Source: a virus
Lineage: Duplodnaviria > Caudoviricetes
Direction: 5' to 3' (one strand)
DNA: 61,953 nucleotides
IMG/VR virus record: IMGVR_UViG_3300021197_001137
Span: 1 to 61,953 of that record
Part shown: one piece after another, positions 1 to 61,953 of the stretch
Position numbering within the stretch: position 1 is the stretch's first letter
How the letters are laid out: every line of letters begins with the position of its first letter
Translations under genes and position numbers: made by a program
Notes under the pieces: generated by a model
Told to the model about the DNA's origin: nothing
Database searches by the model: none
The model's input: only the letters and a program-made list of their open reading frames with translations

Positions 1-3000
1 GAAATACCTGCTGATCAAGTACAAAGTGCTGTAAATAGAAATAAAATAGGAGCTGAGCTACCTTCAATGATTGGTACACAAATAAATAATAGGTTTTCCA
101 ACCTAGATCCATCCACTAGAGAGGAGTTTACATTTGATGTATTAGAAAAAATATTAAGGCCAAACAAACAAGGTGTTAACAAGGATTTACAATGGGACGG
201 CAGAGGAGACCTGTATGGCTTTTTAAATGGAAGAATAGGTCTTAGGATTAGAGATGCCGTTAGAGAAGATTACAATCGCCCAGAGGCTGAAAGAATGTAT
301 GTGGGGCGTATAGACGCTAAGCAAATAGAAGATTTAACAAAGGAGCCATCAACAGAGCCTACTACTGAGCCTACACCTAAAAAGAAATCTACAACCTCTG
401 AGGAGTCTGTAGAAAGAGGTCAAGCTACTTTTGACGAGCTAGACATTGTTGATGACGATTTAGTAAAAGATATTAAATCTGAGCTTGAAAAAGAAATTAG
501 GGTACGTGTTCAGAAAGGTACATTGTCAGAAACCGTTTCTGTTAAAAAAGGTAGAAATACATATATTGTATCGTGGCTAGAAGACTACATAAATAAGCAA
601 TTGTTCAAAAAGCTCCTTAAAAAAGTGGGTGCAATTAGTGGAACATATCCAGACACTGTAATACCCCCTGCTTATATTGACTTTTTGCAAGATCCCAAGA
701 CTTTTGATATTATAACAAAAGCTTTACCTATTAAAAGCATAAAGAAAAGCTATAGTAAGCTATTTGAAATAGAACGTATAGGTAGAGAAGTAACTGCAGA
801 AGGCAACCCTATATTTAGGATAAAGAAAATAGATAAAACTAAATTCTTTAAATACTTTGTAGATGGCAAAAAATCTACAATATTAGAAAGACAAAAGCAA
901 TTATTTAGAGAAATATTAACACCTGTAACAAAACAAATTGTTGCAGATATTGCGACTGTAGACAATCTAAGTTCATTAAAAGAAATACAGTCCTTGGCTC
1001 CATCTCAATCTGTAGATGTAGTAAATTCTATAGCTATTGAAGCTCAATTAAATGAGTTAGAATCTCAAATAGACAGATACAAAGGCGAAAAAACAGGATT
1101 TGATATTATTCAGTTTTCAAAAAGTTTAAGCAAGGAAGACAAAGCTGCTATTTCTAAAAAATTAGGTTATAAAAGCGATGGAGTTATAGCGATGGCTCAA
1201 TTAGCGGCGCAAATAATATCTCAAACAATAAGCCCTACAAGAAGAAAATACAATAAGTCTTTAAAGAGCATAGAAGAAAAACTTGGCCCTGAGCTTTGGG
1301 AAAAAGTTTGGAAAAACACTCTTAAAGATTATACTAATATACTTGATTCTTTTAAAGCAAAACAAGAGTATACTAATGGAGTATTAGCTGAACAAGTTGT
1401 TTGGGATGTTTTTTCTAAAACACCAGGTATTAAAGTTATTTCTAAAAGACCTGGAGATAAGTCAGGAGATACCTCAGCAGATATTATTATTAAGCATAAG
1501 CAAAAAGAATATATATTTGAAATAAAATACAATAAGACATCTAGGATAACTAGCACAAACATAAAAAATTACCACGATTCATCTAAAATGGAAACTACTC
1601 GTGAAATAGGTGAGGAAAGTAATAAAATAGTTATGGATGCTATAAAAAATAGCAAGCCATTACAAAGCTTTATTAGTAAGGTTGATAAATTTATGGCTAA
1701 AAATTATCCTGGTGAAAATTATATAACTGATTCAGGCTATATAGAGCTAACACCTAAGCAATATGAAGAATTAAATTTAGGAGACAGCCTATATAAAGAA
1801 TCTGTAACTTATATAAATGGCTTAAATGAAAAAATGGTAGAAGCCATATATAATGGAAAAGATACTCATTATATAGGATTTTTAGACATTGGTACATTTC
1901 ATGTAGGTGAAAATATAGCTGGGCTGCCGATACCTAAATTTGAGGGCGATCTATTTACTAGAGCATGGTTAAAAAAAGGTGCGCCTAAAGCCAATGGTAA
2001 AATGACATTCATACTTAAAATGTATGCCCAATTAACAACACCAGCTGCAGACGCTTTAGCCGAAGGGTCTACTATGTCTATAATAAGCTCTGATTCCATA
2101 AATAGCAATTTTAAAAGAATTCAGTTTTCTAAAAGTAAACCTGCGTGGGATCCATTTGATATGCGAGATGTGGTTACTATGGCATTGTTTGGTAAAACTA
2201 AAGCTTTTAAGAATAAACAAAGGTTTGAAAGAACTTATAAATATTTAACTCCTTCTCAACAAAAACAGGTACAGGAGGAAATGAAAAACCATAAATTATT
2301 GCAATTTAGCAAGACTATTAATAAAGCTAAAGCAATGATTAATAGACCCGACGCTCCTCAAAAAGGAATTAGCGTTTGGGATTTCGACGATACACTAGCA
2401 ACTACAAAAAGCAATGTATTATATACTTTACCAAATGGTACTAGAGGAAAAATAAATGCAACTGAGTTTGCATTGCAAGCCGATAGTCTTGAAAAGCAAG
2501 GCGCTGAATTTGATTTTAGTGAATTCAGCAAAGTAATGAAAGGCGCTAAAGGTCCTATGTTTGATAAAGCCATAGCTCGAAATAAAAAGTTTGGCAATGA
2601 CAATGTTTTTATTTTAACAGCTAGACCAGCGAATTCAAAATATGCTATACACGAGTTTTTAAAAGGTATTGGCTTAGATATCAAATTGGAAAACATAGTG
2701 GGCTTAGGCGACGGAACGGCCTTAGCTAAAGCACAATGGGTTGTTGGAAAAGTAGCCGAAGGCTATAACGATTTCTATTTTGCAGATGATGCTTACAAAA
2801 ATGTTAAAGCAGTGCAAGGGGTTCTTGAAGAGGCCGATGTTAAATCTAAAGTGCATCAAGCTAAAGTTCAATTCTCTAAAAACTTGAATAAAGATTTTAA
2901 TGACATTATACAAGACGTTACTGGCGTTTCTTCTAGTACTAAAGTATTTGAAGCTGCTAGTAAAGTTATAGGCAAAACAAAAGACAAATTTAAGTTTTTT

Positions 3001-4860
3001 GTACCATATTCTGCGGAGGATTTTGTTGGTTTGCTTTACCCTTTAATGGGCAAAGGTAAACAGGGAGACGCTCACGCTGCCTGGTTTAAGGAAGCTTTAT
3101 TAGATCCTTACGCTAAAGGGTATAGAGATTTTGAATCTTATAAGCAAAATGCTACAGCTATTGTTAAGCAACTTGTAAAAAGCTTTAAGGATGTTCCCTC
3201 GGGGTTAGAAAAAACTAATTCTACAGGTTTTACAAATGAAATGGCTTTAAGAGTTATATTGTGGGCAAAAAATGGTCACGAAATACCTGGTTTATCTAAG
3301 CAAGAGCGTAGTGATTTAATTAAGGTTGTTCAAGGTGATCAAGCTTTATTAAATTTTGCAAAACAAATACAATCTACTTTAGGTGGTTATCCTGAGCCTA
3401 CTAGCAATTGGTATGCTGGCACAATAACAACGGATGCTATTAACATGATAAACACATCTAAGAGAGCTGAGTTTTTGGAAGCTTGGCAGCAAAACGTAGA
3501 TGTGGTATTCTCTAAGGATAACATGAATAAACTTAGACTTCAATTTGGTGAAAACTACACAGAAGCTCTTGAAGACATGTTATACAGAATGAAGACCGGT
3601 CGTAACAGACCAATAGGAGCAAATAAGCTTACCAATAATTTTATGAATTGGGTAAATGACTCCGTTGGTACTATAATGTTCTTTAATACAAGATCTGCAT
3701 TGCTGCAAACATTATCTATTGTAAACTTTGTAAATTGGGGAGATAATAATCCTATTGCTGCAGCGGAAGCTTTTGCTAATCAAGATCAATTTTGGAAAGA
3801 CTTCAGTATGCTGTTTAATTCTGACTTTTTAAAACAAAGAAGATCCGGATTAAAGAATGATGTTAATGCTGACGACATAGCAAGAGCCGCAGAAACGGCA
3901 ACTAATAAATATAAAGCAGCACTTAGCGCAGTGTTAAAAGCTGGGTTTTTACCTACGCAAATAGCAGATAGTTTTGCTATAGCTATGGGTGGCGCATCTT
4001 TTGTTAGAAACAGAATAAATACTTATGTTTCACAAGGCATGTCAGAAAAGCAAGCTAAAGAAAAAGCTTTATTAGAGTTTCAAGAAATAGCAGAAGAAAC
4101 ACAACAGTCTTCAAGACCAGATAGAGTATCTCAACAGCAAGCAAGTCCATTAGGGCGTATTATATTAGCCTTTGCTAATACACCTATGCAATACATGAGG
4201 CTAACAAAGAAAGCTGTTTTAGATCTTAAAAACAGGCGTGGTGATGATAAAACTAATATAACTAAAATAATATATTATACAACGGTACAAAATATGATAT
4301 TCTCTTCATTGCAGTCAGCTATGTTTGCTGCTTTGTTTGAGGATGATGATGAGGAAATGATTGAGGATAAGCAACTAAGAGCGGCTAATTCTATGTTAGA
4401 TTCTCTGTTACGTGGTACCGGAGTATATGGGGCTATAGCTTCAACAATTAAAAATATATTATTTGAAGTAAATAAACAATCTAAAAAAGATCGACCAGAT
4501 TATACTCAAGCTGGCTTAAGGATGCTTAGTATATCCCCGCCTGTAGATTCTAAAATAAGAAAAGTACTTAGTACAGGTAGAGCTTTTAGTTATAAAACAA
4601 CTAGAGAAAAAATGGTTGGCTTTGGATTAGATAACCCCGCTTTTTATGCAATCGGCCAATCTGTATCTGCTTTTACTAACATTCCTTTGGATAGAGTTAT
4701 AAGAAAAATGGATAATGTTAGAATGGTATTTAGCGATGAAACTAAGTATTGGCAAAAGGTAGCATTGCTATTAGGATATAGCCAGTGGGATTTAGGATTG
4801 GTACAAAAGAAAGACACACCAAATAAGTTTGGAAAAACAAGCAAATGGAAAAAAAGATAA
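1..4860 (+). CDS. C-terminal part of giant putative virion/ejection polyprotein (continues from 59704-61953 across the window junction; ~2369 aa total) with sigma-region-2-like, PD-(D/E)XK nuclease and HAD phosphatase modules
   Basis: Frame 1 is open from base 1. Motifs: GVLAE..SADIII..FEIK (PD-(D/E)XK); VWDFDDT..ILTAR..FADDAYKN (HAD); four QFSK repeats in this part. Follows the tail/internal virion genes. Confidence 0.8.
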   Translation, partial: EIPADQVQSAVNRNKIGAELPSMIGTQINNRFSNLDPSTREEFTFDVLEKILRPNKQGVNKDLQWDGRGDLYGFLNGRIGLRIRDAVREDYNRPEAERMYVGRIDAKQIEDLTKEPSTEPTTEPTPKKKSTTSEESVERGQATFDELDIVDDDLVKDIKSELEKEIRVRVQKGTLSETVSVKKGRNTYIVSWLEDYINKQLFKKLLKKVGAISGTYPDTVIPPAYIDFLQDPKTFDIITKALPIKSIKKSYSKLFEIERIGREVTAEGNPIFRIKKIDKTKFFKYFVDGKKSTILERQKQLFREILTPVTKQIVADIATVDNLSSLKEIQSLAPSQSVDVVNSIAIEAQLNELESQIDRYKGEKTGFDIIQFSKSLSKEDKAAISKKLGYKSDGVIAMAQLAAQIISQTISPTRRKYNKSLKSIEEKLGPELWEKVWKNTLKDYTNILDSFKAKQEYTNGVLAEQVVWDVFSKTPGIKVISKRPGDKSGDTSADIIIKHKQKEYIFEIKYNKTSRITSTNIKNYHDSSKMETTREIGEESNKIVMDAIKNSKPLQSFISKVDKFMAKNYPGENYITDSGYIELTPKQYEELNLGDSLYKESVTYINGLNEKMVEAIYNGKDTHYIGFLDIGTFHVGENIAGLPIPKFEGDLFTRAWLKKGAPKANGKMTFILKMYAQLTTPAADALAEGSTMSIISSDSINSNFKRIQFSKSKPAWDPFDMRDVVTMALFGKTKAFKNKQRFERTYKYLTPSQQKQVQEEMKNHKLLQFSKTINKAKAMINRPDAPQKGISVWDFDDTLATTKSNVLYTLPNGTRGKINATEFALQADSLEKQGAEFDFSEFSKVMKGAKGPMFDKAIARNKKFGNDNVFILTARPANSKYAIHEFLKGIGLDIKLENIVGLGDGTALAKAQWVVGKVAEGYNDFYFADDAYKNVKAVQGVLEEADVKSKVHQAKVQFSKNLNKDFNDIIQDVTGVSSSTKVFEAASKVIGKTKDKFKFFVPYSAEDFVGLLYPLMGKGKQGDAHAAWFKEALLDPYAKGYRDFESYKQNATAIVKQLVKSFKDVPSGLEKTNSTGFTNEMALRVILWAKNGHEIPGLSKQERSDLIKVVQGDQALLNFAKQIQSTLGGYPEPTSNWYAGTITTDAINMINTSKRAEFLEAWQQNVDVVFSKDNMNKLRLQFGENYTEALEDMLYRMKTGRNRPIGANKLTNNFMNWVNDSVGTIMFFNTRSALLQTLSIVNFVNWGDNNPIAAAEAFANQDQFWKDFSMLFNSDFLKQRRSGLKNDVNADDIARAAETATNKYKAALSAVLKAGFLPTQIADSFAIAMGGASFVRNRINTYVSQGMSEKQAKEKALLEFQEIAEETQQSSRPDRVSQQQASPLGRIILAFANTPMQYMRLTKKAVLDLKNRRGDDKTNITKIIYYTTVQNMIFSSLQSAMFAALFEDDDEEMIEDKQLRAANSMLDSLLRGTGVYGAIASTIKNILFEVNKQSKKDRPDYTQAGLRMLSISPPVDSKIRKVLSTGRAFSYKTTREKMVGFGLDNPAFYAIGQSVSAFTNIPLDRVIRKMDNVRMVFSDETKYWQKVALLLGYSQWDLGLVQKKDTPNKFGKTSKWKKR

Positions 4861-4864
4861 TAAT

Positions 4865-5095
4865 ATGAGCAAACCAATTACAGCAAAAACAAGCAAAGTA
4901 GGTGCTACTACATATTGTAATAAGTGCAAAGACAAGAACTGCAACTGTTCCAAGTCTTCTCCTGCAACAAGAAAAGATGCTTGCTATAGTAAAGTAAAAA
5001 GTAGATATAAAAAATGGCCTTCAGCTTATGCAAGTGGAGCTTTAGCAAAATGTAGAAAAGTAGGCGCTGCTAACTGGGGAAATAAATCTAAATAA
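4865..5095 (+). CDS. Small Lys/Cys-rich protein with N-terminal PITAK motif
   Basis: ORF track 4829..5095; ATG at 4865 follows the upstream stop. Resembles the basic small proteins at 34-37 kb. Confidence 0.65.
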   Translation: MSKPITAKTSKVGATTYCNKCKDKNCNCSKSSPATRKDACYSKVKSRYKKWPSAYASGALAKCRKVGAANWGNKSK

Positions 5096-5097
5096 CT

Positions 5098-5343
5098 ATG
5101 GCCTATAAATCACCATGCAAACAAGTTAGAAAAAGCAAAGAAGGACTTGCTTTAAAAAGATGGTTTGAAGAAGACTGGAAAACCCCAAAGGGTAATGAAG
5201 ATTACTCAGAAGGGGAAAACACATTCAGGCCAACTAAAAAAGTATCTAATAAAACACCAAAAACCTGGAGTGAAGTTACTCCCGAATCCAAAGCAAAAGC
5301 CCAAAAAGAAAAGAACACTAAAGGTAGAGTTACCAAATATTAA
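5098..5343 (+). CDS. Small basic hypothetical protein (LKRWFEEDW motif)
   Basis: ORF track; tightly packed in operon. Confidence 0.7.
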   Translation: MAYKSPCKQVRKSKEGLALKRWFEEDWKTPKGNEDYSEGENTFRPTKKVSNKTPKTWSEVTPESKAKAQKEKNTKGRVTKY

Positions 5344-5346
5344 AAC

Positions 5347-5505
5347 ATGAACTTACAAGAAATAAAGTTATACGCTATAAACGGTAGTACACTAGGAGTT
5401 ACAACCTTTACACAAATAGAGGATTGGTTAAAAATAATATTATTAGTAGTAACTATAGGTTATACTATATCTAAATGGTCAAAAGTGCGTGAGGAAGATA
5501 AATAA
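5347..5505 (+). CDS. Putative holin (52 aa)
   Basis: Hand translation MNLQEIKLYAINGSTLGVTTFTQIEDWLKIILLVVTIGYTISKWSKVREEDK: hydrophobic helix, charged C-terminus, overlaps the endolysin start. Confidence 0.6.
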   Translation: MNLQEIKLYAINGSTLGVTTFTQIEDWLKIILLVVTIGYTISKWSKVREEDK

Positions 5506-5896
5506 AATAATAATACACTGTTCCGCTACAAAAGAAGGTGAAGATATATCCGCAGCTACTATAGATAGGTGGCATCGAGATAGAGGATGGAGCGGCATTG
5601 GTTATCATTATATTGTATCTTTAAACGGAAACATTGAGTACGGTAGGCCTATAGATAAGCAAGGGGCTCATGTAAAAAACCACAACAAGGGAAGTATTGG
5701 GATATGTTATATAGGAGGTCTAGATGAACATTTAGATCCAAAAGATACTAGAACGCCAGAGCAAAAAGAAAGCCTTCTATTACTTCTTAAAACATTAAAA
5801 AAAATGCATTCGAAAGCAACGATACATGGCCACAACGAATTCGCTAGAAAATCTTGTCCTTGTTTTGATGCTTATAATGAATATTGTTATATATAA
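5489..5896 (+). CDS. Endolysin, N-acetylmuramoyl-L-alanine amidase (T7 lysozyme-like, Amidase_2)
   Basis: IIIHCSAT, GIGYHY, SIGICYIGG, GHNE..KSCPCF motifs. Confidence 0.93.
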   Translation: MRKINKIIIHCSATKEGEDISAATIDRWHRDRGWSGIGYHYIVSLNGNIEYGRPIDKQGAHVKNHNKGSIGICYIGGLDEHLDPKDTRTPEQKESLLLLLKTLKKMHSKATIHGHNEFARKSCPCFDAYNEYCYI

Positions 5897-5926
5897 AAAA
5901 AGGGCACCGTTTCCAGCACCCTTTTT
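5895..5926 (-). terminator. Rho-independent terminator at the convergence of the two arms (possibly bidirectional)
   Basis: Minus strand GGGTGCTG-GAAA-CGGTGCCC (with G·U pairs) followed by T7; A/T runs on both sides. Confidence 0.75.
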
Positions 5927-5943
5927 CTAACTAACTAAACAAA

Positions 5944-7665
5944 CTAACCATCACACGCAAGACAATCTTCACTCATCGCTTGCTGTGCAATATCTCCACG
6001 TAGAACACTCTCTGTTCTAGTATAATATAATGTTTTCACTCCTTTTTTCCACGCTTCAAAATGCACTTTATTTATCCATTTTGGCGTAGCTATAGCAGGA
6101 AAAGCTAAATTTAAACTAACAGATTGATCTATATACTGTTGTCTTATTCCTGCTTGATTAACCAACTCTAATTGATTAATTTCCTTAAACGTCTTAAATA
6201 CTTCTTTTGCAGGTATTTCGTGGGAGCCAATAGTAATATCATCAAGTTCAGATAAACCTTGAACGCTACCGCCATCTGCAAGTATCTTATCCCATGTTTC
6301 ATTTGTATTAATTTTAAGCTTCCTTAGCAACTTTACTAATGTAGGGTTTTTTCTTATAAAAGTACCTTTAGCCGATTGTTCTGTAAATACGTTGGCAGCC
6401 CAAGGCTCTATTCCTGGTGAAACATTGCCACCAAGCTTTGAATTACTAACAGTGGGAGCAATAGCGCGCAAATGAGTATTACGATAACCAGTACCAGCGC
6501 ACCACAAAGGTTCACCATAAATTTCAGCAAGATCTCTGGAAGCTCTTTCGCTTTCAATTTTAATCTGCGAAAATATTTTCCTAGTTTCAAACTGAGCAAG
6601 GAGACCTTCAAAAGGAGTTCCGTTTTCCTGGAGATAGGTGTGCCATCCGAGTACACCCAGCCCAAGCGCTCGTCCTTTAGTAGCAGAACGAATGGCATTT
6701 TCAAAACCTCTAAGTCCTTTGGCTCTTTGAATAAATTCCTCCATAACGCCATCGAGAAACCATATAGCGTCGTATATAAGGTTTGTACCTTTCCATTCTT
6801 CATATTTTGCTAGATTTAATGATGATAAACAACAAACAAAGCTGTGATTTTCATCTGTGTGTAATGTGATTTCAGAACATATATTTGTCATATGAACTTT
6901 TAATCCGTTTTCTTTATATGCTTTTGGATTTGATTTGTTAACATTTCCCTTAAACATGATATAAGGTTCTCCAGTTGCTTTTCGCTTTCTAAGTAGTTTA
7001 CTCCATCTATTTCTAGCATCCTTATCTCCTTGTTCAAGCTTTCGCATAAACTTATCGCCAATAATTGCGCATTGATGTAAATTAAGCGATTGTCTGTTAA
7101 CATCTCCTTTAGGTTCTCTGATTTCAAGCCACTCATCAAAATCGTCGTGCTCAATGTTAATATTAACTGAAGCAGCTCCTCGTCTGACAGACCCTTGATT
7201 AGTTGCAAGGATCGTTGAATCGTAGATTTTACAAAAAGGGACAACCCCGTCACTTGTTCCATTGCCTGTTATTTTTGCGCCAGCGGGTCTTATTTGATTT
7301 ATACCGATACCAACTCCACCGCCGTGCTTAGCGAGTAGCATCATTTCTAAATTCTTTTGGCCAATATCCTGTATCGAATCAGCAACGTCAATGCCGAAGC
7401 AACTAATAGGCAAGCCCCTATCAGTCCCAGTGTTTGAGAGTACCGGACTAGCAAGGCACAGCCAACCATTCCAGATGTAATTAAAAAATACCTCAGCCAT
7501 TTCAGGCTTATATAACCTACGAGCAACTGTTTTAGCGACTCGCATGTATGCTTCTCTAGGTGTTTCTCCGTCAAATAAATATCCCCCGGATATAGTCTTC
7601 TTGTATACGTCGTTATTACCCCACGCAGGGTAGTCTTCACCTTTTTTCCAGTTTTCATTCCACAT
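5944..7665 (-). CDS. nrdA: Ribonucleotide reductase class I alpha subunit (no ATP cone)
   Basis: SPVLSN, PISCF, GGGVG, TNICSEI, CCLSS, APTVSNS, QQYIDQSVS, KTLYY and C-terminal CLACDG motifs. Confidence 0.95.
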   Translation of the reverse strand: MWNENWKKGEDYPAWGNNDVYKKTISGGYLFDGETPREAYMRVAKTVARRLYKPEMAEVFFNYIWNGWLCLASPVLSNTGTDRGLPISCFGIDVADSIQDIGQKNLEMMLLAKHGGGVGIGINQIRPAGAKITGNGTSDGVVPFCKIYDSTILATNQGSVRRGAASVNINIEHDDFDEWLEIREPKGDVNRQSLNLHQCAIIGDKFMRKLEQGDKDARNRWSKLLRKRKATGEPYIMFKGNVNKSNPKAYKENGLKVHMTNICSEITLHTDENHSFVCCLSSLNLAKYEEWKGTNLIYDAIWFLDGVMEEFIQRAKGLRGFENAIRSATKGRALGLGVLGWHTYLQENGTPFEGLLAQFETRKIFSQIKIESERASRDLAEIYGEPLWCAGTGYRNTHLRAIAPTVSNSKLGGNVSPGIEPWAANVFTEQSAKGTFIRKNPTLVKLLRKLKINTNETWDKILADGGSVQGLSELDDITIGSHEIPAKEVFKTFKEINQLELVNQAGIRQQYIDQSVSLNLAFPAIATPKWINKVHFEAWKKGVKTLYYTRTESVLRGDIAQQAMSEDCLACDG

Positions 7666-7925
7666 TATTTTATAAAGTGTGTTATCCAGGCTATAAGCCC
7701 ATTAATATTTAATGCTACAAGATTCCATTGTTTTCGTGATGAGGTTTGTATAACCACACAAACAAAACCTATTATGTATAGCATTGGTTCAATTGTCCAT
7801 TGTGCTGCTATTAAAAAGCCTGCCCCCATATATCCAATACGGGAGGCAAACTTTTGATATGACGTTAACTTATTAGTATAAGCTAATAATCTCAGCATTC
7901 TTCTTTTAGTTATAGAGATCTTCAT
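7665..7925 (-). CDS. Small membrane protein between nrdB and nrdA
   Basis: ORF track; about three hydrophobic segments. Confidence 0.6.
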   Translation of the reverse strand: MKISITKRRMLRLLAYTNKLTSYQKFASRIGYMGAGFLIAAQWTIEPMLYIIGFVCVVIQTSSRKQWNLVALNINGLIAWITHFIK

Positions 7926-7948
7926 ATATTTCTTTTTCGGTTATAATA

Positions 7949-8917
7949 TTACCAAATGTCTTCGAAGTCTTCCCCTTCGCCAGCTTTTGAATAGTCCGTC
8001 GGCCTAATTGCGAAAAAATCAGTATGAGTGACCCCGCCGGTAAGATGATAGAACCAATCAAGATTAGACGCTGCGTTTTTGTCATACGCGAAATAGTTCC
8101 CAAGGTCAATGTAGCCAAGTTCAACAAGTTTTTCATTTGCTCTTTTCTTTATAAAATGTTTTAAATCATTAGCAGATATACCCTCTATATCTCCCATTTC
8201 AAACATCTTATCAATATACTTAGTTTCTAAAACCACCATTGTTTTAGCGGCTTTTATTATATCTTCTCTACATAAATTCAGTAATTGATCATTTTCATTG
8301 CACATATCTCGGAATAGTTTACACCCCATTTTACTATGCAATGATTCATCTCTTACTGACCACTTCATTTGTTGTCCGATTCCTTTGAGCAAGTTGCGTA
8401 GCTGAAAAGAATACAAAACAGCAAAAGCAGAATAAAGGCTGACTCCCTCGGCGAAAGCTGAAAATACTGCCAAACTTTTCGCAATACCCAAGCTGTCGTT
8501 GCCGCTGTAAGCAACCAAGTTATCGAACCTAGCACTCGTAGCAGGCTCGTGTAAAAACGCTTCATAATCTTCTAATTTTAATGTTTCATTTAAGTAGCTA
8601 TATGCTACGGCGTGAACAGTCTCTTGCGAGCCGAACATCATCGCCATTTGTTTAATCTCGTGTTTAGGAAACCACGATACGACGTTCTGGGTCCAATAAT
8701 CTGAAACAGCGCATTCGGTTTGCGCGAATCCAAGAAGTATGTTCCCAACGAGATTTTTTTCTTTTTTGTTAAGTTTTTCATTCCAATCTTTAATATCACT
8801 TTGCATTGAGATTTCTGTATGTAACCAAAATGCTTGTGCTTGTTTTAACCAACCTTCAGTGTAGTATTCAGGGTACTCAAACGGTTTATACGCTATGCGC
8901 TCATCAAACAACCCCAT
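7949..8917 (-). CDS. nrdB: Ribonucleotide reductase class I beta subunit
   Basis: QETVHAVAYS, AEGVSLYSAF, RDESLH metal-ligand motifs; C-terminal DFFAIRPTDYSK. Confidence 0.95.
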   Translation of the reverse strand: MGLFDERIAYKPFEYPEYYTEGWLKQAQAFWLHTEISMQSDIKDWNEKLNKKEKNLVGNILLGFAQTECAVSDYWTQNVVSWFPKHEIKQMAMMFGSQETVHAVAYSYLNETLKLEDYEAFLHEPATSARFDNLVAYSGNDSLGIAKSLAVFSAFAEGVSLYSAFAVLYSFQLRNLLKGIGQQMKWSVRDESLHSKMGCKLFRDMCNENDQLLNLCREDIIKAAKTMVVLETKYIDKMFEMGDIEGISANDLKHFIKKRANEKLVELGYIDLGNYFAYDKNAASNLDWFYHLTGGVTHTDFFAIRPTDYSKAGEGEDFEDIW

Positions 8918-9066
8918 TAATTATCAATTTCAATTGCTAAATCTACAAAAGGTAGGTAAAACACGTGTGTCGTAAAATCTTTTTCTTTATATGATCTCGC
9001 CCCGAACAATATTCCAGGGTATAATCCTACAGTTATAATCCAACCTCTTTCTCTATTTTCCTCCAT
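8917..9066 (-). CDS. Hypothetical protein (49 aa)
   Basis: Hand translation MEENRERGWIITVGLYPGILFGARSY...; its stop overlaps the nrdB ATG. Confidence 0.6.
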   Translation of the reverse strand: MEENRERGWIITVGLYPGILFGARSYKEKDFTTHVFYLPFVDLAIEIDN

Positions 9067-9232
9067 AAACTTTTATATTATATCTATCCATTATTTCTAC
9101 TAATTCTTTATACTTAACTTTGCCTCTAACTTCCCAGCTCCATTTTACAAACTTATCAATTTGACGCTCCGCATACTTTTGTCTAGCTAATCTTTTCTTT
9201 TCGAAAGGATTATACTTATTGTCTCGTCGCAT
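9053..9232 (-). CDS. Hypothetical protein (59 aa)
   Basis: Hand translation MRRDNKYNPFEKKRLARQKYAERQIDKFVKWSW...; fills the operon gap. Confidence 0.55.
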   Translation of the reverse strand: MRRDNKYNPFEKKRLARQKYAERQIDKFVKWSWEVRGKVKYKELVEIMDRYNIKVYGGK

Positions 9233-9645
9233 TCTTTTTGATTTTGTGGTTTATATAATGTTACATTAGGAAATTGATTCATAACTAATCTTTTAAACAA
9301 TTTCCAACGCATTGGAAATGATTCGTTAGCTCTGCCTTTTGTTTCAATTATAAAATCATCACCAATAAAATCTGGTGTATATTTTATAGGTAATATACGC
9401 TTGCATCCTCTATTTTTATAATCACCTTTACCGTTAGACTGTCTTTCATATACTTCATTATCGAAATGAAAGCCAGCTAGTAAAACAAAAGTCTCTCCTT
9501 CGTATTTAGCTTTGATTTTTGCTTTTTTCAAAGCCATATACATATAACGCTCTAATCCCGAAGCGAAGTTAATCCCGTCATAAGTAACTTTTTTACTTAC
9601 AACAGGACCACGCTTCTTTTTTCTTTTATAAGGTCTCCTCTTCAT
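9187..9645 (-). CDS. T7 endonuclease I-like Holliday junction resolvase
   Basis: FASGLE, YTPDF, IIETKG motifs. Confidence 0.8.
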   Translation of the reverse strand: MKRRPYKRKKKRGPVVSKKVTYDGINFASGLERYMYMALKKAKIKAKYEGETFVLLAGFHFDNEVYERQSNGKGDYKNRGCKRILPIKYTPDFIGDDFIIETKGRANESFPMRWKLFKRLVMNQFPNVTLYKPQNQKECDETISIILSKRKD

Positions 9646-9889
9646 GAACTTCGTAGTTTTTTAATAATGCTTCTTGAAGTTCCTCAGTAGTTGATTCTTT
9701 TAACTTTTGAAGATACAATACAGCATCCATTAATTCTTCTTGTAAATGATTAACCCATGCGAATATATTTGACTTATCGCCTTCAAGGGTTACTCCGTAC
9801 TTTGCAAAGCCCACATCCGATCTAGACACAAACTTATCTACAACACGTTCAACAACTGGGTCTCTAAATTCTATTTGTTTTTTACTCAT
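9626..9889 (-). CDS. Small all-alpha NTP-pyrophosphatase-like protein
   Basis: KYGVTL..W..HLQEELMDAVLY pattern. Confidence 0.5.
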   Translation of the reverse strand: MSKKQIEFRDPVVERVVDKFVSRSDVGFAKYGVTLEGDKSNIFAWVNHLQEELMDAVLYLQKLKESTTEELQEALLKNYEVHEEETL

Positions 9890-10659
9890 AGTGTTTCTTT
9901 TACTCCTGTTTTAACAAATGTTCCATTGTGCATTACGCCTGTTCTTCTAGCTATTACATTGTAAGCTGTATCAACACAGTCTTCTATTTTAATACCTTCT
10001 AATTCAGCTAAATTAGTTAACACAACAACCATATCGCCAATCGCATCTACAATTTCAGCTTTATTTTCGTTAAGTAACGCAGCAGCTAACTCTCCAGCTT
10101 CTTCCATAAGCTTTACATATTGAGTATGTGAATTACCTTTGGCATATATACCTTTATCTTTAGCCCAAAATCTTATAAGATCAAATCTATCTGGTATTAC
10201 GTTTGGATCATGTTTTGGATTAAAAAAGGCTTCATAAAAAGCCTTGTTATAAATGTAGCTTCGATTATTATTATACATCGAGGTTTTAGCATTCTGCATT
10301 ATCCAGGGTATATGTTCTTTTTGTAATTTAAACTTAAACTCTGGTGTTTCCCATTCTATTCCTAAGTTATCTACAAGGTTGCCCTTGAGTTTATTTAATG
10401 GCACGGGAAATGTACTTGTTTGTTCTGTTGGATTTATTTTCATATTTGATTTGAATAAATTTTTATAAAGTGTCCGATCTTTTTTATAGCCATAAGACTG
10501 TTGAAGTTCTATCTCTTTGTTAGATATTAAATTAATATCATCACTTGTAAATAAAACTTCGTATTCGCCTGGACCATAACCTTGTTGCTCCGTAACTCTT
10601 TTATTAAGATTACGTGTAACTCCAATTTTTTTACCAGGAATGTGATAAATTTTATACAT
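9886..10659 (-). CDS. MazG-like nucleotide pyrophosphohydrolase with GIY-YIG-like N-terminal domain
   Basis: C-terminal KLMEEAGELA..EIVDAIGD; N-terminal KIYH..KIGVT.NL.KR. Confidence 0.75.
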   Translation of the reverse strand: MYKIYHIPGKKIGVTRNLNKRVTEQQGYGPGEYEVLFTSDDINLISNKEIELQQSYGYKKDRTLYKNLFKSNMKINPTEQTSTFPVPLNKLKGNLVDNLGIEWETPEFKFKLQKEHIPWIMQNAKTSMYNNNRSYIYNKAFYEAFFNPKHDPNVIPDRFDLIRFWAKDKGIYAKGNSHTQYVKLMEEAGELAAALLNENKAEIVDAIGDMVVVLTNLAELEGIKIEDCVDTAYNVIARRTGVMHNGTFVKTGVKETL

Positions 10660-10667
10660 ATTTGTTT

Positions 10668-11516
10668 TTAGTTACCAACACTCAGCTCCGCTTTAATAGC
10701 AGGATAAGGATTGTATTTTAATAATTTTATTTCATCAGATTTAGGTATATATATTTCACCACCATACTGAGTGCACGAATATACACCTGGCGTTGTATAT
10801 ATGCCTTGGTCTAATTGTAATTTAGGTAGTACTCTTTTTGATCTGTCTAAATATACTTTAGCTTGTTCTAGATGATTATTATATAAATGACAATCACCAA
10901 GTTGACCAATTAATTTTCCAGCCTTTAACCCAGCACCTTTAGCTAGCATTTCTAATAATAAACCATACATCGCAATATCGTAAGGTAAACCTAAAAACAC
11001 ATCAGCTGAACGTTGTTGCCACATTAAATCAATAACTCCGTTATTAATATATACTTGAAAAGTATAATGGCATGGAGGCAAAACCATATCATTCATTTCA
11101 TGTGGAGCCCACGCGCTAACCATAAGACGTCTAGAATTTGGATTAGTACTTATGCTATACACAAGCTTTTCGAGCTGATCTACGCCGTTAAAATCACGCC
11201 ATTGTTTTCCATATACAGGGCCTAAAGTTTCATCAGTTCTGCCTGAACGTTCATAATCTGGTCGCCAATACTTAACTCCATTATCTTCTAAGTACTTAAG
11301 ATCAGTTCTGCCGTTTAATATCCAAAGCAATTCAGTTCTTGCAGCATTAAAGCTTATCTTCTTTCCTGTAAGTATAGGGAAGCCAAGTGACATATCATGC
11401 TTAACCGTTCTTCCGAAGACAGACTTCGTCCCAGTCCCTGTTCTGTCCGCCTTATTAAATCCTCCGTAGAGAATTCCTGCCATAAGTCCTCTATATTCAT
11501 TTTCTATATTTATCAT
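10668..11516 (-). CDS. thyA: Thymidylate synthase
   Basis: DRTGTGT, ELLW, LGPVYGKQWR, LPPCH, QRSADVFLGLPYD, DCHLY motifs. Confidence 0.96.
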   Translation of the reverse strand: MINIENEYRGLMAGILYGGFNKADRTGTGTKSVFGRTVKHDMSLGFPILTGKKISFNAARTELLWILNGRTDLKYLEDNGVKYWRPDYERSGRTDETLGPVYGKQWRDFNGVDQLEKLVYSISTNPNSRRLMVSAWAPHEMNDMVLPPCHYTFQVYINNGVIDLMWQQRSADVFLGLPYDIAMYGLLLEMLAKGAGLKAGKLIGQLGDCHLYNNHLEQAKVYLDRSKRVLPKLQLDQGIYTTPGVYSCTQYGGEIYIPKSDEIKLLKYNPYPAIKAELSVGN

Positions 11517-11772
11517 AATAATATTTACACATTTTATAGTATTCCGGCCAAATTGTTTTTCTACAATACTTGCTGGGCGACAAGTTAGGCTTTTCCCATT
11601 TTTTGTATGCTCCTAAACTAATAGCTATATGCCAGTGATCAGAATCTCCTTGTATTCCATATGGTGATATTCTTATATTATTATTTACACAATATTTATA
11701 CCACTTAAATTCTTCATCTGAATAAGTGTAAAGCGGCATAGGTTTTGTGCGTTTTCCATATATACTAGGCAT
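11497..11772 (-). CDS. Hypothetical protein
   Basis: ORF track; abuts neighbours. Confidence 0.7.
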   Translation of the reverse strand: MPSIYGKRTKPMPLYTYSDEEFKWYKYCVNNNIRISPYGIQGDSDHWHIAISLGAYKKWEKPNLSPSKYCRKTIWPEYYKMCKYYYDKYRK

Positions 11773-13503
11773 CTATTCCCATGGCATTTTTTCACCAGCT
11801 AAATTAATTTGCTCGTGAGGTATAAAACAACCTGACTTTGGTTCCCATTTAAAATGAGCTTCAGCACCATTCTCTCCTAAGTTTTGAAACTTAATCTTTA
11901 ACACTTTGGCTTTTACGGTCTTTTGTTCGTAATCTCTATGAACTAATATACCGTGATAAGAAGCATCATACCATTCACCACCGCCTTTGATGTTATACAT
12001 AGTTGGTTCGTCAATCTTTCCAGTGGATTGATTTTTATACATCTTAGTAGGGTGGGCAACAATAAACACCAATACATCATACTTCTTAGCAAACATTTCT
12101 ATCTTGCTTAGGTATTCCATGGTGTACCTATTAACATCTTCAGTCTTACAGTCTATGTCCCTTACTTTATTAAATGGGTCTATAACTAAACATTTAATAC
12201 CTTTACGTTTAACTAGCTCAGCACCTTTTTTAAGTACTGATTCTAAAGTATAACGTTCCATATCGATGTGAAAGTAATTGCTATTGCAATGATCCGCTAT
12301 TTGATTCCATTTATCACCTCCAATATCATTCCTAGTTGGCATGCCTTGCCAAGTTTTACGCATTAACTTATGAGCATGTAAATATGTTGGTACGTTCTCT
12401 GGAGATGCGAAAGCTGTTTTCCAACCATAGTTCGCATTATATCCGACAACCATCTGATCCACGAAATCCGACTTGCCCGAAGAGGGTATGCCAGTAACAG
12501 TAATAAACTGACCAGTGTACGTCGAAAATATATTATCAAAGTTTTCCAAACCAATTTGAAAGCCAGGCTTGAAACCATTACGAACAAAGTCCGTGACTTC
12601 ATCTTCGATATCCCTGAACGTTGTAACATTCTCCAGTGGTACTGGCTTTGATCTTGAAATACGCTCTGATAGTTTTTCTTTTCCATACTTTAATAAATAT
12701 TCGTTAGCATCCTTACAGTCATCAAATGTAGCTATATAACATACTTCTGATCCTAGCCTACGTATTAGCTCAGTTTGTAACGCCTGTCCAGCTTCGTCTG
12801 AATCTACGGCTAAAATAACCTTTTCCTTGTCTTCGAAATAATCTATACAATTGTCTAAATAATCTAAATTGTTAGTATTAAGTGTTGCCCCATTAGGAAC
12901 AGATATAGCGTTAGTAATACCTGCCTCATGTAAAGCTAACACATCCATTTCGCCTTCAACTATAACACAATATTCATAGCCTACTATGCTGTCTATATTA
13001 TAGAATACTTTCTCAGCACCCTTATATAATTTAAAGTTCTTTCTTCCATCTCGGTATTTAACATTTGTTAATTCGCCGCCCATAAAATAATTGAACTTTA
13101 TTACATTCTCGGTTTTACCGGTCTGAGGCATATATTCAGGACCCTCTCCAATCTTTAGATCGAAGAGAGTTCCCTGAGATATACCACGAGTTTTAAACCA
13201 CTCAATTACTTGATCGCGTATAGCAAATGACTTATCAGGATATTCTGGATCGGGCTGTTCAGGTTTAACATATACCTTTTCAGCTTTACCTTTACGTTGA
13301 TAAGAATGTAATTGAAATGATGTATTACAATTATGACAAGTACCGAGACCCCGTTCCCAATCATAAGACGCACACTTTGCCTTTTGATTCTTGGGTTTTC
13401 TATCGTGAGAACAGTTGGGACATATACCCTGCTTCTTTCCCTCTTCAAGCTTATGTATATTGAATTCATCAATAACAAATCCATTGATCTCTAATGTCTG
13501 CAT
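11773..13503 (-). CDS. T7 gp4/Twinkle-like DNA primase-helicase
   Basis: Zn ribbon CPNC..CHNC; TOPRIM EGEMD and DSD; Walker A GIPSSGKS; LVIDPFN, VAHP. Confidence 0.93.
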   Translation of the reverse strand: MQTLEINGFVIDEFNIHKLEEGKKQGICPNCSHDRKPKNQKAKCASYDWERGLGTCHNCNTSFQLHSYQRKGKAEKVYVKPEQPDPEYPDKSFAIRDQVIEWFKTRGISQGTLFDLKIGEGPEYMPQTGKTENVIKFNYFMGGELTNVKYRDGRKNFKLYKGAEKVFYNIDSIVGYEYCVIVEGEMDVLALHEAGITNAISVPNGATLNTNNLDYLDNCIDYFEDKEKVILAVDSDEAGQALQTELIRRLGSEVCYIATFDDCKDANEYLLKYGKEKLSERISRSKPVPLENVTTFRDIEDEVTDFVRNGFKPGFQIGLENFDNIFSTYTGQFITVTGIPSSGKSDFVDQMVVGYNANYGWKTAFASPENVPTYLHAHKLMRKTWQGMPTRNDIGGDKWNQIADHCNSNYFHIDMERYTLESVLKKGAELVKRKGIKCLVIDPFNKVRDIDCKTEDVNRYTMEYLSKIEMFAKKYDVLVFIVAHPTKMYKNQSTGKIDEPTMYNIKGGGEWYDASYHGILVHRDYEQKTVKAKVLKIKFQNLGENGAEAHFKWEPKSGCFIPHEQINLAGEKMPWE

Positions 13504-13520
13504 TTAATTTAATTTAATTG

Positions 13521-13631
13521 TTAATCCCCGTCTCTGCATTCTGGGCATATATCGCAAAAATCTATTTCTTCTTGCGACATACCAGCGTGACACATTTGAC
13601 ACGCTAGTTCGCCGTTGTTTTTATAGTGCAT
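13521..13631 (-). CDS. Small zinc-finger protein (36 aa)
   Basis: Hand translation MHYKNNGELACQMCHAGMSQEEIDFCDICPECRDGD; its ATG overlaps the SSB stop. Confidence 0.55.
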   Translation of the reverse strand: MHYKNNGELACQMCHAGMSQEEIDFCDICPECRDGD

Positions 13632-13939
13632 TAAAACGGTAGATCATCTGCAGGCGCAGGAGCCGGAGCTGCCTGAGCTGGTTGGTCTTGCCTTGGAGCA
13701 GCAGCAACATTGTCACCGTTAGTCCATACTACTTGAACGTTTCCTAAATAAGTCTTGCCTTGTTTAGCTTCTCGCTCTTCCTTTGTTTGTGCTACAACAA
13801 TCGGACCTTGATTTCCAAATTGATCTACTTCATCATTGATAGTAATAGTCACAGGTAAATACTTACCTTTCTTTCCAATAATGATTTTGTCTTTTGGTAT
13901 CTCGTTCAGATTGATACTCGCTTTAATAATACTTGCCAT
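13631..13939 (-). CDS. Single-stranded DNA-binding protein
   Basis: Small beta-rich protein with Pro/Ala linker and acidic DDLPF tail, next to ERF and helicase. Confidence 0.75.
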   Translation of the reverse strand: MASIIKASINLNEIPKDKIIIGKKGKYLPVTITINDEVDQFGNQGPIVVAQTKEEREAKQGKTYLGNVQVVWTNGDNVAAAPRQDQPAQAAPAPAPADDLPF

Positions 13940-13941
13940 TT

Positions 13942-14118
13942 TTAATATTGATTTACTTGATTAAACATTCTTTGCAACTGTTTCTTTGTTGCGCCGCTAT
14001 TCCGCCTTAAGTTGTCTACGGCTTTTACATGGTTTTGATTGGTGTAAAAATTTGTAACATCGGTTTCAACTCCCGTTACTGTACATACTTTTGTTTGGTT
14101 TCTTCTGGTTCTTCCCAT
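13942..14118 (-). CDS. Hypothetical protein (58 aa)
   Basis: Hand translation MGRTRRNQTKVCTVTGVETDVTNFY...; fills the operon gap. Confidence 0.6.
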   Translation of the reverse strand: MGRTRRNQTKVCTVTGVETDVTNFYTNQNHVKAVDNLRRNSGATKKQLQRMFNQVNQY

Positions 14119-14121
14119 AAT

Positions 14122-14853
14122 TTAAAGGGTTTTGTTAATAAAATAATTGTTTGGATTAAAATCCGGGTTTTGGTAAAACAATTTATATTGTTCTGCCGCT
14201 TGTTGAACTTTGTCTGCGCCTCTTTCATAAAATTCAGGAGAGCAATCAAATATTCCTATTTGGTGTGTTGTTTTATCCATTACTATGAATAACATCTCAT
14301 AACCAAATAATTTACTATAAATATAAGCTTGAGAATCATAATTGTAACGGTAAGCTGAGCTTCTGAATCTTGTAATATCTCCGGTGGTTTTCAAATCAAT
14401 GATTAAACCTTCTTCATGATTTACAATATCCGCTTTACCTTTCCATTTCAATCCTTCTAATTCTGTAATCGCAGGCTGTTCATAATCTACTTTAGATCCT
14501 CTTATTAATCCTCTACAGATATCGTTTTCCATTAACTTATCTGTCATTAGATCAATTTGATCAACCTCTTTTTGTAGAAGACATAGCTCTCCGCCTGAGA
14601 TCTCTTTATACGCTTTGGTATTTCTAGTTGAACTTTCTACTATCTTGTACTTCTTTAACTTGTCTGGTTCAAGAATAGCAGTATGAAAGTAACCGCCAAC
14701 TAAAAAAGCTGCTGATGGTTTCATAGGTGTACCTAACGCTAAAGGGTTTGTCATTAAGGTTGATATGTCACTATTAGATAAGTATTGTTTCCCAAACTTA
14801 CCATAATAGTTTTCATCTTTCCTTAATTTTTCAATAGCTACTTTGTCGTCCAT
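14122..14853 (-). CDS. RecE/exonuclease VIII-like PD-(D/E)XK exonuclease
   Basis: LSNSDI, G..FHTAILEP, KGKAD, IIDLKTT, Y..QAYIY motifs. Confidence 0.85.
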   Translation of the reverse strand: MDDKVAIEKLRKDENYYGKFGKQYLSNSDISTLMTNPLALGTPMKPSAAFLVGGYFHTAILEPDKLKKYKIVESSTRNTKAYKEISGGELCLLQKEVDQIDLMTDKLMENDICRGLIRGSKVDYEQPAITELEGLKWKGKADIVNHEEGLIIDLKTTGDITRFRSSAYRYNYDSQAYIYSKLFGYEMLFIVMDKTTHQIGIFDCSPEFYERGADKVQQAAEQYKLFYQNPDFNPNNYFINKTL

Positions 14854-15402
14854 TTATAGTGTTTTTAATTCTGCCTCTATCTCTTTAGATAAAGAATACT
14901 TAGCTTTTATAGCTTCAATTTTACCACCTGCTTTTACATAGTCGATCGCTTTACTATATGCTGGATCTTTTTTAGAGGTTAAGGTTTCTTTGTTTTTAGC
15001 TGCGGAAGCTCGTCCGTGTGAATTTGTAGCATCGCTGTCTGCTGTGTCGTCAATTAAAAATAAATTACCGAGCGCATACTTCTTGCCGTAACTAGAGGCA
15101 CTGCCAAACTTTTGAGGCATTTGCATACCTTTTTGGTTTAAATCAATACCTACAATAGCATTAGCGTGTATAGCATTATCGCCATCACTAATCGTTGCTT
15201 GTGAATTCATTATTGGAAATGGATCAAAACTGATAATTTCTTCATTGATTGTTACACTAACTCCTAACTCTAATAGATAGGGCTTTGTTGCTTCTAGGAT
15301 GTCTTCGGCTGATCTGAAGTTGTATTTGCCGAAGGAGTTAAATCTGGATTTTTTAGATTTAAACTTTGTCTGGATCGTTGCCAGTTTTTCATTTAAGGTC
15401 AT
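14854..15402 (-). CDS. ERF-family single-strand annealing recombinase
   Basis: NSFGKYNFRSAEDIL, GSASSYGKKYAL..LF.IDD..DSD. Confidence 0.88.
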   Translation of the reverse strand: MTLNEKLATIQTKFKSKKSRFNSFGKYNFRSAEDILEATKPYLLELGVSVTINEEIISFDPFPIMNSQATISDGDNAIHANAIVGIDLNQKGMQMPQKFGSASSYGKKYALGNLFLIDDTADSDATNSHGRASAAKNKETLTSKKDPAYSKAIDYVKAGGKIEAIKAKYSLSKEIEAELKTL

Positions 15403-15429
15403 ATGGTTTGTGGTTTTCTTATTTATATA

Positions 15430-15436
15430 ATTACGT
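15430..15436 (-). promoter_or_regulatory. Candidate middle/late promoter element ACGTAAT upstream of the replication operon
   Basis: The same motif precedes operon starts at 24731, 31159, 38142 and 57619 on the + strand. Confidence 0.45.
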
Positions 15437-15463
15437 ATTTTTTCTATTTGTTAAGCACTTAAA

Positions 15464-16216
15464 CTAAAGATAATCAATCACTTGAGTTGCGTCAACGTTA
15501 GCGATAAGACAGTCAATAGCTTCTTTTTTAATTTGAGAAACTATCACTGTTGCAGTAGGAACTTTTAAATTTATATAGTCTGCTATTTCTTTAGCCGAAT
15601 GTTTATCACAATCTAATCCGTAAAATAATCTAACAACATCATATTGCTTTTGGGTTAGGTGTTCTTTCATTAAGCTAAGTAAATATGCATTAAGTATATT
15701 TATATTATAGGGTTCTGAATTATCTGCAAGCTGGTAGGCCATGTGTTCATCATCATTGTCGGTAGGGACATCGTAGCTTGTGAATATACTATTAAAGAAT
15801 AGCGAAACCATTTTATCATCATCCGGGTTTTTTCTAATCTCTTGTAGCTTGTGTTCAGGTATTTTAATATCACCTCGATTAATATCTATTGCGCGTCTTA
15901 TTGATCCTTTAATTCTTTTACTAAAGAAACTTTTTAAAGTTTTTTCAATATCTTCAGAATCAATTAATAGATCCCAATCTAATTTGTCTACCGCCATTAT
16001 TAAACCTTTGTTTCCTTCTTGTATTAAATCGTTAATACTTAAAACGCCGGAAGCTTGTTGTGAGGTTGAAAATTTACGAGCTAAGTTTTCTACTAATGGC
16101 ATAAACTTAATTATCATTTCATCTCTAGTATAATAGTCGTAAAACTTTTCAGGAGGCATAGAAGCTTTTAAATCTTCTTTATATCTTATATAGTTTTGTA
16201 TGTTATATTTTTTCAT
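15464..16216 (-). CDS. Phage sigma70-family RNA polymerase sigma factor
   Basis: PLVENLARKF, DLIQEGNKGLIMAVDK, RIKGSIRRAI (region 2); LTQKQYDVVRLFYGL..SAKEIA (region 4). Confidence 0.9.
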   Translation of the reverse strand: MKKYNIQNYIRYKEDLKASMPPEKFYDYYTRDEMIIKFMPLVENLARKFSTSQQASGVLSINDLIQEGNKGLIMAVDKLDWDLLIDSEDIEKTLKSFFSKRIKGSIRRAIDINRGDIKIPEHKLQEIRKNPDDDKMVSLFFNSIFTSYDVPTDNDDEHMAYQLADNSEPYNINILNAYLLSLMKEHLTQKQYDVVRLFYGLDCDKHSAKEIADYINLKVPTATVIVSQIKKEAIDCLIANVDATQVIDYL

Positions 16217-16220
16217 CTTT

Positions 16221-16256
16221 TATATTATCGAAACAAGATCGTTTTTAGTTTGCAAA
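16221..16256 (-). promoter_or_regulatory. Early promoter repeat 1 (TTTGCAAAC-N6-CG-N10-GATAATATA)
   Basis: Matches consensus; 4 nt upstream of the sigma ATG. Confidence 0.75.
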
Positions 16257-16880
16257 CGGATTAACTTGTTGATTAAGTAATTCTTTTTCTTTTTTAAGTT
16301 CGTTACTCATATTTCTATATATGGTTCTAGTTGAACAACCTAAAGTATCTGCTAATTTAGCAACAGTTATTTTAATTTCATTGTCGTTTATTAATAGCAT
16401 TGCATCGTATATTTCATTTTCAGTAATGCCTTTACGACCGACTAACTTGCCAACTATAGAAAGCTTTTGTCGCATATCTAAACCGGTAAAGTCTTTAAAT
16501 ATAACTTTGCGCAGTTTATTAGGTGGTGGTTTTTCTAAATCCATAAGAGATACATCGTACACCATACTTTGTAGCAATTGATCTGATACTTTAAATGTTA
16601 CAAATCCTGTTCGCTTATCACATATGTATTTAGCTAACGCATTAAAGCCTTCTTGATCCAACTGAGGATTAAGATACCATAATACATACAAATGCCATTT
16701 AAGGCTCCTATATGTATTTATTTTGGCTCGTGAGTTGAACAGTGTATAGCATTGGTGCGTGCCGTCTTCGTAGTGCCATCCCCAATCAAATGTTTGTGTT
16801 GGTCTATCGGTTATAGGGTTTCGCCTGTATATTATACGATGCCTCTCTAGGTATTTGGTATTTCGGTCGTATTGTGACAT
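16245..16880 (-). CDS. DNA-binding protein with C-terminal HTH, possible replication initiator
   Basis: ITVAKLADTLGCSTRTIYRNM helix-turn-helix; a palindromic site overlaps its start codon. Confidence 0.65.
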   Translation of the reverse strand: MSQYDRNTKYLERHRIIYRRNPITDRPTQTFDWGWHYEDGTHQCYTLFNSRAKINTYRSLKWHLYVLWYLNPQLDQEGFNALAKYICDKRTGFVTFKVSDQLLQSMVYDVSLMDLEKPPPNKLRKVIFKDFTGLDMRQKLSIVGKLVGRKGITENEIYDAMLLINDNEIKITVAKLADTLGCSTRTIYRNMSNELKKEKELLNQQVNPFAN

Positions 16881-16919
16881 TAGGTTGTTACTATTAATTA
16901 TATATTATCTATCGTCGCA
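16873..16919. promoter_or_regulatory. 47-bp imperfect palindrome, copy A
   Basis: TGTGACATTAGGTTGTTA-AT core-TATCTATCGTCGCA; homologous to 22949 and 24666. Confidence 0.65.
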
Positions 16920-17141
16920 TTAGTAGATTAAAATCTTTAATCTTCTGTTGTACTTTCTTAAAAGCTTTGCTTTATTTTCTATGTTGCCATGCAAAACAGT
17001 TATGTTTTTATTAAAACTATATTCTCCTTTGAATGAAGCAGATACTATCTCATTATGAAGTAGTAGTATTCTGTTTTCTAGAAACCTTACGTGCTTTACT
17101 TTTCTTCTGTTCTTTTTGTATCTTCGTATTAATGTTTGCAT
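16920..17141 (-). CDS. Hypothetical basic protein
   Basis: ORF track. Confidence 0.6.
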   Translation of the reverse strand: MQTLIRRYKKNRRKVKHVRFLENRILLLHNEIVSASFKGEYSFNKNITVLHGNIENKAKLLRKYNRRLKILIY

Positions 17142-17623
17142 AATTCGTTGATGTTATGTGGTCGTATAATTTTTTGCTCATCTTTATTTTTTACTGTGTG
17201 TTTTTCGTTTTCGTAATAATTCCAATATCCCAACACGCTGTTGCCCGATACTTTGTATTGATCAGGCATACATTGTGGTGGTTGCTTAAATTCATCATTA
17301 GGTATATTGTTAGGCAATGTGTATAGCAAATCACGGCACTTAGTTATTGTTAAGTGATGTTTGCCATACCGCTTAGTATATTCTTGACCCAAAGCCAGCA
17401 TGTGCTCATAAGCCCACATATACGCTTCAGCCGAGGATCTTACCCATATAGCTGAAGGGTGGTTTTTATGTGTAGCTTTGTACGGTATATCAATGTTGGA
17501 ACCAAGCTCGTGATGTGCCGTACATAATAATTGTGCGGTTTCAAGAATCATTTTAACAACGTGCTTGTTGTATTGATATTGTGCTGCTTTCTTAGGGTCG
17601 TGAGACAAATAAAAGATATTCAT
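17129..17623 (-). CDS. Pyrimidine-dimer DNA glycosylase (DenV/Pyr_excise)-like protein
   Basis: MNIFYL..HVVKMILETAQLL, YKATHKNHPS, EYTKRYGKHH, PQCMPD family signature. Confidence 0.7.
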   Translation of the reverse strand: MNIFYLSHDPKKAAQYQYNKHVVKMILETAQLLCTAHHELGSNIDIPYKATHKNHPSAIWVRSSAEAYMWAYEHMLALGQEYTKRYGKHHLTITKCRDLLYTLPNNIPNDEFKQPPQCMPDQYKVSGNSVLGYWNYYENEKHTVKNKDEQKIIRPHNINELCKH

Positions 17624-17624
17624 A

Positions 17625-17915
17625 TTAAAGTCTTTTAAGTTTATTTTCTAGTATTTTTAATTTGTTATGTATTATAGCTGCTTTTTCGTATTGTTCATTT
17701 TCTTCGTAAGATGACAATAGGGTCATAAGTCTAGCTATCTCAGCGAGTATTAACTCTTCTTCATTAACTAATCTAGCATTACCAAAACCGTCTTGTGTTA
17801 GTTCATTAAGATCTGTTGTAAACTGTTGATCCCATTCTTTTTGCTTTTCTATAAGCCCTTCTAACACTAATTCAGCAACGCGATTAGCTAATTTTTCTAG
17901 TTCTTCTTCGTTCAT
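17625..17915 (-). CDS. Acidic protein with C-terminal UVR (UvrB/UvrC) coiled-coil-like motif
   Basis: EENEQYEKAAIIHNKLK. Confidence 0.55.
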   Translation of the reverse strand: MNEEELEKLANRVAELVLEGLIEKQKEWDQQFTTDLNELTQDGFGNARLVNEEELILAEIARLMTLLSSYEENEQYEKAAIIHNKLKILENKLKRL

Positions 17916-18142
17916 TAATTTAATTTAGTATAAGTAAATTTACCTAATATAAATTGATTTAAAAATTTACCTTTAGAACCAGATTCAAATAAACCTCGCC
18001 AAAAGAATAGAGGTATACTAGAATATTTGTATATACCATCGTTGGTAAAATAAACTATCATTTCATTTTTGTTTAAATTGTACTCAGCACTACTTATAGC
18101 GGTTGAGTCGTCAATCATAAGTGTTTCAATTGTGTTTGCCAT
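17915..18142 (-). CDS. KTSC-domain protein
   Basis: STAISSAEY..MIVYF..GIYKY..IP...SGSKGKFLN pattern. Confidence 0.8.
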   Translation of the reverse strand: MANTIETLMIDDSTAISSAEYNLNKNEMIVYFTNDGIYKYSSIPLFFWRGLFESGSKGKFLNQFILGKFTYTKLN

Positions 18143-18156
18143 ATTTATTTATTTAT

Positions 18157-18192
18157 TATATTATCTATTATTATTCGTATTATGTTTGCAAA
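18157..18192 (-). promoter_or_regulatory. Early promoter repeat 2
   Basis: Consensus match upstream of ATG 18142. Confidence 0.75.
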
Positions 18193-18798
18193 TTAATGGA
18201 ATACTAATCCCACTTTGTTAGTTCTATTAAACCATCTTGTGGCGTAGAGGTCAACAGATGAAGCATCAGTATAGCCAGCAGATACAAGATCGCTATGACT
18301 AGAAAAGATTTTGGTATGTCTGTGTTTTCTTTCATTTATTAAATGTTTTTGTTTACCTGAGTCACTAAATATGATATCGTAATTATCTGGTAATGAAGAC
18401 TTTAGAATCATATCGATCATATTGGTATAACTGTAAAACCGCACGTCCGGATTGTGTATAGCAATCTCTATCCACTTTTTTAGATATGCGCGAGAGTAGT
18501 AATCGCCACTATCATGGACTCTGACGTAATCAGGTTTCTTCTTACGTATTTCAGCGTTCATAGCTTCGACAAAGTTGTCAGTCTTTGTTAACTGATAACG
18601 CTTTTCAAACGCCGGTTTTACATTAGACCAGATGTAGGCTCCTTTCTTGGCATAACAGAATTTAACGCAACTGTCAGCCATGGGGCACGTCAGTTTCCCG
18701 CTAGCAGATTTGTAGGCAGGAATACCGAAGTTAAAAACCCGAAGCCCGAGTTCTTTAGATGTCTTTTTTAATTTAGAGTTTTGAGTAAGTAAATTCAT
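18193..18798 (-). CDS. GP88-like protein (CxxxxxCxxxCYA, radical-SAM-related)
   Basis: NSKLKKTS, TCPMADSCVKFCYA, VRVHDSGDYYS, FYSYT. Confidence 0.7.
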   Translation of the reverse strand: MNLLTQNSKLKKTSKELGLRVFNFGIPAYKSASGKLTCPMADSCVKFCYAKKGAYIWSNVKPAFEKRYQLTKTDNFVEAMNAEIRKKKPDYVRVHDSGDYYSRAYLKKWIEIAIHNPDVRFYSYTNMIDMILKSSLPDNYDIIFSDSGKQKHLINERKHRHTKIFSSHSDLVSAGYTDASSVDLYATRWFNRTNKVGLVFH

Positions 18799-18800
18799 AA

Positions 18801-19100
18801 TTAATCTAATAATACCATATAAGCTTCTGAGTTGTTCGATCTAAACCAACTAAGTGCTTTATGAAATTCACTAATTTGTTTTCTTGTTACGGTTTTAGGT
18901 GCAACCTCCATGACATACTGAGTACCCATTATAAAATCGTACATAGATAACTCGACGTTATTTAGTGTATAGCATTCGCCACTGAAAACGTTTTGTACTT
19001 CATCGCCTTTGTCGTATATTATACCTTTAAACCATGCAGGTAACTTTGTTTTATTCTTCGTCATTGTCTTGTACTTTAAATACTGATTCAACATAGTCAC
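18801..19100 (-). CDS. Hypothetical early protein (true start may be the internal MTKNK)
   Basis: ORF track; ends WFRSNNSEAYMVLLD. Confidence 0.65.
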   Translation of the reverse strand: MTMLNQYLKYKTMTKNKTKLPAWFKGIIYDKGDEVQNVFSGECYTLNNVELSMYDFIMGTQYVMEVAPKTVTRKQISEFHKALSWFRSNNSEAYMVLLD

Positions 19101-19407
19101 ATATAGCTTCTTCTAAATCGTCGGTGTAATTAAACTCTAAACTACCCAATTCTAGCTGGTTGTTATAGTTAATCTCAAAGTCATACTCGTAGTTATCTGT
19201 ATTGCTAAAGTCATAATTACTTACGGCTTCATAAACCTGTTGACGCATGGCGTCACGAGTTTCTTTAGTTATTACTGGTTTACTTACATCTTCAAGATCT
19301 TGTGTTGCTTGATTAAGTTGTTTTTGAAGTTCGTCTTGATCGGTTTTAAATTGAGCTAACGCTGCGGTTAACTCTTTTACTTTTAATTCTAATTGTTCTT
19401 TAGTCAT
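19051..19407 (-). CDS. Hypothetical coiled-coil/acidic protein
   Basis: ORF track. Confidence 0.7.
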   Translation of the reverse strand: MTKEQLELKVKELTAALAQFKTDQDELQKQLNQATQDLEDVSKPVITKETRDAMRQQVYEAVSNYDFSNTDNYEYDFEINYNNQLELGSLEFNYTDDLEEAICDYVESVFKVQDNDEE

Positions 19408-19410
19408 GAT

Positions 19411-19629
19411 TTATAATTTATTATTTAATTCTATTATTTTAGCGATATATTTCCATACTTCACGATCACGTAAAGTACCAGTATACAATAAAGCCATTTG
19501 TTCGTGATCTAAACCACCATATAATTTATTTTGAATATCGCTTTTTAATCGGTCAATATCAAAATTTAACATGGCTATTTTAGCGAAGGCTTTATTGCTT
19601 GCTCGTTCTTGTAATTCGGTATTACTCAT
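19411..19629 (-). CDS. Hypothetical early protein
   Basis: ORF track. Confidence 0.7.
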   Translation of the reverse strand: MSNTELQERASNKAFAKIAMLNFDIDRLKSDIQNKLYGGLDHEQMALLYTGTLRDREVWKYIAKIIELNNKL

Positions 19630-19876
19630 AATCTTTTGAGATTAAGATGTTGTCACCGTACTTAAAATCCCACGCTGAAACTTTGATAAGCTCAAGGTTG
19701 GAAAACGTGTATAGCGAGCTAATGTCACTAATTTTTAAGTTTTGATAAAACGTAGTGCTTGAGAAAGCTTCAACTATGCTTTCCACACTTGTTTGATACT
19801 TTGCATTTTCAGGTGAATGTAATGCTTCTTTGATTTCAGGTCTTAGCCTTTCGTAAACTGTAAGTCTTCTACTCAT
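19622..19876 (-). CDS. Hypothetical early protein
   Basis: ORF track; directly downstream of promoter repeat 3. Confidence 0.7.
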   Translation of the reverse strand: MSRRLTVYERLRPEIKEALHSPENAKYQTSVESIVEAFSSTTFYQNLKISDISSLYTFSNLELIKVSAWDFKYGDNILISKDYE

Positions 19877-19896
19877 ATTTATTTAATTTAATTTAT

Positions 19897-19932
19897 TATA
19901 TTATCGTTACTCTGTCGTATTTTGTTTGCAAA
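19897..19932 (-). promoter_or_regulatory. Early promoter repeat 3
   Basis: Consensus match. Confidence 0.75.
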
Positions 19933-19933
19933 A

Positions 19934-20137
19934 TTAATCTTGGTATCTTTTAAGTGTCATACTATTTACCTTATTAATGATTTCATTACCCACTGAAGTG
20001 AAATAACCAGGTGCATATATAGATCTTTTACCATCAGCCTCAGCGGCTAATACATCTTTTTCTGCTTCTTCGATAGCGTGTCTTAACGCTGTTTGTATGA
20101 AATACTTTTCAAATCCGTTAAATTTAGTTTTACTCAT
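19934..20137 (-). CDS. Hypothetical early protein
   Basis: ORF track; A-rich leader. Confidence 0.7.
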   Translation of the reverse strand: MSKTKFNGFEKYFIQTALRHAIEEAEKDVLAAEADGKRSIYAPGYFTSVGNEIINKVNSMTLKRYQD

Positions 20138-20157
20138 TTTATTTAATTTTAAATTAG

Positions 20158-20306
20158 TGGACGTGGCAGGAATCGAACCTGCGTTTTCAAAGGGTAATAA
20201 CTATTGAGTGTTTTTAGATTCCTGAGTTCATAACGATCCCTCGCCAGTTCACTTGCATTATCACTCGCATTACTACTCGATACTTTGAGCTAACCATTTC
20301 ACGCCC
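20158..20306 (-). ncRNA. tRNA-like / mini-tmRNA-like RNA (~149 nt) with Ala-type acceptor stem
   Basis: 5' GGGCGUG pairs with CACGUCC-A (G3·U70, discriminator A); T-arm GCAGG-UUCGAUU-CCUGC; no D-stem; long helix UCAAAG/CUUUGA, GUAAU/AUUAC, GAGUG/CACUC replaces the anticodon arm. Confidence 0.7.
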
Positions 20307-20310
20307 AAAT

Positions 20311-20530
20311 ACCCAGACATTTCCTAAGCGCGGTGCACCACTGTCGTTAAACCGGTGCGCGTCTTTGTTATTTATTCGCTGGGTTTGCTAGCTATTCACT
20401 TATGTAATTTAGGTACCATTTATCGTGGTATCTTTACGGTATATACCCACCTAAATCCTAATTAAGTTACTCGTCTAGCTATTTACGTCGCCAAGCTCTG
20501 TGAACACTAACAGATACTTTTTGGCTGACG
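20311..20530 (-). ncRNA. Three consecutive structured RNA domains upstream of the tRNA-like RNA
   Basis: Closed stems at 20486-20530, 20389-20481 and 20311-20384, separated by ~4-nt linkers; no ORF in the track. Confidence 0.55.
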
Positions 20531-20554
20531 ATAGTTATTTATTTTTTGTTCATA

Positions 20555-20590
20555 TATATTATCGTATAGGTGACGTTTTACGTTTGCAAA
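20555..20590 (-). promoter_or_regulatory. Early promoter repeat 4 (drives the non-coding RNA array)
   Basis: Consensus match, followed by ~400 nt without a long ORF. Confidence 0.75.
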
Positions 20591-20591
20591 T

Positions 20592-20786
20592 TTACATCTT
20601 CCTAGTTTGATGGTACATAATTTCGATCGCTCGTTGCATTGTCTCAGCGTGTATAGCAACGTAATCATCGCCATCTGCCTCATATTCAGATAGTTGCCAA
20701 TCTACGCTATCATACATTAGTTCTAGTGTAACGTCAGCAACACCTTGCGCTACTTCGTTAAGGTTTATTTTTTCAGTCATATTCAT
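20592..20786 (-). CDS. Hypothetical acidic early protein
   Basis: ORF track 20592..20825; ATG start MNMTEK preferred. Confidence 0.65.
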   Translation of the reverse strand: MNMTEKINLNEVAQGVADVTLELMYDSVDWQLSEYEADGDDYVAIHAETMQRAIEIMYHQTRKM

Positions 20787-20940
20787 AAATTTCTGGGTCG
20801 GTATGTGCCATCCACTCGATACCACTTAACCTAAAACCCCGGTCAATAATTACTTCTTCATATCCTTCGGTACTCATACCCTCTAATACTTCTATACGAG
20901 ATACGAGACCATTTTCAAAATCTAATATTGTTATATACAT
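20773..20940 (-). CDS. Hypothetical acidic protein (55 aa)
   Basis: Hand translation MYITILDFENGLVSRIEVLEG...IEWMAHTDPEIYEYD. Confidence 0.6.
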   Translation of the reverse strand: MYITILDFENGLVSRIEVLEGMSTEGYEEVIIDRGFRLSGIEWMAHTDPEIYEYD

Positions 20941-20945
20941 GGTGT

Positions 20946-21140
20946 TTAGAATAATGAGGAGTATACTTCCTCGTTAACAAAATCATAGTGCTCATCATTG
21001 ATGAAGTCTATTTCTTTTTCACTTAGCTCTCTACCGTCATAGTTTGCGGCTACTAAAAATGCATCTACAAAATCTGGGTAGTCTGCGAAATCGATCCCGT
21101 CGAATTCCATATTTTCTACTTTTCTTAAATCTAATTTCAT
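20946..21140 (-). CDS. Very acidic small protein
   Basis: ORF track; DGIDFADYPDFVDAF motif. Confidence 0.7.
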   Translation of the reverse strand: MKLDLRKVENMEFDGIDFADYPDFVDAFLVAANYDGRELSEKEIDFINDEHYDFVNEEVYSSLF

Positions 21141-21141
21141 A

Positions 21142-21417
21142 CTATTTACAGTTTTCTTCGTTAAAATCTAGTAATCTTCTTACTCGATCGGCATGGTTAG
21201 GTATTAACTTTCTTTCATAGTTAAACCCCCACTTGCTTTTTGGGTCATACCAGTTTTTAGTTTGTCTATTTATTTGGTACATTAACCGTTTTTTGTGGTA
21301 ATAGTTATCTGATTTAGTAGATACTCTTACATAACCACTAGGGTAAGTTGCACCAATTCTTCCATCACTCAATTTAAAATGTAGAGCTCCATCTTTAGTT
21401 ACTTTAATTAATTCCAT
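21142..21417 (-). CDS. Hypothetical early protein
   Basis: ORF track. Confidence 0.7.
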   Translation of the reverse strand: MELIKVTKDGALHFKLSDGRIGATYPSGYVRVSTKSDNYYHKKRLMYQINRQTKNWYDPKSKWGFNYERKLIPNHADRVRRLLDFNEENCK

Positions 21418-21638
21418 CTTTTCGTATTATCTTTTAAATAGTTAATATTAGGGTTTGCATCTATACTTTTAGCGACACTTTGCCTTAATTCCCACTCACG
21501 TTTGCGATAAACGGGATCGGTACACCACTTTTTCCAGGCTTTACTTACTTGTTTTTCACCGTATTTTGCTTCAAACTCTTTAACTTGTTTGAGTTTAGCG
21601 GCGATCTGGTCGGCTGGGTAATCTTTATACTGGGACAT
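21408..21638 (-). CDS. Hypothetical early protein
   Basis: ORF track 21408..21779; ATG MSQYKDY chosen to avoid a long overlap. Confidence 0.6.
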   Translation of the reverse strand: MSQYKDYPADQIAAKLKQVKEFEAKYGEKQVSKAWKKWCTDPVYRKREWELRQSVAKSIDANPNINYLKDNTKRWN

Positions 21639-21819
21639 AGGTGAATCCTTTATAGTTAAACCAGTTTGTAATACCGTCTTGGTCTTTGTCTTCATTATAT
21701 ATAAAGGCAAATGTGTTTGGTAAATTACCGATAGTGTACGGTTTGTATTGTGTACCGTTGAGGTGAATGTGTATAGCACCTGTAGTACTATCTTTCTTAA
21801 ATTTAATTGTGTTCGTCAT
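21625..21819 (-). CDS. Hypothetical early protein
   Basis: ORF track 21625..21846; ATG MTNTIKF preferred. Confidence 0.65.
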   Translation of the reverse strand: MTNTIKFKKDSTTGAIHIHLNGTQYKPYTIGNLPNTFAFIYNEDKDQDGITNWFNYKGFTYVPV

Positions 21820-21836
21820 AATAATAGTTTTAATAA

Positions 21837-21926
21837 TTAATACCAAGTTGTTTCAGAAGGAGCCTTACCTACTTCTATTTTTATACTTTTTATTTTAAGT
21901 ATTACAGTGTGAATAAATTTTCTCAT
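21837..21926 (-). CDS. Micro-ORF (29 aa) directly after promoter repeat 5
   Basis: Hand translation MRKFIHTVILKIKSIKIEVGKAPSETTWY. Confidence 0.45.
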   Translation of the reverse strand: MRKFIHTVILKIKSIKIEVGKAPSETTWY

Positions 21927-21934
21927 ATTTTTAT

Positions 21935-21970
21935 TATATTATCGTTAGGTGTTCGTTTTTAGTTTGCAAA
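21935..21970 (-). promoter_or_regulatory. Early promoter repeat 5
   Basis: Consensus match. Confidence 0.75.
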
Positions 21971-22258
21971 TTTGAATTCTTTAATATATACTTTTTTACC
22001 TGTTACTTCTTGTACACCACCATTTACTGCTTTTACAACAGATCGAATTAGGTGCATTGGGCTATTATAGTCATATATACAATCTGGTAAGTTAGGTCCA
22101 CGCCATCCACATTGCATGTTACTTATAGCGAAGCTTGTACCTTGGCTATTGGTGAAACTATAACCCACCATTCCGCTTTCGTTTTCGTACACAAATAGTG
22201 TTTTAGGGTTCGATCCACTGCGTTGTGCAGTATTTACTTTAGCAATTAGTTTTCTCAT
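21959..22258 (-). CDS. Hypothetical early protein
   Basis: ORF track; ends FAN* inside promoter repeat 5. Confidence 0.7.
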   Translation of the reverse strand: MRKLIAKVNTAQRSGSNPKTLFVYENESGMVGYSFTNSQGTSFAISNMQCGWRGPNLPDCIYDYNSPMHLIRSVVKAVNGGVQEVTGKKVYIKEFKFAN

Positions 22259-22260
22259 AA

Positions 22261-22515
22261 TTATATAGTTTTAAAAGTTTTTTCATGATAAAAGGTGTGA
22301 ATACGGTTTGAGAATTTTTGGTCACTCCAGAGCTTGGTGTGGGAATAAGTTCTGCCTTTACTACCAGCACCTTTACTTTTAACTCTCAGACGAAAGTATT
22401 CTTTCTCCGTCAACCCGCTACAGAAATCACCTTTAGTTACTTCTAATCGGTGCTTGCGGTTCTTCTCTATTCTTGAGTTTTTAACGTACTCACACGCTTC
22501 TTTCATTGTCATCAT
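22261..22515 (-). CDS. Hypothetical basic early protein
   Basis: ORF track. Confidence 0.7.
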   Translation of the reverse strand: MMTMKEACEYVKNSRIEKNRKHRLEVTKGDFCSGLTEKEYFRLRVKSKGAGSKGRTYSHTKLWSDQKFSNRIHTFYHEKTFKTI

Positions 22516-22518
22516 AAT

Positions 22519-22602
22519 CTACTTATTATTGTTTATTAGCCACATTAACTGTGCATACTCTTCATACTCTAATTCACTATTAAATCCGTAATATTCTTTC
22601 AT
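22519..22602 (-). CDS. Micro-ORF (27 aa)
   Basis: Hand translation MKEYYGFNSELEYEEYAQLMWLINNNK; fills the gap between neighbours. Confidence 0.45.
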   Translation of the reverse strand: MKEYYGFNSELEYEEYAQLMWLINNNK

Positions 22603-22604
22603 AA

Positions 22605-22808
22605 TTACTTTGTTGTAAAGGTTGATGGAAATTGGGATACCATAAATTTCGCTAAGCCTAATCCGTCGTTTGCCTGCTCCGCTATGTATTTAGCGATATT
22701 ATCTTGCATTTCAAATAAGTCATCTTGGCAATATTGGTCACACAAGAAGAATCGGTCGTTACCCATTAACTCACAAAGTTTAGTGATAAATAATACATTT
22801 TTAGTCAT
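22605..22808 (-). CDS. Hypothetical early protein
   Basis: ORF track; follows promoter repeat 6. Confidence 0.7.
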   Translation of the reverse strand: MTKNVLFITKLCELMGNDRFFLCDQYCQDDLFEMQDNIAKYIAEQANDGLGLAKFMVSQFPSTFTTK

Positions 22809-22832
22809 AATAGTTGTTATTTTAAATTCATA

Positions 22833-22868
22833 TATATTATCGATTCGGTGACGTAATTTGTTTGCAAA
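22833..22868 (-). promoter_or_regulatory. Early promoter repeat 6
   Basis: Consensus match. Confidence 0.75.
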
Positions 22869-22948
22869 AAAGTATACACTTTGTTTAGTAGTAAAAATAG
22901 TAGTACAGGTATTACTCTCTATCTCTAAGTACCTAAAAAAAAATATAC

Positions 22949-22996
22949 TGTGACAATAGGTTGTTAAGTATAATATAGTAACTAGCTAATGTCGCA
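22949..22996. promoter_or_regulatory. 48-bp imperfect palindrome, copy B
   Basis: TGTGACAATAGGTTGTTA-AT core-TAACTAGCTAATGTCGCA. Confidence 0.65.
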
Positions 22997-23027
22997 CTTT
23001 TCTTCGTGCCCTTCGTCTACCGAAAGT

Positions 23028-23222
23028 TCTTTTTGATCGTATTTCACCGTGTATAGCATTTCGAAACACTCACGTAGGACGGAGTCTACTCTTCCGGTGT
23101 ATAGCAAATATACCCAGGCCAAAAAGATCTGTTTATTTATTTACCCATCAAGGTAGTGTCGGGCACTCACTTTCGTGAGGTAGAGTTTTATGGTCATTCA
23201 CCAACCCGAACACCCCTGAGGG
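23028..23222 (-). ncRNA. Second cluster of structured RNA domains (two three-way junctions)
   Basis: Stems GGUGUUCGGG/CCCGACACU, CUCAC-GAAA-GUGAG, UGGU/ACCA; UCUUUUUG/CAAAAAGA, CACCG/CGGUG; no ORF in the track. Confidence 0.5.
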
Positions 23223-23231
23223 AAAGTAAAC

Positions 23232-23540
23232 CTATTTTTCAAGGTCTACTCTATCAATTACTACTTGTCTCACATTACTTGGCATATCAGTACTTTGAGA
23301 CCAATACCCTCTTTTAATCCAACAAGGCATGATGTTTAGTTTAGGTAACATTACTTTTAATACCTCATCATGATTATAGGTAATCTTTTGATTTTTGTTG
23401 TTGGTAAAGGTAATGATTTGATTTCTACCGTACCAACTTTTTCTTACCACAAAGTTTTTTCGAGTGATTGGTGGAAAGATTGCTGATAATTCTTTCTTTG
23501 ATAGTTTTGAAATTGATTTGTTTAATAATTCAGTGTTCAT
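23232..23540 (-). CDS. Hypothetical early protein
   Basis: ORF track; follows tandem promoter repeats 7 and 8. Confidence 0.75.
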   Translation of the reverse strand: MNTELLNKSISKLSKKELSAIFPPITRKNFVVRKSWYGRNQIITFTNNKNQKITYNHDEVLKVMLPKLNIMPCWIKRGYWSQSTDMPSNVRQVVIDRVDLEK

Positions 23541-23581
23541 AATTTATTGTATTTAAAGATTAATATTTATTTATTTTCATT

Positions 23582-23617
23582 TATATTATCGAATACTATT
23601 CGTACTTTGTTTGCAAA
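23582..23617 (-). promoter_or_regulatory. Early promoter repeat 7
   Basis: Consensus match. Confidence 0.75.
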
Positions 23618-23669
23618 TTTGGTTTTATTATTTTAATTTTAGTATTCATAGTTTTATTTGTTATTCATA

Positions 23670-23705
23670 TATATTATCGAAAACTATACGTACTACGTTT
23701 GCAAA
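23670..23705 (-). promoter_or_regulatory. Early promoter repeat 8
   Basis: Consensus match, 88 nt from repeat 7. Confidence 0.75.
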
Positions 23706-23706
23706 G

Positions 23707-23739
23707 TGCTATACGCAGTATGCTATACATGCTATACGC
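23707..23739 (+). repeat. Three clustered TGCTATAC copies
   Basis: TGCTATACGC (23707), TGCTATACAT (23721), TGCTATACGC (23730); reverse complement of the dispersed GTGTATAGCA core. Confidence 0.7.
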
Positions 23740-23810
23740 GTTGCGTACCGCGGAGTATACTCTTCCGCTCCTATTTCAAAAGCAGGCCGTAAGCCAGGAT
23801 CCCGAACCTG

Positions 23811-23981
23811 TTACTGATCCAGGATCTCGACGCCGATCACTTTGCTCGTGATCTCATTGCTGTAGCACACACGCAGATAGTTATCCAGATGCTGCTCGTT
23901 GCTGAACCGAACCACGCGACTGTTGTAGTTGCCGCGCCAGTTCTTCGTGTCGATACGAACCAGCATTCTAGTAGAAGTCAT
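23811..23981 (-). CDS. Hypothetical protein (56 aa) with GC-rich codons
   Basis: Hand translation MTSTRMLVRIDTKNWRGNYNSRVVRFSNEQHLDNYLRVCYSNEITSKVIGVEILDQ. Confidence 0.6.
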   Translation of the reverse strand: MTSTRMLVRIDTKNWRGNYNSRVVRFSNEQHLDNYLRVCYSNEITSKVIGVEILDQ

Positions 23982-24087
23982 AGTATATATCCAGCACTTC
24001 AGATCGTTGCTCAGATGTTAATTTCGAATAGCACTTCTTGTAGATTCGCATGCTAATTTTGTAAAGGGTGTAAGAATAGTTTGACAT
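23968..24087 (-). CDS. Hypothetical protein (39 aa)
   Basis: Hand translation MSNYSYTLYKISMRIYKKCYSKLTSEQRSEVLDIYYDFY; follows promoter repeat 9. Confidence 0.55.
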   Translation of the reverse strand: MSNYSYTLYKISMRIYKKCYSKLTSEQRSEVLDIYYDFY

Positions 24088-24114
24088 AATTATTATTTTT
24101 ATTTGTTATACATT

Positions 24115-24150
24115 TATATTATCGTTGTTTACTCGTGTTGCGTTTGCAAA
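24115..24150 (-). promoter_or_regulatory. Early promoter repeat 9
   Basis: Consensus match. Confidence 0.75.
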
Positions 24151-24153
24151 GCT

Positions 24154-24312
24154 CTAGCCGTAGATGCCAAAGCTGGATGGAGCGCCGTGCTCGATCATGT
24201 GCGCTACGATCGCGATCAGGCTCAGGCCGATGAATGCTGTCGTGCCGTATACCACGATGCCAGCTGCGATGTTAATGATCTTGTTGTGGTGGAATGTTCT
24301 ATTAGTTTTCAT
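24154..24312 (-). CDS. Single-pass membrane protein (52 aa), first gene of the early arm
   Basis: MKTNRTFHHNKIINIAAGIVVYGTTAFIGLSLIAIVAHM...; ATG downstream of promoter repeat 10. Confidence 0.6.
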   Translation of the reverse strand: MKTNRTFHHNKIINIAAGIVVYGTTAFIGLSLIAIVAHMIEHGAPSSFGIYG

Positions 24313-24334
24313 AAGTATTATTTTTTTATTCATA

Positions 24335-24370
24335 TATATTATCGAGTGGATAGCGTAGTACGTTTGCAAA
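24335..24370 (-). promoter_or_regulatory. Early promoter repeat 10
   Basis: Consensus match. Confidence 0.75.
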
Positions 24371-24374
24371 AGTC

Positions 24375-24570
24375 TAGATCAGATCCAGATCAGGTCCAGC
24401 ATCCAGGACCGTGGACCGCAGCCGAGGACCAGGACCCTGCCCAGGAAAAGCCTCGAATCCTGCACGGGATCCCGCAGCTAGTTGCTCCGGACAGTCACGA
24501 CCCGGACCAGGCTAAGACCAGGAACCAGGGCCAAACCCCAGGAAAAAGCACGGGGGCTGGGAAAAAAAGT
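24375..24570 (+). repeat. GC-rich degenerate CCAGGA/CAGATC/GGACC repeat tract (candidate genome-terminus/packaging region)
   Basis: Seven CCAGG copies between 24403 and 24542, T-poor + strand, located at the divergence point. Confidence 0.65.
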
Positions 24571-24665
24571 TGAGTTCCCGTTTTCCGAAAAAAAAATGTA
24601 TAGCATAGCGTAACACAACAATTCTAGGTATCTAACAAAAAATTTTTTAATATTTTTTTTAATAG

Positions 24666-24712
24666 TATGACATTAGGTAGTTATGTATAAATAGTAGTTA
24701 TCTACTGTCACA
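24666..24712. promoter_or_regulatory. 47-bp imperfect palindrome, copy C
   Basis: TATGACATTAGGTAGTTA-AT core-TATCTACTGTCACA, just before the late arm. Confidence 0.65.
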
Positions 24713-24730
24713 TTTAATTAATTAAAAAAC

Positions 24731-24737
24731 ACGTAAT
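24731..24737 (+). promoter_or_regulatory. Candidate late promoter element ACGTAAT
   Basis: Precedes the first + arm gene; recurs at other operon starts. Confidence 0.45.
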
Positions 24738-24747
24738 CATACAAAGT

Positions 24748-25014
24748 ATGAGCTATATACCATCTCCACTTAGACAACAACTCAGCCCAACAGCTAGAAG
24801 AAACAAGGCTGCAAGAGATAAAGCATACGCGATGTCTCCAGCTAGAAAAGCTAAAAAAGCTCACGCTCAAAGAGAGCGCAGAAAAAATCCTGAGGAAGCG
24901 AAAGGACAAGATTTTGACCACAAAAGACAAGCGTTTGTTTCCGTTAGATCTAACAGGGGTAATGAAGGGCAAGGAACCAGAAGCGAAAGCGGCGCAAACT
25001 ATAACACTGATTAA
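24748..25014 (+). CDS. Basic protein with degenerate HNH-like motif
   Basis: GQDFDHK..SVRSNRG. Confidence 0.6.
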   Translation: MSYIPSPLRQQLSPTARRNKAARDKAYAMSPARKAKKAHAQRERRKNPEEAKGQDFDHKRQAFVSVRSNRGNEGQGTRSESGANYNTD

Positions 25015-25025
25015 ACATATTTAAC

Positions 25026-25472
25026 ATGGCAAGAATATCCACATATTCACAAGACGCGTCAATATCAGCAGATGATTTGTTGGTAGGTTCAGATGCAGAA
25101 GATTCAAACATTACTAAAAACTATAGGATAGGTGACCTAAAGTCATCTGTTTGCGGTTACAAGGAGTATGTAATTGCATTCTCTCAATCTGGTACTAATA
25201 ACCCAGTTATTACAGAATTTCAAAACAACACCGGTCTTACTATTACATGGGTAAGGGCGGCTCCAGGTGTGTATGATGGTACACCAGACACTAATTTTGA
25301 TATTACAAAAACATGGGTTCAAGTAACTGGTGGTACTAGCGAAAATACAACGCTACATCTTAAAGAGATTAATGCTTCTAAAATAAGACTAATAAATATG
25401 GCTTTAGATGGTAACCCCACACCACAAGATGGTTTAGATAATGGCTTTCTAGAACTTAGAATATACAACTAA
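25026..25472 (+). CDS. Putative tail/fibre structural protein
   Basis: N-terminal MARISTY..DDLLVGSD..TKNY shared with the next gene. Confidence 0.6.
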   Translation: MARISTYSQDASISADDLLVGSDAEDSNITKNYRIGDLKSSVCGYKEYVIAFSQSGTNNPVITEFQNNTGLTITWVRAAPGVYDGTPDTNFDITKTWVQVTGGTSENTTLHLKEINASKIRLINMALDGNPTPQDGLDNGFLELRIYN

Positions 25473-25476
25473 TTAG

Positions 25477-26193
25477 ATGGCTAGAATAAGCACATATGGA
25501 ATAGACGCAAAACCCGAGTTAGGAGATAAGGTAATTGGTACTGATCAAGGTGCTAACCAAGCAACTAAGAATTATACATTAGGTGAAATATCCGACCTTA
25601 TTAATAATACTAATAGCTTAGGTGTTGCAGATCAAGCTGTATTTGCTTTTCAATGGGACTTATCTCAAGGAAGAGATCCAGGCACTATTAGTTTTGCCTC
25701 CGGAGGAGGTATCAATACTAGTTTTGGTAATATAACCAGTATACTTTTAAGCAAAACTGGCGCAGGGGGAAAAGATATAAAAAATTTTTTGCCGCTATTC
25801 GCTGGCAAGGATATAATAATAGCACAAACAAATAATGTAAATAGCTTTGGTCACTATAAAGTAGCGACAATAGTAGACTATGTGCCAGACACAAACTTTT
25901 TAGAAGTTACATTAGAATTATATACGAGCAACGGTGCCATATTAAAGGATAAGCACTATATATTTAGTGAATTTGTAAACCCTGAAAGTGATGAGGGCGA
26001 TAAAAACTTCACATTCACTCAAAATAGCGCGGCACAAATATGGTCAATAACACATAACCTAGGAAAAAACCCCTCAGTATCAGTTGCGGACACAGCAGGC
26101 AGTTGGGTGGTAGGACAGGTTGATTACATAAACGATAACGAATTAACAATAACATTTAACGCTCCCTTTCCAGGGGTGGCATACTTAAACTAA
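25477..26193 (+). CDS. Putative tail fibre adaptor/structural protein
   Basis: MARISTY N-terminus; C-terminal WSITHNLGKNPSVSV module. Confidence 0.6.
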   Translation: MARISTYGIDAKPELGDKVIGTDQGANQATKNYTLGEISDLINNTNSLGVADQAVFAFQWDLSQGRDPGTISFASGGGINTSFGNITSILLSKTGAGGKDIKNFLPLFAGKDIIIAQTNNVNSFGHYKVATIVDYVPDTNFLEVTLELYTSNGAILKDKHYIFSEFVNPESDEGDKNFTFTQNSAAQIWSITHNLGKNPSVSVADTAGSWVVGQVDYINDNELTITFNAPFPGVAYLN

Positions 26194-26197
26194 CAAC

Positions 26198-28081
26198 ATG
26201 GCATTAAATTTTTTAACTGGTTTAGATGTACAAGGTAATGTAAACATCAACCAAAAAGAACTGCGAAACGCAGTAGTACAAAACCTAGGTACAGCGCCTG
26301 GTTCACCTTTAGCCGGTCAAATATATTATGACACAGGGGATAACAAAATAAAGCTTTATAATGGGGCATCCTGGTTAACCGTACCAGATGGAACAGGGGC
26401 CAACAACTATTTAACGGGTTTATCATTTAATACTGGTAACGGGGTTCTTACCGCAACTAGACAAGGCTTGTCAGATATTACTGTTGACTTAGACGGTAGG
26501 TATGCTTTAAGTTCAGCTATTCCTACGGTTGGAAACGGAGAATTAACGGTTAGTGGTACAGGGGTACTTAGCGGTACAACCACATTTACAGCGAACCAAT
26601 CAGGTGATTCTTCTGTTGATATTACACATGACAATGTAACCAGATCAAATACTACTTCTACACAAAGCAGTAACGTATTTACGGTAATAGATAATATCTC
26701 ATCAAGTGCCCAAGGACACATAACAGCTGTAAATACCAAAACGGTAACTGTATCAGATGATGATACTACTTCTTTGCCGATTAAAGACGCAGGTGGTACT
26801 ACTAAGTTCACTTCAACTGACGCTACTGGTTTAAGATTTGAGGGCGGAACAAATGTAACAGTAGGATTTACATCAGCTGATCAAACAGTAAAAATAAATA
26901 GTACAGATCAATACCAAGGTACAGTAACAGGCATAGGTACAGCTACTTCAGGTACAATAGCGATAGCAGGTACGTCTGCTGTTCCCACTGTATCAACTAT
27001 TACAGCAGCTGTTGCCAATAATGGTACAGCCTTAGCTACCGGGGACCAAATCTATGATTTTGTAACCGGGCAAATTGCAAATTTACCATCCGGTTTATCA
27101 TTTGAAGGAAGCTGGAACGCAAATACAGATTCACCTTCTTTAGCGGGTACAACTCCAGACAGCGGTACATTTTATATTGTAAGTGTTGACGGTAGTACGA
27201 ACCTATCTGGAATTACGGATTGGAAAGTTGGAGATTGGGCTATATATGTTTCAGACGGAGCTGGATCTGACGGTTGGCAAAAAATTGACAATACTTCGAC
27301 ACTATCTGGATCTGGTGCTGCTGGGCAATTAACATATTGGACAGGTACTGCAAATGTAGCTGGGGACGCAGGATTAACGTATAATGCAACTTCAAATAAT
27401 CTAACAGTTGGAAATAACATTACAGCTGGCGGGACTATGACAGCTTCAGGAGGAAACTCTGGAGAATGGAATACCGCATATGACAACATGATCACAGCTG
27501 TAGGGGTATCTGGTACAGCAACCAAAACAATTACTTTAACACAACAAGATGGAGGCACGCTAACAGCAAACTGGACAGATATTGGAGAATCAGGGACTGT
27601 AACAGGTGTTACTGGAGTTTCTCCTATACAAGTTACGTCTTCTTCAACAACACCAGCTGTTTCCATACTTACGGCAACAGGATCTCAAATTGGAGCAGGT
27701 AATGTTTCTCCGGGTGAAGGTATTGACGTATCATACTCTGGAGGTACAGCTACAGTATCAGGTGAAAATTCAACACCAACAAACAAAGGTATTGTAATTG
27801 TTGCCGGGAGCGGTGATATAAGTGTAACTTATTCAAACGGTACCGCTACTATAGGATCTACGGCGCAATCCGCTAATACATATGCTGCAACTATTACTGA
27901 TTCAGTTTCGGGTACAACTTTTAACCACGGCTTAGGTGATGATGTAATCGTACAACTATACGATGCAACTACCAAAGAAACTGTTTATGCAGATGTTCAA
28001 AGAAACGGTAGTTACCTAAATATAACATTCGCGTCTACACCAACGAACTCAATTAGAGTATTAGTTCAGAAAATAGGTTAA
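26198..28081 (+). CDS. Tail fibre protein
   Basis: Gly/Thr/Ser-rich beta repeats; GQIYYDT; GSWNA..WKVGDW..WQKIDN module; C-terminal NHGLG module. Confidence 0.75.
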   Translation: MALNFLTGLDVQGNVNINQKELRNAVVQNLGTAPGSPLAGQIYYDTGDNKIKLYNGASWLTVPDGTGANNYLTGLSFNTGNGVLTATRQGLSDITVDLDGRYALSSAIPTVGNGELTVSGTGVLSGTTTFTANQSGDSSVDITHDNVTRSNTTSTQSSNVFTVIDNISSSAQGHITAVNTKTVTVSDDDTTSLPIKDAGGTTKFTSTDATGLRFEGGTNVTVGFTSADQTVKINSTDQYQGTVTGIGTATSGTIAIAGTSAVPTVSTITAAVANNGTALATGDQIYDFVTGQIANLPSGLSFEGSWNANTDSPSLAGTTPDSGTFYIVSVDGSTNLSGITDWKVGDWAIYVSDGAGSDGWQKIDNTSTLSGSGAAGQLTYWTGTANVAGDAGLTYNATSNNLTVGNNITAGGTMTASGGNSGEWNTAYDNMITAVGVSGTATKTITLTQQDGGTLTANWTDIGESGTVTGVTGVSPIQVTSSSTTPAVSILTATGSQIGAGNVSPGEGIDVSYSGGTATVSGENSTPTNKGIVIVAGSGDISVTYSNGTATIGSTAQSANTYAATITDSVSGTTFNHGLGDDVIVQLYDATTKETVYADVQRNGSYLNITFASTPTNSIRVLVQKIG

Positions 28082-28095
28082 TAAAACCAAACTAA

Positions 28096-30150
28096 ATGGC
28101 AATTAAATTTTTAAATACAGTAGCCGTTGATACAGATGTTCTATATGTTGATGCGAGTAGTAATCGCGTAGGAATTGGGACCACAAGTCCTAGCAGAAAG
28201 CTACATATACACGCTGATAGTGGTAACGCGTATTTACAATTAACGCAAGCAGCCACAGGTACAACGTCTAATGATGGATTTCAAATATCAATGGGTACGG
28301 GCCAAGTTAACTTTATTAACAGGGAGAACGGTAACATGGTTTTTGAAACCAACAATACCGAAAGAATGCGTATTGCAAATACGGGTAGTGTAGGTATTGC
28401 GACGACTTCCCCAGACTATAAGTTAGAGGTAAATGGAACTTTAGGAGTCTCAAGAACAGATGGTATAATTTTTGCCGGAAGCGCAGGCTCAGGGTTAGGG
28501 AACAAAATAACCTCGGACACTTCTAATAATTTAATTTTTAGCACTTCTCTGCCAAGTGCTCCATACACTACTACCGAAAAAGCTCGTATTACAAATGCAG
28601 GTGATGTAGGAATCGGGACAGCTTCGCCTACAAGTTTTGGTACTGGCAGTCGTTTAATTACAGTTCAAGCAGCAAGTGGCGGAGGTTATGGAGGTCTTCT
28701 CGCAAAAACAGATAGTGTTACAGGTCAAATATGGGCTAACGAAGGGGGACCAAATGTTTTTATGGGTACAAGAACAAACCACCCGTTAATACTTACTACG
28801 AATAATACAGAAAAAGCAAGAATAGATACTTCTGGCAAAGTTGGGATTGGGACGACTGCTCCTAGCGAGAAATTGCACGTTAATGGAAATATAAGAACAA
28901 ACTCAACGCAGGGTTATTACGGTTCATTCTTGCAAGCAATATCAAGTACTGGGTTAAAAATTGGTAATGATGACTTTAGTGGATATGCCTTCTTTAATAA
29001 TAACGGTAACACAGGTATAGGCACCGAAAGCCCTAGCACGAAGCTTCACATAGGGCCAACCGTTTCGGGTAGTACAGTCGAAGAGTTTAGAATACAAACT
29101 GGCACTTCATCTGGTTATGGGGGAACAGCGATAATTAATTTATTAACAGGCCAATATGGCAACTCTGGTATATACTTTGGAGACTCATCCCAAGGTTACT
29201 CAAATCAACCGGCTTTTATAGAATTTCAAGACTCCCCTAGTACGCTAATATACAAAGCGCCGGCTACGTCGGGCTCTCATATATTCAAGATAGGTACAGC
29301 TGAAAAAATGAGGATCAACTATAATGGAAAAGTAGGTGTTAACACAACCAACCCTCTTGCTCAATTTCACGTAGACGGTGAAACTTATTTTAGAGATAAT
29401 TTCTTTGTTGCAAAATCTGGAACTATAGGAACCTCTAATACGATAGAGGTCAAGGTGGCGGGTACTTCAAATGGTGATGCACAGATTAGAATTGGTGATG
29501 TTAATGATTATTGGGGTGGTACAAACAGTTATAGTACATGGAATACTACTGATAGGACTTTAGTACATGGGTTAGATGTAGGGATAAATTGTGACCCCAA
29601 AAACATGCTACATATATTTAAAGGTAACCTTTATTTAGATAACTCAGGATTAAGAGATTCTAATGGAGACTACGGTGTAGCAGGTCAAAATTTAAAATCC
29701 AAAGGTCAAGGAACTGTAGAGTACAGTTGGGAAAAAATGACACTAACTTCTGTATTCTATGCAAGTAGTTTTCAGTCTGGTAGTGTTATATATATGCCCT
29801 TTGGCGTGACATCTGAAACCACTACTAATCAATACTATAATAACTTTGTTGCTCCATATAATGGAAGAGTTAGACAAATAAGAATAAAACACATCAGCGG
29901 ATCTACTCCTACTGCTACGAGCTTTTCATCATTCAGAGTCTATGTAAATGGAAGTTTAACCGGTAATGTAACACCAACTACTACCAGTGGTGGTTCAAAT
30001 GGAATGATGGGAGTCGCAGAATATTCAGATACCGCTGCTACATTTAATGCAGGAGACAGGGTTCAATTTGCCTATGTAGCATCTGGAAGCACCGGGCACA
30101 TCTACGGAGCTACGGCAACATTTATAATAGAATACACAGAAAACAAATAA
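28096..30150 (+). CDS. Tail fibre / receptor-binding protein
   Basis: Repeated [19 protein letters not shown] units. Confidence 0.8.
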
Positions 30151-30152
30151 AT

Positions 30153-30818
30153 ATGGCGACACTAAATGATAATATAAAACTTAACAAGCCATTATATAAA
30201 AACAATCCTAGTATAGATAAACCTAGGAAAGACGGAAATGGTCAGGTTGAAACACCTCAAAAAGAAACAAATGAACTTTCAGCTGCATCAACAATTATAG
30301 ATATTGTAGACGATAATGCTAAATTTGAAATTACTAAGGGCCTTGTTAACAACATAGAGCAGATACGGGAAGACTTAGAGGAGTTGTACACGTGGACAAT
30401 TAGTGCCTTTGGCAAAAACTCAGCAACAGCAGCTTCTCAAGGACCTAAAGGTGATACTGGGGCGCAAGGCCCTAAGGGTAACACCGGCAACACAGGGTCA
30501 ACAGGCTCAACCGGGGCAACAGGTCCGCAGGGGCCAGCCGGCAGCAACGGATCAAACGGAACTGACGGAAGTAATGGAGCTAAGGGAGACAAAGGAGACA
30601 CTGGTTCAACTGGGCCACAAGGAGCTACCGGACCGCAAGGAGCAACAGGCGCAGCCGGTAGTGATGCAAGCATAAACGTTACCGATTGTAAAGGAACGGT
30701 AACGGGAACAGTTCAAAATATTAAAATTTGTGATGGATATATAGATATAAACTGGGTAAACGTTAAGGGAACATCACAAACACCCATAAGATGCGCAACA
30801 CAGGTAATTAAAAAATAA
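30153..30818 (+). CDS. Collagen-like (G-X-Y) fibre protein
   Basis: Uninterrupted G-X-Y run ([13 protein letters not shown]...GAAG). Confidence 0.8.
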
Positions 30819-30822
30819 AAAA

Positions 30823-31143
30823 ATGATAACATACGATTGGAATTGTAAAACAGTAGACGTATATCCTCAAGCGGAAGGCGAAACAGATGTAGTATATAAC
30901 GTACATTGGACTGTAATAGGAACAAAAGAAGACTATTCAGCAACAAGTATTGGAACTCAAATAGTAGCAGTAGATCCTGAAACTGAGTTTATTCCTTTTG
31001 ATGAACTAACAAACGAAATTGTAGTTGGTTGGACAAAAGACGCTATGGGGGTAGAGGAAGTTCAAGCCATTGAAGACGGCATTGCTTCTCAAATAAATGA
31101 ACTAGAAAATCCAACTTCTGTAACTATGACAATAGGAGATTAA
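30823..31143 (+). CDS. Tail-fibre-associated small protein
   Basis: DVVYNVHW..FIPFDELT..VVGW pattern, typical of genes beside fibre genes in marine phages. Confidence 0.6.
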   Translation: MITYDWNCKTVDVYPQAEGETDVVYNVHWTVIGTKEDYSATSIGTQIVAVDPETEFIPFDELTNEIVVGWTKDAMGVEEVQAIEDGIASQINELENPTSVTMTIGD

Positions 31144-31223
31144 AGTAAATGAATTTTCACGTAATAATAAAACCATAACCTGCCTCGTAAAGGCAACCAA
31201 ATAATAACATAAAACCAAAACCA

Positions 31224-31541
31224 ATGACAATTTATTACCAGACTAACTCGTGGTCTAGTCAATCACAACCAGATGAAAACCGTTTAAAGCTATGGGAACA
31301 TATAGCTAACAAAGCAAATTGGAGAATAGTCCAACTTCCAAATGGTTATTACCAAACAGAATACAAGGACATCGATTGCCCTTGTGATCCAGAAAAAGAT
31401 ACTTGCTGTGAAAAATGGCATGATGTTACAAGGCGAGAAACTATGGAAGCCGCTGAAACATCAATAGATAAAACTATTGAACATTACGAAAAAAAATTAG
31501 AATTTTTAAACGGCCCGAAAGTAGTAAAAACATTTAAGTAA
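31224..31541 (+). CDS. Hypothetical protein
   Basis: ORF track; ACGTAAT motif upstream at 31159. Confidence 0.7.
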   Translation: MTIYYQTNSWSSQSQPDENRLKLWEHIANKANWRIVQLPNGYYQTEYKDIDCPCDPEKDTCCEKWHDVTRRETMEAAETSIDKTIEHYEKKLEFLNGPKVVKTFK

Positions 31542-31564
31542 CAATATAATAAAAATTTAATTTA

Positions 31565-33121
31565 ATGGAATTTAATAATCCTAGTGATATTGTAAAAACA
31601 CTAACCTTTGGTAAAAGTGCAAAGGAACAAATAATGCAAGGCGTTGAAAAATTATCAAACGCAGTAAAGAGCACCTTGGGTGCATCTGGAAAATGCGTGA
31701 TTTATGAAGACGCTCTTGGCCGACCGGTAATAACAAAAGACGGAGTAACCGTTGCAGACAGCGTAGTCTTATTACATCCGGTTGAAAACATAGGGGCAAC
31801 TCTTATAAAAGAAGCCGCTAATAACACAGTAAAAGAAGCAGGCGACGGTACGACTACGGCCACCGTTCTAGCCGACTCATTATTAAAAATTGCTAACGAA
31901 AAGTTACATGAAGAAAAAGTTAGAGACATTAAAGCAGGCATTCTTAGTTGTGCTGATAAAATTAAAATACATCTTGATAAGACCAGTACTCCTGTTAAGG
32001 GCGCTATGCTTAAGAACGTTGCTATTATTAGCTGCAACAACGACGAAGAACTTGGAACCAAAATTGGAGAAGCTTACGAAAAAGTTGGACCTAATGGAGT
32101 CATATTAATGGAGGAGTCTGAAACAAATGAAACATATGTTGATTTTGTTGAAGGCGCTCAATTTGATTCTAAAATTAAATCACCTCATTTAGCTACTGAC
32201 AAAGATAAAGGAACATCTACTTTAGATAATCCTTTAGTTCTTATAGTTTCATCGCCGATACCCAATATCAGGAGAATACAAAATGTTTTAGAACATGCCA
32301 TAAAAAATAAAAGAAGCTTATTAATTGTAGCCGAGGTAGAACAACAACCATTTGCAACATTAGTTGCTAATAAGGTAAAAGGCAATATAAGAGTTAATAT
32401 TGTAGACCCTCCTGGCTTTGGGCCAACAAGAGTTAAGTCAATAGAAGATTTAGCAATATTGACAGGAGCCACAGTTATAAACGAAGAGCTAGGCGATGAT
32501 TTAGATTTAATAGATGTATCAGTACTAGGGGAAGCGGTAAAGTCCGTTACAGACGACAAGAGCACTGTTCTACAGGTTCATGAACCAGACAACGAGGTTA
32601 AAGAAAGAATAAAATTAGTAGAAAGCAAAATAAAAGAAGAAACAAACCCGTTTTTTAGAAAAAAATTAGAGCAAAGGTTGTCAATGCTAACCGGCCGTGT
32701 AGGCATTATAAAAGTAGGAGGAAACTCTAAGGTTGAATTAAAAGAAAAAAAAGATAGGGTAGAAGACGCTATTTATGCAACAAAGGCAGCTTATAAAGAA
32801 GGCATTGTTGCTGGCGGCGGTGTAGCTTTACTAAATGCTTCTAAAAAAATTAAACCAGCTAATAAAGGAGAAGAGATTTTGCTTAAAGCGATACAAGCTC
32901 CTTATTACACAATATTAGATAACGCTGGTATAGTTGAAATAAAAAAGCCAACAACAAAAAATAGGGGTATTGATGTTAAAACCGGCAAGGAAGTTAATAT
33001 GCTTACCGCTGGGATTATAGACCCCGTGTTGGTAACAAAGTCAGCCCTTAAAAACGCAGTTAGTGTTGTAACCACCATAATATCTGCTGATTGCGTAATA
33101 AGTAATAAAAGACTAGCGTAA
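31565..33121 (+). CDS. groEL: Phage chaperonin GroEL
   Basis: TKDGVTVA, AGDGTTTATVLA, PGFG, KKDRVEDA, GGGVAL, GIIDP. Confidence 0.95.
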   Translation: MEFNNPSDIVKTLTFGKSAKEQIMQGVEKLSNAVKSTLGASGKCVIYEDALGRPVITKDGVTVADSVVLLHPVENIGATLIKEAANNTVKEAGDGTTTATVLADSLLKIANEKLHEEKVRDIKAGILSCADKIKIHLDKTSTPVKGAMLKNVAIISCNNDEELGTKIGEAYEKVGPNGVILMEESETNETYVDFVEGAQFDSKIKSPHLATDKDKGTSTLDNPLVLIVSSPIPNIRRIQNVLEHAIKNKRSLLIVAEVEQQPFATLVANKVKGNIRVNIVDPPGFGPTRVKSIEDLAILTGATVINEELGDDLDLIDVSVLGEAVKSVTDDKSTVLQVHEPDNEVKERIKLVESKIKEETNPFFRKKLEQRLSMLTGRVGIIKVGGNSKVELKEKKDRVEDAIYATKAAYKEGIVAGGGVALLNASKKIKPANKGEEILLKAIQAPYYTILDNAGIVEIKKPTTKNRGIDVKTGKEVNMLTAGIIDPVLVTKSALKNAVSVVTTIISADCVISNKRLA

Positions 33122-33378
33122 TGAAAGCAATCAATTATTATTTAATAGTAGATAAAATAAAAGAAGCCCCCTCAAAAATAGCAGGATTGGAGCTTACTGA
33201 AAAGCAAAACTCAGATGTTAGGTATTTAAGAGCTGAGGTTATAAGCGTTGGAGAAAATGTTCCTATAATAAAAAAAGGTGACATAATAAGATACGATAAA
33301 CACGCAGGTCATGGAATTGAATGGAAAGAAAGATTGTATTATGTTTTAAAAGCGCCTGATGTAGTTATTATAGAATGA
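33121..33378 (+). CDS. groES: Co-chaperonin GroES
   Basis: AEVISVG..IKKGDIIRYDKHAG; translationally coupled to groEL. Confidence 0.85.
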   Translation: MKAINYYLIVDKIKEAPSKIAGLELTEKQNSDVRYLRAEVISVGENVPIIKKGDIIRYDKHAGHGIEWKERLYYVLKAPDVVIIE

Positions 33379-33815
33379 GAGTAACAGGCCAAGACATAAG
33401 AGATATGAATTTGTTTAAGTATTACAGGCTCGTGCGTAAATGGGCTTGTAAAACTTATAACTTAAAGGACGCGGATTTAGAGCTTCTAGTATATCTTGAT
33501 TGCAAAAAACTGTTCACAAGAAACGATTTTATAAACGGAACATACACTTATAGTTGGGATAAAAATCGGTGGGAAAGATTAAGAAGGGACGGATGGATAG
33601 ATGTGTTTAAAGAACGCAACAGAACAACTTCGAAATTTGCGGTTTATAAAGTTTCGCATAAGGGGATAAACCTTATAATGCGAATGTATAGAATATTATT
33701 GGGGCAAGAGGATATGCCCACGTCGCAAAGAAGCGCATTTTATAAAAATAAATCATATACGGACAAAGTTTTTAATAAGGCTATAGATGATATGATACAT
33801 GACAACGAACGGTAA
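33375..33815 (+). CDS. Putative winged-helix DNA-binding protein
   Basis: LKDADLELLVYL..LRRDGWI..YKVSHKG, MarR-like pattern. Confidence 0.5.
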   Translation: MRVTGQDIRDMNLFKYYRLVRKWACKTYNLKDADLELLVYLDCKKLFTRNDFINGTYTYSWDKNRWERLRRDGWIDVFKERNRTTSKFAVYKVSHKGINLIMRMYRILLGQEDMPTSQRSAFYKNKSYTDKVFNKAIDDMIHDNER

Positions 33816-34207
33816 TGAGTTTTAAACTTAAAAATTTTTCAGATCTTGTTGGTATAGACAAAGAATCATCTACTTATGGAACCCCTGTATTTAAAAAAGA
33901 TTTAAAAGGTACCGTAATTGCAGAGGCTAATAACGATGGGACGATATTCGTAGACGAGCAAGCCGATAGCCCTACAAAGAAAAAAGCGGTTGATCATGAA
34001 AAAATACATTTGGATCAATTGCGAACCGGTAGGCTACAGTACGATGATAACACTTTAACATGGAAAACTGATACTAGAAGCCCAGCTAGAGTGTACAAAA
34101 GAGAAAACGGTAAATTAATAGATACAAAAACAGGCGAATCAAAAGAGGAGGGAGATCCCACTTTAGAATGGGAGCATGAAGCCTATTTCCCTAAAAATAA
34201 AAAATAG
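33815..34207 (+). CDS. Small zincin-like metallopeptidase
   Basis: GTIFVD..AVDHEKIHLDQ (HExxH) and downstream WEHEAY. Confidence 0.65.
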   Translation: MSFKLKNFSDLVGIDKESSTYGTPVFKKDLKGTVIAEANNDGTIFVDEQADSPTKKKAVDHEKIHLDQLRTGRLQYDDNTLTWKTDTRSPARVYKRENGKLIDTKTGESKEEGDPTLEWEHEAYFPKNKK

Positions 34208-34211
34208 CATT

Positions 34212-34478
34212 ATGTCATACAAAGCAACACCAATAACTTACAAAGCAAAATCCAGTCTATTAAGGGCTGACCAATCGTTGATAGACGGCGCAGCTGATTT
34301 AGGAGATTCTAAGTCTTTTAAAAATTATAGCGAAGAAGTAGGCGATAAATTTGATGACGAAAACAGAGGAGAGGTTTCCGAAGTTGCTGATTACACTAAA
34401 GACACAGAAGAAAAGAAAAGTAAAAACCAAGCAGACAACGCGGTAGAGGTTGATTCCACTAAAACCCCTAAGGTTTAA
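34212..34478 (+). CDS. Hypothetical protein, N-terminal PITYK motif
   Basis: ORF track 34176..34478; ATG 34212 follows the upstream stop. Confidence 0.65.
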   Translation: MSYKATPITYKAKSSLLRADQSLIDGAADLGDSKSFKNYSEEVGDKFDDENRGEVSEVADYTKDTEEKKSKNQADNAVEVDSTKTPKV

Positions 34479-34497
34479 AATAAATAAAACAAACGAT

Positions 34498-35514
34498 ATG
34501 CCATCACCAATAACTAACAGAATAAAAAGACACCCTTCATTTGGTCCTTTAAAAAAGGATAAGAAAAATGATCCTAAAACGGAAACTTTTACAGAGGGTA
34601 AAACAGAAATAACAAAAGAAAACGTAGAAGGCGATAAAACCGAAGGAAAAGTAGTTAAAGCTTCTTCTAATCGCTGTGGTACCCAAGCTGAAAAAGACGC
34701 AGGAAAAGTAAAGCAAACATGCGAGGAAAGTGGTTTTTCAAGTTTATCTGCTGAAGAAGTTAAAGCCTCTGAAATAAAGCAAGGGTTAAGAACTGAGGAC
34801 ACCGTTACTTGTCCAGAAGGTTCTACTAAAGATGCGGATGGTAATTGTGTAAAAGAAACAAAAACGACTACCCCGGGCTCAAGAGGTGATGTGTATACTG
34901 AAACAGAATCTAGAATACTAAGACCTTACGAGATACGTCAATTAAATAGATCAGGAAGAATAGCTGATAATAGAATCTCATCCTCAAGCAAACGTTTAAC
35001 AAATTTAGGAGCTACACAAGATGCTGACGGAAATTGGTCGATGCCCGAAGGTGCTTCTGCTAAAGACATGCGTAAGTTTAATAAATTTAAATCAAAGTTT
35101 CAAAGAAACTCCATGCAGAAATCTAATGTAGATCGCGGTGTAAAGTCAGGTAGAGGCTTTGGTGAATTAATACATTCTGGTCAAAGAAAAACGACTCAGT
35201 CTGAAATTAATAAAGACCCCGGTAGTGTTAAGGCACAAGAAAAATTAAATGCTGATAGAGCTGCTTTTGAAGCAGAGCAAGCTGAAAGAGAAGCTTCAGT
35301 AAATAATATAACTACCTCAACAACAAAGCCTTCTGATCAATCTATTACGCCAGGTGAAAATCCTTTTTCTGAAATGATGAAAAAATTTGAAGAAGATAAA
35401 CAACAAGGGAATTATTCTTTTGGCAATTATAATGTAGGCGGCGGTACTACTCAAAGAAGTGGATTGTTTGCTAAAAAAGGGCCTATGAAAAAGTCATTCT
35501 TTAAAAATAAATAG
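34498..35514 (+). CDS. Low-complexity charged protein, N-terminal SPITNR motif
   Basis: ORF track 34450..35514; ATG 34498 with A-rich leader. Confidence 0.7.
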   Translation: MPSPITNRIKRHPSFGPLKKDKKNDPKTETFTEGKTEITKENVEGDKTEGKVVKASSNRCGTQAEKDAGKVKQTCEESGFSSLSAEEVKASEIKQGLRTEDTVTCPEGSTKDADGNCVKETKTTTPGSRGDVYTETESRILRPYEIRQLNRSGRIADNRISSSSKRLTNLGATQDADGNWSMPEGASAKDMRKFNKFKSKFQRNSMQKSNVDRGVKSGRGFGELIHSGQRKTTQSEINKDPGSVKAQEKLNADRAAFEAEQAEREASVNNITTSTTKPSDQSITPGENPFSEMMKKFEEDKQQGNYSFGNYNVGGGTTQRSGLFAKKGPMKKSFFKNK

Positions 35515-35516
35515 TT

Positions 35517-35927
35517 ATGGCATATATACAAAAACCCAAATCAAGTTGCCTTAAAAAAGCGCTTGTAGGAAATCAACACAATCTGCCTGAATTTTTAAAA
35601 GAAGAAATCAAAGCCACCCCAGAATCCCCAGCAAAGAAAAAAGGAGGAGCGCCATCCCGTAAAAAATCTAAAGGTTATTACAACGAAGTTAGATCTAAAA
35701 CAAAAGAAGGGGCTGCTGCGGGAGGTGGAATGACACAAGCTGGTGTTAATAAATATAAAAAAGACAATCCCGGTAGTAAGCTTAAAACTGCTGTTACTAA
35801 CTGTAAAGCTAAAGTAGGCACAAAACCTTATAAAAGACAAAAAGCATTTTGTTCTAGATCTAAAAGTTGGAATGGCGAAAGAGGTCGCGCGGCAAGAAGA
35901 AGATGGTGCTGCAGTCGATTTAGTTAA
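35517..35927 (+). CDS. Basic hypothetical protein (RQKAFCSRS..RRRWCC)
   Basis: ORF track. Confidence 0.7.
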   Translation: MAYIQKPKSSCLKKALVGNQHNLPEFLKEEIKATPESPAKKKGGAPSRKKSKGYYNEVRSKTKEGAAAGGGMTQAGVNKYKKDNPGSKLKTAVTNCKAKVGTKPYKRQKAFCSRSKSWNGERGRAARRRWCCSRFS

Positions 35928-35938
35928 AATATAATATT

Positions 35939-36094
35939 ATGGAATCAAAAGGACTAGGAGACTCAATAGAAAAATTTACAAAAGCAACTGGAATAAAAAA
36001 ACTTGCGGATAAGATACCCGGAGGATGTGGTTGCGAAAAAAGAAAACAAACATTAAATAAATATTTCCCATATAAAAACAAACAAAATGGCTGA
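35939..36094 (+). CDS. Small protein (51 aa; GLGDSIEKFTKATGIK..CGCEKRK)
   Basis: Hand translation; fills the operon gap. Confidence 0.7.
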   Translation: MESKGLGDSIEKFTKATGIKKLADKIPGGCGCEKRKQTLNKYFPYKNKQNG

Positions 36095-37052
36095 ATCAAA
36101 AAAGAGCGGGTATAGTTGCCAACCGGTTACCGCTAAAATAAAACAAACTACTAAAGGCGGAATGAAGGTTGAGCAACCATTAATAGGTCAGTATGCTCCA
36201 GTTCAAATGAATAGCCCTGCTAAAAACATTATAGTTAGAGGAGCAGGACAGTTAATTAAACAAGGAGCTAAAAAAGCATTACCTGCTATTAGAAAAGGAG
36301 GAGCCGAAGCTTTAAAGAAAGGTAAAAACCTACTAGGAAAAACAGGAGGAGCAAAGGAATTTGTGCCTAAGAAAAGTTTAAAGCAAAGAGCAGGTAGATT
36401 TATTAAAAACGCAATAACTGGTGGTATAGGATATGCTGCTATAGACGCTATATTTGGCGGTAGTAGTGACGGTGCGACTGGCGCTTTATTTGACAAAGTA
36501 GACAAGTCAGCTGAAACGAAGCCTACGGTTACGCCAAAGCCAGGAACAACTACCAAAAAGAAGCCTTATGTTAAGCCAGGAGGTAAAGCTACGGGCAGCA
36601 TGAAAGACTACAAAATAGGTAGTAAAGAAAGATACGACGAATACGAAGCTAGAGGATGGGCTCATGATGACACAACTAAAGGTTATAAGCCTAAAAAGAA
36701 AGAAGCTAAAGTGTCTACAATAAAACCAAAAGGTATTGAAACATCTGCAAAACAACCTAAGGTAAGTATAGAAACCAAATCTCCATCCATTCCAGAAACG
36801 TCTAAGCCAAGTAAAAAAGATCTTTACACTGCAAAGAAAAAAGGTAAAGCAGGAGCAAGAAAAACAGCAAAAGCAGCAGATAAAGAGGCACAAGCTAAAA
36901 AAGCTTTAGCAGAAGGCAATACAAAAAAAGCCGCTAGAAAACAAAGATCAGCAGACAGAAAGAAATCAAAAGCTAAAAAGAAGTTTTCACAAGCAGCACA
37001 AGCTATTGAGGTGAAATCACCAGCTATGAAAAAAGGGTCTAAAAAATACTAA
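36087..37052 (+). CDS. Highly Lys/Ala-rich, histone-like protein
   Basis: ORF track; very basic C-terminus; PVTAK near the N-terminus. Confidence 0.7.
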   Translation: MAESKKSGYSCQPVTAKIKQTTKGGMKVEQPLIGQYAPVQMNSPAKNIIVRGAGQLIKQGAKKALPAIRKGGAEALKKGKNLLGKTGGAKEFVPKKSLKQRAGRFIKNAITGGIGYAAIDAIFGGSSDGATGALFDKVDKSAETKPTVTPKPGTTTKKKPYVKPGGKATGSMKDYKIGSKERYDEYEARGWAHDDTTKGYKPKKKEAKVSTIKPKGIETSAKQPKVSIETKSPSIPETSKPSKKDLYTAKKKGKAGARKTAKAADKEAQAKKALAEGNTKKAARKQRSADRKKSKAKKKFSQAAQAIEVKSPAMKKGSKKY

Positions 37053-37057
37053 TCACA

Positions 37058-37744
37058 ATGAAAGCATCTCCGATAACATCAAAGATAAAAAGAGCAGAGA
37101 CTGCCCCTGTAAAAATGGACGGCAAAACCTCTGAAAACAAAGCCACTGAGGGGTCAGGGATGCAATCAGATAAACCAGAAGAAAAAAGCTGGGGTAATGT
37201 GATAGGACACGGAATTTTAGATGTAGTAGGATTAGTTCCAGTTGTCGGCGAATTAGCTGATGGTGCTAATGCTGCGTGGTATGCCTCAGAAGGTGACTAT
37301 ACTAATGCAGCTTTATCAGCAGCCGCGATGGTGCCATTTGCAGGTTGGGGCGCAACAGGAGCTAAGCTCGGAATGAAGGGTTATAAAAGTTTATCTAAAA
37401 CGGCTAAAGTTGTTGACAAAGTAGCCAACACTAAAGTGGGTAAATTTACAGGCCTAAATAAACCGACAAAAGCAGCTAAATTTTACGGGCCAGGCAGATA
37501 TGAAGCGAAACCTTCTTCAACACAATCTAGCCCAGATCCAAGCCCTAAAGCAAACAAAAGTCTTGGATCAAACAGAGTGTCTCAAGGTGCTTCGTCTTGG
37601 AAAAAAGCAGTAGCCAACAACAAGTCAGGTACATCTTTAACTAATTTAATAAAACAACGTAATAACGCGAAAAAAGGCTCTGCAGAATATGCAAAGGCAC
37701 AAAACGCTATAAACAAGGCTTACGGGGTTAAAAAACGTTATTAG
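37058..37744 (+). CDS. Protein with pre-toxin TG (PT-TG)-like domain
   Basis: HGILDVVGLVPVVGELADGANAAWYASEGDYTNAALSAAAMVPFAG. Confidence 0.7.
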   Translation: MKASPITSKIKRAETAPVKMDGKTSENKATEGSGMQSDKPEEKSWGNVIGHGILDVVGLVPVVGELADGANAAWYASEGDYTNAALSAAAMVPFAGWGATGAKLGMKGYKSLSKTAKVVDKVANTKVGKFTGLNKPTKAAKFYGPGRYEAKPSSTQSSPDPSPKANKSLGSNRVSQGASSWKKAVANNKSGTSLTNLIKQRNNAKKGSAEYAKAQNAINKAYGVKKRY

Positions 37745-37745
37745 C

Positions 37746-38147
37746 ATGAAAAAAATATGGGAATGGCTAACTGGTAATGTTATAAAAGAAGTTGGTGATG
37801 TTATTGATAAACTTACAACCACTAAAGAGGAAAAGCTAAATGCTCAGCGTTTGATAACCGAAATACTTGAAAAAGCGGACAAAGAAGCTCAGGAGCAAGT
37901 AACGGCAAGATGGGAATCAGATATGAAGTCCGACTCTTTTTTGTCTAAAAATATACGCCCTATGGTACTTATATATTTAACCGTTATATTTACTGTCTGT
38001 GCTTTTTTTGATGGCAATGTTGGAGAATTTGCGATAGCAGAAGAATATATACCTATATTTCAAACACTGCTAGTTACAGTGTACGGGGCTTATTTTGTAG
38101 GTCGTTCTTGGGAAAAAGCTAAATCAATTACCTCTAAAAATACGTAA
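37746..38147 (+). CDS. Holin-like membrane protein (GTA/3TM holin-like)
   Basis: DVIDKLTTTKEEK..RWESDM.SD..LSKNIRP, two TM helices, YFVGRSWEK. Confidence 0.65.
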   Translation: MKKIWEWLTGNVIKEVGDVIDKLTTTKEEKLNAQRLITEILEKADKEAQEQVTARWESDMKSDSFLSKNIRPMVLIYLTVIFTVCAFFDGNVGEFAIAEEYIPIFQTLLVTVYGAYFVGRSWEKAKSITSKNT

Positions 38148-38183
38148 TAAATAAAATAAGTATTAACAATTAAATTAAATAAA

Positions 38184-38426
38184 ATGGCAAAAAAATTAAA
38201 AAAAGAAGATTTAACAAATCTACAAGTAGCAGTAAACAAAGTTAACCAAATACAATTACAAGTAGGCGGACTAGAATTACAGAAACACGAGCTAATGCAC
38301 ACTATAGCAAAAGCTCAGACGGAATTAGCTGATGTTCAAAACGATTTAAAAGAAAAGTACGGAGACATTAGTGTTGATATTAATACTGGTGAAATAGCAG
38401 AGAATGGGGCTGATAAGAAAAATTAG
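38184..38426 (+). CDS. Coiled-coil hypothetical protein
   Basis: ORF track; LKEKYGDISVDINTGEI tail. Confidence 0.7.
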   Translation: MAKKLKKEDLTNLQVAVNKVNQIQLQVGGLELQKHELMHTIAKAQTELADVQNDLKEKYGDISVDINTGEIAENGADKKN

Positions 38427-38622
38427 TATTGGAAGAGATTATAAGAATGATGCCATGCACTACTCTGTTGGACAGGAAGTGTATGGTAATCATGTTATAG
38501 ATAGTATAGTAGAAGAAGACGAAAAGTATTCTATATATATAACAAAAGCAAAAGAAGTTATTCCGTGGAAAGACTTCAACAAAAATATGGCTATCGCGGT
38601 TGAATATAATTTACATTATTAA
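38404..38622 (+). CDS. Hypothetical protein
   Basis: ORF track; IRKISIGRDYK..AMHYSVGQ. Confidence 0.7.
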   Translation: MGLIRKISIGRDYKNDAMHYSVGQEVYGNHVIDSIVEEDEKYSIYITKAKEVIPWKDFNKNMAIAVEYNLHY

Positions 38623-39222
38623 ATGAAAGGTATGTTCGATTTTATAATTGAACCCAAAGAATCTCGATATAATAATCTTAAAAATATAGGTGACAGTAGT
38701 TTAATATTAAATACTGAATTACAGAATCATCAATACGTTAGTCGAGAGGGGGTTGTTATAGCTGAGCCATCCGTTAACACAACAGGAGTAAAGAAAGGGG
38801 ACACCGTAGTTGTGCACCATAATGTTTTTAGAAGATATAGGGACATTAGGGGTAAAGAGAAAAACGGTAAATGTTATTATAAAGATAACATGTATATTGT
38901 TTCCCCTGATCTTATATTTGGCAAAATTAAAGAAAATAAAATATATCCTTTAACTGGCTTTAATTTTATTAAGCCGATTAAAGAAGATAAAATGTTTTCA
39001 ATTGACTTTGAAAAACCTTTAATAGGTATACTAAAATACAAAGATAGTAGCTTAAAAGTTATGACCATTGGTGACTTAGTGGGGTTTAGGCCTGGGTCTG
39101 AATACGAGTTTTTCTTAAATAAAGAAAGATTATACAGAGTACCAACCAATTCAATTACAATTAAATATGAATATCAAGGAAACGAAGAAGAATATAATCC
39201 AAGCTGGGCACAAAGCAGTTGA
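38623..39222 (+). CDS. Tandem GroES-like protein
   Basis: Two GroES-like units (FIIEP..GVVIAEP..VKKGDTVVVHH; FIKPI..GILKY..IGDLVGF). Confidence 0.5.
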   Translation: MKGMFDFIIEPKESRYNNLKNIGDSSLILNTELQNHQYVSREGVVIAEPSVNTTGVKKGDTVVVHHNVFRRYRDIRGKEKNGKCYYKDNMYIVSPDLIFGKIKENKIYPLTGFNFIKPIKEDKMFSIDFEKPLIGILKYKDSSLKVMTIGDLVGFRPGSEYEFFLNKERLYRVPTNSITIKYEYQGNEEEYNPSWAQSS

Positions 39223-39442
39223 AGAATTAATAAAGGTAGCCAAGGAAGCTATAGTTGATTCAGATGATGACATATCAGCTGACAGATTAAAGAACGCGGC
39301 TGCTACAAAAAAATTAGCCATATTCGATGCTTTTGAGATACTCACACGTATACAGGAAGAAGAAGCTATTCTTGAAAATAAACCTAAAGAAGAAGATAAA
39401 AAGAAAACTTTTTCGGGGTTTGCAGAAAGACGTAGTAAATAA
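39167..39442 (+). CDS. Putative terminase small subunit
   Basis: Helical protein translationally coupled to the large terminase. Confidence 0.5.
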   Translation: MNIKETKKNIIQAGHKAVEELIKVAKEAIVDSDDDISADRLKNAAATKKLAIFDAFEILTRIQEEEAILENKPKEEDKKKTFSGFAERRSK

Positions 39443-41655
39443 TGTACGAGCAAACTTTATATAAGATAATAACCCCCATTAAAAAAAACACGCTAACTAG
39501 ATTAAATAAAGCAAAAAAATGGAGGTATGGCTACAACAAAGAACACGATGTTGTTGTAATAAGCAAGACTGGACAAATAGGCGATATATATAATATACAA
39601 AATTTAAAAATAGCGTTGCCTAAGGAACCGGCTAAAATAGATAAGTCACAAGATAAATGGACAGCAGAAGAATATCCTAAAGAACTAAAACAAATACAAA
39701 GCGTTTTTGATTGGCGAGATTATCCTGATGACTTCAAAGAAAAATGGGAACCATATATAGATGAACAATTTAAACGCAGAGAAGAAGGCCATTGGTTCAA
39801 TAATAAGAATGTGGCTACTTACATTACTGGTACTCACTTTATGTACCTGCAGCACTCCAAAATTGATGTTGGGAAGCCAGACTTTAGGGAAGCAAACAGA
39901 TTATTCTTTATATTCTGGGAGGCTTGCAAAGCAGACTCACGATCTTACGGAATGTGCTATCTTAAAAACCGTCGTTCAGGATTTTCATTTATGTCTTCAG
40001 CAGAGACCGTTAATTTGGCGACAATTACTTCAGATGCACGGTACGGTATCTTGTCTAAGTCTGGAGCCGATGCTAAGAAAATGTTCACAGATAAGGTCGT
40101 CCCTATATCTGTCAACTACCCGTTCTTTTTCAAACCCATCCAGGACGGTATGGACAGGCCCAAAACCGAACTTGCCTATAGAATACCCGCCAGTAGACTC
40201 ACTAGAAAATCCATACAAAATAAACAAGATCAGGAATTATTGGAGGGGCTCGACACCACGATCGACTGGAAGAACACAGGTGATAACTCCTACGACGGCG
40301 AGAAGCTTAAACTCCTCGTCCACGATGAATCGGGTAAATGGGAAAGGCCCGACAACATCCTCAACAACTGGAGGGTTACGAAAACAACGTTAAGATTAGG
40401 AGCTAGAATTATTGGTAAGTGTATGATGGGATCAACATCAAACGCTTTAGATAAGGGTGGCGAAAACTTTAAAAAACTATATAATGATTCTGATGTTTCC
40501 AAAAGAAATAGAAATGGACAAACAAAGTCAGGACTCTATTCTTTGTTCATTCCTATGGAGTGGAATTACGAAGGATTCATTGACTCTTTTGGGATGCCTG
40601 TCTTCAACACCCCATCAGAACATCGCGAGGACCCTCATGGAGACGTTATTGACGTCGGAGTAATAGAACATTGGAATAACGAAGCAGAAGGATTAAAAGG
40701 CGACCAAGACGCTTTAAACGAGTTTTACAGGCAGTTTCCACGTACAGAGGAGCACGCTTTTAGAGATGAAACGAAAAACAGCATATTTAACTTAGTAAAA
40801 ATATACGAACAAATAGATTATAATGAAGATTTGCGTAATACCTCTGTTATAACCACCGGTAGTTTTTCTTGGCAAAACGGTATAAAAGATAGTAGGGTTA
40901 AATTTACGCCGAATCCAAACGGTAGGTTTAAAGTGAGCTGGATTCCATCAGATAGCGTTCAAAATAATCAGATTGTAAAGAACGGAAGAAAATTTCCTGG
41001 AAATGAGCACATAGGTGCTTTTGGTTGTGATAGTTACGATATATCAGGCACAACAGACGGTAGAGGATCTAAAGGAGCTTTGCATGGTTTAACTAAGTTT
41101 AGTTTAGAGGATCATCCGCCGAATGCATTTTTTTTAGAATATGTAGCTAGGCCTCAAACTGCGGAGATGTTTTTTGAGGATGTGCTGATGGCATGTGTAT
41201 TTTACGGAATGCCTTTGCTTTGCGAAAACAATAAACCTAGATTACTTTATTATTTAAAAAGAAGAGGCTATAGAGGCTATTCAATGAATAGACCTGATAA
41301 AATATGGAATAAATTATCTGTAGCGGAAAAAGAAATTGGTGGTATACCAAATTCAAGCGAGGACATTAAACAAGCGCACGCCGCTGCTATTGAGTCTTAT
41401 ATAGATCAATATGTAGGCGTAAAATCAGACGGGCAATACGGTAATATGTATTTTAATGATACGTTGAACGATTGGGCTAAGTTTGATATAAACAAAAGAA
41501 CAAAATTTGATGCAGCTATAAGTTCAGGGTTAGCCATAATGGCTTGTAATAAAAATTTATATAAACCTGTTCCTCAAATGCAAAAAAGAAAGTTAAATTT
41601 AAAAATAGCTAAATACACCAACAGCGGTGCATTTTCGAAATTAATAGAAAAATAA
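39442..41655 (+). CDS. terL: Terminase large subunit
   Basis: Variant Walker A LKNRRSGFS; Walker B LLVHDESGKW; MGSTSN coupling motif; nuclease FGCDSYD; followed by portal. Confidence 0.88.
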   Translation: MYEQTLYKIITPIKKNTLTRLNKAKKWRYGYNKEHDVVVISKTGQIGDIYNIQNLKIALPKEPAKIDKSQDKWTAEEYPKELKQIQSVFDWRDYPDDFKEKWEPYIDEQFKRREEGHWFNNKNVATYITGTHFMYLQHSKIDVGKPDFREANRLFFIFWEACKADSRSYGMCYLKNRRSGFSFMSSAETVNLATITSDARYGILSKSGADAKKMFTDKVVPISVNYPFFFKPIQDGMDRPKTELAYRIPASRLTRKSIQNKQDQELLEGLDTTIDWKNTGDNSYDGEKLKLLVHDESGKWERPDNILNNWRVTKTTLRLGARIIGKCMMGSTSNALDKGGENFKKLYNDSDVSKRNRNGQTKSGLYSLFIPMEWNYEGFIDSFGMPVFNTPSEHREDPHGDVIDVGVIEHWNNEAEGLKGDQDALNEFYRQFPRTEEHAFRDETKNSIFNLVKIYEQIDYNEDLRNTSVITTGSFSWQNGIKDSRVKFTPNPNGRFKVSWIPSDSVQNNQIVKNGRKFPGNEHIGAFGCDSYDISGTTDGRGSKGALHGLTKFSLEDHPPNAFFLEYVARPQTAEMFFEDVLMACVFYGMPLLCENNKPRLLYYLKRRGYRGYSMNRPDKIWNKLSVAEKEIGGIPNSSEDIKQAHAAAIESYIDQYVGVKSDGQYGNMYFNDTLNDWAKFDINKRTKFDAAISSGLAIMACNKNLYKPVPQMQKRKLNLKIAKYTNSGAFSKLIEK

Positions 41656-41659
41656 ATAT

Positions 41660-44086
41660 ATGGCTGAGTCAGTTGTAAAATCTTATTTTCCGAGTCAAAT
41701 AGCGAGCGATGAAGAAAAAATGTCATTAGAATATGGCAAGAAAATCGGGCGTGCTATCGAAAGCGAGTGGTTCTCTTCGGATAACGGTATTGGTAGATTT
41801 AGAAGCAATCAAAATACATTTCATAATTTAAGATTGTATGCAAGAGGGGAACAAGGTGTTCAAAAATATAAAGATGAGTTATCTATAAACGGAGACCTAT
41901 CTTATTTAAACTTAGATTGGAAACCAGTTCCTGTGATTCCAAAGTTTGTAGATATAGTTGTAAACGGAATATCTGAAAGAACATTTGATGTTAAAGCATA
42001 TTCGCAAGATCCTTTTGGAGTAGAAAAACGTACTAAGTACATGGAGTCTCTTATTAGAGACATGGAAACTAAAGACTTAAACGAATTCGTAAGAAAGGAA
42101 TTTGGTGTAAATCTTTTTGAGAATGCGCCAGAGGTTGTGCCTAAAAATCAAGAAGAGTTAGAGGTACATATGCAACTTACATATAAGCAGCAGGTTGAAA
42201 TAGCAGAAGAGCAAGCTATCAATGTATTACTTGAAGGAAACAAATATGATTTAACTAAGCGCAGATGTAATTACGATCTTACTACAATAGGCATTGCCTC
42301 AGTTAAAAATACATTTAGTAAATCAGAAGGCGTAGTAATAGACTACGTTGATCCTGTAAATTTAGTTTGGTCATATACTGATTCACCTTATTTTGATGAT
42401 ATTTATTATGTGGGTGAAGTTAAAAGTGTACATATAAATGAACTTAAAAAGCAATTTCCTTATTTAACAAATGAAGATTTAGGACAGTTATCGCAACAAT
42501 CATATAAGGCTAATGGGTTTTATGATAGAACGTTGACAAATGATAATGAGGATGACGCTAATACCGTGCAAGTTTTATACTTTAATTATAAAACATATAC
42601 TAATGAAGTATATAAAGTAAAGGAGTTAGCAACAGGAGCATCTAAAATTATACCCAAAGATGATCAGTTTAACCCCCCTGAAAAAATAATGCAAGAGCAT
42701 AAGATTGAAAAAATATCTCAATCCTTAGAAGTATTATATGAGGGCGTTAAAGTTTTGGGTGGTAGAATGCTTAAATGGGAGTTGGCAACTAATATGATTC
42801 GTCCTAAAAGCGATTATACTAAAGTAAAAATGAACTATAGTATTGTTGCCCCTAGAATGTATAAAGGGCGTATTGAGAGTTTAGTTAGTAGAATAACTGG
42901 CTTTGCAGATATGATTCAGCTTACTCATTTAAAATTACAGCAAGTAATGTCAAGAATGGTACCCGATGGGGTTTATCTTGATGCTGACGGGCTAGCTGAA
43001 ATTGATTTAGGTAACGGTACAAACTATAATCCGCAAGAAGCTTTAAACATGTTTTTCCAAACGGGATCAGTAATTGGTAGATCATTTACCCAAGAAGGTG
43101 ATATGAATCCAGGCAAGGTTCCTATACAAGAAATACAATCTGGATCTGGAGGAGCAAAGTTGCAAAGTTTAATAGGTACTTACAATTATTATTTACAGAT
43201 GATAAGAGATGTTACCGGGTTAAATGAAGCTAGAGACGGCAGTACTCCCGACAGCAGAGCGCTAGTAGGTGTACAAAAAATGGCAGCTGCGAATAGTAAT
43301 ACGGCAACTAGACATATATTAAACGGAGGTTTGTTTTTAACAGCGGATCTTTGTGAAGGTCTTTCTTTAAGGATTTCAGATATAATAGAGTATTCTCCAA
43401 CAAGAGAGGCTTTTATTCATAAAATAGGAAATCAAAATGTAGCGGTTCTTCAAGAGATGGGGGATTTATATTTATATGATTTTGGTATTTTTATACAGCT
43501 ATCCCCAGATGAAGAAGAAAAGCAAATGCTTGAAAACAATATTCAAGTCGCTGTGCAAGCTGGACTAATTGATCTATCTGACGCTATAGATTTAAGAGAG
43601 ATTAAAAACCTCAAACTTGCAAATCAATTGCTAAAAATACGCAGAGATCAAAAACAAAAGAAAGATCAAAAGATACAGCAAGAAAATATTCAAGCGCAAG
43701 CGCAGGCTAATGCTCAAGCGCAACAGGTGGCAGCTCAAGCTGAAGTACAGAAGAGCCAAGCTTTAACAGAACAAAAAATAGGCTTAGAGCAAGCAAAAGC
43801 ACAAATAGATACTCAAAAATTAATGCAGGAAGCTGCTCTTAAAAAAGAGCTAATGCAATTAGAGTTTCAAATGAATATGCAACTTAAAGGCTTAGAGGTC
43901 TCTGGAAGAAAGTCTGAGATACAGGAAAAAGAAGATAGAAAAGATGACCGAACAAAAATACAAGCAACACAGCAAAGTGAATTAATAAATCAAAGAAAAA
44001 ACGATTTACCGCCTAAAAATTTCGAATCCAGTGGAAACGATATACTTAGCGGAGATTTCGACTTAGGTTCTTTCGACCCTAAGTAA
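41660..44086 (+). CDS. Portal protein
   Basis: 808 aa after terL; PVIPKFVDIVV, VTGLNEARDGS, Gln-rich coiled-coil barrel. Confidence 0.85.
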   Translation: MAESVVKSYFPSQIASDEEKMSLEYGKKIGRAIESEWFSSDNGIGRFRSNQNTFHNLRLYARGEQGVQKYKDELSINGDLSYLNLDWKPVPVIPKFVDIVVNGISERTFDVKAYSQDPFGVEKRTKYMESLIRDMETKDLNEFVRKEFGVNLFENAPEVVPKNQEELEVHMQLTYKQQVEIAEEQAINVLLEGNKYDLTKRRCNYDLTTIGIASVKNTFSKSEGVVIDYVDPVNLVWSYTDSPYFDDIYYVGEVKSVHINELKKQFPYLTNEDLGQLSQQSYKANGFYDRTLTNDNEDDANTVQVLYFNYKTYTNEVYKVKELATGASKIIPKDDQFNPPEKIMQEHKIEKISQSLEVLYEGVKVLGGRMLKWELATNMIRPKSDYTKVKMNYSIVAPRMYKGRIESLVSRITGFADMIQLTHLKLQQVMSRMVPDGVYLDADGLAEIDLGNGTNYNPQEALNMFFQTGSVIGRSFTQEGDMNPGKVPIQEIQSGSGGAKLQSLIGTYNYYLQMIRDVTGLNEARDGSTPDSRALVGVQKMAAANSNTATRHILNGGLFLTADLCEGLSLRISDIIEYSPTREAFIHKIGNQNVAVLQEMGDLYLYDFGIFIQLSPDEEEKQMLENNIQVAVQAGLIDLSDAIDLREIKNLKLANQLLKIRRDQKQKKDQKIQQENIQAQAQANAQAQQVAAQAEVQKSQALTEQKIGLEQAKAQIDTQKLMQEAALKKELMQLEFQMNMQLKGLEVSGRKSEIQEKEDRKDDRTKIQATQQSELINQRKNDLPPKNFESSGNDILSGDFDLGSFDPK

Positions 44087-44118
44087 TAATAATAGTAATA
44101 ATTATATAATATTTTATC

Positions 44119-45303
44119 ATGTCAGAACAAGTAGAAAACCAAACTGCTACTGAAGAAGTAGTAGAACAAAAACAGGATAGCCCTATGTCTGTTGACGATG
44201 GGGTCATTAAGGTTAATTTATCCGAATTAAACAAGCCACAAGAGGATGCCATTCCAGAACAAGAAGCAAATGCAGGCGATGTTCCTGTCGAGCAACCCGA
44301 AGACAAGGGAAGTAGCGAAGAAGTGGTTGAAGAAATACCACAACAACAAGAGCCCGTTCAAAATGAAGAGCAACCCGTTTTACAAGAAATAACTAACGAA
44401 GAGGTTGAAGAGCAAGTTGAAGAGCTTACTGAGCAGGTTGAACAAGCTATAGTCGAGTCGGACGCTGGTATTGAATTACCAGAAAATATTCAAAAAGTTG
44501 TAGACTTTATGAATGAAACCGGCGGTAGTTTACAGGACTACGTTAAGTTAAATACTAATTATTCAGAACTAAGCGAATCACAATTACTTAGAGAATACTA
44601 CGAAACCACAAGACCTCATCTAGATTCAGAAGAAATAAGCTTTCTAATGGAAGATAACTTTTCCTATGACGAAGAGATAGATGAAGAAAGGATGGTTAGA
44701 AAAAAGAAAATAGCTTACAAAGAAGAATTAGCAAAAGCTAAAAGCCATTTAGATGGTTTAAAAAGTAAGTATTACGAAGAAATAAAAGCAGGATCGAGAT
44801 TAAATCCTGAACAAAAAAAAGCGGTTGAATTTTTTGATCGCTATAAAAAAGAAAACGAAGAAGCAATTAAGGTAGCTGAAGAGCAGGCTTCTACATTTAA
44901 TACTCAAACCAAAAAATTATTTTCAGAGAACTTCAAAGGTTTTGATTTTTCAGTCGGAGATAAAAAATTTAGGTACAATGTTAATGATGTAGAGACTGTA
45001 CGCAATACTCAAAGCGACATTAATAATTTTGTCAAGAAGTTCTTGAATGATAAAAATGAAATGTCAGATGCTGGAGGGTATCACAAGTCTTTATTTACCG
45101 CCATGAACGCTGATAAGATTGCAAATCACTTTTACGAGCAAGGCAAAGCCGATGCTATGAAAGAATCTGTTTCGAAAGCCAAGAACATTGATATGAGTCC
45201 GAGAGGGGCTCATGAAGAAGTCACTGCTCCTAATGGCTGGAAAGTAAGATCTGTATCAGGTGGAAAAACAGCCGCTTCGTTTAAAATTAGAAAACGAAAA
45301 TAA
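44119..45303 (+). CDS. Capsid scaffolding protein
   Basis: Very acidic/coiled-coil; lies between portal and capsid. Confidence 0.7.
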   Translation: MSEQVENQTATEEVVEQKQDSPMSVDDGVIKVNLSELNKPQEDAIPEQEANAGDVPVEQPEDKGSSEEVVEEIPQQQEPVQNEEQPVLQEITNEEVEEQVEELTEQVEQAIVESDAGIELPENIQKVVDFMNETGGSLQDYVKLNTNYSELSESQLLREYYETTRPHLDSEEISFLMEDNFSYDEEIDEERMVRKKKIAYKEELAKAKSHLDGLKSKYYEEIKAGSRLNPEQKKAVEFFDRYKKENEEAIKVAEEQASTFNTQTKKLFSENFKGFDFSVGDKKFRYNVNDVETVRNTQSDINNFVKKFLNDKNEMSDAGGYHKSLFTAMNADKIANHFYEQGKADAMKESVSKAKNIDMSPRGAHEEVTAPNGWKVRSVSGGKTAASFKIRKRK

Positions 45304-45325
45304 TAACCATTAAAAAAATAATAAA

Positions 45326-46756
45326 ATGGCAGGATCATTTACGGGTAGCGCAGGAGCATTAGCTCACTTAACGCCACGCCCAACACAAACTTTGTTTAAT
45401 GATAATTACTTATCATTAGATGACATGAAATTTACACAACAGTTCTTACCAGAAGTGTATGAAAAAGAAGTGGAGAGATACGGAAATCGTACTATCTCTG
45501 GATTCTTAAGAATGGTAGGAGCAGAAATGCCTATGGCTTCTGATACAGTAGTATGGTCTGAACAAGGACGTTTGCATATTGCTTACGATGACGTAGAGGT
45601 TACAACTACAACTGTAGTTATACCAGCAGGAGCAAATGCTACTAACAAAAACCTTATTGGAGCTGGAGCTACAATAGCAGTTTCTAATGAAGCTGGTACT
45701 GTAGTAGAAAAGGCTTATGTTAAAAAAGTAGTTGTAGCAGGAACTGGAGTTGCAACTTTAACGGTAGCAGGTTACAAAGGAAACTTAACACCGGTAGCTG
45801 CAGGAAAAGGAAAAGTATTTGTATACGGTTCTGAATATGGAAAAGGTTCTGCTAACGCGGGAACTTCTGTAGACGCTGCTTTTGAGCAATTTAATAACAA
45901 GCCAATTATCCTTAGAGATAAGTACAATGTAAACGGTTCTGACACCGCTCAAATCGGGTGGGTAGAAGTAACTACTGAAATTGGAACATCAGGGTATTTA
46001 TGGTATTTGAAATCAGAGCACGAAGCTCGAATCCGTTTTGAAGACCAATTAGAAATGGCAATGATTGAAGCTGAAAAAGCAACTGTAACAATCAACACTG
46101 ACCCAATTAATGAATTTGGAGGTGGTAATGTTATATCAGGTTCTGACGGACTTTTTGCTGCTATTGAGGCAAGAGGATTAGTTTATGAAGGAGCTGATTT
46201 TGACGGAACAGCTGCTGGAGAGGGTATTACAGAATTTGATACTATTTTAGCGGAGCTTGATAAGCAAGGAGCTATTGAAGAGAATATGATGTTCTTAGAT
46301 AGGGGTACTGCTTTGAGTATCGACAACATGTTAGCTGCACAAAATTCTTACGGAGCAAATGGTACATCTTATGGTGTATTTGAGAACTCTGAAGATATGG
46401 CACTTAACTTAGGATTTTCTGGTTTCAGACGTGGATCTTACGATTTCTACAAAACAGACTGGAAATACTTAAACGACGCTACAACTCGTGGTTTAGTTGG
46501 GGATATCGAAGGTGTTATTGTTCCTGCTGGAACTTCAACAGTTTACGACCAAATGCTAGGACAGAATATTTCAAGACCTTTCTTACACATTCGCTACAGA
46601 GCTTCTGAAGCTGATGATCGTAGATTAAAATCTTGGATTACTGGATCAGTAGGAGGAAACTACACTAGTGACGAAGACGCAATGAACGTACATTTCTTAT
46701 CAGAAAGATGTTTATGTGTGCAAGCCGCTAACAACTTTGTATTATTGAAAAAATAG
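45326..46756 (+). CDS. Major capsid protein
   Basis: Position and size, biased codon usage, followed by a terminator hairpin. Confidence 0.85.
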   Translation: MAGSFTGSAGALAHLTPRPTQTLFNDNYLSLDDMKFTQQFLPEVYEKEVERYGNRTISGFLRMVGAEMPMASDTVVWSEQGRLHIAYDDVEVTTTTVVIPAGANATNKNLIGAGATIAVSNEAGTVVEKAYVKKVVVAGTGVATLTVAGYKGNLTPVAAGKGKVFVYGSEYGKGSANAGTSVDAAFEQFNNKPIILRDKYNVNGSDTAQIGWVEVTTEIGTSGYLWYLKSEHEARIRFEDQLEMAMIEAEKATVTINTDPINEFGGGNVISGSDGLFAAIEARGLVYEGADFDGTAAGEGITEFDTILAELDKQGAIEENMMFLDRGTALSIDNMLAAQNSYGANGTSYGVFENSEDMALNLGFSGFRRGSYDFYKTDWKYLNDATTRGLVGDIEGVIVPAGTSTVYDQMLGQNISRPFLHIRYRASEADDRRLKSWITGSVGGNYTSDEDAMNVHFLSERCLCVQAANNFVLLKK

Positions 46757-46774
46757 TACTAAATTAATGTAATC

Positions 46775-46813
46775 GTTACCCTCGTTTTATTAACGGGGGT
46801 AGCCTTTACTTTT
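46775..46813 (+). terminator. Terminator after the major capsid gene
   Basis: GTTACCCTCGTT-TTATT-AACGGGGGTAGC followed by a T-rich tract. Confidence 0.7.
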
Positions 46814-46838
46814 ATAAATTATTTAATTATATTATATC

Positions 46839-47678
46839 ATGGCTAAAAAAGCTAAAGAAGCAGAAACACCTATTGAGGTTGCACCTCAGCCAATTGCTAA
46901 AAAAGAAGCAATTAAAAAACAAATTATAGAAGCACCAAAGAAACCTGTGTTTGAGTTTAAGGACAGGGTTTATGTGCTAAAAGGAGACAAGCACCCTATA
47001 GTGTATTCAATGCAATCCAAACATTCTTCAAGAAAGCCTTTGCTTTATTTTGATAAAGAACTTGGTTTTCAAAGAGAATTAAGATATGCAACTAATCAAA
47101 AATCACCTTTTGCCGACGAACAAAAAGGTAATGCTACATTAGGCAGAATAGTTTTTAGGGATGGCACTTTAACCGTACCTAAAGAAAATGTAATACTTCA
47201 AAAATTTCTTTCAATATATCATCCAAACAAAGACGTTAAATACTATGAGCATGACCCTGTGTCTATATCAGAAAACGAAATTGATTGGATTGAGTTGGAA
47301 TTGCAGGCTTTAACAGCTGCTAAAGCAATGTCCACTGAAGAAGCTGAAGCTATACTAAGGGTTGAAATTGGAAGTAAAGTCTCTGGGCTTTCTTCAAGTG
47401 AACTTAAGAGAGATCTTATGATATTTGCAAAAAGAAATCCAACTTTATTTATAAATTTAGCAACTGATGACAACGTGCATTTAAGAAACGTTGGAGCTAA
47501 AGCAGTAGAAGCTAAAATTATAACCTTATCCCCTGATCAAAGAACATTTACTTATGGGGAAACAAATAGAAAATTAATGACTGTTCCTTTTGATGAACAT
47601 CCATATTCAGCGTTAGCTGCGTATTTTAAGACAGATGAAGGTATGGAAGTTTACAAAGTTATAGTAAATAAAATTTAG
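46839..47678 (+). CDS. Conserved head-module hypothetical protein
   Basis: ORF track; directly after the MCP. Confidence 0.7.
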   Translation: MAKKAKEAETPIEVAPQPIAKKEAIKKQIIEAPKKPVFEFKDRVYVLKGDKHPIVYSMQSKHSSRKPLLYFDKELGFQRELRYATNQKSPFADEQKGNATLGRIVFRDGTLTVPKENVILQKFLSIYHPNKDVKYYEHDPVSISENEIDWIELELQALTAAKAMSTEEAEAILRVEIGSKVSGLSSSELKRDLMIFAKRNPTLFINLATDDNVHLRNVGAKAVEAKIITLSPDQRTFTYGETNRKLMTVPFDEHPYSALAAYFKTDEGMEVYKVIVNKI

Positions 47679-47688
47679 TAAGTTACTT

Positions 47689-47729
47689 TATAGTAGTTAA
47701 GCTGCTTTAAAGGTGGCTTAACTATTATA
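47689..47729 (+). terminator. Long intergenic hairpin, probable terminator/processing site
   Basis: TATAGTAGTTAAGCTGCT..GGTGGCTTAACTATTATA inverted repeat; no clear U-tract. Confidence 0.55.
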
Positions 47730-47746
47730 AATTAAAAACACATCAC

Positions 47747-48508
47747 ATGGCTGTAAGCATAAACACTGTTTATCAAAGAGTATTAGGAATACTCAACAAA
47801 GAGCAACGAGGGTATGTTACGCCTCAAGAGTTTAATTTATTTGCAAATCAAGCGCAAATGGATTTATTTGAGCAATACTTTTATGATATTAATCAATTCG
47901 GGAGAGTACCAGGAAATTCTACAGAATTTTCCGATATGCTTAGGTTGCTTAATGAAAAAATAGCATTGTTTGAAACTAAAGCAGTTTTAAATTATCAAGC
48001 TGGAACCGACGGGTTTTTTACATTGCCTTCAAACCTATATAGACTTGGCACAATTATATATGCTAATTCTACTACTAGAAATATATTAGATCCTACCCTG
48101 GGGCCTAATACGCCTGTTACAACAACAGAAGATGTAATAGCGGAACGTATAAATCCTAATGAGTTCCTGTACATAAATTCTTCCCCATTAACAAAACCTA
48201 AAAATGTACGCCCTATATACACGGCGGACGATAGAGGCGTTAAAGTATACGGTGACCAAGAAATACAATCTGGAGTTAGCGCTACATATATAAAGCAGCC
48301 ATCTCCGGTAACTTGGGGCTATCAAATAGTATTTAATGAACCTTTATATGACGTTAATACTACCACTAATTTTGAGTTGCACCCTTCAGAGGAAACTGAG
48401 TTAGTTATAAAAATATTAGAAATGTCTGGAATACTTATAAAAGATCTTAATCTATATCAAGTATTTGACAAAGAAGAACAGGAAACTATTCAACAACAAA
48501 AATCTTAA
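47747..48508 (+). CDS. Tail ring/adaptor protein
   Basis: LNKEQRGYVTPQEFNLFANQAQ..FELHPSEE; position in the podovirus tail module. Confidence 0.65.
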   Translation: MAVSINTVYQRVLGILNKEQRGYVTPQEFNLFANQAQMDLFEQYFYDINQFGRVPGNSTEFSDMLRLLNEKIALFETKAVLNYQAGTDGFFTLPSNLYRLGTIIYANSTTRNILDPTLGPNTPVTTTEDVIAERINPNEFLYINSSPLTKPKNVRPIYTADDRGVKVYGDQEIQSGVSATYIKQPSPVTWGYQIVFNEPLYDVNTTTNFELHPSEETELVIKILEMSGILIKDLNLYQVFDKEEQETIQQQKS

Positions 48509-48511
48509 TAC

Positions 48512-49405
48512 ATGGGCTTAATAACAGAAAACAACGAGCAATATTACTTAGGCCCGGACGGACAATGGAACAGTTGGGATGAAAATTATGGTAATTACCA
48601 ATTTATAACAATAAAAGATATTATAAATAATTTTATGATTTCTTATGTAGGTGAGGATAAGATTATACCTAAATTAAAAAGAACCGACGTTGTGTTTCAT
48701 GCAATGCGTGGAATACAAGAATTTAGCTTTGATATATTGCCTTCAATTAAATCGCAAGAGATCGAATTAGGGCCAACCTTAGGCATGGTTTTGCCTCAAG
48801 ACTACGTTAACTATGTAAAACTAACCTGGACTGATTCTAACGGCTTAGAACACGTTATATATCCAGCTATAAATACCTCTAATCCTATACCTATACTACA
48901 GGACGATCGTTTTCAGTATTTATTTGACGAGCAAAACAGACAATTGCTTTTAGCGGAAGATTCTGAAACACAAAAAAGATTTCAAGATAAAACACATAAA
49001 GGCGACGGTATAGGGGAAACACACAGACCAAGTTTTGGAAGAAGATATGGTCTTACTCCGTCCAACGCCCAGTCAAATGGGGTATTTTATATAGATCAAG
49101 TTTCAGGTATTATATATTTTGACTCTAGTCTTTGCAATAAAATTATTACTTTAAAATATATTTCAGACGGGTTAGATTGTAAAGACGAGGATATGACTTT
49201 GCATAAGTTTGCAGAGGAAGCGATGTATAAGCACATAGCTCATTCAGTTTTATCTACTCGTTCTAATGTACCAGAGTATTTAGTAGCTAGGTTTAAAAAA
49301 GAAAAAGCCGCGGCTAAAAGAAATGCAAAATTAAGATTATCAAATATAAAAATAGAAGAAATTGCTCAAGTCATGCGCAATAAATCCAAGCAAATAAAAC
49401 ATTAA
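48512..49405 (+). CDS. Second tail ring/adaptor protein
   Basis: LPQDYVNYVK, LKYISDG motifs; position. Confidence 0.6.
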   Translation: MGLITENNEQYYLGPDGQWNSWDENYGNYQFITIKDIINNFMISYVGEDKIIPKLKRTDVVFHAMRGIQEFSFDILPSIKSQEIELGPTLGMVLPQDYVNYVKLTWTDSNGLEHVIYPAINTSNPIPILQDDRFQYLFDEQNRQLLLAEDSETQKRFQDKTHKGDGIGETHRPSFGRRYGLTPSNAQSNGVFYIDQVSGIIYFDSSLCNKIITLKYISDGLDCKDEDMTLHKFAEEAMYKHIAHSVLSTRSNVPEYLVARFKKEKAAAKRNAKLRLSNIKIEEIAQVMRNKSKQIKH

Positions 49406-49408
49406 CAC

Positions 49409-52400
49409 ATGCCAGAGTTTGTACGCTTATTTCAAGCCGGTAGAATGAACAAAGACCTCGACGAGAGGTTAGTTCCAAACGGTGAATATCGAGATGCTTT
49501 AAATTTAGATTTAGCTAACTCAGAGGGCAGTAATGTGGGGGCTCTTCAAAACTTAAAGGGAACATTAGAATTAAGAGGAAAGTCAGGTAGAAGTTTAGAA
49601 TGGGAAGATAATTTCATAGACTCCTTGCAAAACGCTTCTTGTATAGGATCATATGTAGATCCCTCAACAGAAAAAATATACTGGTTTATAGCATCTGACG
49701 GAGTTAGCGCTATAGCGGAATATGATCAAACTCAAAATGTAGTATTTCCTATTTTAGTTGACACTAATAATATATTAAAGTTTAGCCCGTCTTATCTTAT
49801 AACTGGCATAAATATAATAGAAGGCATTCTTTTGTTTACTGATGATCAAATGGAGCCTAAAAAAATTAATATTGAAAAATTTAGAACTGGCTCCACTGAC
49901 TTTGCAACTCATTCAAAAATACCTGATTACAATCCGTTATCAGAAACTTATAACAATAATTTAGCAGGAAGGCCAGACTTTGCGGAAGAAGACATTACGC
50001 TTATAAAAAAATCACCTCTTACCGCTCCAACACTCAATTTAGCCGCAAGTAAGTTTGGTGCTGATATTCCAGGAACAGGCGTGACGCCGGTTTCAACACT
50101 ATTTACTACTTCAGGTTTAGAAAACTTTACATACATACCAGATACAGTAGAAGCCGCGGGAGATACAGAATCTATGCCTACTCACGGGGTGTATGAAGAT
50201 AATATTGAAACTGATCCAAATTATTATAGCGACAGTAATTTACCTAGCAACTATGGGCAGGGAATAAATATAACGGTAAGCTCTTCTATTGAGGGGGTGT
50301 GGAATGAAGGTGATATAATTTTATTATCAGGATCTTATAGTAACGAGTACAATGAAACTTTTTCATATGAAATTAGGCTTTTAGTTGTTTCTATAATCAA
50401 CCCGGTCAATATAAAGGTAAAAATACTTTCTATTAGCCCAGAAATACAGGTTTTTGAAAACCCAGTTATATGGGATTGTATTTTAGAGGAAAAGGAACCC
50501 TTATTTGAATACGTTTTTCCAAGATTTGCATATAGATGGAAATATGAAGATGGAGAGTATTCTTGTTATTCAACGTTTAGCGATGTGGCTTTTGTAGGAG
50601 CAGAGTTTGCATACCTGTCATCAGACGGGCATAACAAAGGCATGTCCAATAATATTAGAAAGCTAATAGTTGAAAACTTAACTTGGGGTAGCGACGAGGT
50701 TATAGAATTAGATATTCTTTACAAAGAAGATAGCTCACCTGCTGTTTACGTTGTAGATACATTAAAAAAGAAAAATTACTCTCCTTATTTTGGGGTAGAT
50801 AGTTTACCCACGGATTTTAATATAATATCTGAAATAATCGGTAACATAGTAGAATCTAACCAGCTTTTACGACCATGGGATAACGTTCCAAGAAAAGCAA
50901 AGTCACAAGAAGTGATAGGAAACAGGGTTGTATTTGCTAATTATTTACAAAATTATCCTGTTACTACGGTTAGCTTAAACGCCGCGGCTTTAAGTCAGCC
51001 TCACCCAGATCAATCCTCCGATAACGATTATAATAGAGCTAAAAAATCTATAAAGTCAATAAGGAACTACCAAACAGGCGTTGTTTTTAAAGACGAGTAT
51101 GGCAGAGAAACACCTGTGGTTACAGATTCTTCTGCTGGCGTTGATTTTTCCGTATTTAATTCAAATGACATTAATAAAATAGAGTTATCTCCTTCCGGGG
51201 ACGCTCCAGATTGGGCTACTCATTATAAGTTTTTTATAAAAGATATATCTAATGAATATTATAATTTAGCTTTAGATAGATTTTACCCCGCTGAAGATGG
51301 CAATGTTTGGCTGTCGTTCCCTTCGTCCGAAAGAAACAAAGTAACAGAGGACACTTATTTGATACTTAAAAAGCAGCACGCAACGCCTGAGTCTGTGGAA
51401 GAGCTTTTAAAATATAGAATACTCTCTATATCCAACGAAGCGCCTACATTTATAAAAAGAAGAAGAAAAGCAATTGGTAGGTCTGACGTAACCACTATAT
51501 CTTCAGCTAGACCTCAAGTAGGCAGTGTATTTTTTAAATTTACTGGACCTTCCGCTGATGCAGATCCTAATTTTGCAGGAGGTTTTTCTTCTAATGCTTC
51601 TTTGCGCATAAGTTTTGGTTCAAATTCAACAGATGTTTATGAGATACAATCTGGTGGACCAACAGGGGCTGGTAATCAATATGGTGTTTCTATAGACACA
51701 CCTTTAGGGGATGAAGCCTTTTTCTTAAATTCTTTACCAGTAGGCTCATCAATAACTATAGTTTTATTTGAAGAGGAAGATAAAGAATTGCCGGAATTTA
51801 GCGGTAGGTTTTTTGCTAAAATAAATAGAGATGTTGGGTTTGAAAAGAATGTGGTCGACACATTCCCTATACAAGAGGATGAGTACGGTATAAAAAATTC
51901 TTTTCAAGTTTTACCATTTAAAACCCAAGGAAACGGCGACAGTTCTCAACAAGCTGTGTGGTATGATAAAGGTAATAATTCCGGTAGCAGCAGCAGAAGA
52001 AGGCCTCATGGTCACCAATGCCCTTGGAAATACCCGGGAGAATGTGCTGACAAGACAAAGTGGACCGTAATGGTACATGGATTACTCAGAGAGGATAGAA
52101 ACAATCCTGCTTCGTGGCTTGGAGGATCAATGGAAGATCTTTCTAAAGTTGGCACTTATATTAGGTTTGCAGATGCCGCTGGAAATATAGGGCAAATATA
52201 TAGTATAAGAGCAACAGATAGAGCATTTAAGAGAAGAGGTCTGAGGTCAAGCAATTCAAACTATGACAACTTCAGTAATGGTAGAAATCAATGGAATATA
52301 ACATTTAACGAACCATACGAGGACTTCGGCTTATTTTCAAATAGAGTGGGATCAAACCCTATAGCTCAAATACAAATATTAGAAAAAGTTCCTAAAGAAG

Positions 52401-54736
52401 AAAATAAAACATTGTCTTCTACGGACCCGGCTATATTTGAAACAGAACCTAAAGAGGCTATTGATTTAGATATATACTATGAAGCTAGCGATGCTTTACC
52501 AATATCTCAATTTAATCAGCCTTACACCTTAAGTTATTACAATGCTTTTAGCTTTGGGAATGGAGTAGAGTCAAATAGAATTAGAGATGATTTTAATGCG
52601 GCTACAATAGCTAAAGGTGTAAAAGCTTCTTCTATAATAGATGAGCCTTATGCTGCAGAAAGAAGGGGCAGTGGATTTATATTTTCACAAATATTTAATT
52701 CAACTTCTGGAATTAATAGACTTAATCAGTTCATACAAGCGGAAGCTATAACAAAAGATTTGAACCCGGTACATGGTACAATACAAAAACTACATGCCCG
52801 TGATACTGATCTAATTACCCTTTGCGAGGACAAGTGTTTTAGAATTTTAGCAAATAAAGACGCTTTATTTAACGCTGATGGTAATTCTCAGTTAACCGGT
52901 AACAAAGCAGTTTTAGGACAAAGTGTACCGTATGCAGGAAACTATGGTATATCTAAAAACCCAGAGTCTTTTGCGTCTCATGCTTTTAGAGCTTACTTCT
53001 CAGACAAAAATCGAGGAGCGGTTATTAGACTATCTAGAGATGGTATTACTGTTATTTCCGAGAAGGGCATGGAGGATTTCTTTGCGGATAATACTTATAC
53101 TTCTACAAAAATTATAGGAAGCTATGACGAAGATAAAGATTTATACAATATAACTTTAAATAAGCTTTCTAATGATTGGGAAAAAATACTTTCTCAAGAC
53201 AAAGAATATAATTTGACCGTAGAGTGTGATTCTCAAACAGAACCTAATAGCGTTTGTGAAGCTACTACAGTGTCTTTTAAAGAAAAAGTAGACGGTTGGA
53301 CAAGCAGAAAAAGTTTTATTCCGGAAAGTGGGGTTTCTTTAAATAATGAATATTATACATTTAAAAATGGTTTAATGCACCACCACAACGGAGGAAGCAT
53401 TAGAAATAATTTTTACGGAATACAATACAATAGTACTGTAAATGTTCTTTTTAATGAAATGCCACAAGTTGTAAAAGGTTTTAGTGCTTTAAATTACACA
53501 GGAACAGTCGCTCGTGAAATAGAATATTTATATAATAACGTATGGTACTCTATAGCTGAAATAAATGCTAGTCAAATAATCCCTACAGCATCCAGAATTA
53601 AAAGAGAAGGCTGGTATACTAATTACATTAGAACAAATTTAGAGGCTGGAGAGGTTAAAGAATTTGAAAATAAAGAGGGGAAATATTTTAACTACATAAA
53701 AGCTTTGCATGTGTGTAAGCTAGGAGACGGGATAGGCGAACCCGATGTGGTAGACCCTGACCCTCAAAATTATATTCTTACGGTTACTATAGACCCTGAA
53801 TGCAGTGGGTCTGGAGGCACTGTGCCTGATACAACACAGTTTTTTATTAATATATGGGATAACACTAAAAATGACCCAATTTATGATTTAAACATAGAAT
53901 CACTAACAACTGCACAAGAAGTTAAATGTGCTATAGAGGATCATTACAATTTAGTAAATCAAAATTACACCGGCGTTTTAAACGATGGAACCGCATTTTC
54001 ATATGTTTTAGCAGATGGTTTACAGCCAGGCACTCAAATGTACAACAACTTAACTAATGAGCCTATTACTAGCGCAGGGGCTTATTTGTTTGTTGGTGTC
54101 GGCCAATATTTAGCAGCATTAACGGTGGATCACGCTGGGTTAGACTATAACAACTCTACGCCTGTTCCGCTTACATATTATGTAATGATACTAAATTCTA
54201 GCGGGGTAATAGCTTCATATACACAATATAGTACACTAACAGCGTGTCAAGGCGATCCAGATAGATCACTAAGAGGCACAGGTGCGCTTAGTAGTCCTAT
54301 GCCGGGTGTTTCTGGTTATAATTTTAGTATACCTTTCAAGACAAGCCAACAGGTCGTATGTGGTATTAAACAATTTATGATAACCTACAATAGTCTGGAT
54401 CCTCAAGAAAGAAATCAAGGATGGAGTGTACCTACTCTTTATTGGTATGGGCCAGGTGATTTTCAAGTTGGAACGCAGCTTTATAGCTACACGGTCGCTC
54501 AAGGTTTTTTCAAAAAGAATCACAATTCACAAGGTAACCCTGGCGCATTTGGTAGAAAAGAAGTTTATAGATTAGGAAATGCTTGGAATGGGCAGTTAAT
54601 GCATCCTTTTGGTAACTACTGGACATCAAGCACAACTGTAGATGATGAATGGTTTATAATTACCACCAACACTCTTGGAGTTATAACCGCGATAGAGCAA
54701 TACAATACATTTGACTTTAATTGTACAACGCCATAA
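49409..54736 (+). CDS. Tail nozzle/muzzle (stabilisation) protein
   Basis: MNKDLDERLVPNGEYRDALN N-terminus; YGISKNPESFA..D..RGAVIRLSRDG beta-propeller-type motifs. Confidence 0.75.
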   Translation: MPEFVRLFQAGRMNKDLDERLVPNGEYRDALNLDLANSEGSNVGALQNLKGTLELRGKSGRSLEWEDNFIDSLQNASCIGSYVDPSTEKIYWFIASDGVSAIAEYDQTQNVVFPILVDTNNILKFSPSYLITGINIIEGILLFTDDQMEPKKINIEKFRTGSTDFATHSKIPDYNPLSETYNNNLAGRPDFAEEDITLIKKSPLTAPTLNLAASKFGADIPGTGVTPVSTLFTTSGLENFTYIPDTVEAAGDTESMPTHGVYEDNIETDPNYYSDSNLPSNYGQGINITVSSSIEGVWNEGDIILLSGSYSNEYNETFSYEIRLLVVSIINPVNIKVKILSISPEIQVFENPVIWDCILEEKEPLFEYVFPRFAYRWKYEDGEYSCYSTFSDVAFVGAEFAYLSSDGHNKGMSNNIRKLIVENLTWGSDEVIELDILYKEDSSPAVYVVDTLKKKNYSPYFGVDSLPTDFNIISEIIGNIVESNQLLRPWDNVPRKAKSQEVIGNRVVFANYLQNYPVTTVSLNAAALSQPHPDQSSDNDYNRAKKSIKSIRNYQTGVVFKDEYGRETPVVTDSSAGVDFSVFNSNDINKIELSPSGDAPDWATHYKFFIKDISNEYYNLALDRFYPAEDGNVWLSFPSSERNKVTEDTYLILKKQHATPESVEELLKYRILSISNEAPTFIKRRRKAIGRSDVTTISSARPQVGSVFFKFTGPSADADPNFAGGFSSNASLRISFGSNSTDVYEIQSGGPTGAGNQYGVSIDTPLGDEAFFLNSLPVGSSITIVLFEEEDKELPEFSGRFFAKINRDVGFEKNVVDTFPIQEDEYGIKNSFQVLPFKTQGNGDSSQQAVWYDKGNNSGSSSRRRPHGHQCPWKYPGECADKTKWTVMVHGLLREDRNNPASWLGGSMEDLSKVGTYIRFADAAGNIGQIYSIRATDRAFKRRGLRSSNSNYDNFSNGRNQWNITFNEPYEDFGLFSNRVGSNPIAQIQILEKVPKEENKTLSSTDPAIFETEPKEAIDLDIYYEASDALPISQFNQPYTLSYYNAFSFGNGVESNRIRDDFNAATIAKGVKASSIIDEPYAAERRGSGFIFSQIFNSTSGINRLNQFIQAEAITKDLNPVHGTIQKLHARDTDLITLCEDKCFRILANKDALFNADGNSQLTGNKAVLGQSVPYAGNYGISKNPESFASHAFRAYFSDKNRGAVIRLSRDGITVISEKGMEDFFADNTYTSTKIIGSYDEDKDLYNITLNKLSNDWEKILSQDKEYNLTVECDSQTEPNSVCEATTVSFKEKVDGWTSRKSFIPESGVSLNNEYYTFKNGLMHHHNGGSIRNNFYGIQYNSTVNVLFNEMPQVVKGFSALNYTGTVAREIEYLYNNVWYSIAEINASQIIPTASRIKREGWYTNYIRTNLEAGEVKEFENKEGKYFNYIKALHVCKLGDGIGEPDVVDPDPQNYILTVTIDPECSGSGGTVPDTTQFFINIWDNTKNDPIYDLNIESLTTAQEVKCAIEDHYNLVNQNYTGVLNDGTAFSYVLADGLQPGTQMYNNLTNEPITSAGAYLFVGVGQYLAALTVDHAGLDYNNSTPVPLTYYVMILNSSGVIASYTQYSTLTACQGDPDRSLRGTGALSSPMPGVSGYNFSIPFKTSQQVVCGIKQFMITYNSLDPQERNQGWSVPTLYWYGPGDFQVGTQLYSYTVAQGFFKKNHNSQGNPGAFGRKEVYRLGNAWNGQLMHPFGNYWTSSTTVDDEWFIITTNTLGVITAIEQYNTFDFNCTTP

Positions 54737-54749
54737 CAAATAAAACAAT

Positions 54750-56927
54750 ATGCCAGTTACTCATAATAATTACATTTTTTCACCTGCTGTTTATACGGTT
54801 ATAGAGAATGGTAACCTAGTATTAGAAGTAGGATCTGCAACTATAACAATTTCTGCGGCAAATGGATATGCTGTTAGTGCAGGGGACTTTTCTTTAGACC
54901 CTAGTTTTTCTAACCCATATGTGGATAGCGTTAGTTTTACTCAAAGTGGCGATAACGTTATATGCACTGTTGTTTTTAAACCAAATGTAACAATGCCTTC
55001 TTCAAATTTAACAATACCTTTATGTATTATTGGGGAAGCTAATGTTAATTTGGTTCTTATTTCAGGCACCTACACTTCTGTTGTGGGGGCAAACATAACG
55101 CCTGTTAGTCAGACTGATGTTCCTTACGCTGGTTCCGGCAGCCCAGGGCAGACTGTATCTTTATTTTCTAAAACTTTTACTGCAGATACGGGGTACTACA
55201 TGAATGTAGCTCCCAGCGCTCAAATAATAGAAGGCAACCAGTCTAATTATACTATAAGCCAAACACCTGGGTATAATTCCGAAAATCAGTTAACATCTAT
55301 TGGGTATGAAATTTCATACACATTCCCAATTAGTGATGTTTCAGGAGATGAGATTAGACTTAATATACCTAAAGCAAGCGCAATATACGTACCTTCTCAG
55401 GAGATAACAGCATGGTCAATACCTTTATCTGTAATACCAGATTTTGGTGATACTAGATTATTGAATGTATCAGGTGAAGAAGGAGCAGTGTATAGCATAA
55501 CTTTAACAGATGGTATTACAACACAGAACATAGCCCAGAATATTACAATGGGTGCTTCTGGCCTTCAACAATATAATATTGAGTTTTTGGAAAATGCTAC
55601 AAATTCAAATATTAATTGGACATTAAGCATAACTGGAGATATAGCTTCTTCTGTAAATACTCCTATAGAGCTTGTTCAGGCAAATAAAATTCAAGGTTAT
55701 TGGGAGCCTAAAACATCTAGTAATTTACAAGGAGGATTTAGCGTAGAAAATATAGGTGATTATATAGCCGCGCCAGCACCAAATTCAGATATGGCTATTG
55801 TTGAAATACAATGGATTATATCCTCAATAAACGGATCGCCTTTAGCTATTAGCCAGGACATCGGCAATATGCCTTGGGAAAATTTTGAAAATGTAGTAAA
55901 AGAAGTCACAGGCGCTTCTGCAGGAACAGCCACAATGAGCAGCACTGCGGGAATTGTGTCGGGCATGAGATTTAATTTTGACGGCTCAACTACTGCACCT
56001 CTTGATGCCACAGTAACAAGCGTTACCTCAAATAGTATAACTTATATACCAGCGTCTCTTAGCTTAAATAGTGCTGTTGAAATTACCTTTACAAATGCTA
56101 ATGGATTTAATTTTGATCCTTCTGGATTAACATCTGAGCTGTTAACTCCTCCAACTTCGGCGGTTGTTAATGGTCAAATAATAGTCGAAAGATTTGGAGA
56201 TACAAATACAACCTTTAAATTAGACTTAGATAATCTATTCGAAATTGTTTCTTTAAATAGCGTGTTTTTATTGCAAGGTAAATCATCCAACGAAGCTTGT
56301 TGTAGCCTTTCCTCTACGGAATACTTTATGGACACTGCGTCGTTTACAACAGCCACAAAAATATTTGAAGACAACGCTGGCCAAATTTTAGCTCAAGGGC
56401 CGTTATATTATTCTAGTAATGGAGTTCACAGATTATGGAGTGGCGCAGAATTTTCAACCGGACCTGTAAATTGCGTTAGCTGCTCTGCAAATGGACCATA
56501 CACTTTACAATATGATTCAAGCCCTGGCACCGGCTCTTGCTGCACAACAACATCTGCAACTGTTTATTTAGATACGACGTTATTGTCCACAGCAACTGAA
56601 ATATATACAGACGCCTCGGGTACGGTTACTACTCAAAGTGGTAGTTACTCTGATGGGACTATATATAGAAATTACGATGCGACCACCTCAACTTTCCAAA
56701 CAGCAGCCATTGCATGTCCTGATTGTTATACCGCATTAACGCTGTGTTACGCAACAACTCAAACAGCTCTTTGCTGTGGTAACAAGCAATCAGTAACGGT
56801 CTATGTTCCTGCAGGGGAAAACTTTACAACGGCTACAAATTTCTACGCTACTACCGCGTTAAGCGGAGGTGCTCTAGCTCCTAACGGGTATTATAGCGAA
56901 GACTTTAATTGTTCAATTCAACCTTAA
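54750..56927 (+). CDS. Virion surface protein with Ig-like and Cys-rich repeats
   Basis: Ser/Thr-rich beta strands; three C-terminal CC..AT.IY..G.YS repeats. Confidence 0.6.
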   Translation: MPVTHNNYIFSPAVYTVIENGNLVLEVGSATITISAANGYAVSAGDFSLDPSFSNPYVDSVSFTQSGDNVICTVVFKPNVTMPSSNLTIPLCIIGEANVNLVLISGTYTSVVGANITPVSQTDVPYAGSGSPGQTVSLFSKTFTADTGYYMNVAPSAQIIEGNQSNYTISQTPGYNSENQLTSIGYEISYTFPISDVSGDEIRLNIPKASAIYVPSQEITAWSIPLSVIPDFGDTRLLNVSGEEGAVYSITLTDGITTQNIAQNITMGASGLQQYNIEFLENATNSNINWTLSITGDIASSVNTPIELVQANKIQGYWEPKTSSNLQGGFSVENIGDYIAAPAPNSDMAIVEIQWIISSINGSPLAISQDIGNMPWENFENVVKEVTGASAGTATMSSTAGIVSGMRFNFDGSTTAPLDATVTSVTSNSITYIPASLSLNSAVEITFTNANGFNFDPSGLTSELLTPPTSAVVNGQIIVERFGDTNTTFKLDLDNLFEIVSLNSVFLLQGKSSNEACCSLSSTEYFMDTASFTTATKIFEDNAGQILAQGPLYYSSNGVHRLWSGAEFSTGPVNCVSCSANGPYTLQYDSSPGTGSCCTTTSATVYLDTTLLSTATEIYTDASGTVTTQSGSYSDGTIYRNYDATTSTFQTAAIACPDCYTALTLCYATTQTALCCGNKQSVTVYVPAGENFTTATNFYATTALSGGALAPNGYYSEDFNCSIQP

Positions 56928-56936
56928 TATATAATT

Positions 56937-57275
56937 ATGGCAAACGAAAATTTTAGACAGCAAACAGCGCTCGGTTTAACTAATGGAACTTGTGCAAATT
57001 GCGGCGGAACGCAGCCTGCTTATTATGAAGTTAATTTATGCGGGGGCTTAGGCAATAACAAAATTGTTTCAGGAACACAGGGGTTTTCTGGCGGAAGTTT
57101 GCAAACAATGAGCAACACTTACTCGGTGGGAGACTTTGTTTGTGTGACAACTAGCTCTTCTGGGGCGAGAATAAGAGCAGAAATTATAAGTACTACATCA
57201 ATAGGGGTTATTCAATATTATATTGATTTTGGACAACCCACAGCAAATAGTTGCATGGCATGTTTCCAACCTTAA
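56937..57275 (+). CDS. Small Cys-rich hypothetical protein
   Basis: ORF track. Confidence 0.6.
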   Translation: MANENFRQQTALGLTNGTCANCGGTQPAYYEVNLCGGLGNNKIVSGTQGFSGGSLQTMSNTYSVGDFVCVTTSSSGARIRAEIISTTSIGVIQYYIDFGQPTANSCMACFQP

Positions 57276-57287
57276 AAAAATTAACAT

Positions 57288-57617
57288 ATGGCTATATTTA
57301 ATATAGAATTCACAAATCCACTTCCTCAAGGAATACAAGTAGGTCATATAGCTTGGTATCTAGATGCTTCTGAAGGAGTAGAAGTACAAATGGGACCAAT
57401 CGTGGCTATAGGGGTAAACCCTATACAAATAGTAGTAGATGCGCCCGACGGGGTATCACCTCCTGATTCTACAGATTTTATATTTTATGCTATAAATCCG
57501 ATAGGAGAAGTTGGATCATTAAAAGGGTATTTTGCTGAGGCACAATTTACAAACGATTCATTAGAATATGCTGAGTTATTTTCTACCGCTTCGGAGGTAT
57601 TTGAAAGTAGTAAATAA
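57288..57617 (+). CDS. Hypothetical tail-module protein
   Basis: ORF track; SLKGYFAEAQF..AELFS..SEVFESSK. Confidence 0.7.
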   Translation: MAIFNIEFTNPLPQGIQVGHIAWYLDASEGVEVQMGPIVAIGVNPIQIVVDAPDGVSPPDSTDFIFYAINPIGEVGSLKGYFAEAQFTNDSLEYAELFSTASEVFESSK

Positions 57618-57650
57618 TACGTAATAATAAAACTATAAAAACTTAATATA

Positions 57651-58310
57651 ATGATAGGACAGATAGTAGGCGGGTTAACTGGTATTGCTAGCGGTATAAT
57701 CGGCTCTGGTAAAAGAAAAAGAGAGCAAAGAAGAGCTCAAGCGGAGTTTAACAGGAACAAGGCCGCATTTCAAAACTTAGATACATCCAATGTGTACACA
57801 AATATGCAGAACACTATGGAGGATCTTACGGTTAACCAAGAAGCTGCACAATTTCAAGCTCAGCAGGCTAATCAAGGCTTAGCTAATATAATGGGTAATC
57901 TACAAGGATCAGCTGGGGGATCAGGTATTGCAGCTTTAGCTCAATCGCTAGCCGGGCAGCAGGCTCAACAGGTTAAACAAGCCTCTATTGATATTGGTAG
58001 ACAAGAACAATCAAACCAAATGGCTGAAAGACAGCAAGCGTCTAATTTACAATTATACGAGAAAAAAGGAGAATTAATATCTAGAGACGCTGAAAGAGAA
58101 AAAGCAAGTACGCTATTAGGTATGTCTCAACAAAGACTAGGAGCTGCTAATAAAGCCAGACAAGATGCTACAAATGCAATTGTTGGCGGTATTGGCGGTG
58201 TAGTAGGAGGAGTAGCAGGTGCTGCAACCATGGGAGGCGGCGGAAGTATGCTCGGAGGTAATGGATTTGGACAAAACCTATTGAGTGGTTTAGGTTTAGG
58301 TCAAGGCTAA
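57651..58310 (+). CDS. Internal virion/ejection (pilot-like) protein
   Basis: Gly-rich hydrophobic termini and Gln/Ala coiled coil; first of three ejection-type genes. Confidence 0.65.
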   Translation: MIGQIVGGLTGIASGIIGSGKRKREQRRAQAEFNRNKAAFQNLDTSNVYTNMQNTMEDLTVNQEAAQFQAQQANQGLANIMGNLQGSAGGSGIAALAQSLAGQQAQQVKQASIDIGRQEQSNQMAERQQASNLQLYEKKGELISRDAEREKASTLLGMSQQRLGAANKARQDATNAIVGGIGGVVGGVAGAATMGGGGSMLGGNGFGQNLLSGLGLGQG

Positions 58311-58322
58311 AATAATAATAAT

Positions 58323-59699
58323 ATGGCAGACAACGCATTAATTAAAGGAGCCGCTCTTGTTGGAGCGAGTAAACAATCCACCTGGGGAGACGCTTTTCAA
58401 AAAAGTCTTGCCTCGACTATGGCTGTAGGAGCTAAGCAAATGGCTATAAAGCAGGCAAAAAAAGCAGCTATAAACAACAAAGTAGCTAATTATATAGAAT
58501 CTTTAAACTCTGAGTTTGACGTTACACAATTAGACCCTACACAACAAAGTGCTGTAACAAATTATCTGGTACAACAGAAAAGAATTTATGCAGATACCGC
58601 TATGAGAGTATCTAATCTAGAGCCGGATCACCCTATGTATATGGAAGGTGTGTCTCAACTAAACGAGATTAGAAATTCTTTTACAAACTTAGCAGCGGAA
58701 TTAAACACTTACAAAGAAGACAAGCTTAACTATGTTAAAGACTTCGATAACGGCATGCTTAGTGAAGGCAACAATATAGGCACGTTAGGTTCCGCATCTA
58801 ATATATATACAGGGGAAAGCACTTTGGGTATTGGTAAAGGTGGAGCTTTAAACTTTTGGAATGAAGACGGTGGCGAGTTTAAATCTTATCGTCAAACAAA
58901 AAAGCCTTTTCTTAAAGACTTCGATGGTGCTAATAAGATCATGCAGATAAACGAAAATGTTTATAATTCAGGTAAAGTTTTACAGGGCGCCCGTAAGAAC
59001 ATGATACGCCAGCAGGTTAGCCAACTAATTACACAAGGAGGTAGAAATAGCTTATTGTCACTTGCATCGGATGACTTTGTTGTACAGGGTGGATTGAATT
59101 TAGAAGATCCGTCTTTATTTGAACCCGAAAACGAAGACTTATTAAGAGAGGAAGTTCTTAATAGTTATATGAATGCTTTTGTAGATTCATCTATTCAAGG
59201 AGCAAACGACAAGAGACCATCTAGCCGTAGAGGTACTGGTGGATATAGTGGTGCCTTGAGAGACGAAATAAACTTAGGCCAACCAAGAGCCCAAGAAGCT
59301 TTAGATCTTTCACAGTCAACCGCAGGAGATGCTACTTCTATAGCCAGAGCAGCTAACAGTTTAGACCCTACTGATAAAAATATAAAATATAAAAGTAGAG
59401 CAGAGTTTTACGAAGAGTACTTAGCGGGTCAAGACGAAAAAGACAGTGAAGAAGCACAAAAGAAATTTACAGAAATGTATGGCGATTCACAGATGTTTAG
59501 ATACAATTATACTAACCCTTCTTATTCTAGGGGTATATCTGTAGATGTAAACGACCCTTCATCTGTTTATAAATTTTATATACAAAACTCAAATTTCGGC
59601 AAAAAAGCAGAGGGTCATTTTATAAATTCCTATCCTTCAGGTAACAACAATAATGAAGCGCCGAAAAACACTAATACAGGATCCTTAGATAATCTTTAA
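58323..59699 (+). CDS. Internal virion/ejection protein
   Basis: Helical protein between the pilot-like gene and the giant protein. Confidence 0.6.
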   Translation: MADNALIKGAALVGASKQSTWGDAFQKSLASTMAVGAKQMAIKQAKKAAINNKVANYIESLNSEFDVTQLDPTQQSAVTNYLVQQKRIYADTAMRVSNLEPDHPMYMEGVSQLNEIRNSFTNLAAELNTYKEDKLNYVKDFDNGMLSEGNNIGTLGSASNIYTGESTLGIGKGGALNFWNEDGGEFKSYRQTKKPFLKDFDGANKIMQINENVYNSGKVLQGARKNMIRQQVSQLITQGGRNSLLSLASDDFVVQGGLNLEDPSLFEPENEDLLREEVLNSYMNAFVDSSIQGANDKRPSSRRGTGGYSGALRDEINLGQPRAQEALDLSQSTAGDATSIARAANSLDPTDKNIKYKSRAEFYEEYLAGQDEKDSEEAQKKFTEMYGDSQMFRYNYTNPSYSRGISVDVNDPSSVYKFYIQNSNFGKKAEGHFINSYPSGNNNNEAPKNTNTGSLDNL

Positions 59700-59703
59700 T
59701 TGA

Positions 59704-61953
59704 ATGGAAAAATTATTTGAAGCACTGCGAGACAGCGGTCAATATACTAAATCTTTCTCTGACTTTCAATCACAATTTGGTAGTCAAGAGGGCCAAGAAA
59801 AACTATACGGAGCTCTAAAAGAATCAGGAAGTTACACTAAAACATTTGGTGATTTTACTTCTCAATTTTTTAATACAGCAGAGCCAGTAAAGACAAACGA
59901 CTCTGCAAGTGCGGATCCAGCTGTGGAGTCAAACCAAAACGCTACGGGATCCAAATCGGAAGATGGTTCATTGGGGTCACAGCCTGAATTAACTACATGG
60001 CAAAGTATAAAAAATAGCCTTAGTAATGTTGCTGAAAATTTTGACGACGTACTTGAATTTTGGGGAGACGACGGGGGAAAAGATGCTGCAAAAGATATTG
60101 CAACAAATGCTATTTATTCCTCTATATTTGGACAAAAAAATTTAGAAAATAAAGATGCTTTTATCGGCGGGGATATTGGTGCTGAAAATACTTTAAATGC
60201 TTTAAAAAGGTACGAGGAAGACCAAAAAGAAATGAAGCAAACTAAAGGCATAATCGAATCTTATAATAAAGGTGATTATGGTGGCATGGTTGCTGGTGCT
60301 GTAAACGCTGTTACCAACGGTTTCGGGAGCATGGTTTACGGGATAGGAACAGGATTTATGGGCTATATGGCTGATTTTACAGCAAGAAATTATGCCGAAT
60401 ACAACAAACAAAAAGCTGAAAATTTAGGTATTTCATTAGAGGAGCTTGTTAAAAGTGGCGAGGCTGAAACTGTTGTTCCAGTTGCTTTAGGCACTGCTAA
60501 TATGGCAGCAGAAGTTATAGGTGATGCAATGGTGGCCGCGGCAGTAGTTGGGACTAGGGGTAAAATTAAAGGTCCGGCGGCATTTGCAGTTAGAAAACTT
60601 CCTAAGCAATTGCTTAACAAAATAATGTACAATAAAAAAGCGAAAGCAGCTTTAACTATATTTGGAACGGGGGTTGGCGAATTTGCAACAGAGATAACAC
60701 AACACGGTACTGACGCTGTAAATGACGAATTAGGTAGAGTTGCAGGTACTAAAGAGAATTCTAAAGCAATTGAAGCGTTCTACAATGCTATTACTAGCGA
60801 AGAAGGTTTAGAAGCGGGATTACAAGGATTAGTAGGAGCTGGCGGTATGGTCGGTGGATCATATAGTATTAAAGCTATGAACTCAGTTAGGCAAACCGTT
60901 GATGGCGATATGCTAGATAAAAACCTAGAGTCTTTATCGGCAAAGCAACTAGAGTTCGCTAAAGCTACAGACGAAACCGTTAAAGAAGGCATACAAGCTG
61001 AAATAGATGCTATAGAAGAAAATATAGCTAACCAAGTTATTAGAGGTAATAAAATATACAACAGTCTAACAAATGGGCAAATATCAGAGCTAGAAAGTTA
61101 TAGCGATCTTGCTGATGCAGCAGCTTATAAGATTACTGAATTAAATAAAAAACGTAGATTAAACCAAATATCTGAATCAGAATATAATGTAGCCAAACAA
61201 GGGTTTGAGTCTCAATATAACAGCGCAAAGCAAAGCATATCTGATATGAAGCTTAACGAAAATATTGATTTCTTAAAAACAACTGTTAAAAAAGAAGGCT
61301 TCGCTAAGGACATAGAAGCAACTGTGCTTAATTCTACTCTAGAAACTAAAGCAGCAATGGAAAACCTGAGTGAGGTTGACAAAGCTAATAAGCAGGAGTA
61401 TTTTGACAGCGCTGGTAATGTAGCAGGATTTACTGTGGGTGGCAAAATTTTTGTTAACAAAGAGGCCGCTAGAAATACGGGACAAATTAATGTAGCTAAG
61501 CATGAATTTTTACATAAAATAATAAATGCTAAAGTAGGCGGAGTTAAAGCGCAGGAAGCTATGGTTAAGGGTCTGCGTAGAGCATTGAGTTCTAAACAAA
61601 GAAAAATAGTAGATCAAGCTTTATTGAATAGAGATTACAAGACAAAACAAGAGTTTAACACAGAGTATGTGCAGGTTCTTTCAGATTTAATAGCAACTGA
61701 AAAAATATCTTTTGAAAAATCCGCGCTAGGAAAGATGGGGGATGCAATAAAAAGGTTTTTTGTTGGTAATGGTTTTGAAAAAATAAGTTTTGAAGACAGT
61801 AAAGGTGTATTAAACTTTATTAAAGATTATAGCAAAAATACAAAAGAATTAAGCACTGAAGCCAAGCAAGCGATAGGAGACACTAATCTTGCAGAAGAAG
61901 GTAACTTGCAGTTTTCTAAAACTCAATTAGAAAATACTAAAAAGAAATTAAGC
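59704..61953 (+). CDS. N-terminal part of giant putative virion polyprotein with zincin metallopeptidase (continues at position 1)
   Basis: Absent from the ORF track because it has no stop in the window. ATG at 59704, 750 codons; GKIFVN..VAKHEFLHK (HExxH at 61501-61515); LQFSK at 61906-61920. Confidence 0.8.
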   Translation, partial: MEKLFEALRDSGQYTKSFSDFQSQFGSQEGQEKLYGALKESGSYTKTFGDFTSQFFNTAEPVKTNDSASADPAVESNQNATGSKSEDGSLGSQPELTTWQSIKNSLSNVAENFDDVLEFWGDDGGKDAAKDIATNAIYSSIFGQKNLENKDAFIGGDIGAENTLNALKRYEEDQKEMKQTKGIIESYNKGDYGGMVAGAVNAVTNGFGSMVYGIGTGFMGYMADFTARNYAEYNKQKAENLGISLEELVKSGEAETVVPVALGTANMAAEVIGDAMVAAAVVGTRGKIKGPAAFAVRKLPKQLLNKIMYNKKAKAALTIFGTGVGEFATEITQHGTDAVNDELGRVAGTKENSKAIEAFYNAITSEEGLEAGLQGLVGAGGMVGGSYSIKAMNSVRQTVDGDMLDKNLESLSAKQLEFAKATDETVKEGIQAEIDAIEENIANQVIRGNKIYNSLTNGQISELESYSDLADAAAYKITELNKKRRLNQISESEYNVAKQGFESQYNSAKQSISDMKLNENIDFLKTTVKKEGFAKDIEATVLNSTLETKAAMENLSEVDKANKQEYFDSAGNVAGFTVGGKIFVNKEAARNTGQINVAKHEFLHKIINAKVGGVKAQEAMVKGLRRALSSKQRKIVDQALLNRDYKTKQEFNTEYVQVLSDLIATEKISFEKSALGKMGDAIKRFFVGNGFEKISFEDSKGVLNFIKDYSKNTKELSTEAKQAIGDTNLAEEGNLQFSKTQLENTKKKLS

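Follow-up and report, generated by a model that had tools for sequence, protein, structure and literature searches.

A recurrent QFSK-type peptide at the joints of exchangeable modules in a giant phage protein: a candidate site for processing by its own zincin-like domain

For the polyvalent proteins of phages, it has been proposed that an MPTase domain cuts the chain into functional units before or after delivery, and self-processing of such proteins is already published as an idea (Iyer 2017, PMC5512222). The same paper describes phage P1 DdrB and the virion RNA polymerase (vRNAP) of phage N4 as large, head-packaged proteins containing an MPTase domain, DdrB being proteolytically processed and N4 vRNAP being packaged unprocessed. 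A repeated site motif is not reported there for either of them, unlike for the giant protein analyzed here, and profile searches of the PDB revealed no sequence relation of this protein to DdrB or N4 vRNAP. In the main text of PMC5512222, the word "linker" does not occur and "cleavage site" occurs solely in the title of a reference; a junction peptide delimiting every module is therefore not described in that text. Among the literature matches listed, a QFSK-type junction peptide of phage polyvalent proteins was not found.

Comparable architectures are known from other systems. MARTX toxins are secreted bacterial toxins with a cysteine protease domain, and RNA-virus polyproteins encode a whole proteome; in both, conserved ends flank exchangeable modules that an in-chain protease releases at short linker sites, an arrangement like that proposed for the giant protein, with no homology claimed. 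In T4 and phiKZ-like phages, a separate prohead protease cuts packaged internal proteins at short consensus sites inside the capsid and also cuts capsid and scaffold proteins, whereas the phage described here has the motif in a single protein, and scans of 30 of its other ORFs recognised no separate protease.

The window, i.e. the whole stretch of DNA analyzed, has 61953 bases and corresponds to one virus contig from IMG/VR (class "linear", CheckV 97%). On the same strand after the genes for terminase, portal, virion structural proteins and tail, and as the last gene of the structural block, it carries a giant gene which combines several unrelated domains in one chain of 2369 aa, namely an HAD phosphatase, a nuclease-like module, a zincin-like domain and further exchangeable modules. 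Like the polyvalent proteins (Iyer 2017, PMC5512222, as far as described there), the product is giant, stands in a late/structural context and joins unrelated enzyme domains to a metallopeptidase-like HExxH...E domain. It differs from them in that no Pfam MPTase-PolyVal or LPD family was detected in the giant protein or 24 homologues, and BFVD entries named "polyvalent" matched only at E values of 0.013 and weaker. A "polyvalent" cargo protein of a marine Bacteroidota podophage is the best explanation for this gene; judged by the relatives of the portal protein, the hosts are probably marine Flavobacteriia.

Searches with both halves of the protein by tblastn against a phage collection yielded no cultured-phage homologue, and a related-locus search with the N-terminal half (P0001) alone yielded no relative. 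Using profiles, the 3694-aa "structural protein" of Flavobacterium phage vB_FspP_elemoA_13-1A (QMP84709.1) was matched at E 2.9e-8 by the zincin HMM and at E 8e-8 by the N-helical one. Its gene is also the last of the structural block, after portal, capsid and tail, but it is devoid of QFSK, of FSK enrichment and of the C domain. Gp101 of Cellulophaga phage phi40:1 (1691 aa) shares the gene position, but neither sequence similarity, motif, HExxH nor C domain; its GenBank note records it as a virion protein on the basis of MS/MS.

The giant gene runs over the ends of the record. The open frame at 59704-61953 (+), encoding 750 aa (P0001), reaches the record end without a stop, while the frame at 1-4860 (+), encoding 1619 aa plus stop (P0002), is open at its 5′ end; both lengths are divisible by three. 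The contig is classed as linear, so repeats at its ends do not prove the join. Residues 1-750 of P0001 recur with 100% identity in P0008, a database protein of 2355 aa, which continues from residue 751 with the same first residues as P0002, before it later diverges with a different module in the third slot. Since P0008 spans the transition from P0001 to P0002, the join is seamless and the full protein has 2369 aa, which bears out the ORF across the record ends (59704-61953 + 1-4860) proposed in the earlier note. A single uninterrupted ORF of at least 2000 aa was present in 75 of 80 related loci. Broken giant ORFs in two others (L013, L031) were rejected as evidence for split genes, as both are frameshifts, one within the HAD domain and the other six residues past a motif. 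The features of the gene are as follows, in the order of the protein.

59704..61953, + strand: first 750 codons of the giant gene (P0001), with N-terminal tandem units, helical region, zincin-like domain and motif 1
1..4860, + strand: other 1619 codons and stop of the giant gene (P0002), continuity via P0008
59707..59868, + strand: N-terminal pair of tandem 24-residue units (aa 2-25, 32-55), modelled as helical with confidence (pLDDT 85-90)
61291..61887, + strand: zincin-like domain (aa about 530-728) with three strands, HEFLH helix (61501-61515) and a later helix with Glu654 (61663-61665)
61909..61920, + strand: junction motif 1 (L-QFSK) between N domain and M4, in pLDDT<50 segment 733-750
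1..1110, + strand: module M4 (385 aa including 15 residues before the record end), with a low-complexity stretch, a sigma region 2-like lead (about 208-255) and an alpha/beta part
1111..1122, + strand: junction motif 2 (I-QFSK) between M4 and M7, in pLDDT<50 segment 352-374 of P0002
1111..2121, + strand: module M7 (337 aa), PD-(D/E)XK-type nuclease-like, with D region 1474-1494, E-x-K 1510-1536 and YNGKDTH 1849-1872
2122..2133, + strand: junction motif 3 (I-QFSK) between M7 and M3, in pLDDT<50 segment 680-714
2122..2301, + strand: module M3 (60 aa), a helical spacer unit; in some homologues 11-18 aa between two motifs instead
2302..2313, + strand: junction motif 4 (L-QFSK) between M3 and M2, in pLDDT<50 segment 767-771
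2302..2868, + strand: module M2 (189 aa), HAD phosphatase with DFDDT region 2377-2406, nearest to 3′-phosphatase domains of polynucleotide kinase-phosphatases
2869..2880, + strand: junction motif 5 (V-QFSK) between M2 and C domain, in pLDDT<50 segment 954-960
2869..4860, + strand: C-terminal domain (663 aa), more conserved than any other part of the family, its modelled parts helical

As the earlier note had counted, QFSK occurs five times in the giant protein, preceded by L, I, I, L and V (starts 61909, 1111, 2122, 2302 and 2869), the joint consensus being [ILV]-Q-F-S-K-[STN]. From composition, 0.041 copies are expected (P(>=5) = 9.4e-10), and every other 4-mer of the protein occurs at most three times. 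A six-frame scan detected the motif in no other protein of the phage; a sixth QFSK at 53947 lies in a frame interrupted by stops. The copies differ in their codons (CAG/CAA, TTT/TTC, TCT/TCA/AGC, AAA/AAG), as had also been noted. The motifs divide the chain into segments of 735, 385, 337, 60, 189 and 663 aa when cut before Q, in agreement with the earlier figures, for which the cut was set after K.

A location of QFSK inside folded domains had been named as an observation that would speak against cleavage. In two AlphaFold models, all five copies were found in segments with pLDDT<50 instead (about 7e-4 under random placement), and the fold match of the HAD domain stops at residue 956/957, immediately before motif 5. 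The motif is thus predicted to sit in flexible linkers between modules. Low pLDDT is no proof of disorder, and motifs 4 and 5 begin predicted helices.

Several other meanings of the peptide were considered and rejected. FSK alone does not suffice as a signal, as FSEFSKV in the HAD fold and VD.[IV]FSK[DE]N in the C domain lie within confident helices; the latter is kept in proteins devoid of the zincin domain, too. A Gln-Lys isopeptide cross-link motif does not agree with the K, N, S or M found in place of Q in other clades, and a ribosomal slippage signal does not agree with the varying motif codons. Autoproteolysis of the kind seen at the nucleoporin HF|S site, driven by the fold upstream, was dismissed because the modules upstream of the joints are mutually unrelated.

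The family is large: of 8000 candidates scored, 3700 proteins reached E<=0.001, and it has 583 half-identity clusters of the N domain and 568 confirmed stretches in IMG/VR, and the motif reaches five or six copies per chain. QFSK was conserved in 115 of 120 close homologues, 88 of which contained at least two copies. At the motif columns of the alignment, other homologues have QFAK, QFSQ, QFSR or QFNQ, the F is rarely replaced by L, M or Y, and divergent clades have [ILV]-K-F-S-K instead of the QFSK form. No recognisable motif was present in 22 of 174 zincin-bearing proteins and in 15 of 75 IMG/VR proteins. In the latter 75, FSK was found 137 times between zincin and C domains (32.3 expected). 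In IMG/VR relatives, 36 distinct QFSK sites were written in 10 different 12-nt words, and their Ser codon was AGY at 16 sites and TCN at 20; together with the codon differences inside the giant protein, this agrees with the earlier statement that the motif is conserved as peptide and not as DNA.

The suggestion that QFSK stays at boundaries while the cargo is swapped held when the homologues were aligned: of the 391 homology breakpoints located downstream of residue 700, 284 (73%) fell within 25 residues of a motif, where 15% are expected by chance. Modules delimited by the motif have fixed lengths across homologues (M2 189 aa, M7 337 aa). The third slot is occupied by M7, by its distant relative M6 (hhalign 74%, E 2.8e-5 versus M7) or by the unrelated M5. 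In some homologues, two motifs are just 11-23 residues apart, a spacing that leaves no room for a domain. The residue before FSK tends to be alike across the joints of one protein, with a value of 0.46 versus 0.225 after shuffling that was reached in none of 5000 shuffles.

The HEFLH zincin claimed for the N-terminal part was recovered as a conserved zincin-like HExxH...E domain. H600, E601, H604 and E654 are invariant over 47 zincin domains of 11-35% identity. In the model, strands 538-542, 575-578 and 581-585 precede the helix 597-610 bearing HEFLH (aa 600-604), and E654, which would bind zinc as third ligand, lies on the downstream helix 648-664. The zincin HMM matched all 75 IMG/VR proteins (hmmsearch; 29 of them only with --max). 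Pfam gave no match for the domain in the giant protein and 24 homologues, and a PDB profile search with the zincin alignment gave weak best hits to snapalysin-type proteases (snapalysin 1c7k, E 0.18; 4hx3, E 0.19). Fold searches by VIA-align with the whole 750-residue N-terminal model returned lists filled by helical hairpins, and Foldseek against the PDB gave no row at E<=0.001 for either whole model. A complex prediction of the zincin domain (aa 525-732) with Zn and the linker of motif 2 (P0002 350-392) reached a score of 0.01 (mark 0.32) and speaks neither for nor against binding.

Six of six full-length relatives devoid of the zincin domain lack the motif where the C domain is joined, a position at which their zincin-bearing neighbours in the C-domain tree carry KFSK or KFSR. 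The zincin-less proteins are similar to each other upstream of the C domain; motif loss may therefore have been one event and not the four of the tree. The only remaining motif-bearing exception to an intact zincin is a clade of five related loci (L021, L023, L030, L037, L063) in which EELFH replaces HExxH and two to four [KN]FSK sites are kept.

For the cargo, the HAD phosphatase call was confirmed by HAD motifs, fold match and PHROG match, the relation being to T4 Pnkp. M2 contains DFDDT, LTARP and ADDA, and VIA-align with model residues 773-957 found 4xrp_A (Z 10.8, rmsd 2.7, 119 aligned), 5uj0_B (Z 10.7) and 1ltq_A (Z 10.2), followed after the Pnkp chains by many HAD hydrolases. The match to phrog_415 "polynucleotide kinase" (E 4.6e-4) was the only one, and a weak one, of both halves in Pfam and PHROGs. 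A 5′-kinase domain as in T4 Pnkp is absent, as M2 has 189 residues and the matches are confined to phosphatase domains; M2 is therefore predicted to work like the phosphatase half and not like a full Pnkp. In 10 M7 sequences a D...ExK signature is invariant, formed by the D of ADIII and the E-I-K of YIFEIK (strands 495-499 and 502-506); it supports the PD-(D/E)XK nuclease call for M7, as does a language-model lead to the R.HinP1I, MspI and HaeIII clusters at 0.89-0.91. In M6, the equivalent RPDI...ELK is invariant in 9 sequences. Confidence in the M7 model is low (pLDDT<50 at 482-494 and 504-537), and hits to the HAD domain took up the list from the fold search. Of the sigma-like segment proposed in M4, a language-model lead is left (Sigma70_r2 clusters at 0.91, sharing few features); support from Pfam (no Sigma70_r2 match in the giant protein at E<=0.1) or from a PDB profile search with the alignment of the M4 N-part (no sigma chain) was not obtained, and M4 has no similarity to the sigma gene of the phage itself. 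For the C-terminal domain no known fold was found, a PDB profile search with the whole-protein alignment gave no match, and Pfam on 24 homologues gave nothing useful.

Together, these results partly support the earlier reading as a self-processing, packaged effector chain. Most likely, the motif would mark where the giant protein is cut by its own zinc protease. In full, this reading, to which we assign a probability of roughly 45%, is that exchangeable modules between conserved ends are probably packed whole and then cut at the joints by the zincin of the protein itself, whereby the modules are released. The chain would be synthesised and handled as a single polypeptide, and would probably be packed in the virion as for the syntenic last gene of the cultured relatives. 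The zincin domain would then cut the joints, within one chain or between copies, and the modules would be freed as separate proteins. Zincins usually prefer a hydrophobic P1′ residue, so the cut would fall between Q and F. We infer from the sequence and models that the chain is cleaved, by which protease and at which bond, that it is packaged and ejected, and which roles its modules have in the host; for packaging and ejection, the evidence is synteny with the virion proteins of cultured relatives. Host takeover ahead of phage gene expression, as the earlier note had it, may follow.

Retention of motifs in the EELFH clade and the lack of the motif in some zincin-bearing proteins argue against a strict cis-zincin model. 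Both would suit cleavage by another protease, either of the phage or of the host after ejection, with a different task for the zincin, e.g. on host proteins; MPTase domains acting as effectors on host proteins are also allowed by Iyer 2017 (PMC5512222, in the text considered). However, no protease family was recognised by PHROGs or Pfam in 30 other ORFs (the larger ones of the phage), QFSK is confined to the giant protein within the phage, and zincin-less relatives are devoid of the motif, which makes another protease improbable. Still less credible, and in our view very improbable, is that the motif is a by-product of module shuffling, i.e. short DNA homology where cassettes recombine. The concentration of breakpoints at the motif and the course of P0008, identical over 750 residues before diverging with another third-slot module, would be expected in that case, but the codons of the copies differ, including AGC versus TCN for Ser, the 36 sites comprise 10 different 12-nt words at codon usage near background, and twelve bases are too short for homologous recombination.

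A more serious, if doubtful, alternative is a motif that remains uncut, as a joint peptide with one common reader, such as a signal for capsid packing or tail threading, a chaperone signal or a module cap. The single ORF maintained in nearly all relatives and the helices predicted to begin at motifs 4 and 5 are compatible with it, and concerted Q or K within a protein suits any common reader, protease or other. Domain caps are hard to square with the closely spaced motif pairs, the motif is missing where the zincin domain is missing, and a variable residue followed by a hydrophobic one (F) and then S-K would resemble a protease subsite pattern. The phage encodes GroEL/GroES, a candidate chaperone reader.

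Asp or Glu adjoins the presumed zinc-binding Glu in 24 of 26 K-type proteins and in 2 of 59 Q-type proteins. As a test of covariation between Q/K and the residue before Glu654, this failed after correction for relatedness, with 2-4 independent contrasts of which about one was in the expected direction; so few contrasts cannot reach significance, for which at least six independent switches would be required. Returning to cleavage by the zincin domain, a lineage "cut-site code" is a tentative and rather speculative extension. According to it, thousands of marine Bacteroidota phages would pack a single giant chain with a built-in zinc protease that frees modules at [ILV]-[Q/K]-F-S-K, and the pocket and the P1 residue of all joints would change together between lineages. 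The residue adjoining the zinc-binding Glu would represent the pocket, and the cargo would comprise a nuclease, a phosphatase for RNA/DNA ends and, perhaps, a factor of sigma type. If such a code is true, each lineage would process its own cargo only, and modules bringing their joint would be freely swappable.

Self-processing of phage polyvalent proteins has so far been a prediction without a defined site, for which this family supplies a short and explicit candidate. The site also offers an objective way to divide "dark" giant virion proteins into modules for annotation. The family further hints that, with abundant marine Bacteroidota phages, a restriction-like nuclease and an end-healing phosphatase of Pnkp type may enter the cell before the phage genes do.

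The window is an entire IMG/VR virus record (61,953 bases, class 'linear', CheckV 97%) that carries the giant gene in two parts at its two ends, listed here with the other features used in this analysis:

59704 to the last base, plus strand: first part of the giant gene (P0001), frame 1 open, 750 codons
1–4860, plus strand: second part of the giant gene (P0002), frame 1 open, 1619 codons, stop at 4858–4860
61909, 1111, 2122, 2302 and 2869, plus strand: QFSK copies, preceded by L, I, I, L and V, respectively
59707–59868, plus strand: two tandem 24-residue units (aa 2–25 and 32–55), confidently helical in the model
from ~25 kb, plus strand: tail-fibre-like genes (gene scan)
31565–33121, plus strand: GroEL (phrog_5725, E 8e-139)
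38623–39222, plus strand: GroES-like protein (phrog_13932, E 1.7e-10)
39442–41655, plus strand: terminase
41660–44086, plus strand: portal
49409–54736, plus strand: 1775-aa virion protein (phrog_14478)
15464–16216, minus strand: free-standing sigma factor gene (phrog_351, E 1.9e-19), replication/early arm

End repeats give no proof of the join. The database protein P0008 (2355 residues) shows identity with P0001 across all 750 residues and then runs into the first residues of P0002; therefore, the ORF is continuous with 2369 aa, as the earlier note had assumed, and the record is simply opened inside the giant gene. Beyond its first 750 residues, P0008 is 78% identical to the window protein and has another module (M6 for M7) in the third slot, a pattern that suggests recent recombination within one population. 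Of 599 candidate stretches from a scan of IMG/VR, 568 were confirmed and 80 loci retained. The giant gene forms one ORF of ≥2000 aa in 75 of the 80; contig ends truncate it in three others, and frameshifts break it in two. The frameshifts (L013 at ~12315–12331, L031 at ~10780–10789 and ~14208) include one within the HAD module and another six residues past a joint motif, and are probably assembly errors or decay.

The plus strand also encodes virion structural proteins and several unknown genes, with the giant gene coming last, and the minus strand encodes ribonucleotide reductase, thymidylate synthase, primase/helicase, exonuclease, an Erf-like protein and the sigma factor. The 1775-aa protein matched the crAss muzzle C-domain PF25729 below threshold (23.4 bits; cut-off 27). 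All 87 portal matches were below 60% identity, with 54% to an uncultured podovirus, 42% to Flavobacterium Elemovirus phages and 26–37% to Cellulophaga, Maribacter and Tenacibaculum phages. A GroEL/GroES-like pair is also encoded by the Elemovirus relatives. In elemoA and Cellulophaga phage phi40:1 the last position is likewise held by a giant gene. The elemoA counterpart, a 3694-aa 'structural protein', fits the HMMs of the zincin (E 2.9e-8) and of the helical N-region (E 8e-8), but unlike the window protein it has neither C domain nor QFSK. The phi40:1 protein gp101 (1691 aa), annotated as 'structural protein, based on experimental MS/MS proteomics', resembles the window protein in position only.

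With P0002 as query, a word-indexed search scored 8000 candidates, of which 3700 proteins reached E ≤ 0.001; the best 120 are mostly 2100–2800 aa long. An exhaustive search with P0001 gave 583 half-identity cluster representatives. No Pfam family matched any part of the giant protein or of 24 homologues, and no BLAST-level homologue was found in the phage collection among cultured phages. The first ~90 residues are common even to homologues whose following ~350 residues differ, as seen from P0001 matches that span only 1–93 and from a stretch (89–443) left uncovered. Short tandem repeats also open the giant proteins of elemoA, Manatee Spring podovirus and phi40:1 (gp101). The N-terminal tandem units may be a packaging signal.

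The five-copy QFSK pattern is real and far beyond chance: 0.041 copies are expected from composition (P(≥5) = 9.4e-10), every other 4-mer occurs at most three times in the giant protein, and a six-frame scan of the window found one extra QFSK, inside a stop-ridden frame. QFSK is present in 115 of 120 close homologues, with at least two copies in 88. The logo from 180 distinct contexts reads [ILV]-Q-F-S-K-[TSN]-[LVI] (I, L or V before Q in 124); a few homologues have QFAK, QFSQ, QFSR, QFNQ or QLSQ in the same alignment columns, and distant clades have [ILV]-K-F-S-K-[ST] and also N/S/M-F-S-K. Between the zincin and C domains of 75 IMG/VR proteins, FSK was observed 137 times against 32.3 expected. 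Codons vary between the window's copies, including AGC versus TCT/TCA for Ser, and 36 distinct QFSK sites comprise 10 different 12-nt words (AGY in 16, TCN in 20). Judged from this codon usage, conservation acts at the peptide level, which confirms the repeat as first described. Two further FSK were rejected as joints: that in VDVVFSKDNM (3502–3525, C domain) lies in a confident helix and is conserved family-wide, in zincin-less proteins too, and that in FSEFSKV (2515–2535) lies in a confident helix within the HAD fold.

Cutting at QF[SAN][KQR] divides the window protein into N (735), M4 (385), M7 (337), M3 (60), M2 (189) and C (663 residues). Homologues keep this layout but exchange modules: slot three is occupied by M7, M6 or M5, of which M7 and M6 are distant relatives by hhalign (74%, E 2.8e-5) and M5 is unrelated to either (0.5% and 0.1%), and M3 is replaceable by 11–18 residues flanked by two motifs. 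Most copies of M2 have 189 aa (173–193 overall) and most of M7 337 aa. When BLAST homology ends between the window protein and 188 homologues were scored as near if ≤25 residues from a motif, 284 of 504 were near (chance 11%), or 284 of 391 downstream of residue 700 (chance 15%) and 94 of 151 as distinct positions; the motif thus stays at boundaries while cargo is swapped, as had been predicted. In AlphaFold2 models of P0001 (A3, mean pLDDT 70.9) and of P0002 1–1200 (A1, mean pLDDT 62.5), all five motifs lie in segments with pLDDT < 50 rather than inside confidently folded domains: 733–750 of P0001 (motif at 736), and 352–374, 680–714, 767–771 and 954–960 of P0002 (motifs at 371, 708, 768 and 957). 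With 119/750 and 306/1200 residues below 50, random placement gives this with a chance of ~7e-4. Because predicted helices begin at motifs 4 and 5, calling the motif segments 'linkers' is a prediction, not a measurement.

Among the cargo, M2 is a HAD phosphatase, as proposed, with DFDDT, LTARP and ADDA; its best structural matches are 3'-phosphatase domains (Pnkp1 4xrp_A, Z 10.8; T4 Pnkp 5uj0_B, Z 10.7; 1ltq_A, Z 10.2), ending at residue 956/957 directly before motif 5, and it matches PHROG 415 'polynucleotide kinase' (E 4.6e-4). In contrast to Pnkp, the kinase half is lacking. For the proposed PD-(D/E)XK nuclease M7, D...E-x-K residues that are invariant and fall on successive predicted strands, together with language-model neighbours in R.HinP1I, MspI and HaeIII clusters (0.89–0.91), point to a nuclease-like module of putative PD-(D/E)XK fold; D...E-x-K and a YN-x-KDTH motif are common to M7 and M6. 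The 'sigma-like' label of M4 is a lead from language-model neighbours (Sigma70_r2 clusters at 0.91, low shared-feature count), but Pfam and PDB profile searches gave no sigma match and the phage's own sigma gene (15464–16216, minus strand) no similarity. The N-terminal part of M4 is found alone in several relatives; this composite module has its first ~170 positions (window 1–480) without the rest in L024, L035, L042, L043, L069, L079 and L081, with a common [FY]-[DN]-P-x-K ... D-[LFI] ... R pattern. Conservation within the giant protein is highest in the C domain, for which searches found no known fold.

The HEFLH zincin-like domain of the N part held up: all 47 sequences of alignment A5 (11–35% identity) have H600, E601, H604 and E654, and the model places three strands before the HExxH helix and E654 on helix 648–664. 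Fold, database and PDB profile searches demonstrated no known-family membership. Its link to the motif is seen in six full-length relatives without the zincin region (HMMER filters off) and without [HE]ExxH anywhere; in none of these does the motif occur where the chain meets the C domain. Among zincin-bearing proteins of the motif table, 122 have the strict motif and 31 do not, many of the latter having relaxed forms (QASK, QMSK, QLSK); the association gives an uncorrected Fisher P of 0.0067, with five of the six zincin-less relatives included (P0147 has no anchor there) and two 'zincin-less with motif' rows being N-terminally truncated fragments. In the C-domain tree the six stand in at least four places, adjoining KFSK/KFSR-bearing proteins, but their upstream parts are similar to one another, so that independent events number between one and four.

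Also, the residue before FSK tends to match across the joints of one protein (0.46 vs 0.225 ± 0.039; reached in 0 of 5000 shuffles). Of 26 K-type proteins, 24 have Asp/Glu directly before the predicted zinc-binding Glu, versus 2 of 59 Q-type proteins; because the tree gives only two to four independent Q/K contrasts, about one in the expected direction, this stays a lead. Against cutting by the zincin count five related loci of one clade (L021, L023, L030, L037, L063) in which EELFH replaces HExxH while the downstream Glu and two to four [KN]FSK joints remain, as well as zincin-bearing proteins without the motif (22 of 174 proteins; 15 of 75 loci).

In architecture and in the idea of autoprocessing, the giant protein is like the polyvalent proteins described by Iyer et al. 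2017 (PMC5512222), for which an MPTase domain was proposed to allow processing into functional units; a junction peptide delimiting modules is a difference, as that paper's main text contains neither 'linker' nor a cleavage-site motif. Literature searches on QFSK and on cleavage sites of virion polyvalent proteins turned up no description of such a motif among the papers listed. Of the self-cleaving polyprotein in the earlier note, there is good support for the modular cargo chain and its junction peptide, but cutting by the zincin is unproven. The best explanation is that the built-in zincin would cut the giant chain at its junction peptides, a reading given a probability of about 0.45, slightly below even.

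Follow-up and report, generated by a model that had tools for sequence, protein, structure and literature searches.

Phage T4 gp55, made late as a free protein and acting together with gp33 and the sliding clamp, shows that a protein with only sigma region 2 can act as a sigma factor. Other phages, N4 and the crAss-like phages among them, inject an RNA polymerase. In N4 the polymerase delivered is a complete single-subunit enzyme, and in T4 the delivered Alt protein modifies the host polymerase (see also PMC5512222). The polyvalent proteins described in the same paper are predicted to act in host takeover after co-injection with the DNA (Iyer et al, 2017); the word "sigma" occurs 0 times in its main text. 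The literature searched yielded no virion-packaged or polyvalent-protein sigma domain.

Here we describe a segment of a giant phage protein which, by sequence comparison and structure prediction, is supported as a diverged sigma-70 region-2-like domain, a resemblance that holds at the family level only. The window, meaning the whole stretch of DNA analysed, is a whole virus record of 61,953 bp. As in T4 gp55, a sigma-2-like domain occurs in a phage protein without region 4; unlike gp55, it is a module of a giant protein from a virion operon. The giant protein resembles polyvalent proteins, as PMC5512222 presents them, in its size, its multiple domains, its shuffled unrelated modules and its place beside virion genes, and in a metallopeptidase-type HExxH motif that could free modules. 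Both a multi-domain architecture with domain shuffling (module 2 and three sub-module variants) and a virion/packaging neighbourhood were found, and Pfam searches with the whole protein and eight sub-segments gave no match to polyvalent-associated, MuF, zincin peptidase or other hallmark domains. If delivery with the virion holds, the protein would also resemble the N4 virion RNA polymerase and T4 Alt in being made late, packaged and active on transcription at the start of infection. The difference is that the cargo here would be a polymerase-binding sigma fragment, and no polymerase domain is detectable.

The giant gene and its modules

The giant ORF (2369 aa) spans the window ends (59704–61953 and 1–4860). 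Its frame is unbroken across them: in P0003, a homologue of 2355 aa, LQFSKTQLENTKKKLS runs straight into EIPADQV. The features of the ORF are:

59704..61953, plus strand, 5′ part of the giant ORF (aa 1–750 of 2369)
61501..61515, plus strand, HEFLH, an HExxH zincin-type motif seen by eye near the end of module 1
61909..61920, plus strand, QFSK junction 1, at the start of the sigma-2-like/X module
1..4860, plus strand, 3′ part of the giant ORF (aa 751–2369)
28..342, plus strand, sigma-70 region-2-like domain (aa 10–114 of the 5′-open frame)
343..411, plus strand, Pro/Thr/Glu-rich linker (aa 115–137; pLDDT ~ 32 in the whole-module model)
412..1122, plus strand, X domain (aa 138–374), closing with QFSK junction 2 (1111–1122)
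1123..2133, plus strand, module 2, weakly PD-(D/E)XK-nuclease-like (E = 0.017), closing with QFSK junction 3 (2122–2133)
2134..2313, plus strand, short 60-aa module, closing with QFSK junction 4 (2302–2313)
2314..2880, plus strand, HAD/polynucleotide-kinase-phosphatase-like module with a DxDxT motif, closing with QFSK junction 5 (2869–2880)
2881..4860, plus strand, conserved C-terminal domain of ~ 660 aa, without a family match

Encoded in the 5′ part are an N-terminal leader carrying two YTK[ST]F.DF.SQF repeats, Gly/Ala-rich stretches, a coiled-coil region and the HEFLH motif. A transmembrane N-terminal region was considered and rejected, as no 19-residue window has a Kyte–Doolittle mean above 1.4. 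Pfam gave no significant match for the HEFLH region, and from its sequence we regard this module as a candidate processing peptidase. The HAD/PNK-like module matched phrog_415 (E = 4.6e-4), DUF2608 (E = 0.0016) and HAD (E = 0.052). The C-terminal domain may serve encapsidation or ejection.

The giant protein consists of six modules and contains five QFSK motifs, compared with 0.04 expected from composition. The QFS junctions are kept in 119 of 120 homologues, and relatives swap whole modules at them; P0003, for example, has an unrelated module in place of module 2. The QFSK junction is a candidate processing or recombination signal marking module borders. Such a conserved junction motif is not known from polyvalent proteins. 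Neither tblastn against named phages, with the module or the C-terminal domain as query, nor megablast found a match.

The giant gene starts 4 nt after the preceding late gene on the same strand; the genes for terminase, portal and virion structural proteins come before it, and an amidase gene follows. Giant "structural protein" genes are syntenic in Elemovirus (3694 aa), Cellulophaga phage phi38:1 (1691 aa) and MW202828.1 (3859 aa). The sole detectable match to these giant proteins is in the N-terminal leader (the first ~ 80 aa), which matches that of MW202828.1 with an E-value of 2.6e-12. Searched with HMMs for the sigma-2-like, X and C-terminal domains, the three giant proteins gave no match, and the A3 profile had none in Elemovirus NC_055854.1. 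Because the giant proteins of these cultured relatives are without the three domains, packaging is argued from synteny only; on this gene position, the giant protein is probably delivered with the virion.

Its place in the late operon would also suit a module that acts in the producing cell, freed from the giant precursor at QFSK as a late transcription factor, and the QFSK junctions together with the HExxH motif could give the processing. However, the giant gene stands last among the big genes of its structural block, as do the giant "structural protein" genes in the relatives, and a free-standing sigma gene is already there for later classes. To our knowledge, polyprotein precursors for regulators are also unusual in tailed phages. 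We consider this explanation very improbable.

The sigma-2-like domain

The initial annotation had drawn attention by eye to a sequence just after the first QFSK that resembles sigma70/ECF region 2. The sequence is real: in frame 1, RNKIGAELPSMIGTQINNRF..STREEFTFDVLEKIL..WDGRGDLYGFLNGRIGLRIRDAVR occupies window nt 37–270 (aa 13–90 of the 5′-open frame). The proposed helix register, with EEFTFDVLEKIL as the region 2.1/2.2-type and LYGFLNGRIGLRIRDAVR as the region 2.3/2.4-type helix, was supported. The resemblance itself stood for the family and failed for the window segment taken alone.

With the window segment as query, Pfam sigma profiles gave 0 matches (E ≤ 10 or E ≤ 1) and the gathering score was not reached; NCBIfam gave no sigma match, and PDB sequence and profile searches gave 0 matches. 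Scanned in six frames with Sigma70_r2 (E ≤ 10), the genome yielded the free-standing sigma gene alone (15971–16108). The homologues of the segment did reach the profile. A phmmer search with aa 1–115 against 1.84 billion representatives returned 35 matches at E ≤ 1e-3, 22 of which are proteins of 1,900–3,500 aa. Among the proteins joined to the segment by phmmer, P0275 (E = 3.7e-4) scores 27.4 bits against Sigma70_r2 (cut-off 24; E = 3e-6) within the shared region and matches five NCBIfam sigma models, including TIGR02937 sigma70-ECF (E = 2.2e-4). Sigma70_r2 was matched by 7 of the 22 aligned family members at E ≤ 1 (best 8.5e-7) and Sigma70_ECF by three, whereas any non-sigma family was matched by at most two. 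The segment is therefore a member of PF04542 transitively, through demonstrable homologues that reach the profile.

Profile–profile and PDB comparisons were less informative. Neither the profile of the 22-member family nor P0275 alone found a PDB chain at E ≤ 10, and PDB searches with the queries A1, A2, A3, P0001, P0002 and P0275 gave no relevant match, the search with A2 returning EF-hand-type chance matches only (E > 0.1). In hhalign, with profiles that are shallow (Neff about 1.5–3.5) and without secondary structure, the family aligned to the phage's own sigma in the sigma-2 register with E = 0.033 and a probability of 1.5%. Against variants B and C of the domain, described below, the E-values were 0.055 and 0.1; over variants A, B and C and the phage's own sigma they ranged from 0.03 to 0.47, with probabilities of at most 1.5%. 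Scanning bacterial genomes with the A3 profile produced 22 pattern matches, 0 of them confirmed.

AlphaFold2 on the family alignment predicted a three-helix domain (pLDDT 89.0, pTM 0.81). Predicted helices lie at aa 10–31, 37–52, 71–91 and 106–114. Among the Foldseek PDB matches listed, the top three by probability are sigma region-2 entries: 5or5 (probability 0.72, TM 0.54/0.63, rmsd 2.9 Å over 95 columns), SigI1 8i23_F (0.63) and 2mao (0.60). The best-probability sigma region-2 matches have TM scores of 0.50–0.63, and SigE 2z2s_E is listed as well. T4 gp55 appears weakly in the fold-match lists, through chain F of its open complex 7d7c and through a gp55 homologue (TMq 0.31 and 0.39). Many cGAS rows are interspersed with the sigma rows, and in BFVD named sigma factors make up 11 of the 50 rows listed. 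Neither PDB nor BFVD gave a Foldseek match at E ≤ 0.001, all E-values being above 0.1. In the ESM Atlas, three of 30 matches are clusters with PF04542 (score 0.94), which we treat as a lead only. For the whole 374-aa module, a 14-row alignment gave a model with pLDDT 54, and its Foldseek search was without a usable match.

The closest known domain is sigma-70 region 2 (PF04542), especially of the group-4/ECF type: family members are recognised by Sigma70_r2, Sigma70_ECF and TIGR02937. The three-helix model aligns with sigma-E region 2 at TM 0.5–0.63, below significance, and an acidic/hydrophobic 2.1/2.2-like helix precedes an aromatic/basic 2.3/2.4-like helix in the usual order. It differs from sigma factors, which are free proteins of 170–250 aa, in being embedded at about aa 760–865 of a 2369-aa protein without region 4, and in a long loop that carries a W-D-G-R-G motif.

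Could the resemblance have arisen by chance, with composition driving the profile matches of an unrelated three-helix bundle? The window sequence has no direct sigma match, the Foldseek E-values exceed 0.1, hhalign is not significant and the PDB profile search is empty, all of which would fit such an explanation. It is nevertheless quite improbable: P0275 lies above the Pfam curated cut-off, the 7 of 22 members that match converge on Sigma70_r2 with no competing family, NCBIfam lists sigma models only for variant B (5/5) and for P0275, and all matches are in the same register. The domain is very probably a true sigma-2 homologue.

The most conserved stretch reads W-D-G-R-G-x-L-Y-G-F-L-N-G-R-I-x-x-R-I-x-D, and G67, G69, L71, Y72, G73, N76, G77, R78, I79, R82 and D85 vary little or not at all. 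Conservation therefore peaks in the Arg/Gly-rich 2.3/2.4-like helix and is lower in the 2.2-like helix, the one through which real sigmas bind core. In this respect the domain departs from sigma-70 region 2, as it does in that the window copy is too diverged for any profile. This distribution would suit a sigma-2 descendant that no longer touches RNA polymerase and has become a helical nucleic-acid-binding or structural element of an ejection or cargo protein. Modules nearby in the protein, PD-(D/E)XK-like and HAD/PNK-like, seem to be directed at nucleic acids, and the sigma-2-like part is always fused with the X domain, which points the same way. One example of such a role would be holding single-stranded or entering DNA. 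On the other side, the occurrence of two sigma-like lineages, A and B, at the same position is more easily explained by selection for core binding, and we give the loss of polymerase contact a modest chance, clearly below that of core binding.

Variants, promoter-like repeats and the X domain

At E ≤ 0.001, 179 relatives of the module were found. Their sub-module occurs as variants A, B and C, of which B and C are only 14–21% identical to the window's A. All five scanned members of variant B list sigma models only in NCBIfam (SigE, SigK and SigI; best E = 3.4e-4), and three of these five match Pfam Sigma70_r2 (E 0.014–0.072). No sigma signal was found by Pfam or NCBIfam in the three members of variant C. 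Two sigma-like lineages (A and B) at one architectural position favour a generic sigma-2 function.

In every case the sub-module is fused with an X domain. The X domain is shared across variants A, B and C, the whole module being 57–79% identical. It is highly conserved, comprises ~ 240 aa and has a basic core (pI 9.85 for aa 170–320). Profile searches gave the X domain no family match, DNA-binding or otherwise, and the ESM Atlas gave no usable match. An hhalign comparison with the X domain of distant giant proteins is suggestive only (E = 0.0023, probability 12.5%, 145 columns), and that with the sigma alignment gave E = 0.25. A genome scan for Sigma70_r4 at E ≤ 10 found the free-standing gene alone and no region 4 in the giant protein, and no helix-turn-helix signal was found in the module.

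The free-standing sigma gene and ten promoter-like repeats lie elsewhere in the window:

15464..16216, minus strand, free-standing sigma-70-family gene (250 aa, regions 2 and 4)
16221..16256, minus strand, promoter-like repeat core directly upstream of the sigma gene, reading TTTGCAAAC-N5-ACG-N9-CGATAATATA
18157..18192, 19897..19932, 20555..20590, 21935..21970 and 22833..22868, minus strand, first five of nine more repeat cores
23582..23617, 23670..23705, 24115..24150 and 24335..24370, minus strand, last four of these nine

The gene at 15464–16216 is a real sigma factor, as the initial annotation had it: it matches phrog_351 (E = 1.9e-19) and 28 PDB sigma chains (best E = 1.2e-5). A search with it returned at least 8000 candidates at E ≤ 0.001. 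Judged by this search and by the relatives of the module, in public data this group of phages is very common.

The ten repeats are likewise present. The nine within 18157..24370 all face minus-strand small ORFs, and the tenth does lie on the side from which the sigma gene would be driven, its core at 16221–16256 being directly upstream of the gene start at 16216. Because of this repeat directly upstream of its own gene, the free-standing sigma cannot be the factor that first fires the repeats. The repeats presumably do not match the host promoter consensus, and their layout, -AAC...N17...CG-, is typical of ECF-type promoters. Leaderless mRNAs starting at the repeats were considered and rejected, as the ATG within the repeat belongs to its conserved motif and, in most copies, the true start is ~ 25–35 nt further downstream. 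The statement that the genome has no recognisable RNA polymerase holds for the beta-prime domain, which a scan did not detect in the window genome (the control was positive in 14/14 genomes).

In the initial annotation, an injected sigma-like fragment reads the ten early promoters. On such an account the ejected module would be a minimal sigma in which the X domain replaces region 4, steering the host core to the ten promoters in a two-step cascade. The sigma-2-like identity of the domain speaks for it, as do the absence of a phage RNA polymerase detectable in the beta-prime scan and the ten strongly conserved repeats that face early small ORFs, the last of them directly upstream of the sigma gene. 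The X domain, conserved like the promoter motif and basic, could be the DNA-reading part. The ECF-type layout of the motif would go with the ECF sigma models that family members match, and T4 gp55 is a precedent for a sigma-2-only protein working as sigma.

The comparison of promoters with domain variants argues against this account. It covers five genomes, one of them with variant A: the window (A) has 10 repeats, G003 and G006 (B) have 10 each, G002 (C) has nine and G007 (C) has seven. The motif is unchanged where variants B and C (14–21% identical) replace the sigma-2-like part, so the domain variant does not co-vary with the promoter motif, the proxy we used for promoter reading. What is conserved alongside the motif is the X domain and the free-standing sigma, which is 74–82% identical across related genomes. 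A promoter motif that stays constant across variants A, B and C speaks against promoter reading and for generic docking. In addition, the module is without region 4 or a helix-turn-helix signal, the X domain is without a DNA-binding family match, and a host sigma, primary or ECF, reading the repeats would be simpler. Promoter reading by the injected fragment thus found no support in the shared motif or in the missing region 4, and a minimal sigma of this kind is distinctly unlikely.

A possible role at genome entry

The explanation that we tentatively favour, at somewhat less than an even chance, is that the module is a sigma-derived element docking on the host RNA polymerase core inside a multi-module ejected protein. 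The module comprises the sigma-2-like domain, the Pro/Thr-rich linker and the basic X domain between two QFSK junctions, within a 2369-aa protein whose gene closes the virion structural operon of a marine flavobacterial podophage. In the manner of polyvalent proteins and of the giant proteins encoded at the same place in other genomes, it would be packaged and ejected with the DNA as part of the giant protein. The sigma-2-like domain may then dock on the clamp helices of the host core RNA polymerase, acting either tethered to the giant protein or freed by the HExxH module cutting at the QFSK junctions. As a likely result, the host polymerase would be captured or diverted at the entering genome, by competition with the host sigma or by being held at the incoming DNA. 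Selecting the -10 sequence in the ten repeated promoters would not be the task of the module.

Binding of the domain to the RNA polymerase core, taken by itself, is a real possibility that falls just short of an even bet. A complex prediction of the sub-module with residues 200–370 of RPOC_FLAJ1, run without controls, gave no call either way (score 0.09, mark 0.32).

The presence of a sigma-2 domain in a probable ejected protein gives a testable handle on core binding, on competition with the host sigma and on use of the repeat promoters. The cargo known from giant multi-domain phage proteins would come to include a domain derived from a transcription factor. For many uncultured marine phages that lack an RNA polymerase of their own, it is still open how the first genes are read from promoters that do not resemble those of the host. 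We regard it as a long shot that an abundant group of marine flavobacterial podophages injects a sigma-2-like domain that seizes the core at entry, with the X domain setting the polymerase on ten ECF-like promoters, one of which fires the phage's own sigma. If true, this would be a third virion-borne takeover of transcription, beside the injected polymerase and the injected polymerase-modifying enzyme (T4 Alt).

A giant modular gene in the late block

The record is a complete, circularly permuted virus genome of 61,953 bp whose ends fall midway through the largest gene. We joined the 3′-open frame (59704–61953, 750 codons) and the 5′-open frame (1–4860) into a single gene with a 2369-aa product because a homologue, P0003 (2355 aa, 94% identical), is continuous across the junction. 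The IMG/VR 'linear' label masks the complete genome, and gene callers would split or truncate the giant ORF.

Features of the window
Late block, plus strand: terminase, portal, five PHROG 'virion structural protein' family matches, the giant gene, then an amidase
Second block, minus strand: ribonucleotide reductase, primase/helicase, sigma gene, many small ORFs
61909–61920, 1111–1122, 2122–2133, 2302–2313 and 2869–2880: QFSK junctions, found at each border between modules of the giant protein
61921 to 1122: module with the sigma-2-like part and the X domain
5489–5896: amidase/endolysin gene (phrog_822, E 4.5e-59), directly after the giant gene and closing the late block; one weaker match (E 6.2e-7) to a PHROG family annotated 'endolysin; inhibits RNA polymerase'
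31565–33121: phage-encoded GroEL-type chaperonin (phrog_5725, E 8e-139)

The phage's terminase shares 62% identity with its counterpart in the uncultured podophage MW202828.1, 45% with that of Flavobacterium Elemovirus and 38% with those of the Cellulophaga phages phi18:3 and phi38:1; these relationships make a host within the Flavobacteriia very probable. The GroEL-type chaperonin is common to Elemovirus and MW202828.1, in both of which GroES is also annotated. All three named relatives examined carry a giant gene at the same genome place, with products of 3859 aa (MW202828.1), 3694 aa (Elemovirus, 'structural protein') and 1691 aa (phi38:1, 'structural protein').

The sequence of the giant protein is modular: it has five copies of QFSK, against 0.04 expected from composition, usually with two hydrophobic residues before the motif. 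Of 120 homologues, 119 carry QFS motifs, and the intervening modules vary between relatives. These junctions are candidate protease sites or recombination joints; we know of no described counterpart. One module (window 1123–2133) has been exchanged whole relative to P0003 aa 1125–1447, the flanks of the two phages being nearly identical, and the breakpoint falls within the last part of the X domain rather than precisely at QFSK. The first module contains an HEFLH motif, module 2 a weak PD-(D/E)XK-like profile match (E 0.017) and module 4 a weak HAD/polynucleotide-kinase-like match (phrog_415, E 4.6e-4; DUF2608, E 0.0016). Sequence comparison with solved structures gave no match anywhere in the protein. 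Among HMMs of the window's domains, only that of the N-terminal leader (~80 aa) matched a named relative, and only the MW202828.1 protein (E 2.6e-12); those of the other domains matched nothing in the three relatives' giant proteins. The leader (59704–59950) contains two tandem Y-T-K-[ST]-F-x-D-F-x-S-Q-F repeats, is the sole part in common with the 3859-aa protein, and may serve in packaging or targeting as a signal.

A sigma region 2-like part

The X domain, the C-terminal 240 aa of the module, is highly conserved and has a basic core (pI 9.85); it resembles no family and is unlike the C-terminal half of the sigma that the phage itself encodes. The N-terminal ~110 aa occur in three forms, variant A in the window and variants B and C in relatives, which can be aligned with MAFFT yet are only 14–21% identical. 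In distant giant proteins the sigma-2-like part likewise has behind it a domain weakly similar to the X domain (hhalign E 0.0023), so the two-domain arrangement may be old. The equivalent module there ends in G-N-V-K-F-S.

The residues that the initial annotation had likened to sigma region 2 are present at aa 13–90 of the 5′-open frame (nt 37–270), starting 15 residues past the first QFSK. The resemblance did not hold for the window's own sequence, which gave no sigma match in Pfam or NCBIfam, no match to PDB sequences and no detection in a six-frame Sigma70_r2 scan, but it did hold for its family. The first signal came from variant B: for all five members scanned the NCBIfam matches were exclusively sigma models (SigE, SigK, SigI; best E 3.4e-4), and three of the five matched Pfam Sigma70_r2 (E 0.014–0.072). 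None of three variant C members gave a sigma match. A search with window aa 1–115 against 1.84 billion representatives (E ≤ 1e-3) returned 35 matches of 25–91% identity, 22 of them within proteins of 1,900–3,500 aa. The family has in common E-L-P-G-M-x-x-x-Q, an acidic helix D-F-x-x-D-V-x-x-R-I-Y and W-D-G-R-G-x-L-Y-G-F-L-N-G-R-I-x-x-R-I-x-D. When ten family proteins were scanned whole, P0275 scored 27.4 bits with Sigma70_r2 (curated cut-off 24; E 3e-6) exactly in the region common with the window and also matched five NCBIfam sigma models, while P0261 matched Sigma70_ECF and Sigma70_r2 weakly. Across 22 aligned sub-modules of the family (A3), Sigma70_r2 was matched in 7 (best E 8.5e-7) and Sigma70_ECF in 3; every other family was matched in at most 2. 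Neither the A3 profile nor P0275 found a PDB chain, and hhalign comparisons of the domain were not significant.

AlphaFold2 run on the A3 alignment gave a confident model (pLDDT 89.0, pTM 0.81) with helices at 10–31, 37–52, 71–91 and 106–114. Foldseek returned no match to this model at E ≤ 0.001. Ranked by probability, the top three PDB matches were sigma region-2 structures (5or5, SigI1 8i23_F and 2mao), with 5or5 superposing at TM 0.54/0.63 and 2.9 Å rmsd. Named sigma factors made up 11 of the 50 viral matches listed, and cGAS chains filled much of the Foldseek list. We consider the N-terminal part very likely to be a genuine sigma-2 domain that has diverged strongly. A Sigma70_r4 scan found no region 4 anywhere in the giant protein.

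The sigma-2-like part (window 37–225) is also 38% identical over 70 aa to aa 680–746 of the variant B proteins P0070, P0077 and P0078 (BLAST against 121 proteins, E about 5e-4). The target lies at the end of the preceding HExxH module (F-D-x-G-K-D-V-Y-N-F-L), and the likeness could reflect internal duplication or chance.

Putative early promoters and the free-standing sigma

The free-standing gene (15464–16216) encodes a genuine sigma factor (phrog_351, E 1.9e-19; 28 PDB sigma chains). The ten promoter-like repeats, also previously annotated, are real: they span 16221 to 24370 on the minus strand, all face small ORFs and comprise three blocks, TTTGCAAAC-N5-ACG-N9-CGATAATATA. The last immediately precedes the sigma gene, as had been claimed, and a copy is found just upstream of this gene in the related genome G003 as well. 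The Bacteroidota primary-sigma consensus is TTTG at −33 and TAnnTTTG at −7; the repeats appear not to fit it and presumably lie closer to an ECF-type layout (AAC, 17 nt, CG).

The initial annotation had the sigma-2-like part read these promoters. If it chose them, its replacement should change them. Essentially the same motif occurs in 10 copies in each of the variant B genomes G003 and G006, and in 9 and 7 copies in the variant C genomes G002 and G007, so that it is kept in number and sequence across four related genomes, compared on the variant A side with one genome, the window. Six further records, all fragments (42–89% complete) with the early region truncated or absent, had at most one motif match each. 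The constancy of the motif makes promoter-reading by the sigma-2-like part less likely. Four genomes were found to carry the free-standing sigma, at 74–82% identity. The X domain is also conserved, and the lack of co-variation, which weakens the case for the sigma-2-like part, stays compatible with the X domain as promoter reader.

Possible role in transcription takeover

The giant gene would be expressed together with the virion genes, and early action of its product would therefore require packaging. Such late expression, along with the structural annotation of relatives' giant modular proteins at the same position, suggests a polyvalent-type protein that is ejected with several cargoes and whose sigma-derived module would dock on the host core polymerase. 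Because two different sigma-like lineages share one architectural position, the comparisons point to a generic sigma-2 property, core binding, as the selected function. Docking could capture the polymerase for the incoming genome or displace the host sigma; true promoter-specific initiation appears improbable.

Polyvalent proteins have been described (Iyer et al, 2017; PMC5512222), and the likeness would lie in an ejected, multi-cargo giant protein. The word 'sigma' does not occur in that article's main text, and a limited literature search turned up no virion or polyvalent protein described as having a sigma-like domain. If shown, capture of the polymerase followed by initiation would represent a new way for a virion to bring about transcription takeover.

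What the first reader, a model, noticed from the sequence alone, without database searches (positions are those of the whole stretch)
20158..20306. ~149-nt mini-tmRNA-like RNA with Ala identity and a candidate degron-less tag
Seen (minus strand): GGGCGUG/CACGUCC-A acceptor with G3·U70, canonical T-arm, no D-stem, and a long interrupted helix in place of the anticodon arm. This is the layout of the tmRNA tRNA-like domain, but it closes only a ~50-nt loop with no room for the usual pseudoknots. The loop holds GAACU-GGC GAG GGA UCG UUA UGA (20245-20228; GEGSL*). Known: tmRNAs are typically ~350 nt, and Bacteroidota tags typically start GE and end ALAA. Inference: a minimal tmRNA that rescues ribosomes without degradation tagging, or a decoy for SmpB/AlaRS/tRNA-targeting defence nucleases. 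Caveats: the 3' end reads ACUA (CCA not encoded) and the SmpB-contact GAC motifs are divergent.
Basis: partly seen in the sequence, partly recalled or inferred. Interest (0 to 1): 0.85.

Follow-up and report, generated by a model that had tools for sequence, protein, structure and literature searches.

The report
Phage tag-less mini-tmRNA carrying mobile cargo
This marine phage carries a real small RNA gene that keeps only the alanine-type, tRNA-like end of the bacterial ribosome-rescue RNA (tmRNA), with an exchangeable RNA module in its central arm; the kind is already known, and the proposed peptide tag is not supported.

Summary
On the minus strand at 20155-20306 lie a 7-bp acceptor stem with G3·U70 and A73, a canonical T-arm, a stemless D-loop with GG, and a long helix in place of the anticodon arm. 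ARAGORN and Rfam at gathering score find nothing. With laxer filters the best Rfam match is tmRNA, matched at both ends only (32.3 bits, E 2e-11).

The element belongs to a family in related, probably flavobacterial, marine phages: 93 distinct sequences of 65-149 nt, of which the window's is the longest. In a sample anchored on a neighbouring protein, the stems covary (pair 4:69 is C-G, G-C or A-U) while G3·U70 is kept in 47 of 49.

The 'tag' frame is not supported. It occurs in 3 of 93 members. It sits in a 34-nt mobile module that also occurs outside the tRNA-like RNA. The whole 94-nt insert is a free-standing hairpin in three relatives.

The closest known case is the 'TLD only' tmRNA of mycobacteriophage DS6A. 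The likely role, which is inferred, is a host-matured, alanine-charged mimic that competes with host tmRNA. The window's copy lacks the GAC/GGAC motifs found in 29 of 29 sampled tmRNAs.

This scan has already noted the same kind on other DNA.

The parts
20155..20306 (-). Whole TLD-only tmRNA-like RNA gene. It is 149 nt to discriminator A73 at 20158, followed by a CUA trailer at 20155-20157.
   Evidence: Rfam tmRNA both ends, 32.3 bits. Own model R1, 73.9 bits.
20300..20306 (-). Acceptor stem, 5' strand GGGCGUG (G3 at 20304).
   Evidence: Pairs are 100% kept in 49 distinct homologues.
20289..20299 (-). D-loop analogue without a stem (AAAUGGUUAGC) holding the GG.
   Evidence: GG is invariant in alignment A2. 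No D-stem in the fold.
20283..20288 (-). P2/H2 closing helix, 5' strand UCAAAG.
   Evidence: Constrained fold. All 5 modelled pairs of this helix change on both sides among relatives.
20191..20284 (-). Cargo module X: a 94-nt interrupted helix nested in P2.
   Evidence: 97.9% identical over 94 nt to free-standing copies just upstream of small TLDs in L045, L050 and L067.
20218..20251 (-). Module Y: a 34-nt conserved loop sequence at the apex of X. It holds the proposed GEGSL* frame (20228-20245).
   Evidence: Found in four different contexts. In contigs of four RNA-labelled runs it is joined to 20364-20387.
20187..20192 (-). P2/H2 closing helix, 3' strand CUUUGA.
20166..20182 (-). T-arm GCAGG-UUCGAUU-CCUGC.
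   Evidence: Three of the five T-stem pairs covary in homologues.
20158..20165 (-). Acceptor stem 3' strand CACGUCC (U70 at 20161) plus discriminator A73 (20158).
   Evidence: G3·U70 in 47 of 49 and A73 in 48 of 49 distinct homologues.
20311..20478 (-). Upstream non-coding array of structured RNA domains, probably co-transcribed. It shares modules with the TLD inserts of relatives.
   Evidence: Fold z -2.31. Module sharing. Short high-depth contigs in a metatranscriptome run.
20479..20538 (-). Remnant (last 19 codons plus stop) of the conserved 62-aa zinc-ribbon gene that precedes the array and TLD in relatives.
   Evidence: An intact gene is found in 194 viral contigs.

Best explanation
It is a real phage gene for a tag-less, 'TLD-only' derivative of tmRNA: an alanine-type tRNA mimic made of an acceptor stem, a stemless D-loop and a T-arm. 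Its central helix corresponds to tmRNA helix H2. That helix carries a swappable structured-RNA cargo in place of the mRNA-like domain.

Shown: the structure, its conservation and covariation, the retained G3·U70/A73 identity set, and the mobility of the cargo.

Inferred: it is transcribed early with the upstream RNA array. Host tRNA enzymes cut it out (RNase P at the 5' end, trimming plus CCA addition at the 3' end). Host AlaRS charges it. It then engages host SmpB, EF-Tu and stalled ribosomes in competition with host tmRNA, so that tagging and rescue by the host system are blunted or replaced by tag-less rescue. The short frame is not a tag.
For: The best Rfam family is tmRNA, matched at both ends. 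The same holds for 13 of 16 small relatives' loci, at 31.5-42.6 bits. Ordinary tRNAs reach at most 28.4 bits on that model and go to the tRNA family instead.

The family is syntenic, while a flanking protein is only 36% identical at the median. In 80 loci anchored on the neighbouring zinc-ribbon protein, 55 have the RNA downstream.

Among 49 distinct sequences, acceptor pair 4:69 is C-G in 34, G-C in 11 and A-U in 4. T-stem pairs covary. G3·U70 is kept in 47 and A73 in 48. The covariation score is 0.495 against 0.113 in shuffles, reached by 0 of 500 shuffles.

A subgroup (11 of 49) has the acceptor GGGGGUG/CACCUCC and the GAC...GGA motifs, like tmRNAs from the phylum of G001. The CUA trailer is shared with 15 of 18 genuine tRNAs of these phages, and tRNA genes lie 3-150 nt downstream in some relatives.

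Precedent: the DS6A 'TLD only' gene, and a similar molecule that strongly inhibits tmRNA, perhaps by titrating SmpB (PMC4131195 and PMC11915505, passages read). H2 points out of the ribosome like a long variable arm (PMC3968760, passages read), which would explain why cargo of any size is tolerated there.
Against: The window's copy lacks the 5' GAC and 3' GGAC that all 29 sampled tmRNAs have. Most window-type members have UAAC or AAAC at the 3' place (61 of 73).

Two window-type members have A3-U70. Paralogous tRNA-like RNAs in some relatives have G3-C70 and U73. Alanylation is therefore not universal in the wider group.

The score is below Rfam's gathering threshold (32.3 against 47). There is no direct evidence of the mature RNA, its ends, CCA addition, charging or SmpB binding. 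The RNA-run data are contigs only, and only relatives' 3' ends were seen. The phage has no SmpB and no CCA-adding enzyme of its own. The zinc-ribbon gene that accompanies the RNA in relatives is a remnant here.
Confidence: 0.6

Rival explanations
1. It is a natural 'tRNA scaffold'. The tRNA-like frame serves mainly as a processing and stabilising handle (RNase P, 3' trimming, CCA addition) for cargo modules. The biological activity would lie in the cargo and in the neighbouring array.
For: 39 of 74 TLD inserts also occur outside any TLD in other phages. The window's 94-nt insert is free-standing in L045, L050 and L067. Module Y occurs in four contexts. The modules give the highest-depth short contigs in a metatranscriptome run (contigs only). 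The setting is that of a tRNA gene cluster.
Against: Processing does not need G3·U70/A73, yet these are kept while neighbouring pairs covary. 47 of 93 members carry only a small hairpin of 40 nt or less, and 43-nt forms have no cargo at all. The free-standing modules evidently do without the scaffold.
Confidence: 0.2
2. It is a decoy or sink for tRNA-directed factors other than SmpB. Examples are acceptor-end-targeting defence toxins, or AlaRS itself.
For: The acceptor, T-arm and elbow are intact, with strong sequence conservation. The gene lies in the early region. The SmpB-contact motifs are divergent in the window type.
Against: No defence or counter-defence gene was recognised beside it. 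There is no anticodon arm for anticodon nucleases to act on. The idea rests on inference only.
Confidence: 0.1
3. It is a mini-tmRNA that adds the degron-less tag (A)GEGSL.
For: The frame exists. The one difference seen among its copies (GGC/GGU) is synonymous.
Against: The frame is in 3 of 93 members. It lies in a mobile module that also occurs in non-TLD hairpins. The nearest relatives lack it. A degron-like frame occurs in 1 of 93. There is no pseudoknot and no single-stranded resume region.
Confidence: 0.03
4. It is a decayed tRNA or tmRNA, or an intron-containing tRNA.
For: ARAGORN and Rfam at gathering score find nothing.
Against: It is conserved and covarying across divergent phages. 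There is no D-stem or anticodon loop. ARAGORN calls none of the homologues in 60 loci. No intron family matched.
Confidence: 0.02

Closest known systems
'TLD only' tmRNA gene of mycobacteriophage DS6A (Hudson, Lau and Williams 2014, PMC4131195; Nawrocki, Petrov and Williams 2025, PMC11915505; passages read)
   Same: Phage-encoded. Little more than the tmRNA tRNA-like domain. No tag reading frame. A similar molecule inhibits tmRNA, perhaps by titrating SmpB.
   Different: The phage lineage and host phylum differ. The window's RNA carries a 100-nt mobile cargo in H2, sits at the end of a structured-RNA array, and lacks the GAC/GGAC motifs. No sequence comparison with DS6A was made here.
Bacterial tmRNA (Rfam RF00023), tRNA-like domain
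   Same: Acceptor stem with G3·U70 and A73, a stemless D-loop with GG, a T-arm, and helix H2 leaving between the D-loop and the T-arm. CCA is usually not encoded in the sampled phylum (25 of 29).
   Different: No mRNA-like domain, pseudoknots or tag. Below the gathering score. GAC/GGAC is absent in the window's copy.
CDS-less organellar tmRNAs: mitochondrial, and ~65-bp plastid forms (PMC11915505, passage read)
   Same: Reduced to the tRNA-like domain, with no tag frame.
   Different: They are organellar and mostly permuted. They co-occur with a targeted SmpB and carry no cargo module.
tRNA-Ala and D-armless tRNAs
   Same: The alanine identity set, the T-arm, and the CUA trailer shared with the phage's own tRNAs.
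   Different: No D-stem and no anticodon stem-loop. Not called by ARAGORN. Rfam prefers tmRNA over tRNA.
Engineered tRNA scaffolds for RNA expression, and the small stable RNAs of the phage T4 tRNA cluster (both recalled; no paper read)
   Same: A cargo RNA replaces the anticodon arm of a tRNA-like frame, or stable tRNA-like RNAs are co-transcribed with phage tRNAs.
   Different: These are recollections only and nothing was tested. They have no tmRNA-type D-loop and no conserved alanine identity.

Membership tests
tmRNA tRNA-like domain / TLD-only tmRNA | 7-bp acceptor stem formed by the 5' and 3' ends | tested here: met
   100% of cells are paired in 49 homologues, and 6 of 7 pairs change on both sides.
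tmRNA tRNA-like domain / TLD-only tmRNA | G3·U70 wobble plus discriminator A73 (AlaRS identity; PMC3968760) | tested here: met
   Present in the window. G3·U70 in 47 of 49 and A73 in 48 of 49. With the 5' end fixed, U70 is found in 36 of 36.
tmRNA tRNA-like domain / TLD-only tmRNA | T stem-loop, and a reduced D-loop without a stem | tested here: met
   GG is invariant in A2.
tmRNA tRNA-like domain / TLD-only tmRNA | Helix H2/P2 leaving between the D-loop and the T-arm | tested here: met
   All 5 modelled pairs change on both sides. 80-84% of cells are paired, against 38-52% when the partners are slid.
tmRNA tRNA-like domain / TLD-only tmRNA | 5' GAC and 3' GGAC flanking H2, as in real tmRNAs | tested here: not met
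   29 of 29 sampled tmRNAs have both. The window has AGCU... and ...AAAC. The motifs are present in the GGGGGUG subgroup and in L002 and L060.
tmRNA tRNA-like domain / TLD-only tmRNA | Rfam RF00023 gathering score (47 bits) | tested here: not met
   32.3 bits. This is expected when 290 model positions are missing. It is still the best family of its clan.
tmRNA tRNA-like domain / TLD-only tmRNA | Alanylation and SmpB binding | not testable with these tools
   No RNA-protein or enzymatic test is available. The phage has no SmpB gene.
Full tmRNA | mRNA-like domain with a conserved tag frame, and pseudoknots | tested here: not met
   72 nt stand in place of 290 model positions. The frame is in 3 of 93 members and a degron-like end in 1 of 93.
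Canonical tRNA (including intron-containing tRNA) | D-stem and anticodon stem-loop; detection by ARAGORN or Rfam tRNA | tested here: not met
   ARAGORN finds 0 in the window and calls no homologue in 60 loci. The Rfam clan winner is tmRNA.

The most novel reading that the evidence does not exclude
The H2 slot of this alanine-type tmRNA mimic is one of several interchangeable docking places for a shared library of mobile structured-RNA modules. These modules also tile the phage's early non-coding array. If so, the phage lineage uses a natural tRNA or tmRNA scaffold either to carry varied RNA cargo to SmpB and stalled ribosomes, or to have the cargo processed and stabilised by tRNA enzymes.
Probability: 0.2. 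Interest if true: 0.8.

Novelty: new variant of a known kind. Interest (0 to 1): 0.5.

Why it matters
TLD-only tmRNA genes are reported in print from one phage (DS6A). Standard annotation tools miss them: ARAGORN and Rfam at gathering score found none of those examined here.

This case shows a conserved family in uncultivated marine phages. The alanine identity pair is held fixed while neighbouring pairs covary. That is the pattern expected if the RNA is charged and meets the host translation or rescue machinery.

The cargo swapping is the new element. The same RNA modules sit inside the tRNA-like frame in one phage and beside it in another. If the cargo is functional, this would be a natural modular RNA display system, and a lead to what the abundant early non-coding arrays of these phages do.

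Tried and rejected
- **Tag reading:** rejected.
- **att-site remnant of ssrA:** rejected, because both ends of the TLD are present and the exact 3' 22-mer occurs in no bacterial tmRNA. A scan of one genome for each of 185,579 species gave 6 hits, all on MAG contigs that carry the same short element.
- **Isolated phages:** blastn of the locus found nothing. The element alone gave only short T-arm-like hits. Model R1 found only ordinary tRNAs in Cellulophaga phage phi10:1, nothing in Tenacibaculum phage JQ, and a weak unrelated-looking 27-bit hit in phage PJN03.
- **The 627-aa ORF taken for a terminase:** it matched tail-fibre-like genes and told nothing about hosts.
- **Promoter and terminator scans:** nothing useful.
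- **Neighbouring small proteins:** Pfam and PHROGs gave nothing.
- **Own SmpB or CCA-adding enzyme:** none found.
- **RNA runs:** only contigs were available. Run X20 showed no cover over the TLD scaffold (20111-20211). That is no evidence of absence, and the ends, strand and CCA could not be read.
- **Literature:** six searches found no paper on a phage TLD-only family beyond DS6A.

Full report
**What the window is.** The window is a whole IMG/VR virus record of 61,953 bp, estimated 97% complete. It has about 35% G+C. It encodes ribonucleotide reductase, thymidylate synthase, a primase/helicase, Erf, an exonuclease and a sigma factor. The nearest isolated relatives by primase/helicase are Cellulophaga phage phi10:1 (43% aa identity), then Tenacibaculum and Flavobacterium phages. 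The host is therefore probably a member of the Flavobacteriia; this is an inference.

**The observation.**
- GGGCGUG pairs with CACGUCC, giving G3·U70, followed by A73 and then CUA.
- The T-arm is GCAGG-UUCGAUU-CCUGC.
- A G-G-containing loop follows the acceptor without a D-stem.
- A long interrupted helix lies between.
- The frame GGC GAG GGA UCG UUA UGA is at 20245-20228.

ARAGORN finds nothing and no Rfam family reaches its gathering score. With laxer filters the best match is tmRNA RF00023. It covers model positions 1-374 with 290 central positions replaced by 72 nt, at 32.3 bits and E 2.2e-11, or 6.3e-13 on the whole record.

As a control, in three MAGs real tmRNAs score 142-174 bits and ordinary tRNAs at most 28.4 bits on this model. 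In cmscan a genuine tRNA goes to the tRNA family at 63.8 bits.

**A family.**
- The 3' 22-mer occurs in 64 stretches of viral contigs. Every one has the matching 5' strand 46-127 nt upstream.
- In one genome for each of 185,579 species the 22-mer occurs six times, always on MAG contigs that carry the same short element rather than a tmRNA.
- In 13 of 16 small loci, Rfam again gives tmRNA with both ends matched, at 31.5-42.6 bits.
- ARAGORN calls none of the elements in 60 loci.
- The loci are syntenic. A flanking 82-aa protein found in 55 loci has a median pairwise identity of only 36%, so the phages are old relatives.

That first sample was selected by RNA sequence and is therefore biased.

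**An RNA-independent sample.** I anchored a second sample on the conserved 62-aa zinc-ribbon protein that lies just upstream. 194 viral contigs encode it, and the best 80 loci were kept. A covariance model built from 23 short members finds the RNA downstream in 55 of the 80; several of the others are cut off close to the gene.

Among 49 distinct sequences:
- The acceptor is GGGCGUG/CACGUCC in 32, GGGGGUG/CACCUCC in 11, GGGAGUG/CACUUCC in 4, and GGACGUG/CACGUCC in 1. One outlier has a different acceptor (AGUCAGA/UCUGACU).
- Pair 4:69 is therefore C-G, G-C or A-U, and T-stem pairs covary.
- G3·U70 stays a wobble in 47 and A73 is present in 48.
- The covariation score is 0.495 against 0.113 in shuffles (0 of 500 reach it), and at most 0.091 when the partners are slid.
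- The central helix P2 changes on both sides at all five modelled pairs.

A wobble pair held fixed beside a freely covarying neighbour is the signature of selection on the alanine identity element. That G3·U70 plus A73 is the AlaRS identity set is stated in PMC3968760 (passage read).

**Relation to tmRNA.** I sampled 29 tmRNAs from the phylum of G001, a MAG titled 'Bacteroidetes bacterium'.
- All 29 have GAC at the 5' side and GGAC at the 3' side of H2.
- Many have the acceptor GGGGGUG/CACCUCC.
- Only 4 encode CCA.

The phage GGGGGUG subgroup has ...UGGUUUUGAC...GGA-N-T-stem, which is nearly the host pattern. L002 and L060 have GAC...GGAC. The window type has diverged: UAAC or AAAC replaces GGAC in 61 of 73 distinct sequences caught by my pattern, and the window itself has AGCU... 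and ...AAAC.

So the family looks derived from the tmRNA TLD. The window's copy nevertheless fails one defining feature, and that feature lies where SmpB binds. That placement is recalled from memory; PMC3968760 says only that SmpB binds the elbow and that the D-loop/T-loop interactions are needed.

**The 3' end.** The CUA after A73 is not a defect. It is present in 45 of 49 homologues. Of 18 genuine tRNA genes (Met, Gln, Thr) in these phages, 15 also have N73 followed by CUA. This points to a shared maturation route with CCA added by the host (inferred). The phage has no CCA-adding enzyme and no SmpB of its own.

**The 'tag'.** Among 93 distinct family sequences (65-149 nt to the discriminator, median 88; the window's is the longest), the frame occurs in 3: the window, L037 and L070. 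A degron-like ...AA* frame occurs in 1. 47 have inserts of 40 nt or less.

The frame lies in a 34-nt module, Y (20218-20251), which is found in four contexts:
- at the apex of the long helix inside the window's TLD;
- at the apex of the same helix where it stands free (L045, L050, L067);
- directly in P2 of small TLDs (L037, L070);
- as its own hairpin with a GUUAAC stem outside any TLD (L136).

Contigs of four RNA-labelled runs show the last arrangement, with Y joined to 20364-20387 through five letters. The window's nearest relatives (L005, L029, L007) have a covarying 4-bp hairpin where the window has Y. A tag that also sits in non-tRNA-like hairpins cannot be a tmRNA tag.

**The cargo.** The window's whole insert, module X (94 nt), is 97.9% identical to a free-standing hairpin that lies 14 nt upstream of a 73-nt TLD in L045, L050 and L067. 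There it is closed by a different stem. Overall, 39 of 74 TLD inserts match sequences outside any TLD in other loci. Some relatives have two TLDs in tandem, and some have 43-nt forms without P2.

P2 is thus one slot of a shuffling array of RNA modules. This fits the geometry of tmRNA, in which H2 mimics a long variable arm pointing out of the ribosome (PMC3968760, passage read) and naturally carries about 290 nt.

**Expression.** Only contigs were available. In metatranscriptome run X20, short contigs over the upstream array have the highest depths (20313-20381: 186; 20457-20505: 660; the module Y joint: 74), against 3-58 for neighbouring coding parts. The tool warns that such depths are a poor measure of expression. 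The 3' end of relatives' TLDs appears in contigs of runs X16 and X19; this is weak evidence, and DNA carry-over is possible.

**Known precedent.** Mycobacteriophage DS6A is listed as 'TLD only'. [quoted passage not shown] 2009 is known to me only as cited there). CDS-less tmRNAs also exist in mitochondria and in two plastids (PMC11915505). This scan has noted the kind many times, including a member of this same family.

**Verdict.** The element is a real TLD-only tmRNA derivative with a mobile cargo. I put that identity at about 0.85. I put the proposed mode of action, competition with or replacement of host tmRNA-SmpB, at about 0.4-0.5, because of the missing GAC/GGAC. It is a new variant of a known kind.

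Noticed in passing
window 20479-20571 (-): The conserved 62-aa zinc-ribbon protein (CxC...CxxC, basic C-terminus) precedes the RNA array and TLD in relatives and is encoded in 194 viral contigs. In the window only its last 19 codons remain; upstream of the remnant the 5' context reads as it does upstream of the intact gene's ATG in L045. It has no Pfam or PHROG family. The only Atlas lead is zf-dskA_traR at 0.88.
   Followed up: partly
window 20311-20478 (-): A non-coding array of structured domains lies directly before the TLD (fold z -2.31). One three-way-junction domain resembles the TLD insert of L013, L015 and L020, with compensatory changes. Short contigs of a metatranscriptome run cover parts of it at depths of 186 and 660.
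   Followed up: partly
window 20481-20530 (-): The retained 3' end of the zinc-ribbon gene folds as a hairpin (CGUC.GCC.../...GGC.GACG). This hairpin is also present in the intact genes of relatives, so the stretch may serve both as coding sequence and as the first RNA domain.
   Followed up: no
window 20218-20251 (-); L037, L070, L136, L045, L050, L067: Module Y is a near-invariant sequence of about 33 nt presented on four different closing stems. This looks like a conserved loop (a binding site or an antisense seed) rather than a helix. Its target is unknown.
   Followed up: partly
L061 12692-12788, L065 102-198, L046 2373-2466; L041 7471-7513, L069 147-189: Some relatives carry paralogous D-stemless tRNA-like RNAs with other identity sets: A1-U72, U73, and G3-C70 in 2 of 3. 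There are also 43-nt forms without a central helix. All end in N73-CUA.
   Followed up: partly
L009 5601-5675, L036 6269-6342, L054 2102-2176 and 14 other loci: Genuine tRNA genes (mostly Met-CAT) lie 3 nt to 1.6 kb from the TLD in 17 of 60 loci. 15 of the 18 tRNAs have N73 followed by CUA instead of CCA. The window itself has no tRNA gene.
   Followed up: yes
L060 79-161 and 162-260; L071 5388-5478 and 5545-5650; L025; L048: Two TLD-type genes lie in tandem in some phages, with a free module between them in L071.
   Followed up: no
L175 (phage vB_RanS_PJN03 22674-22754): A weak 27-bit match of the family model falls on a roughly 130-nt tRNA-like stretch with a different acceptor stem. Its nature was not resolved.
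   Followed up: no
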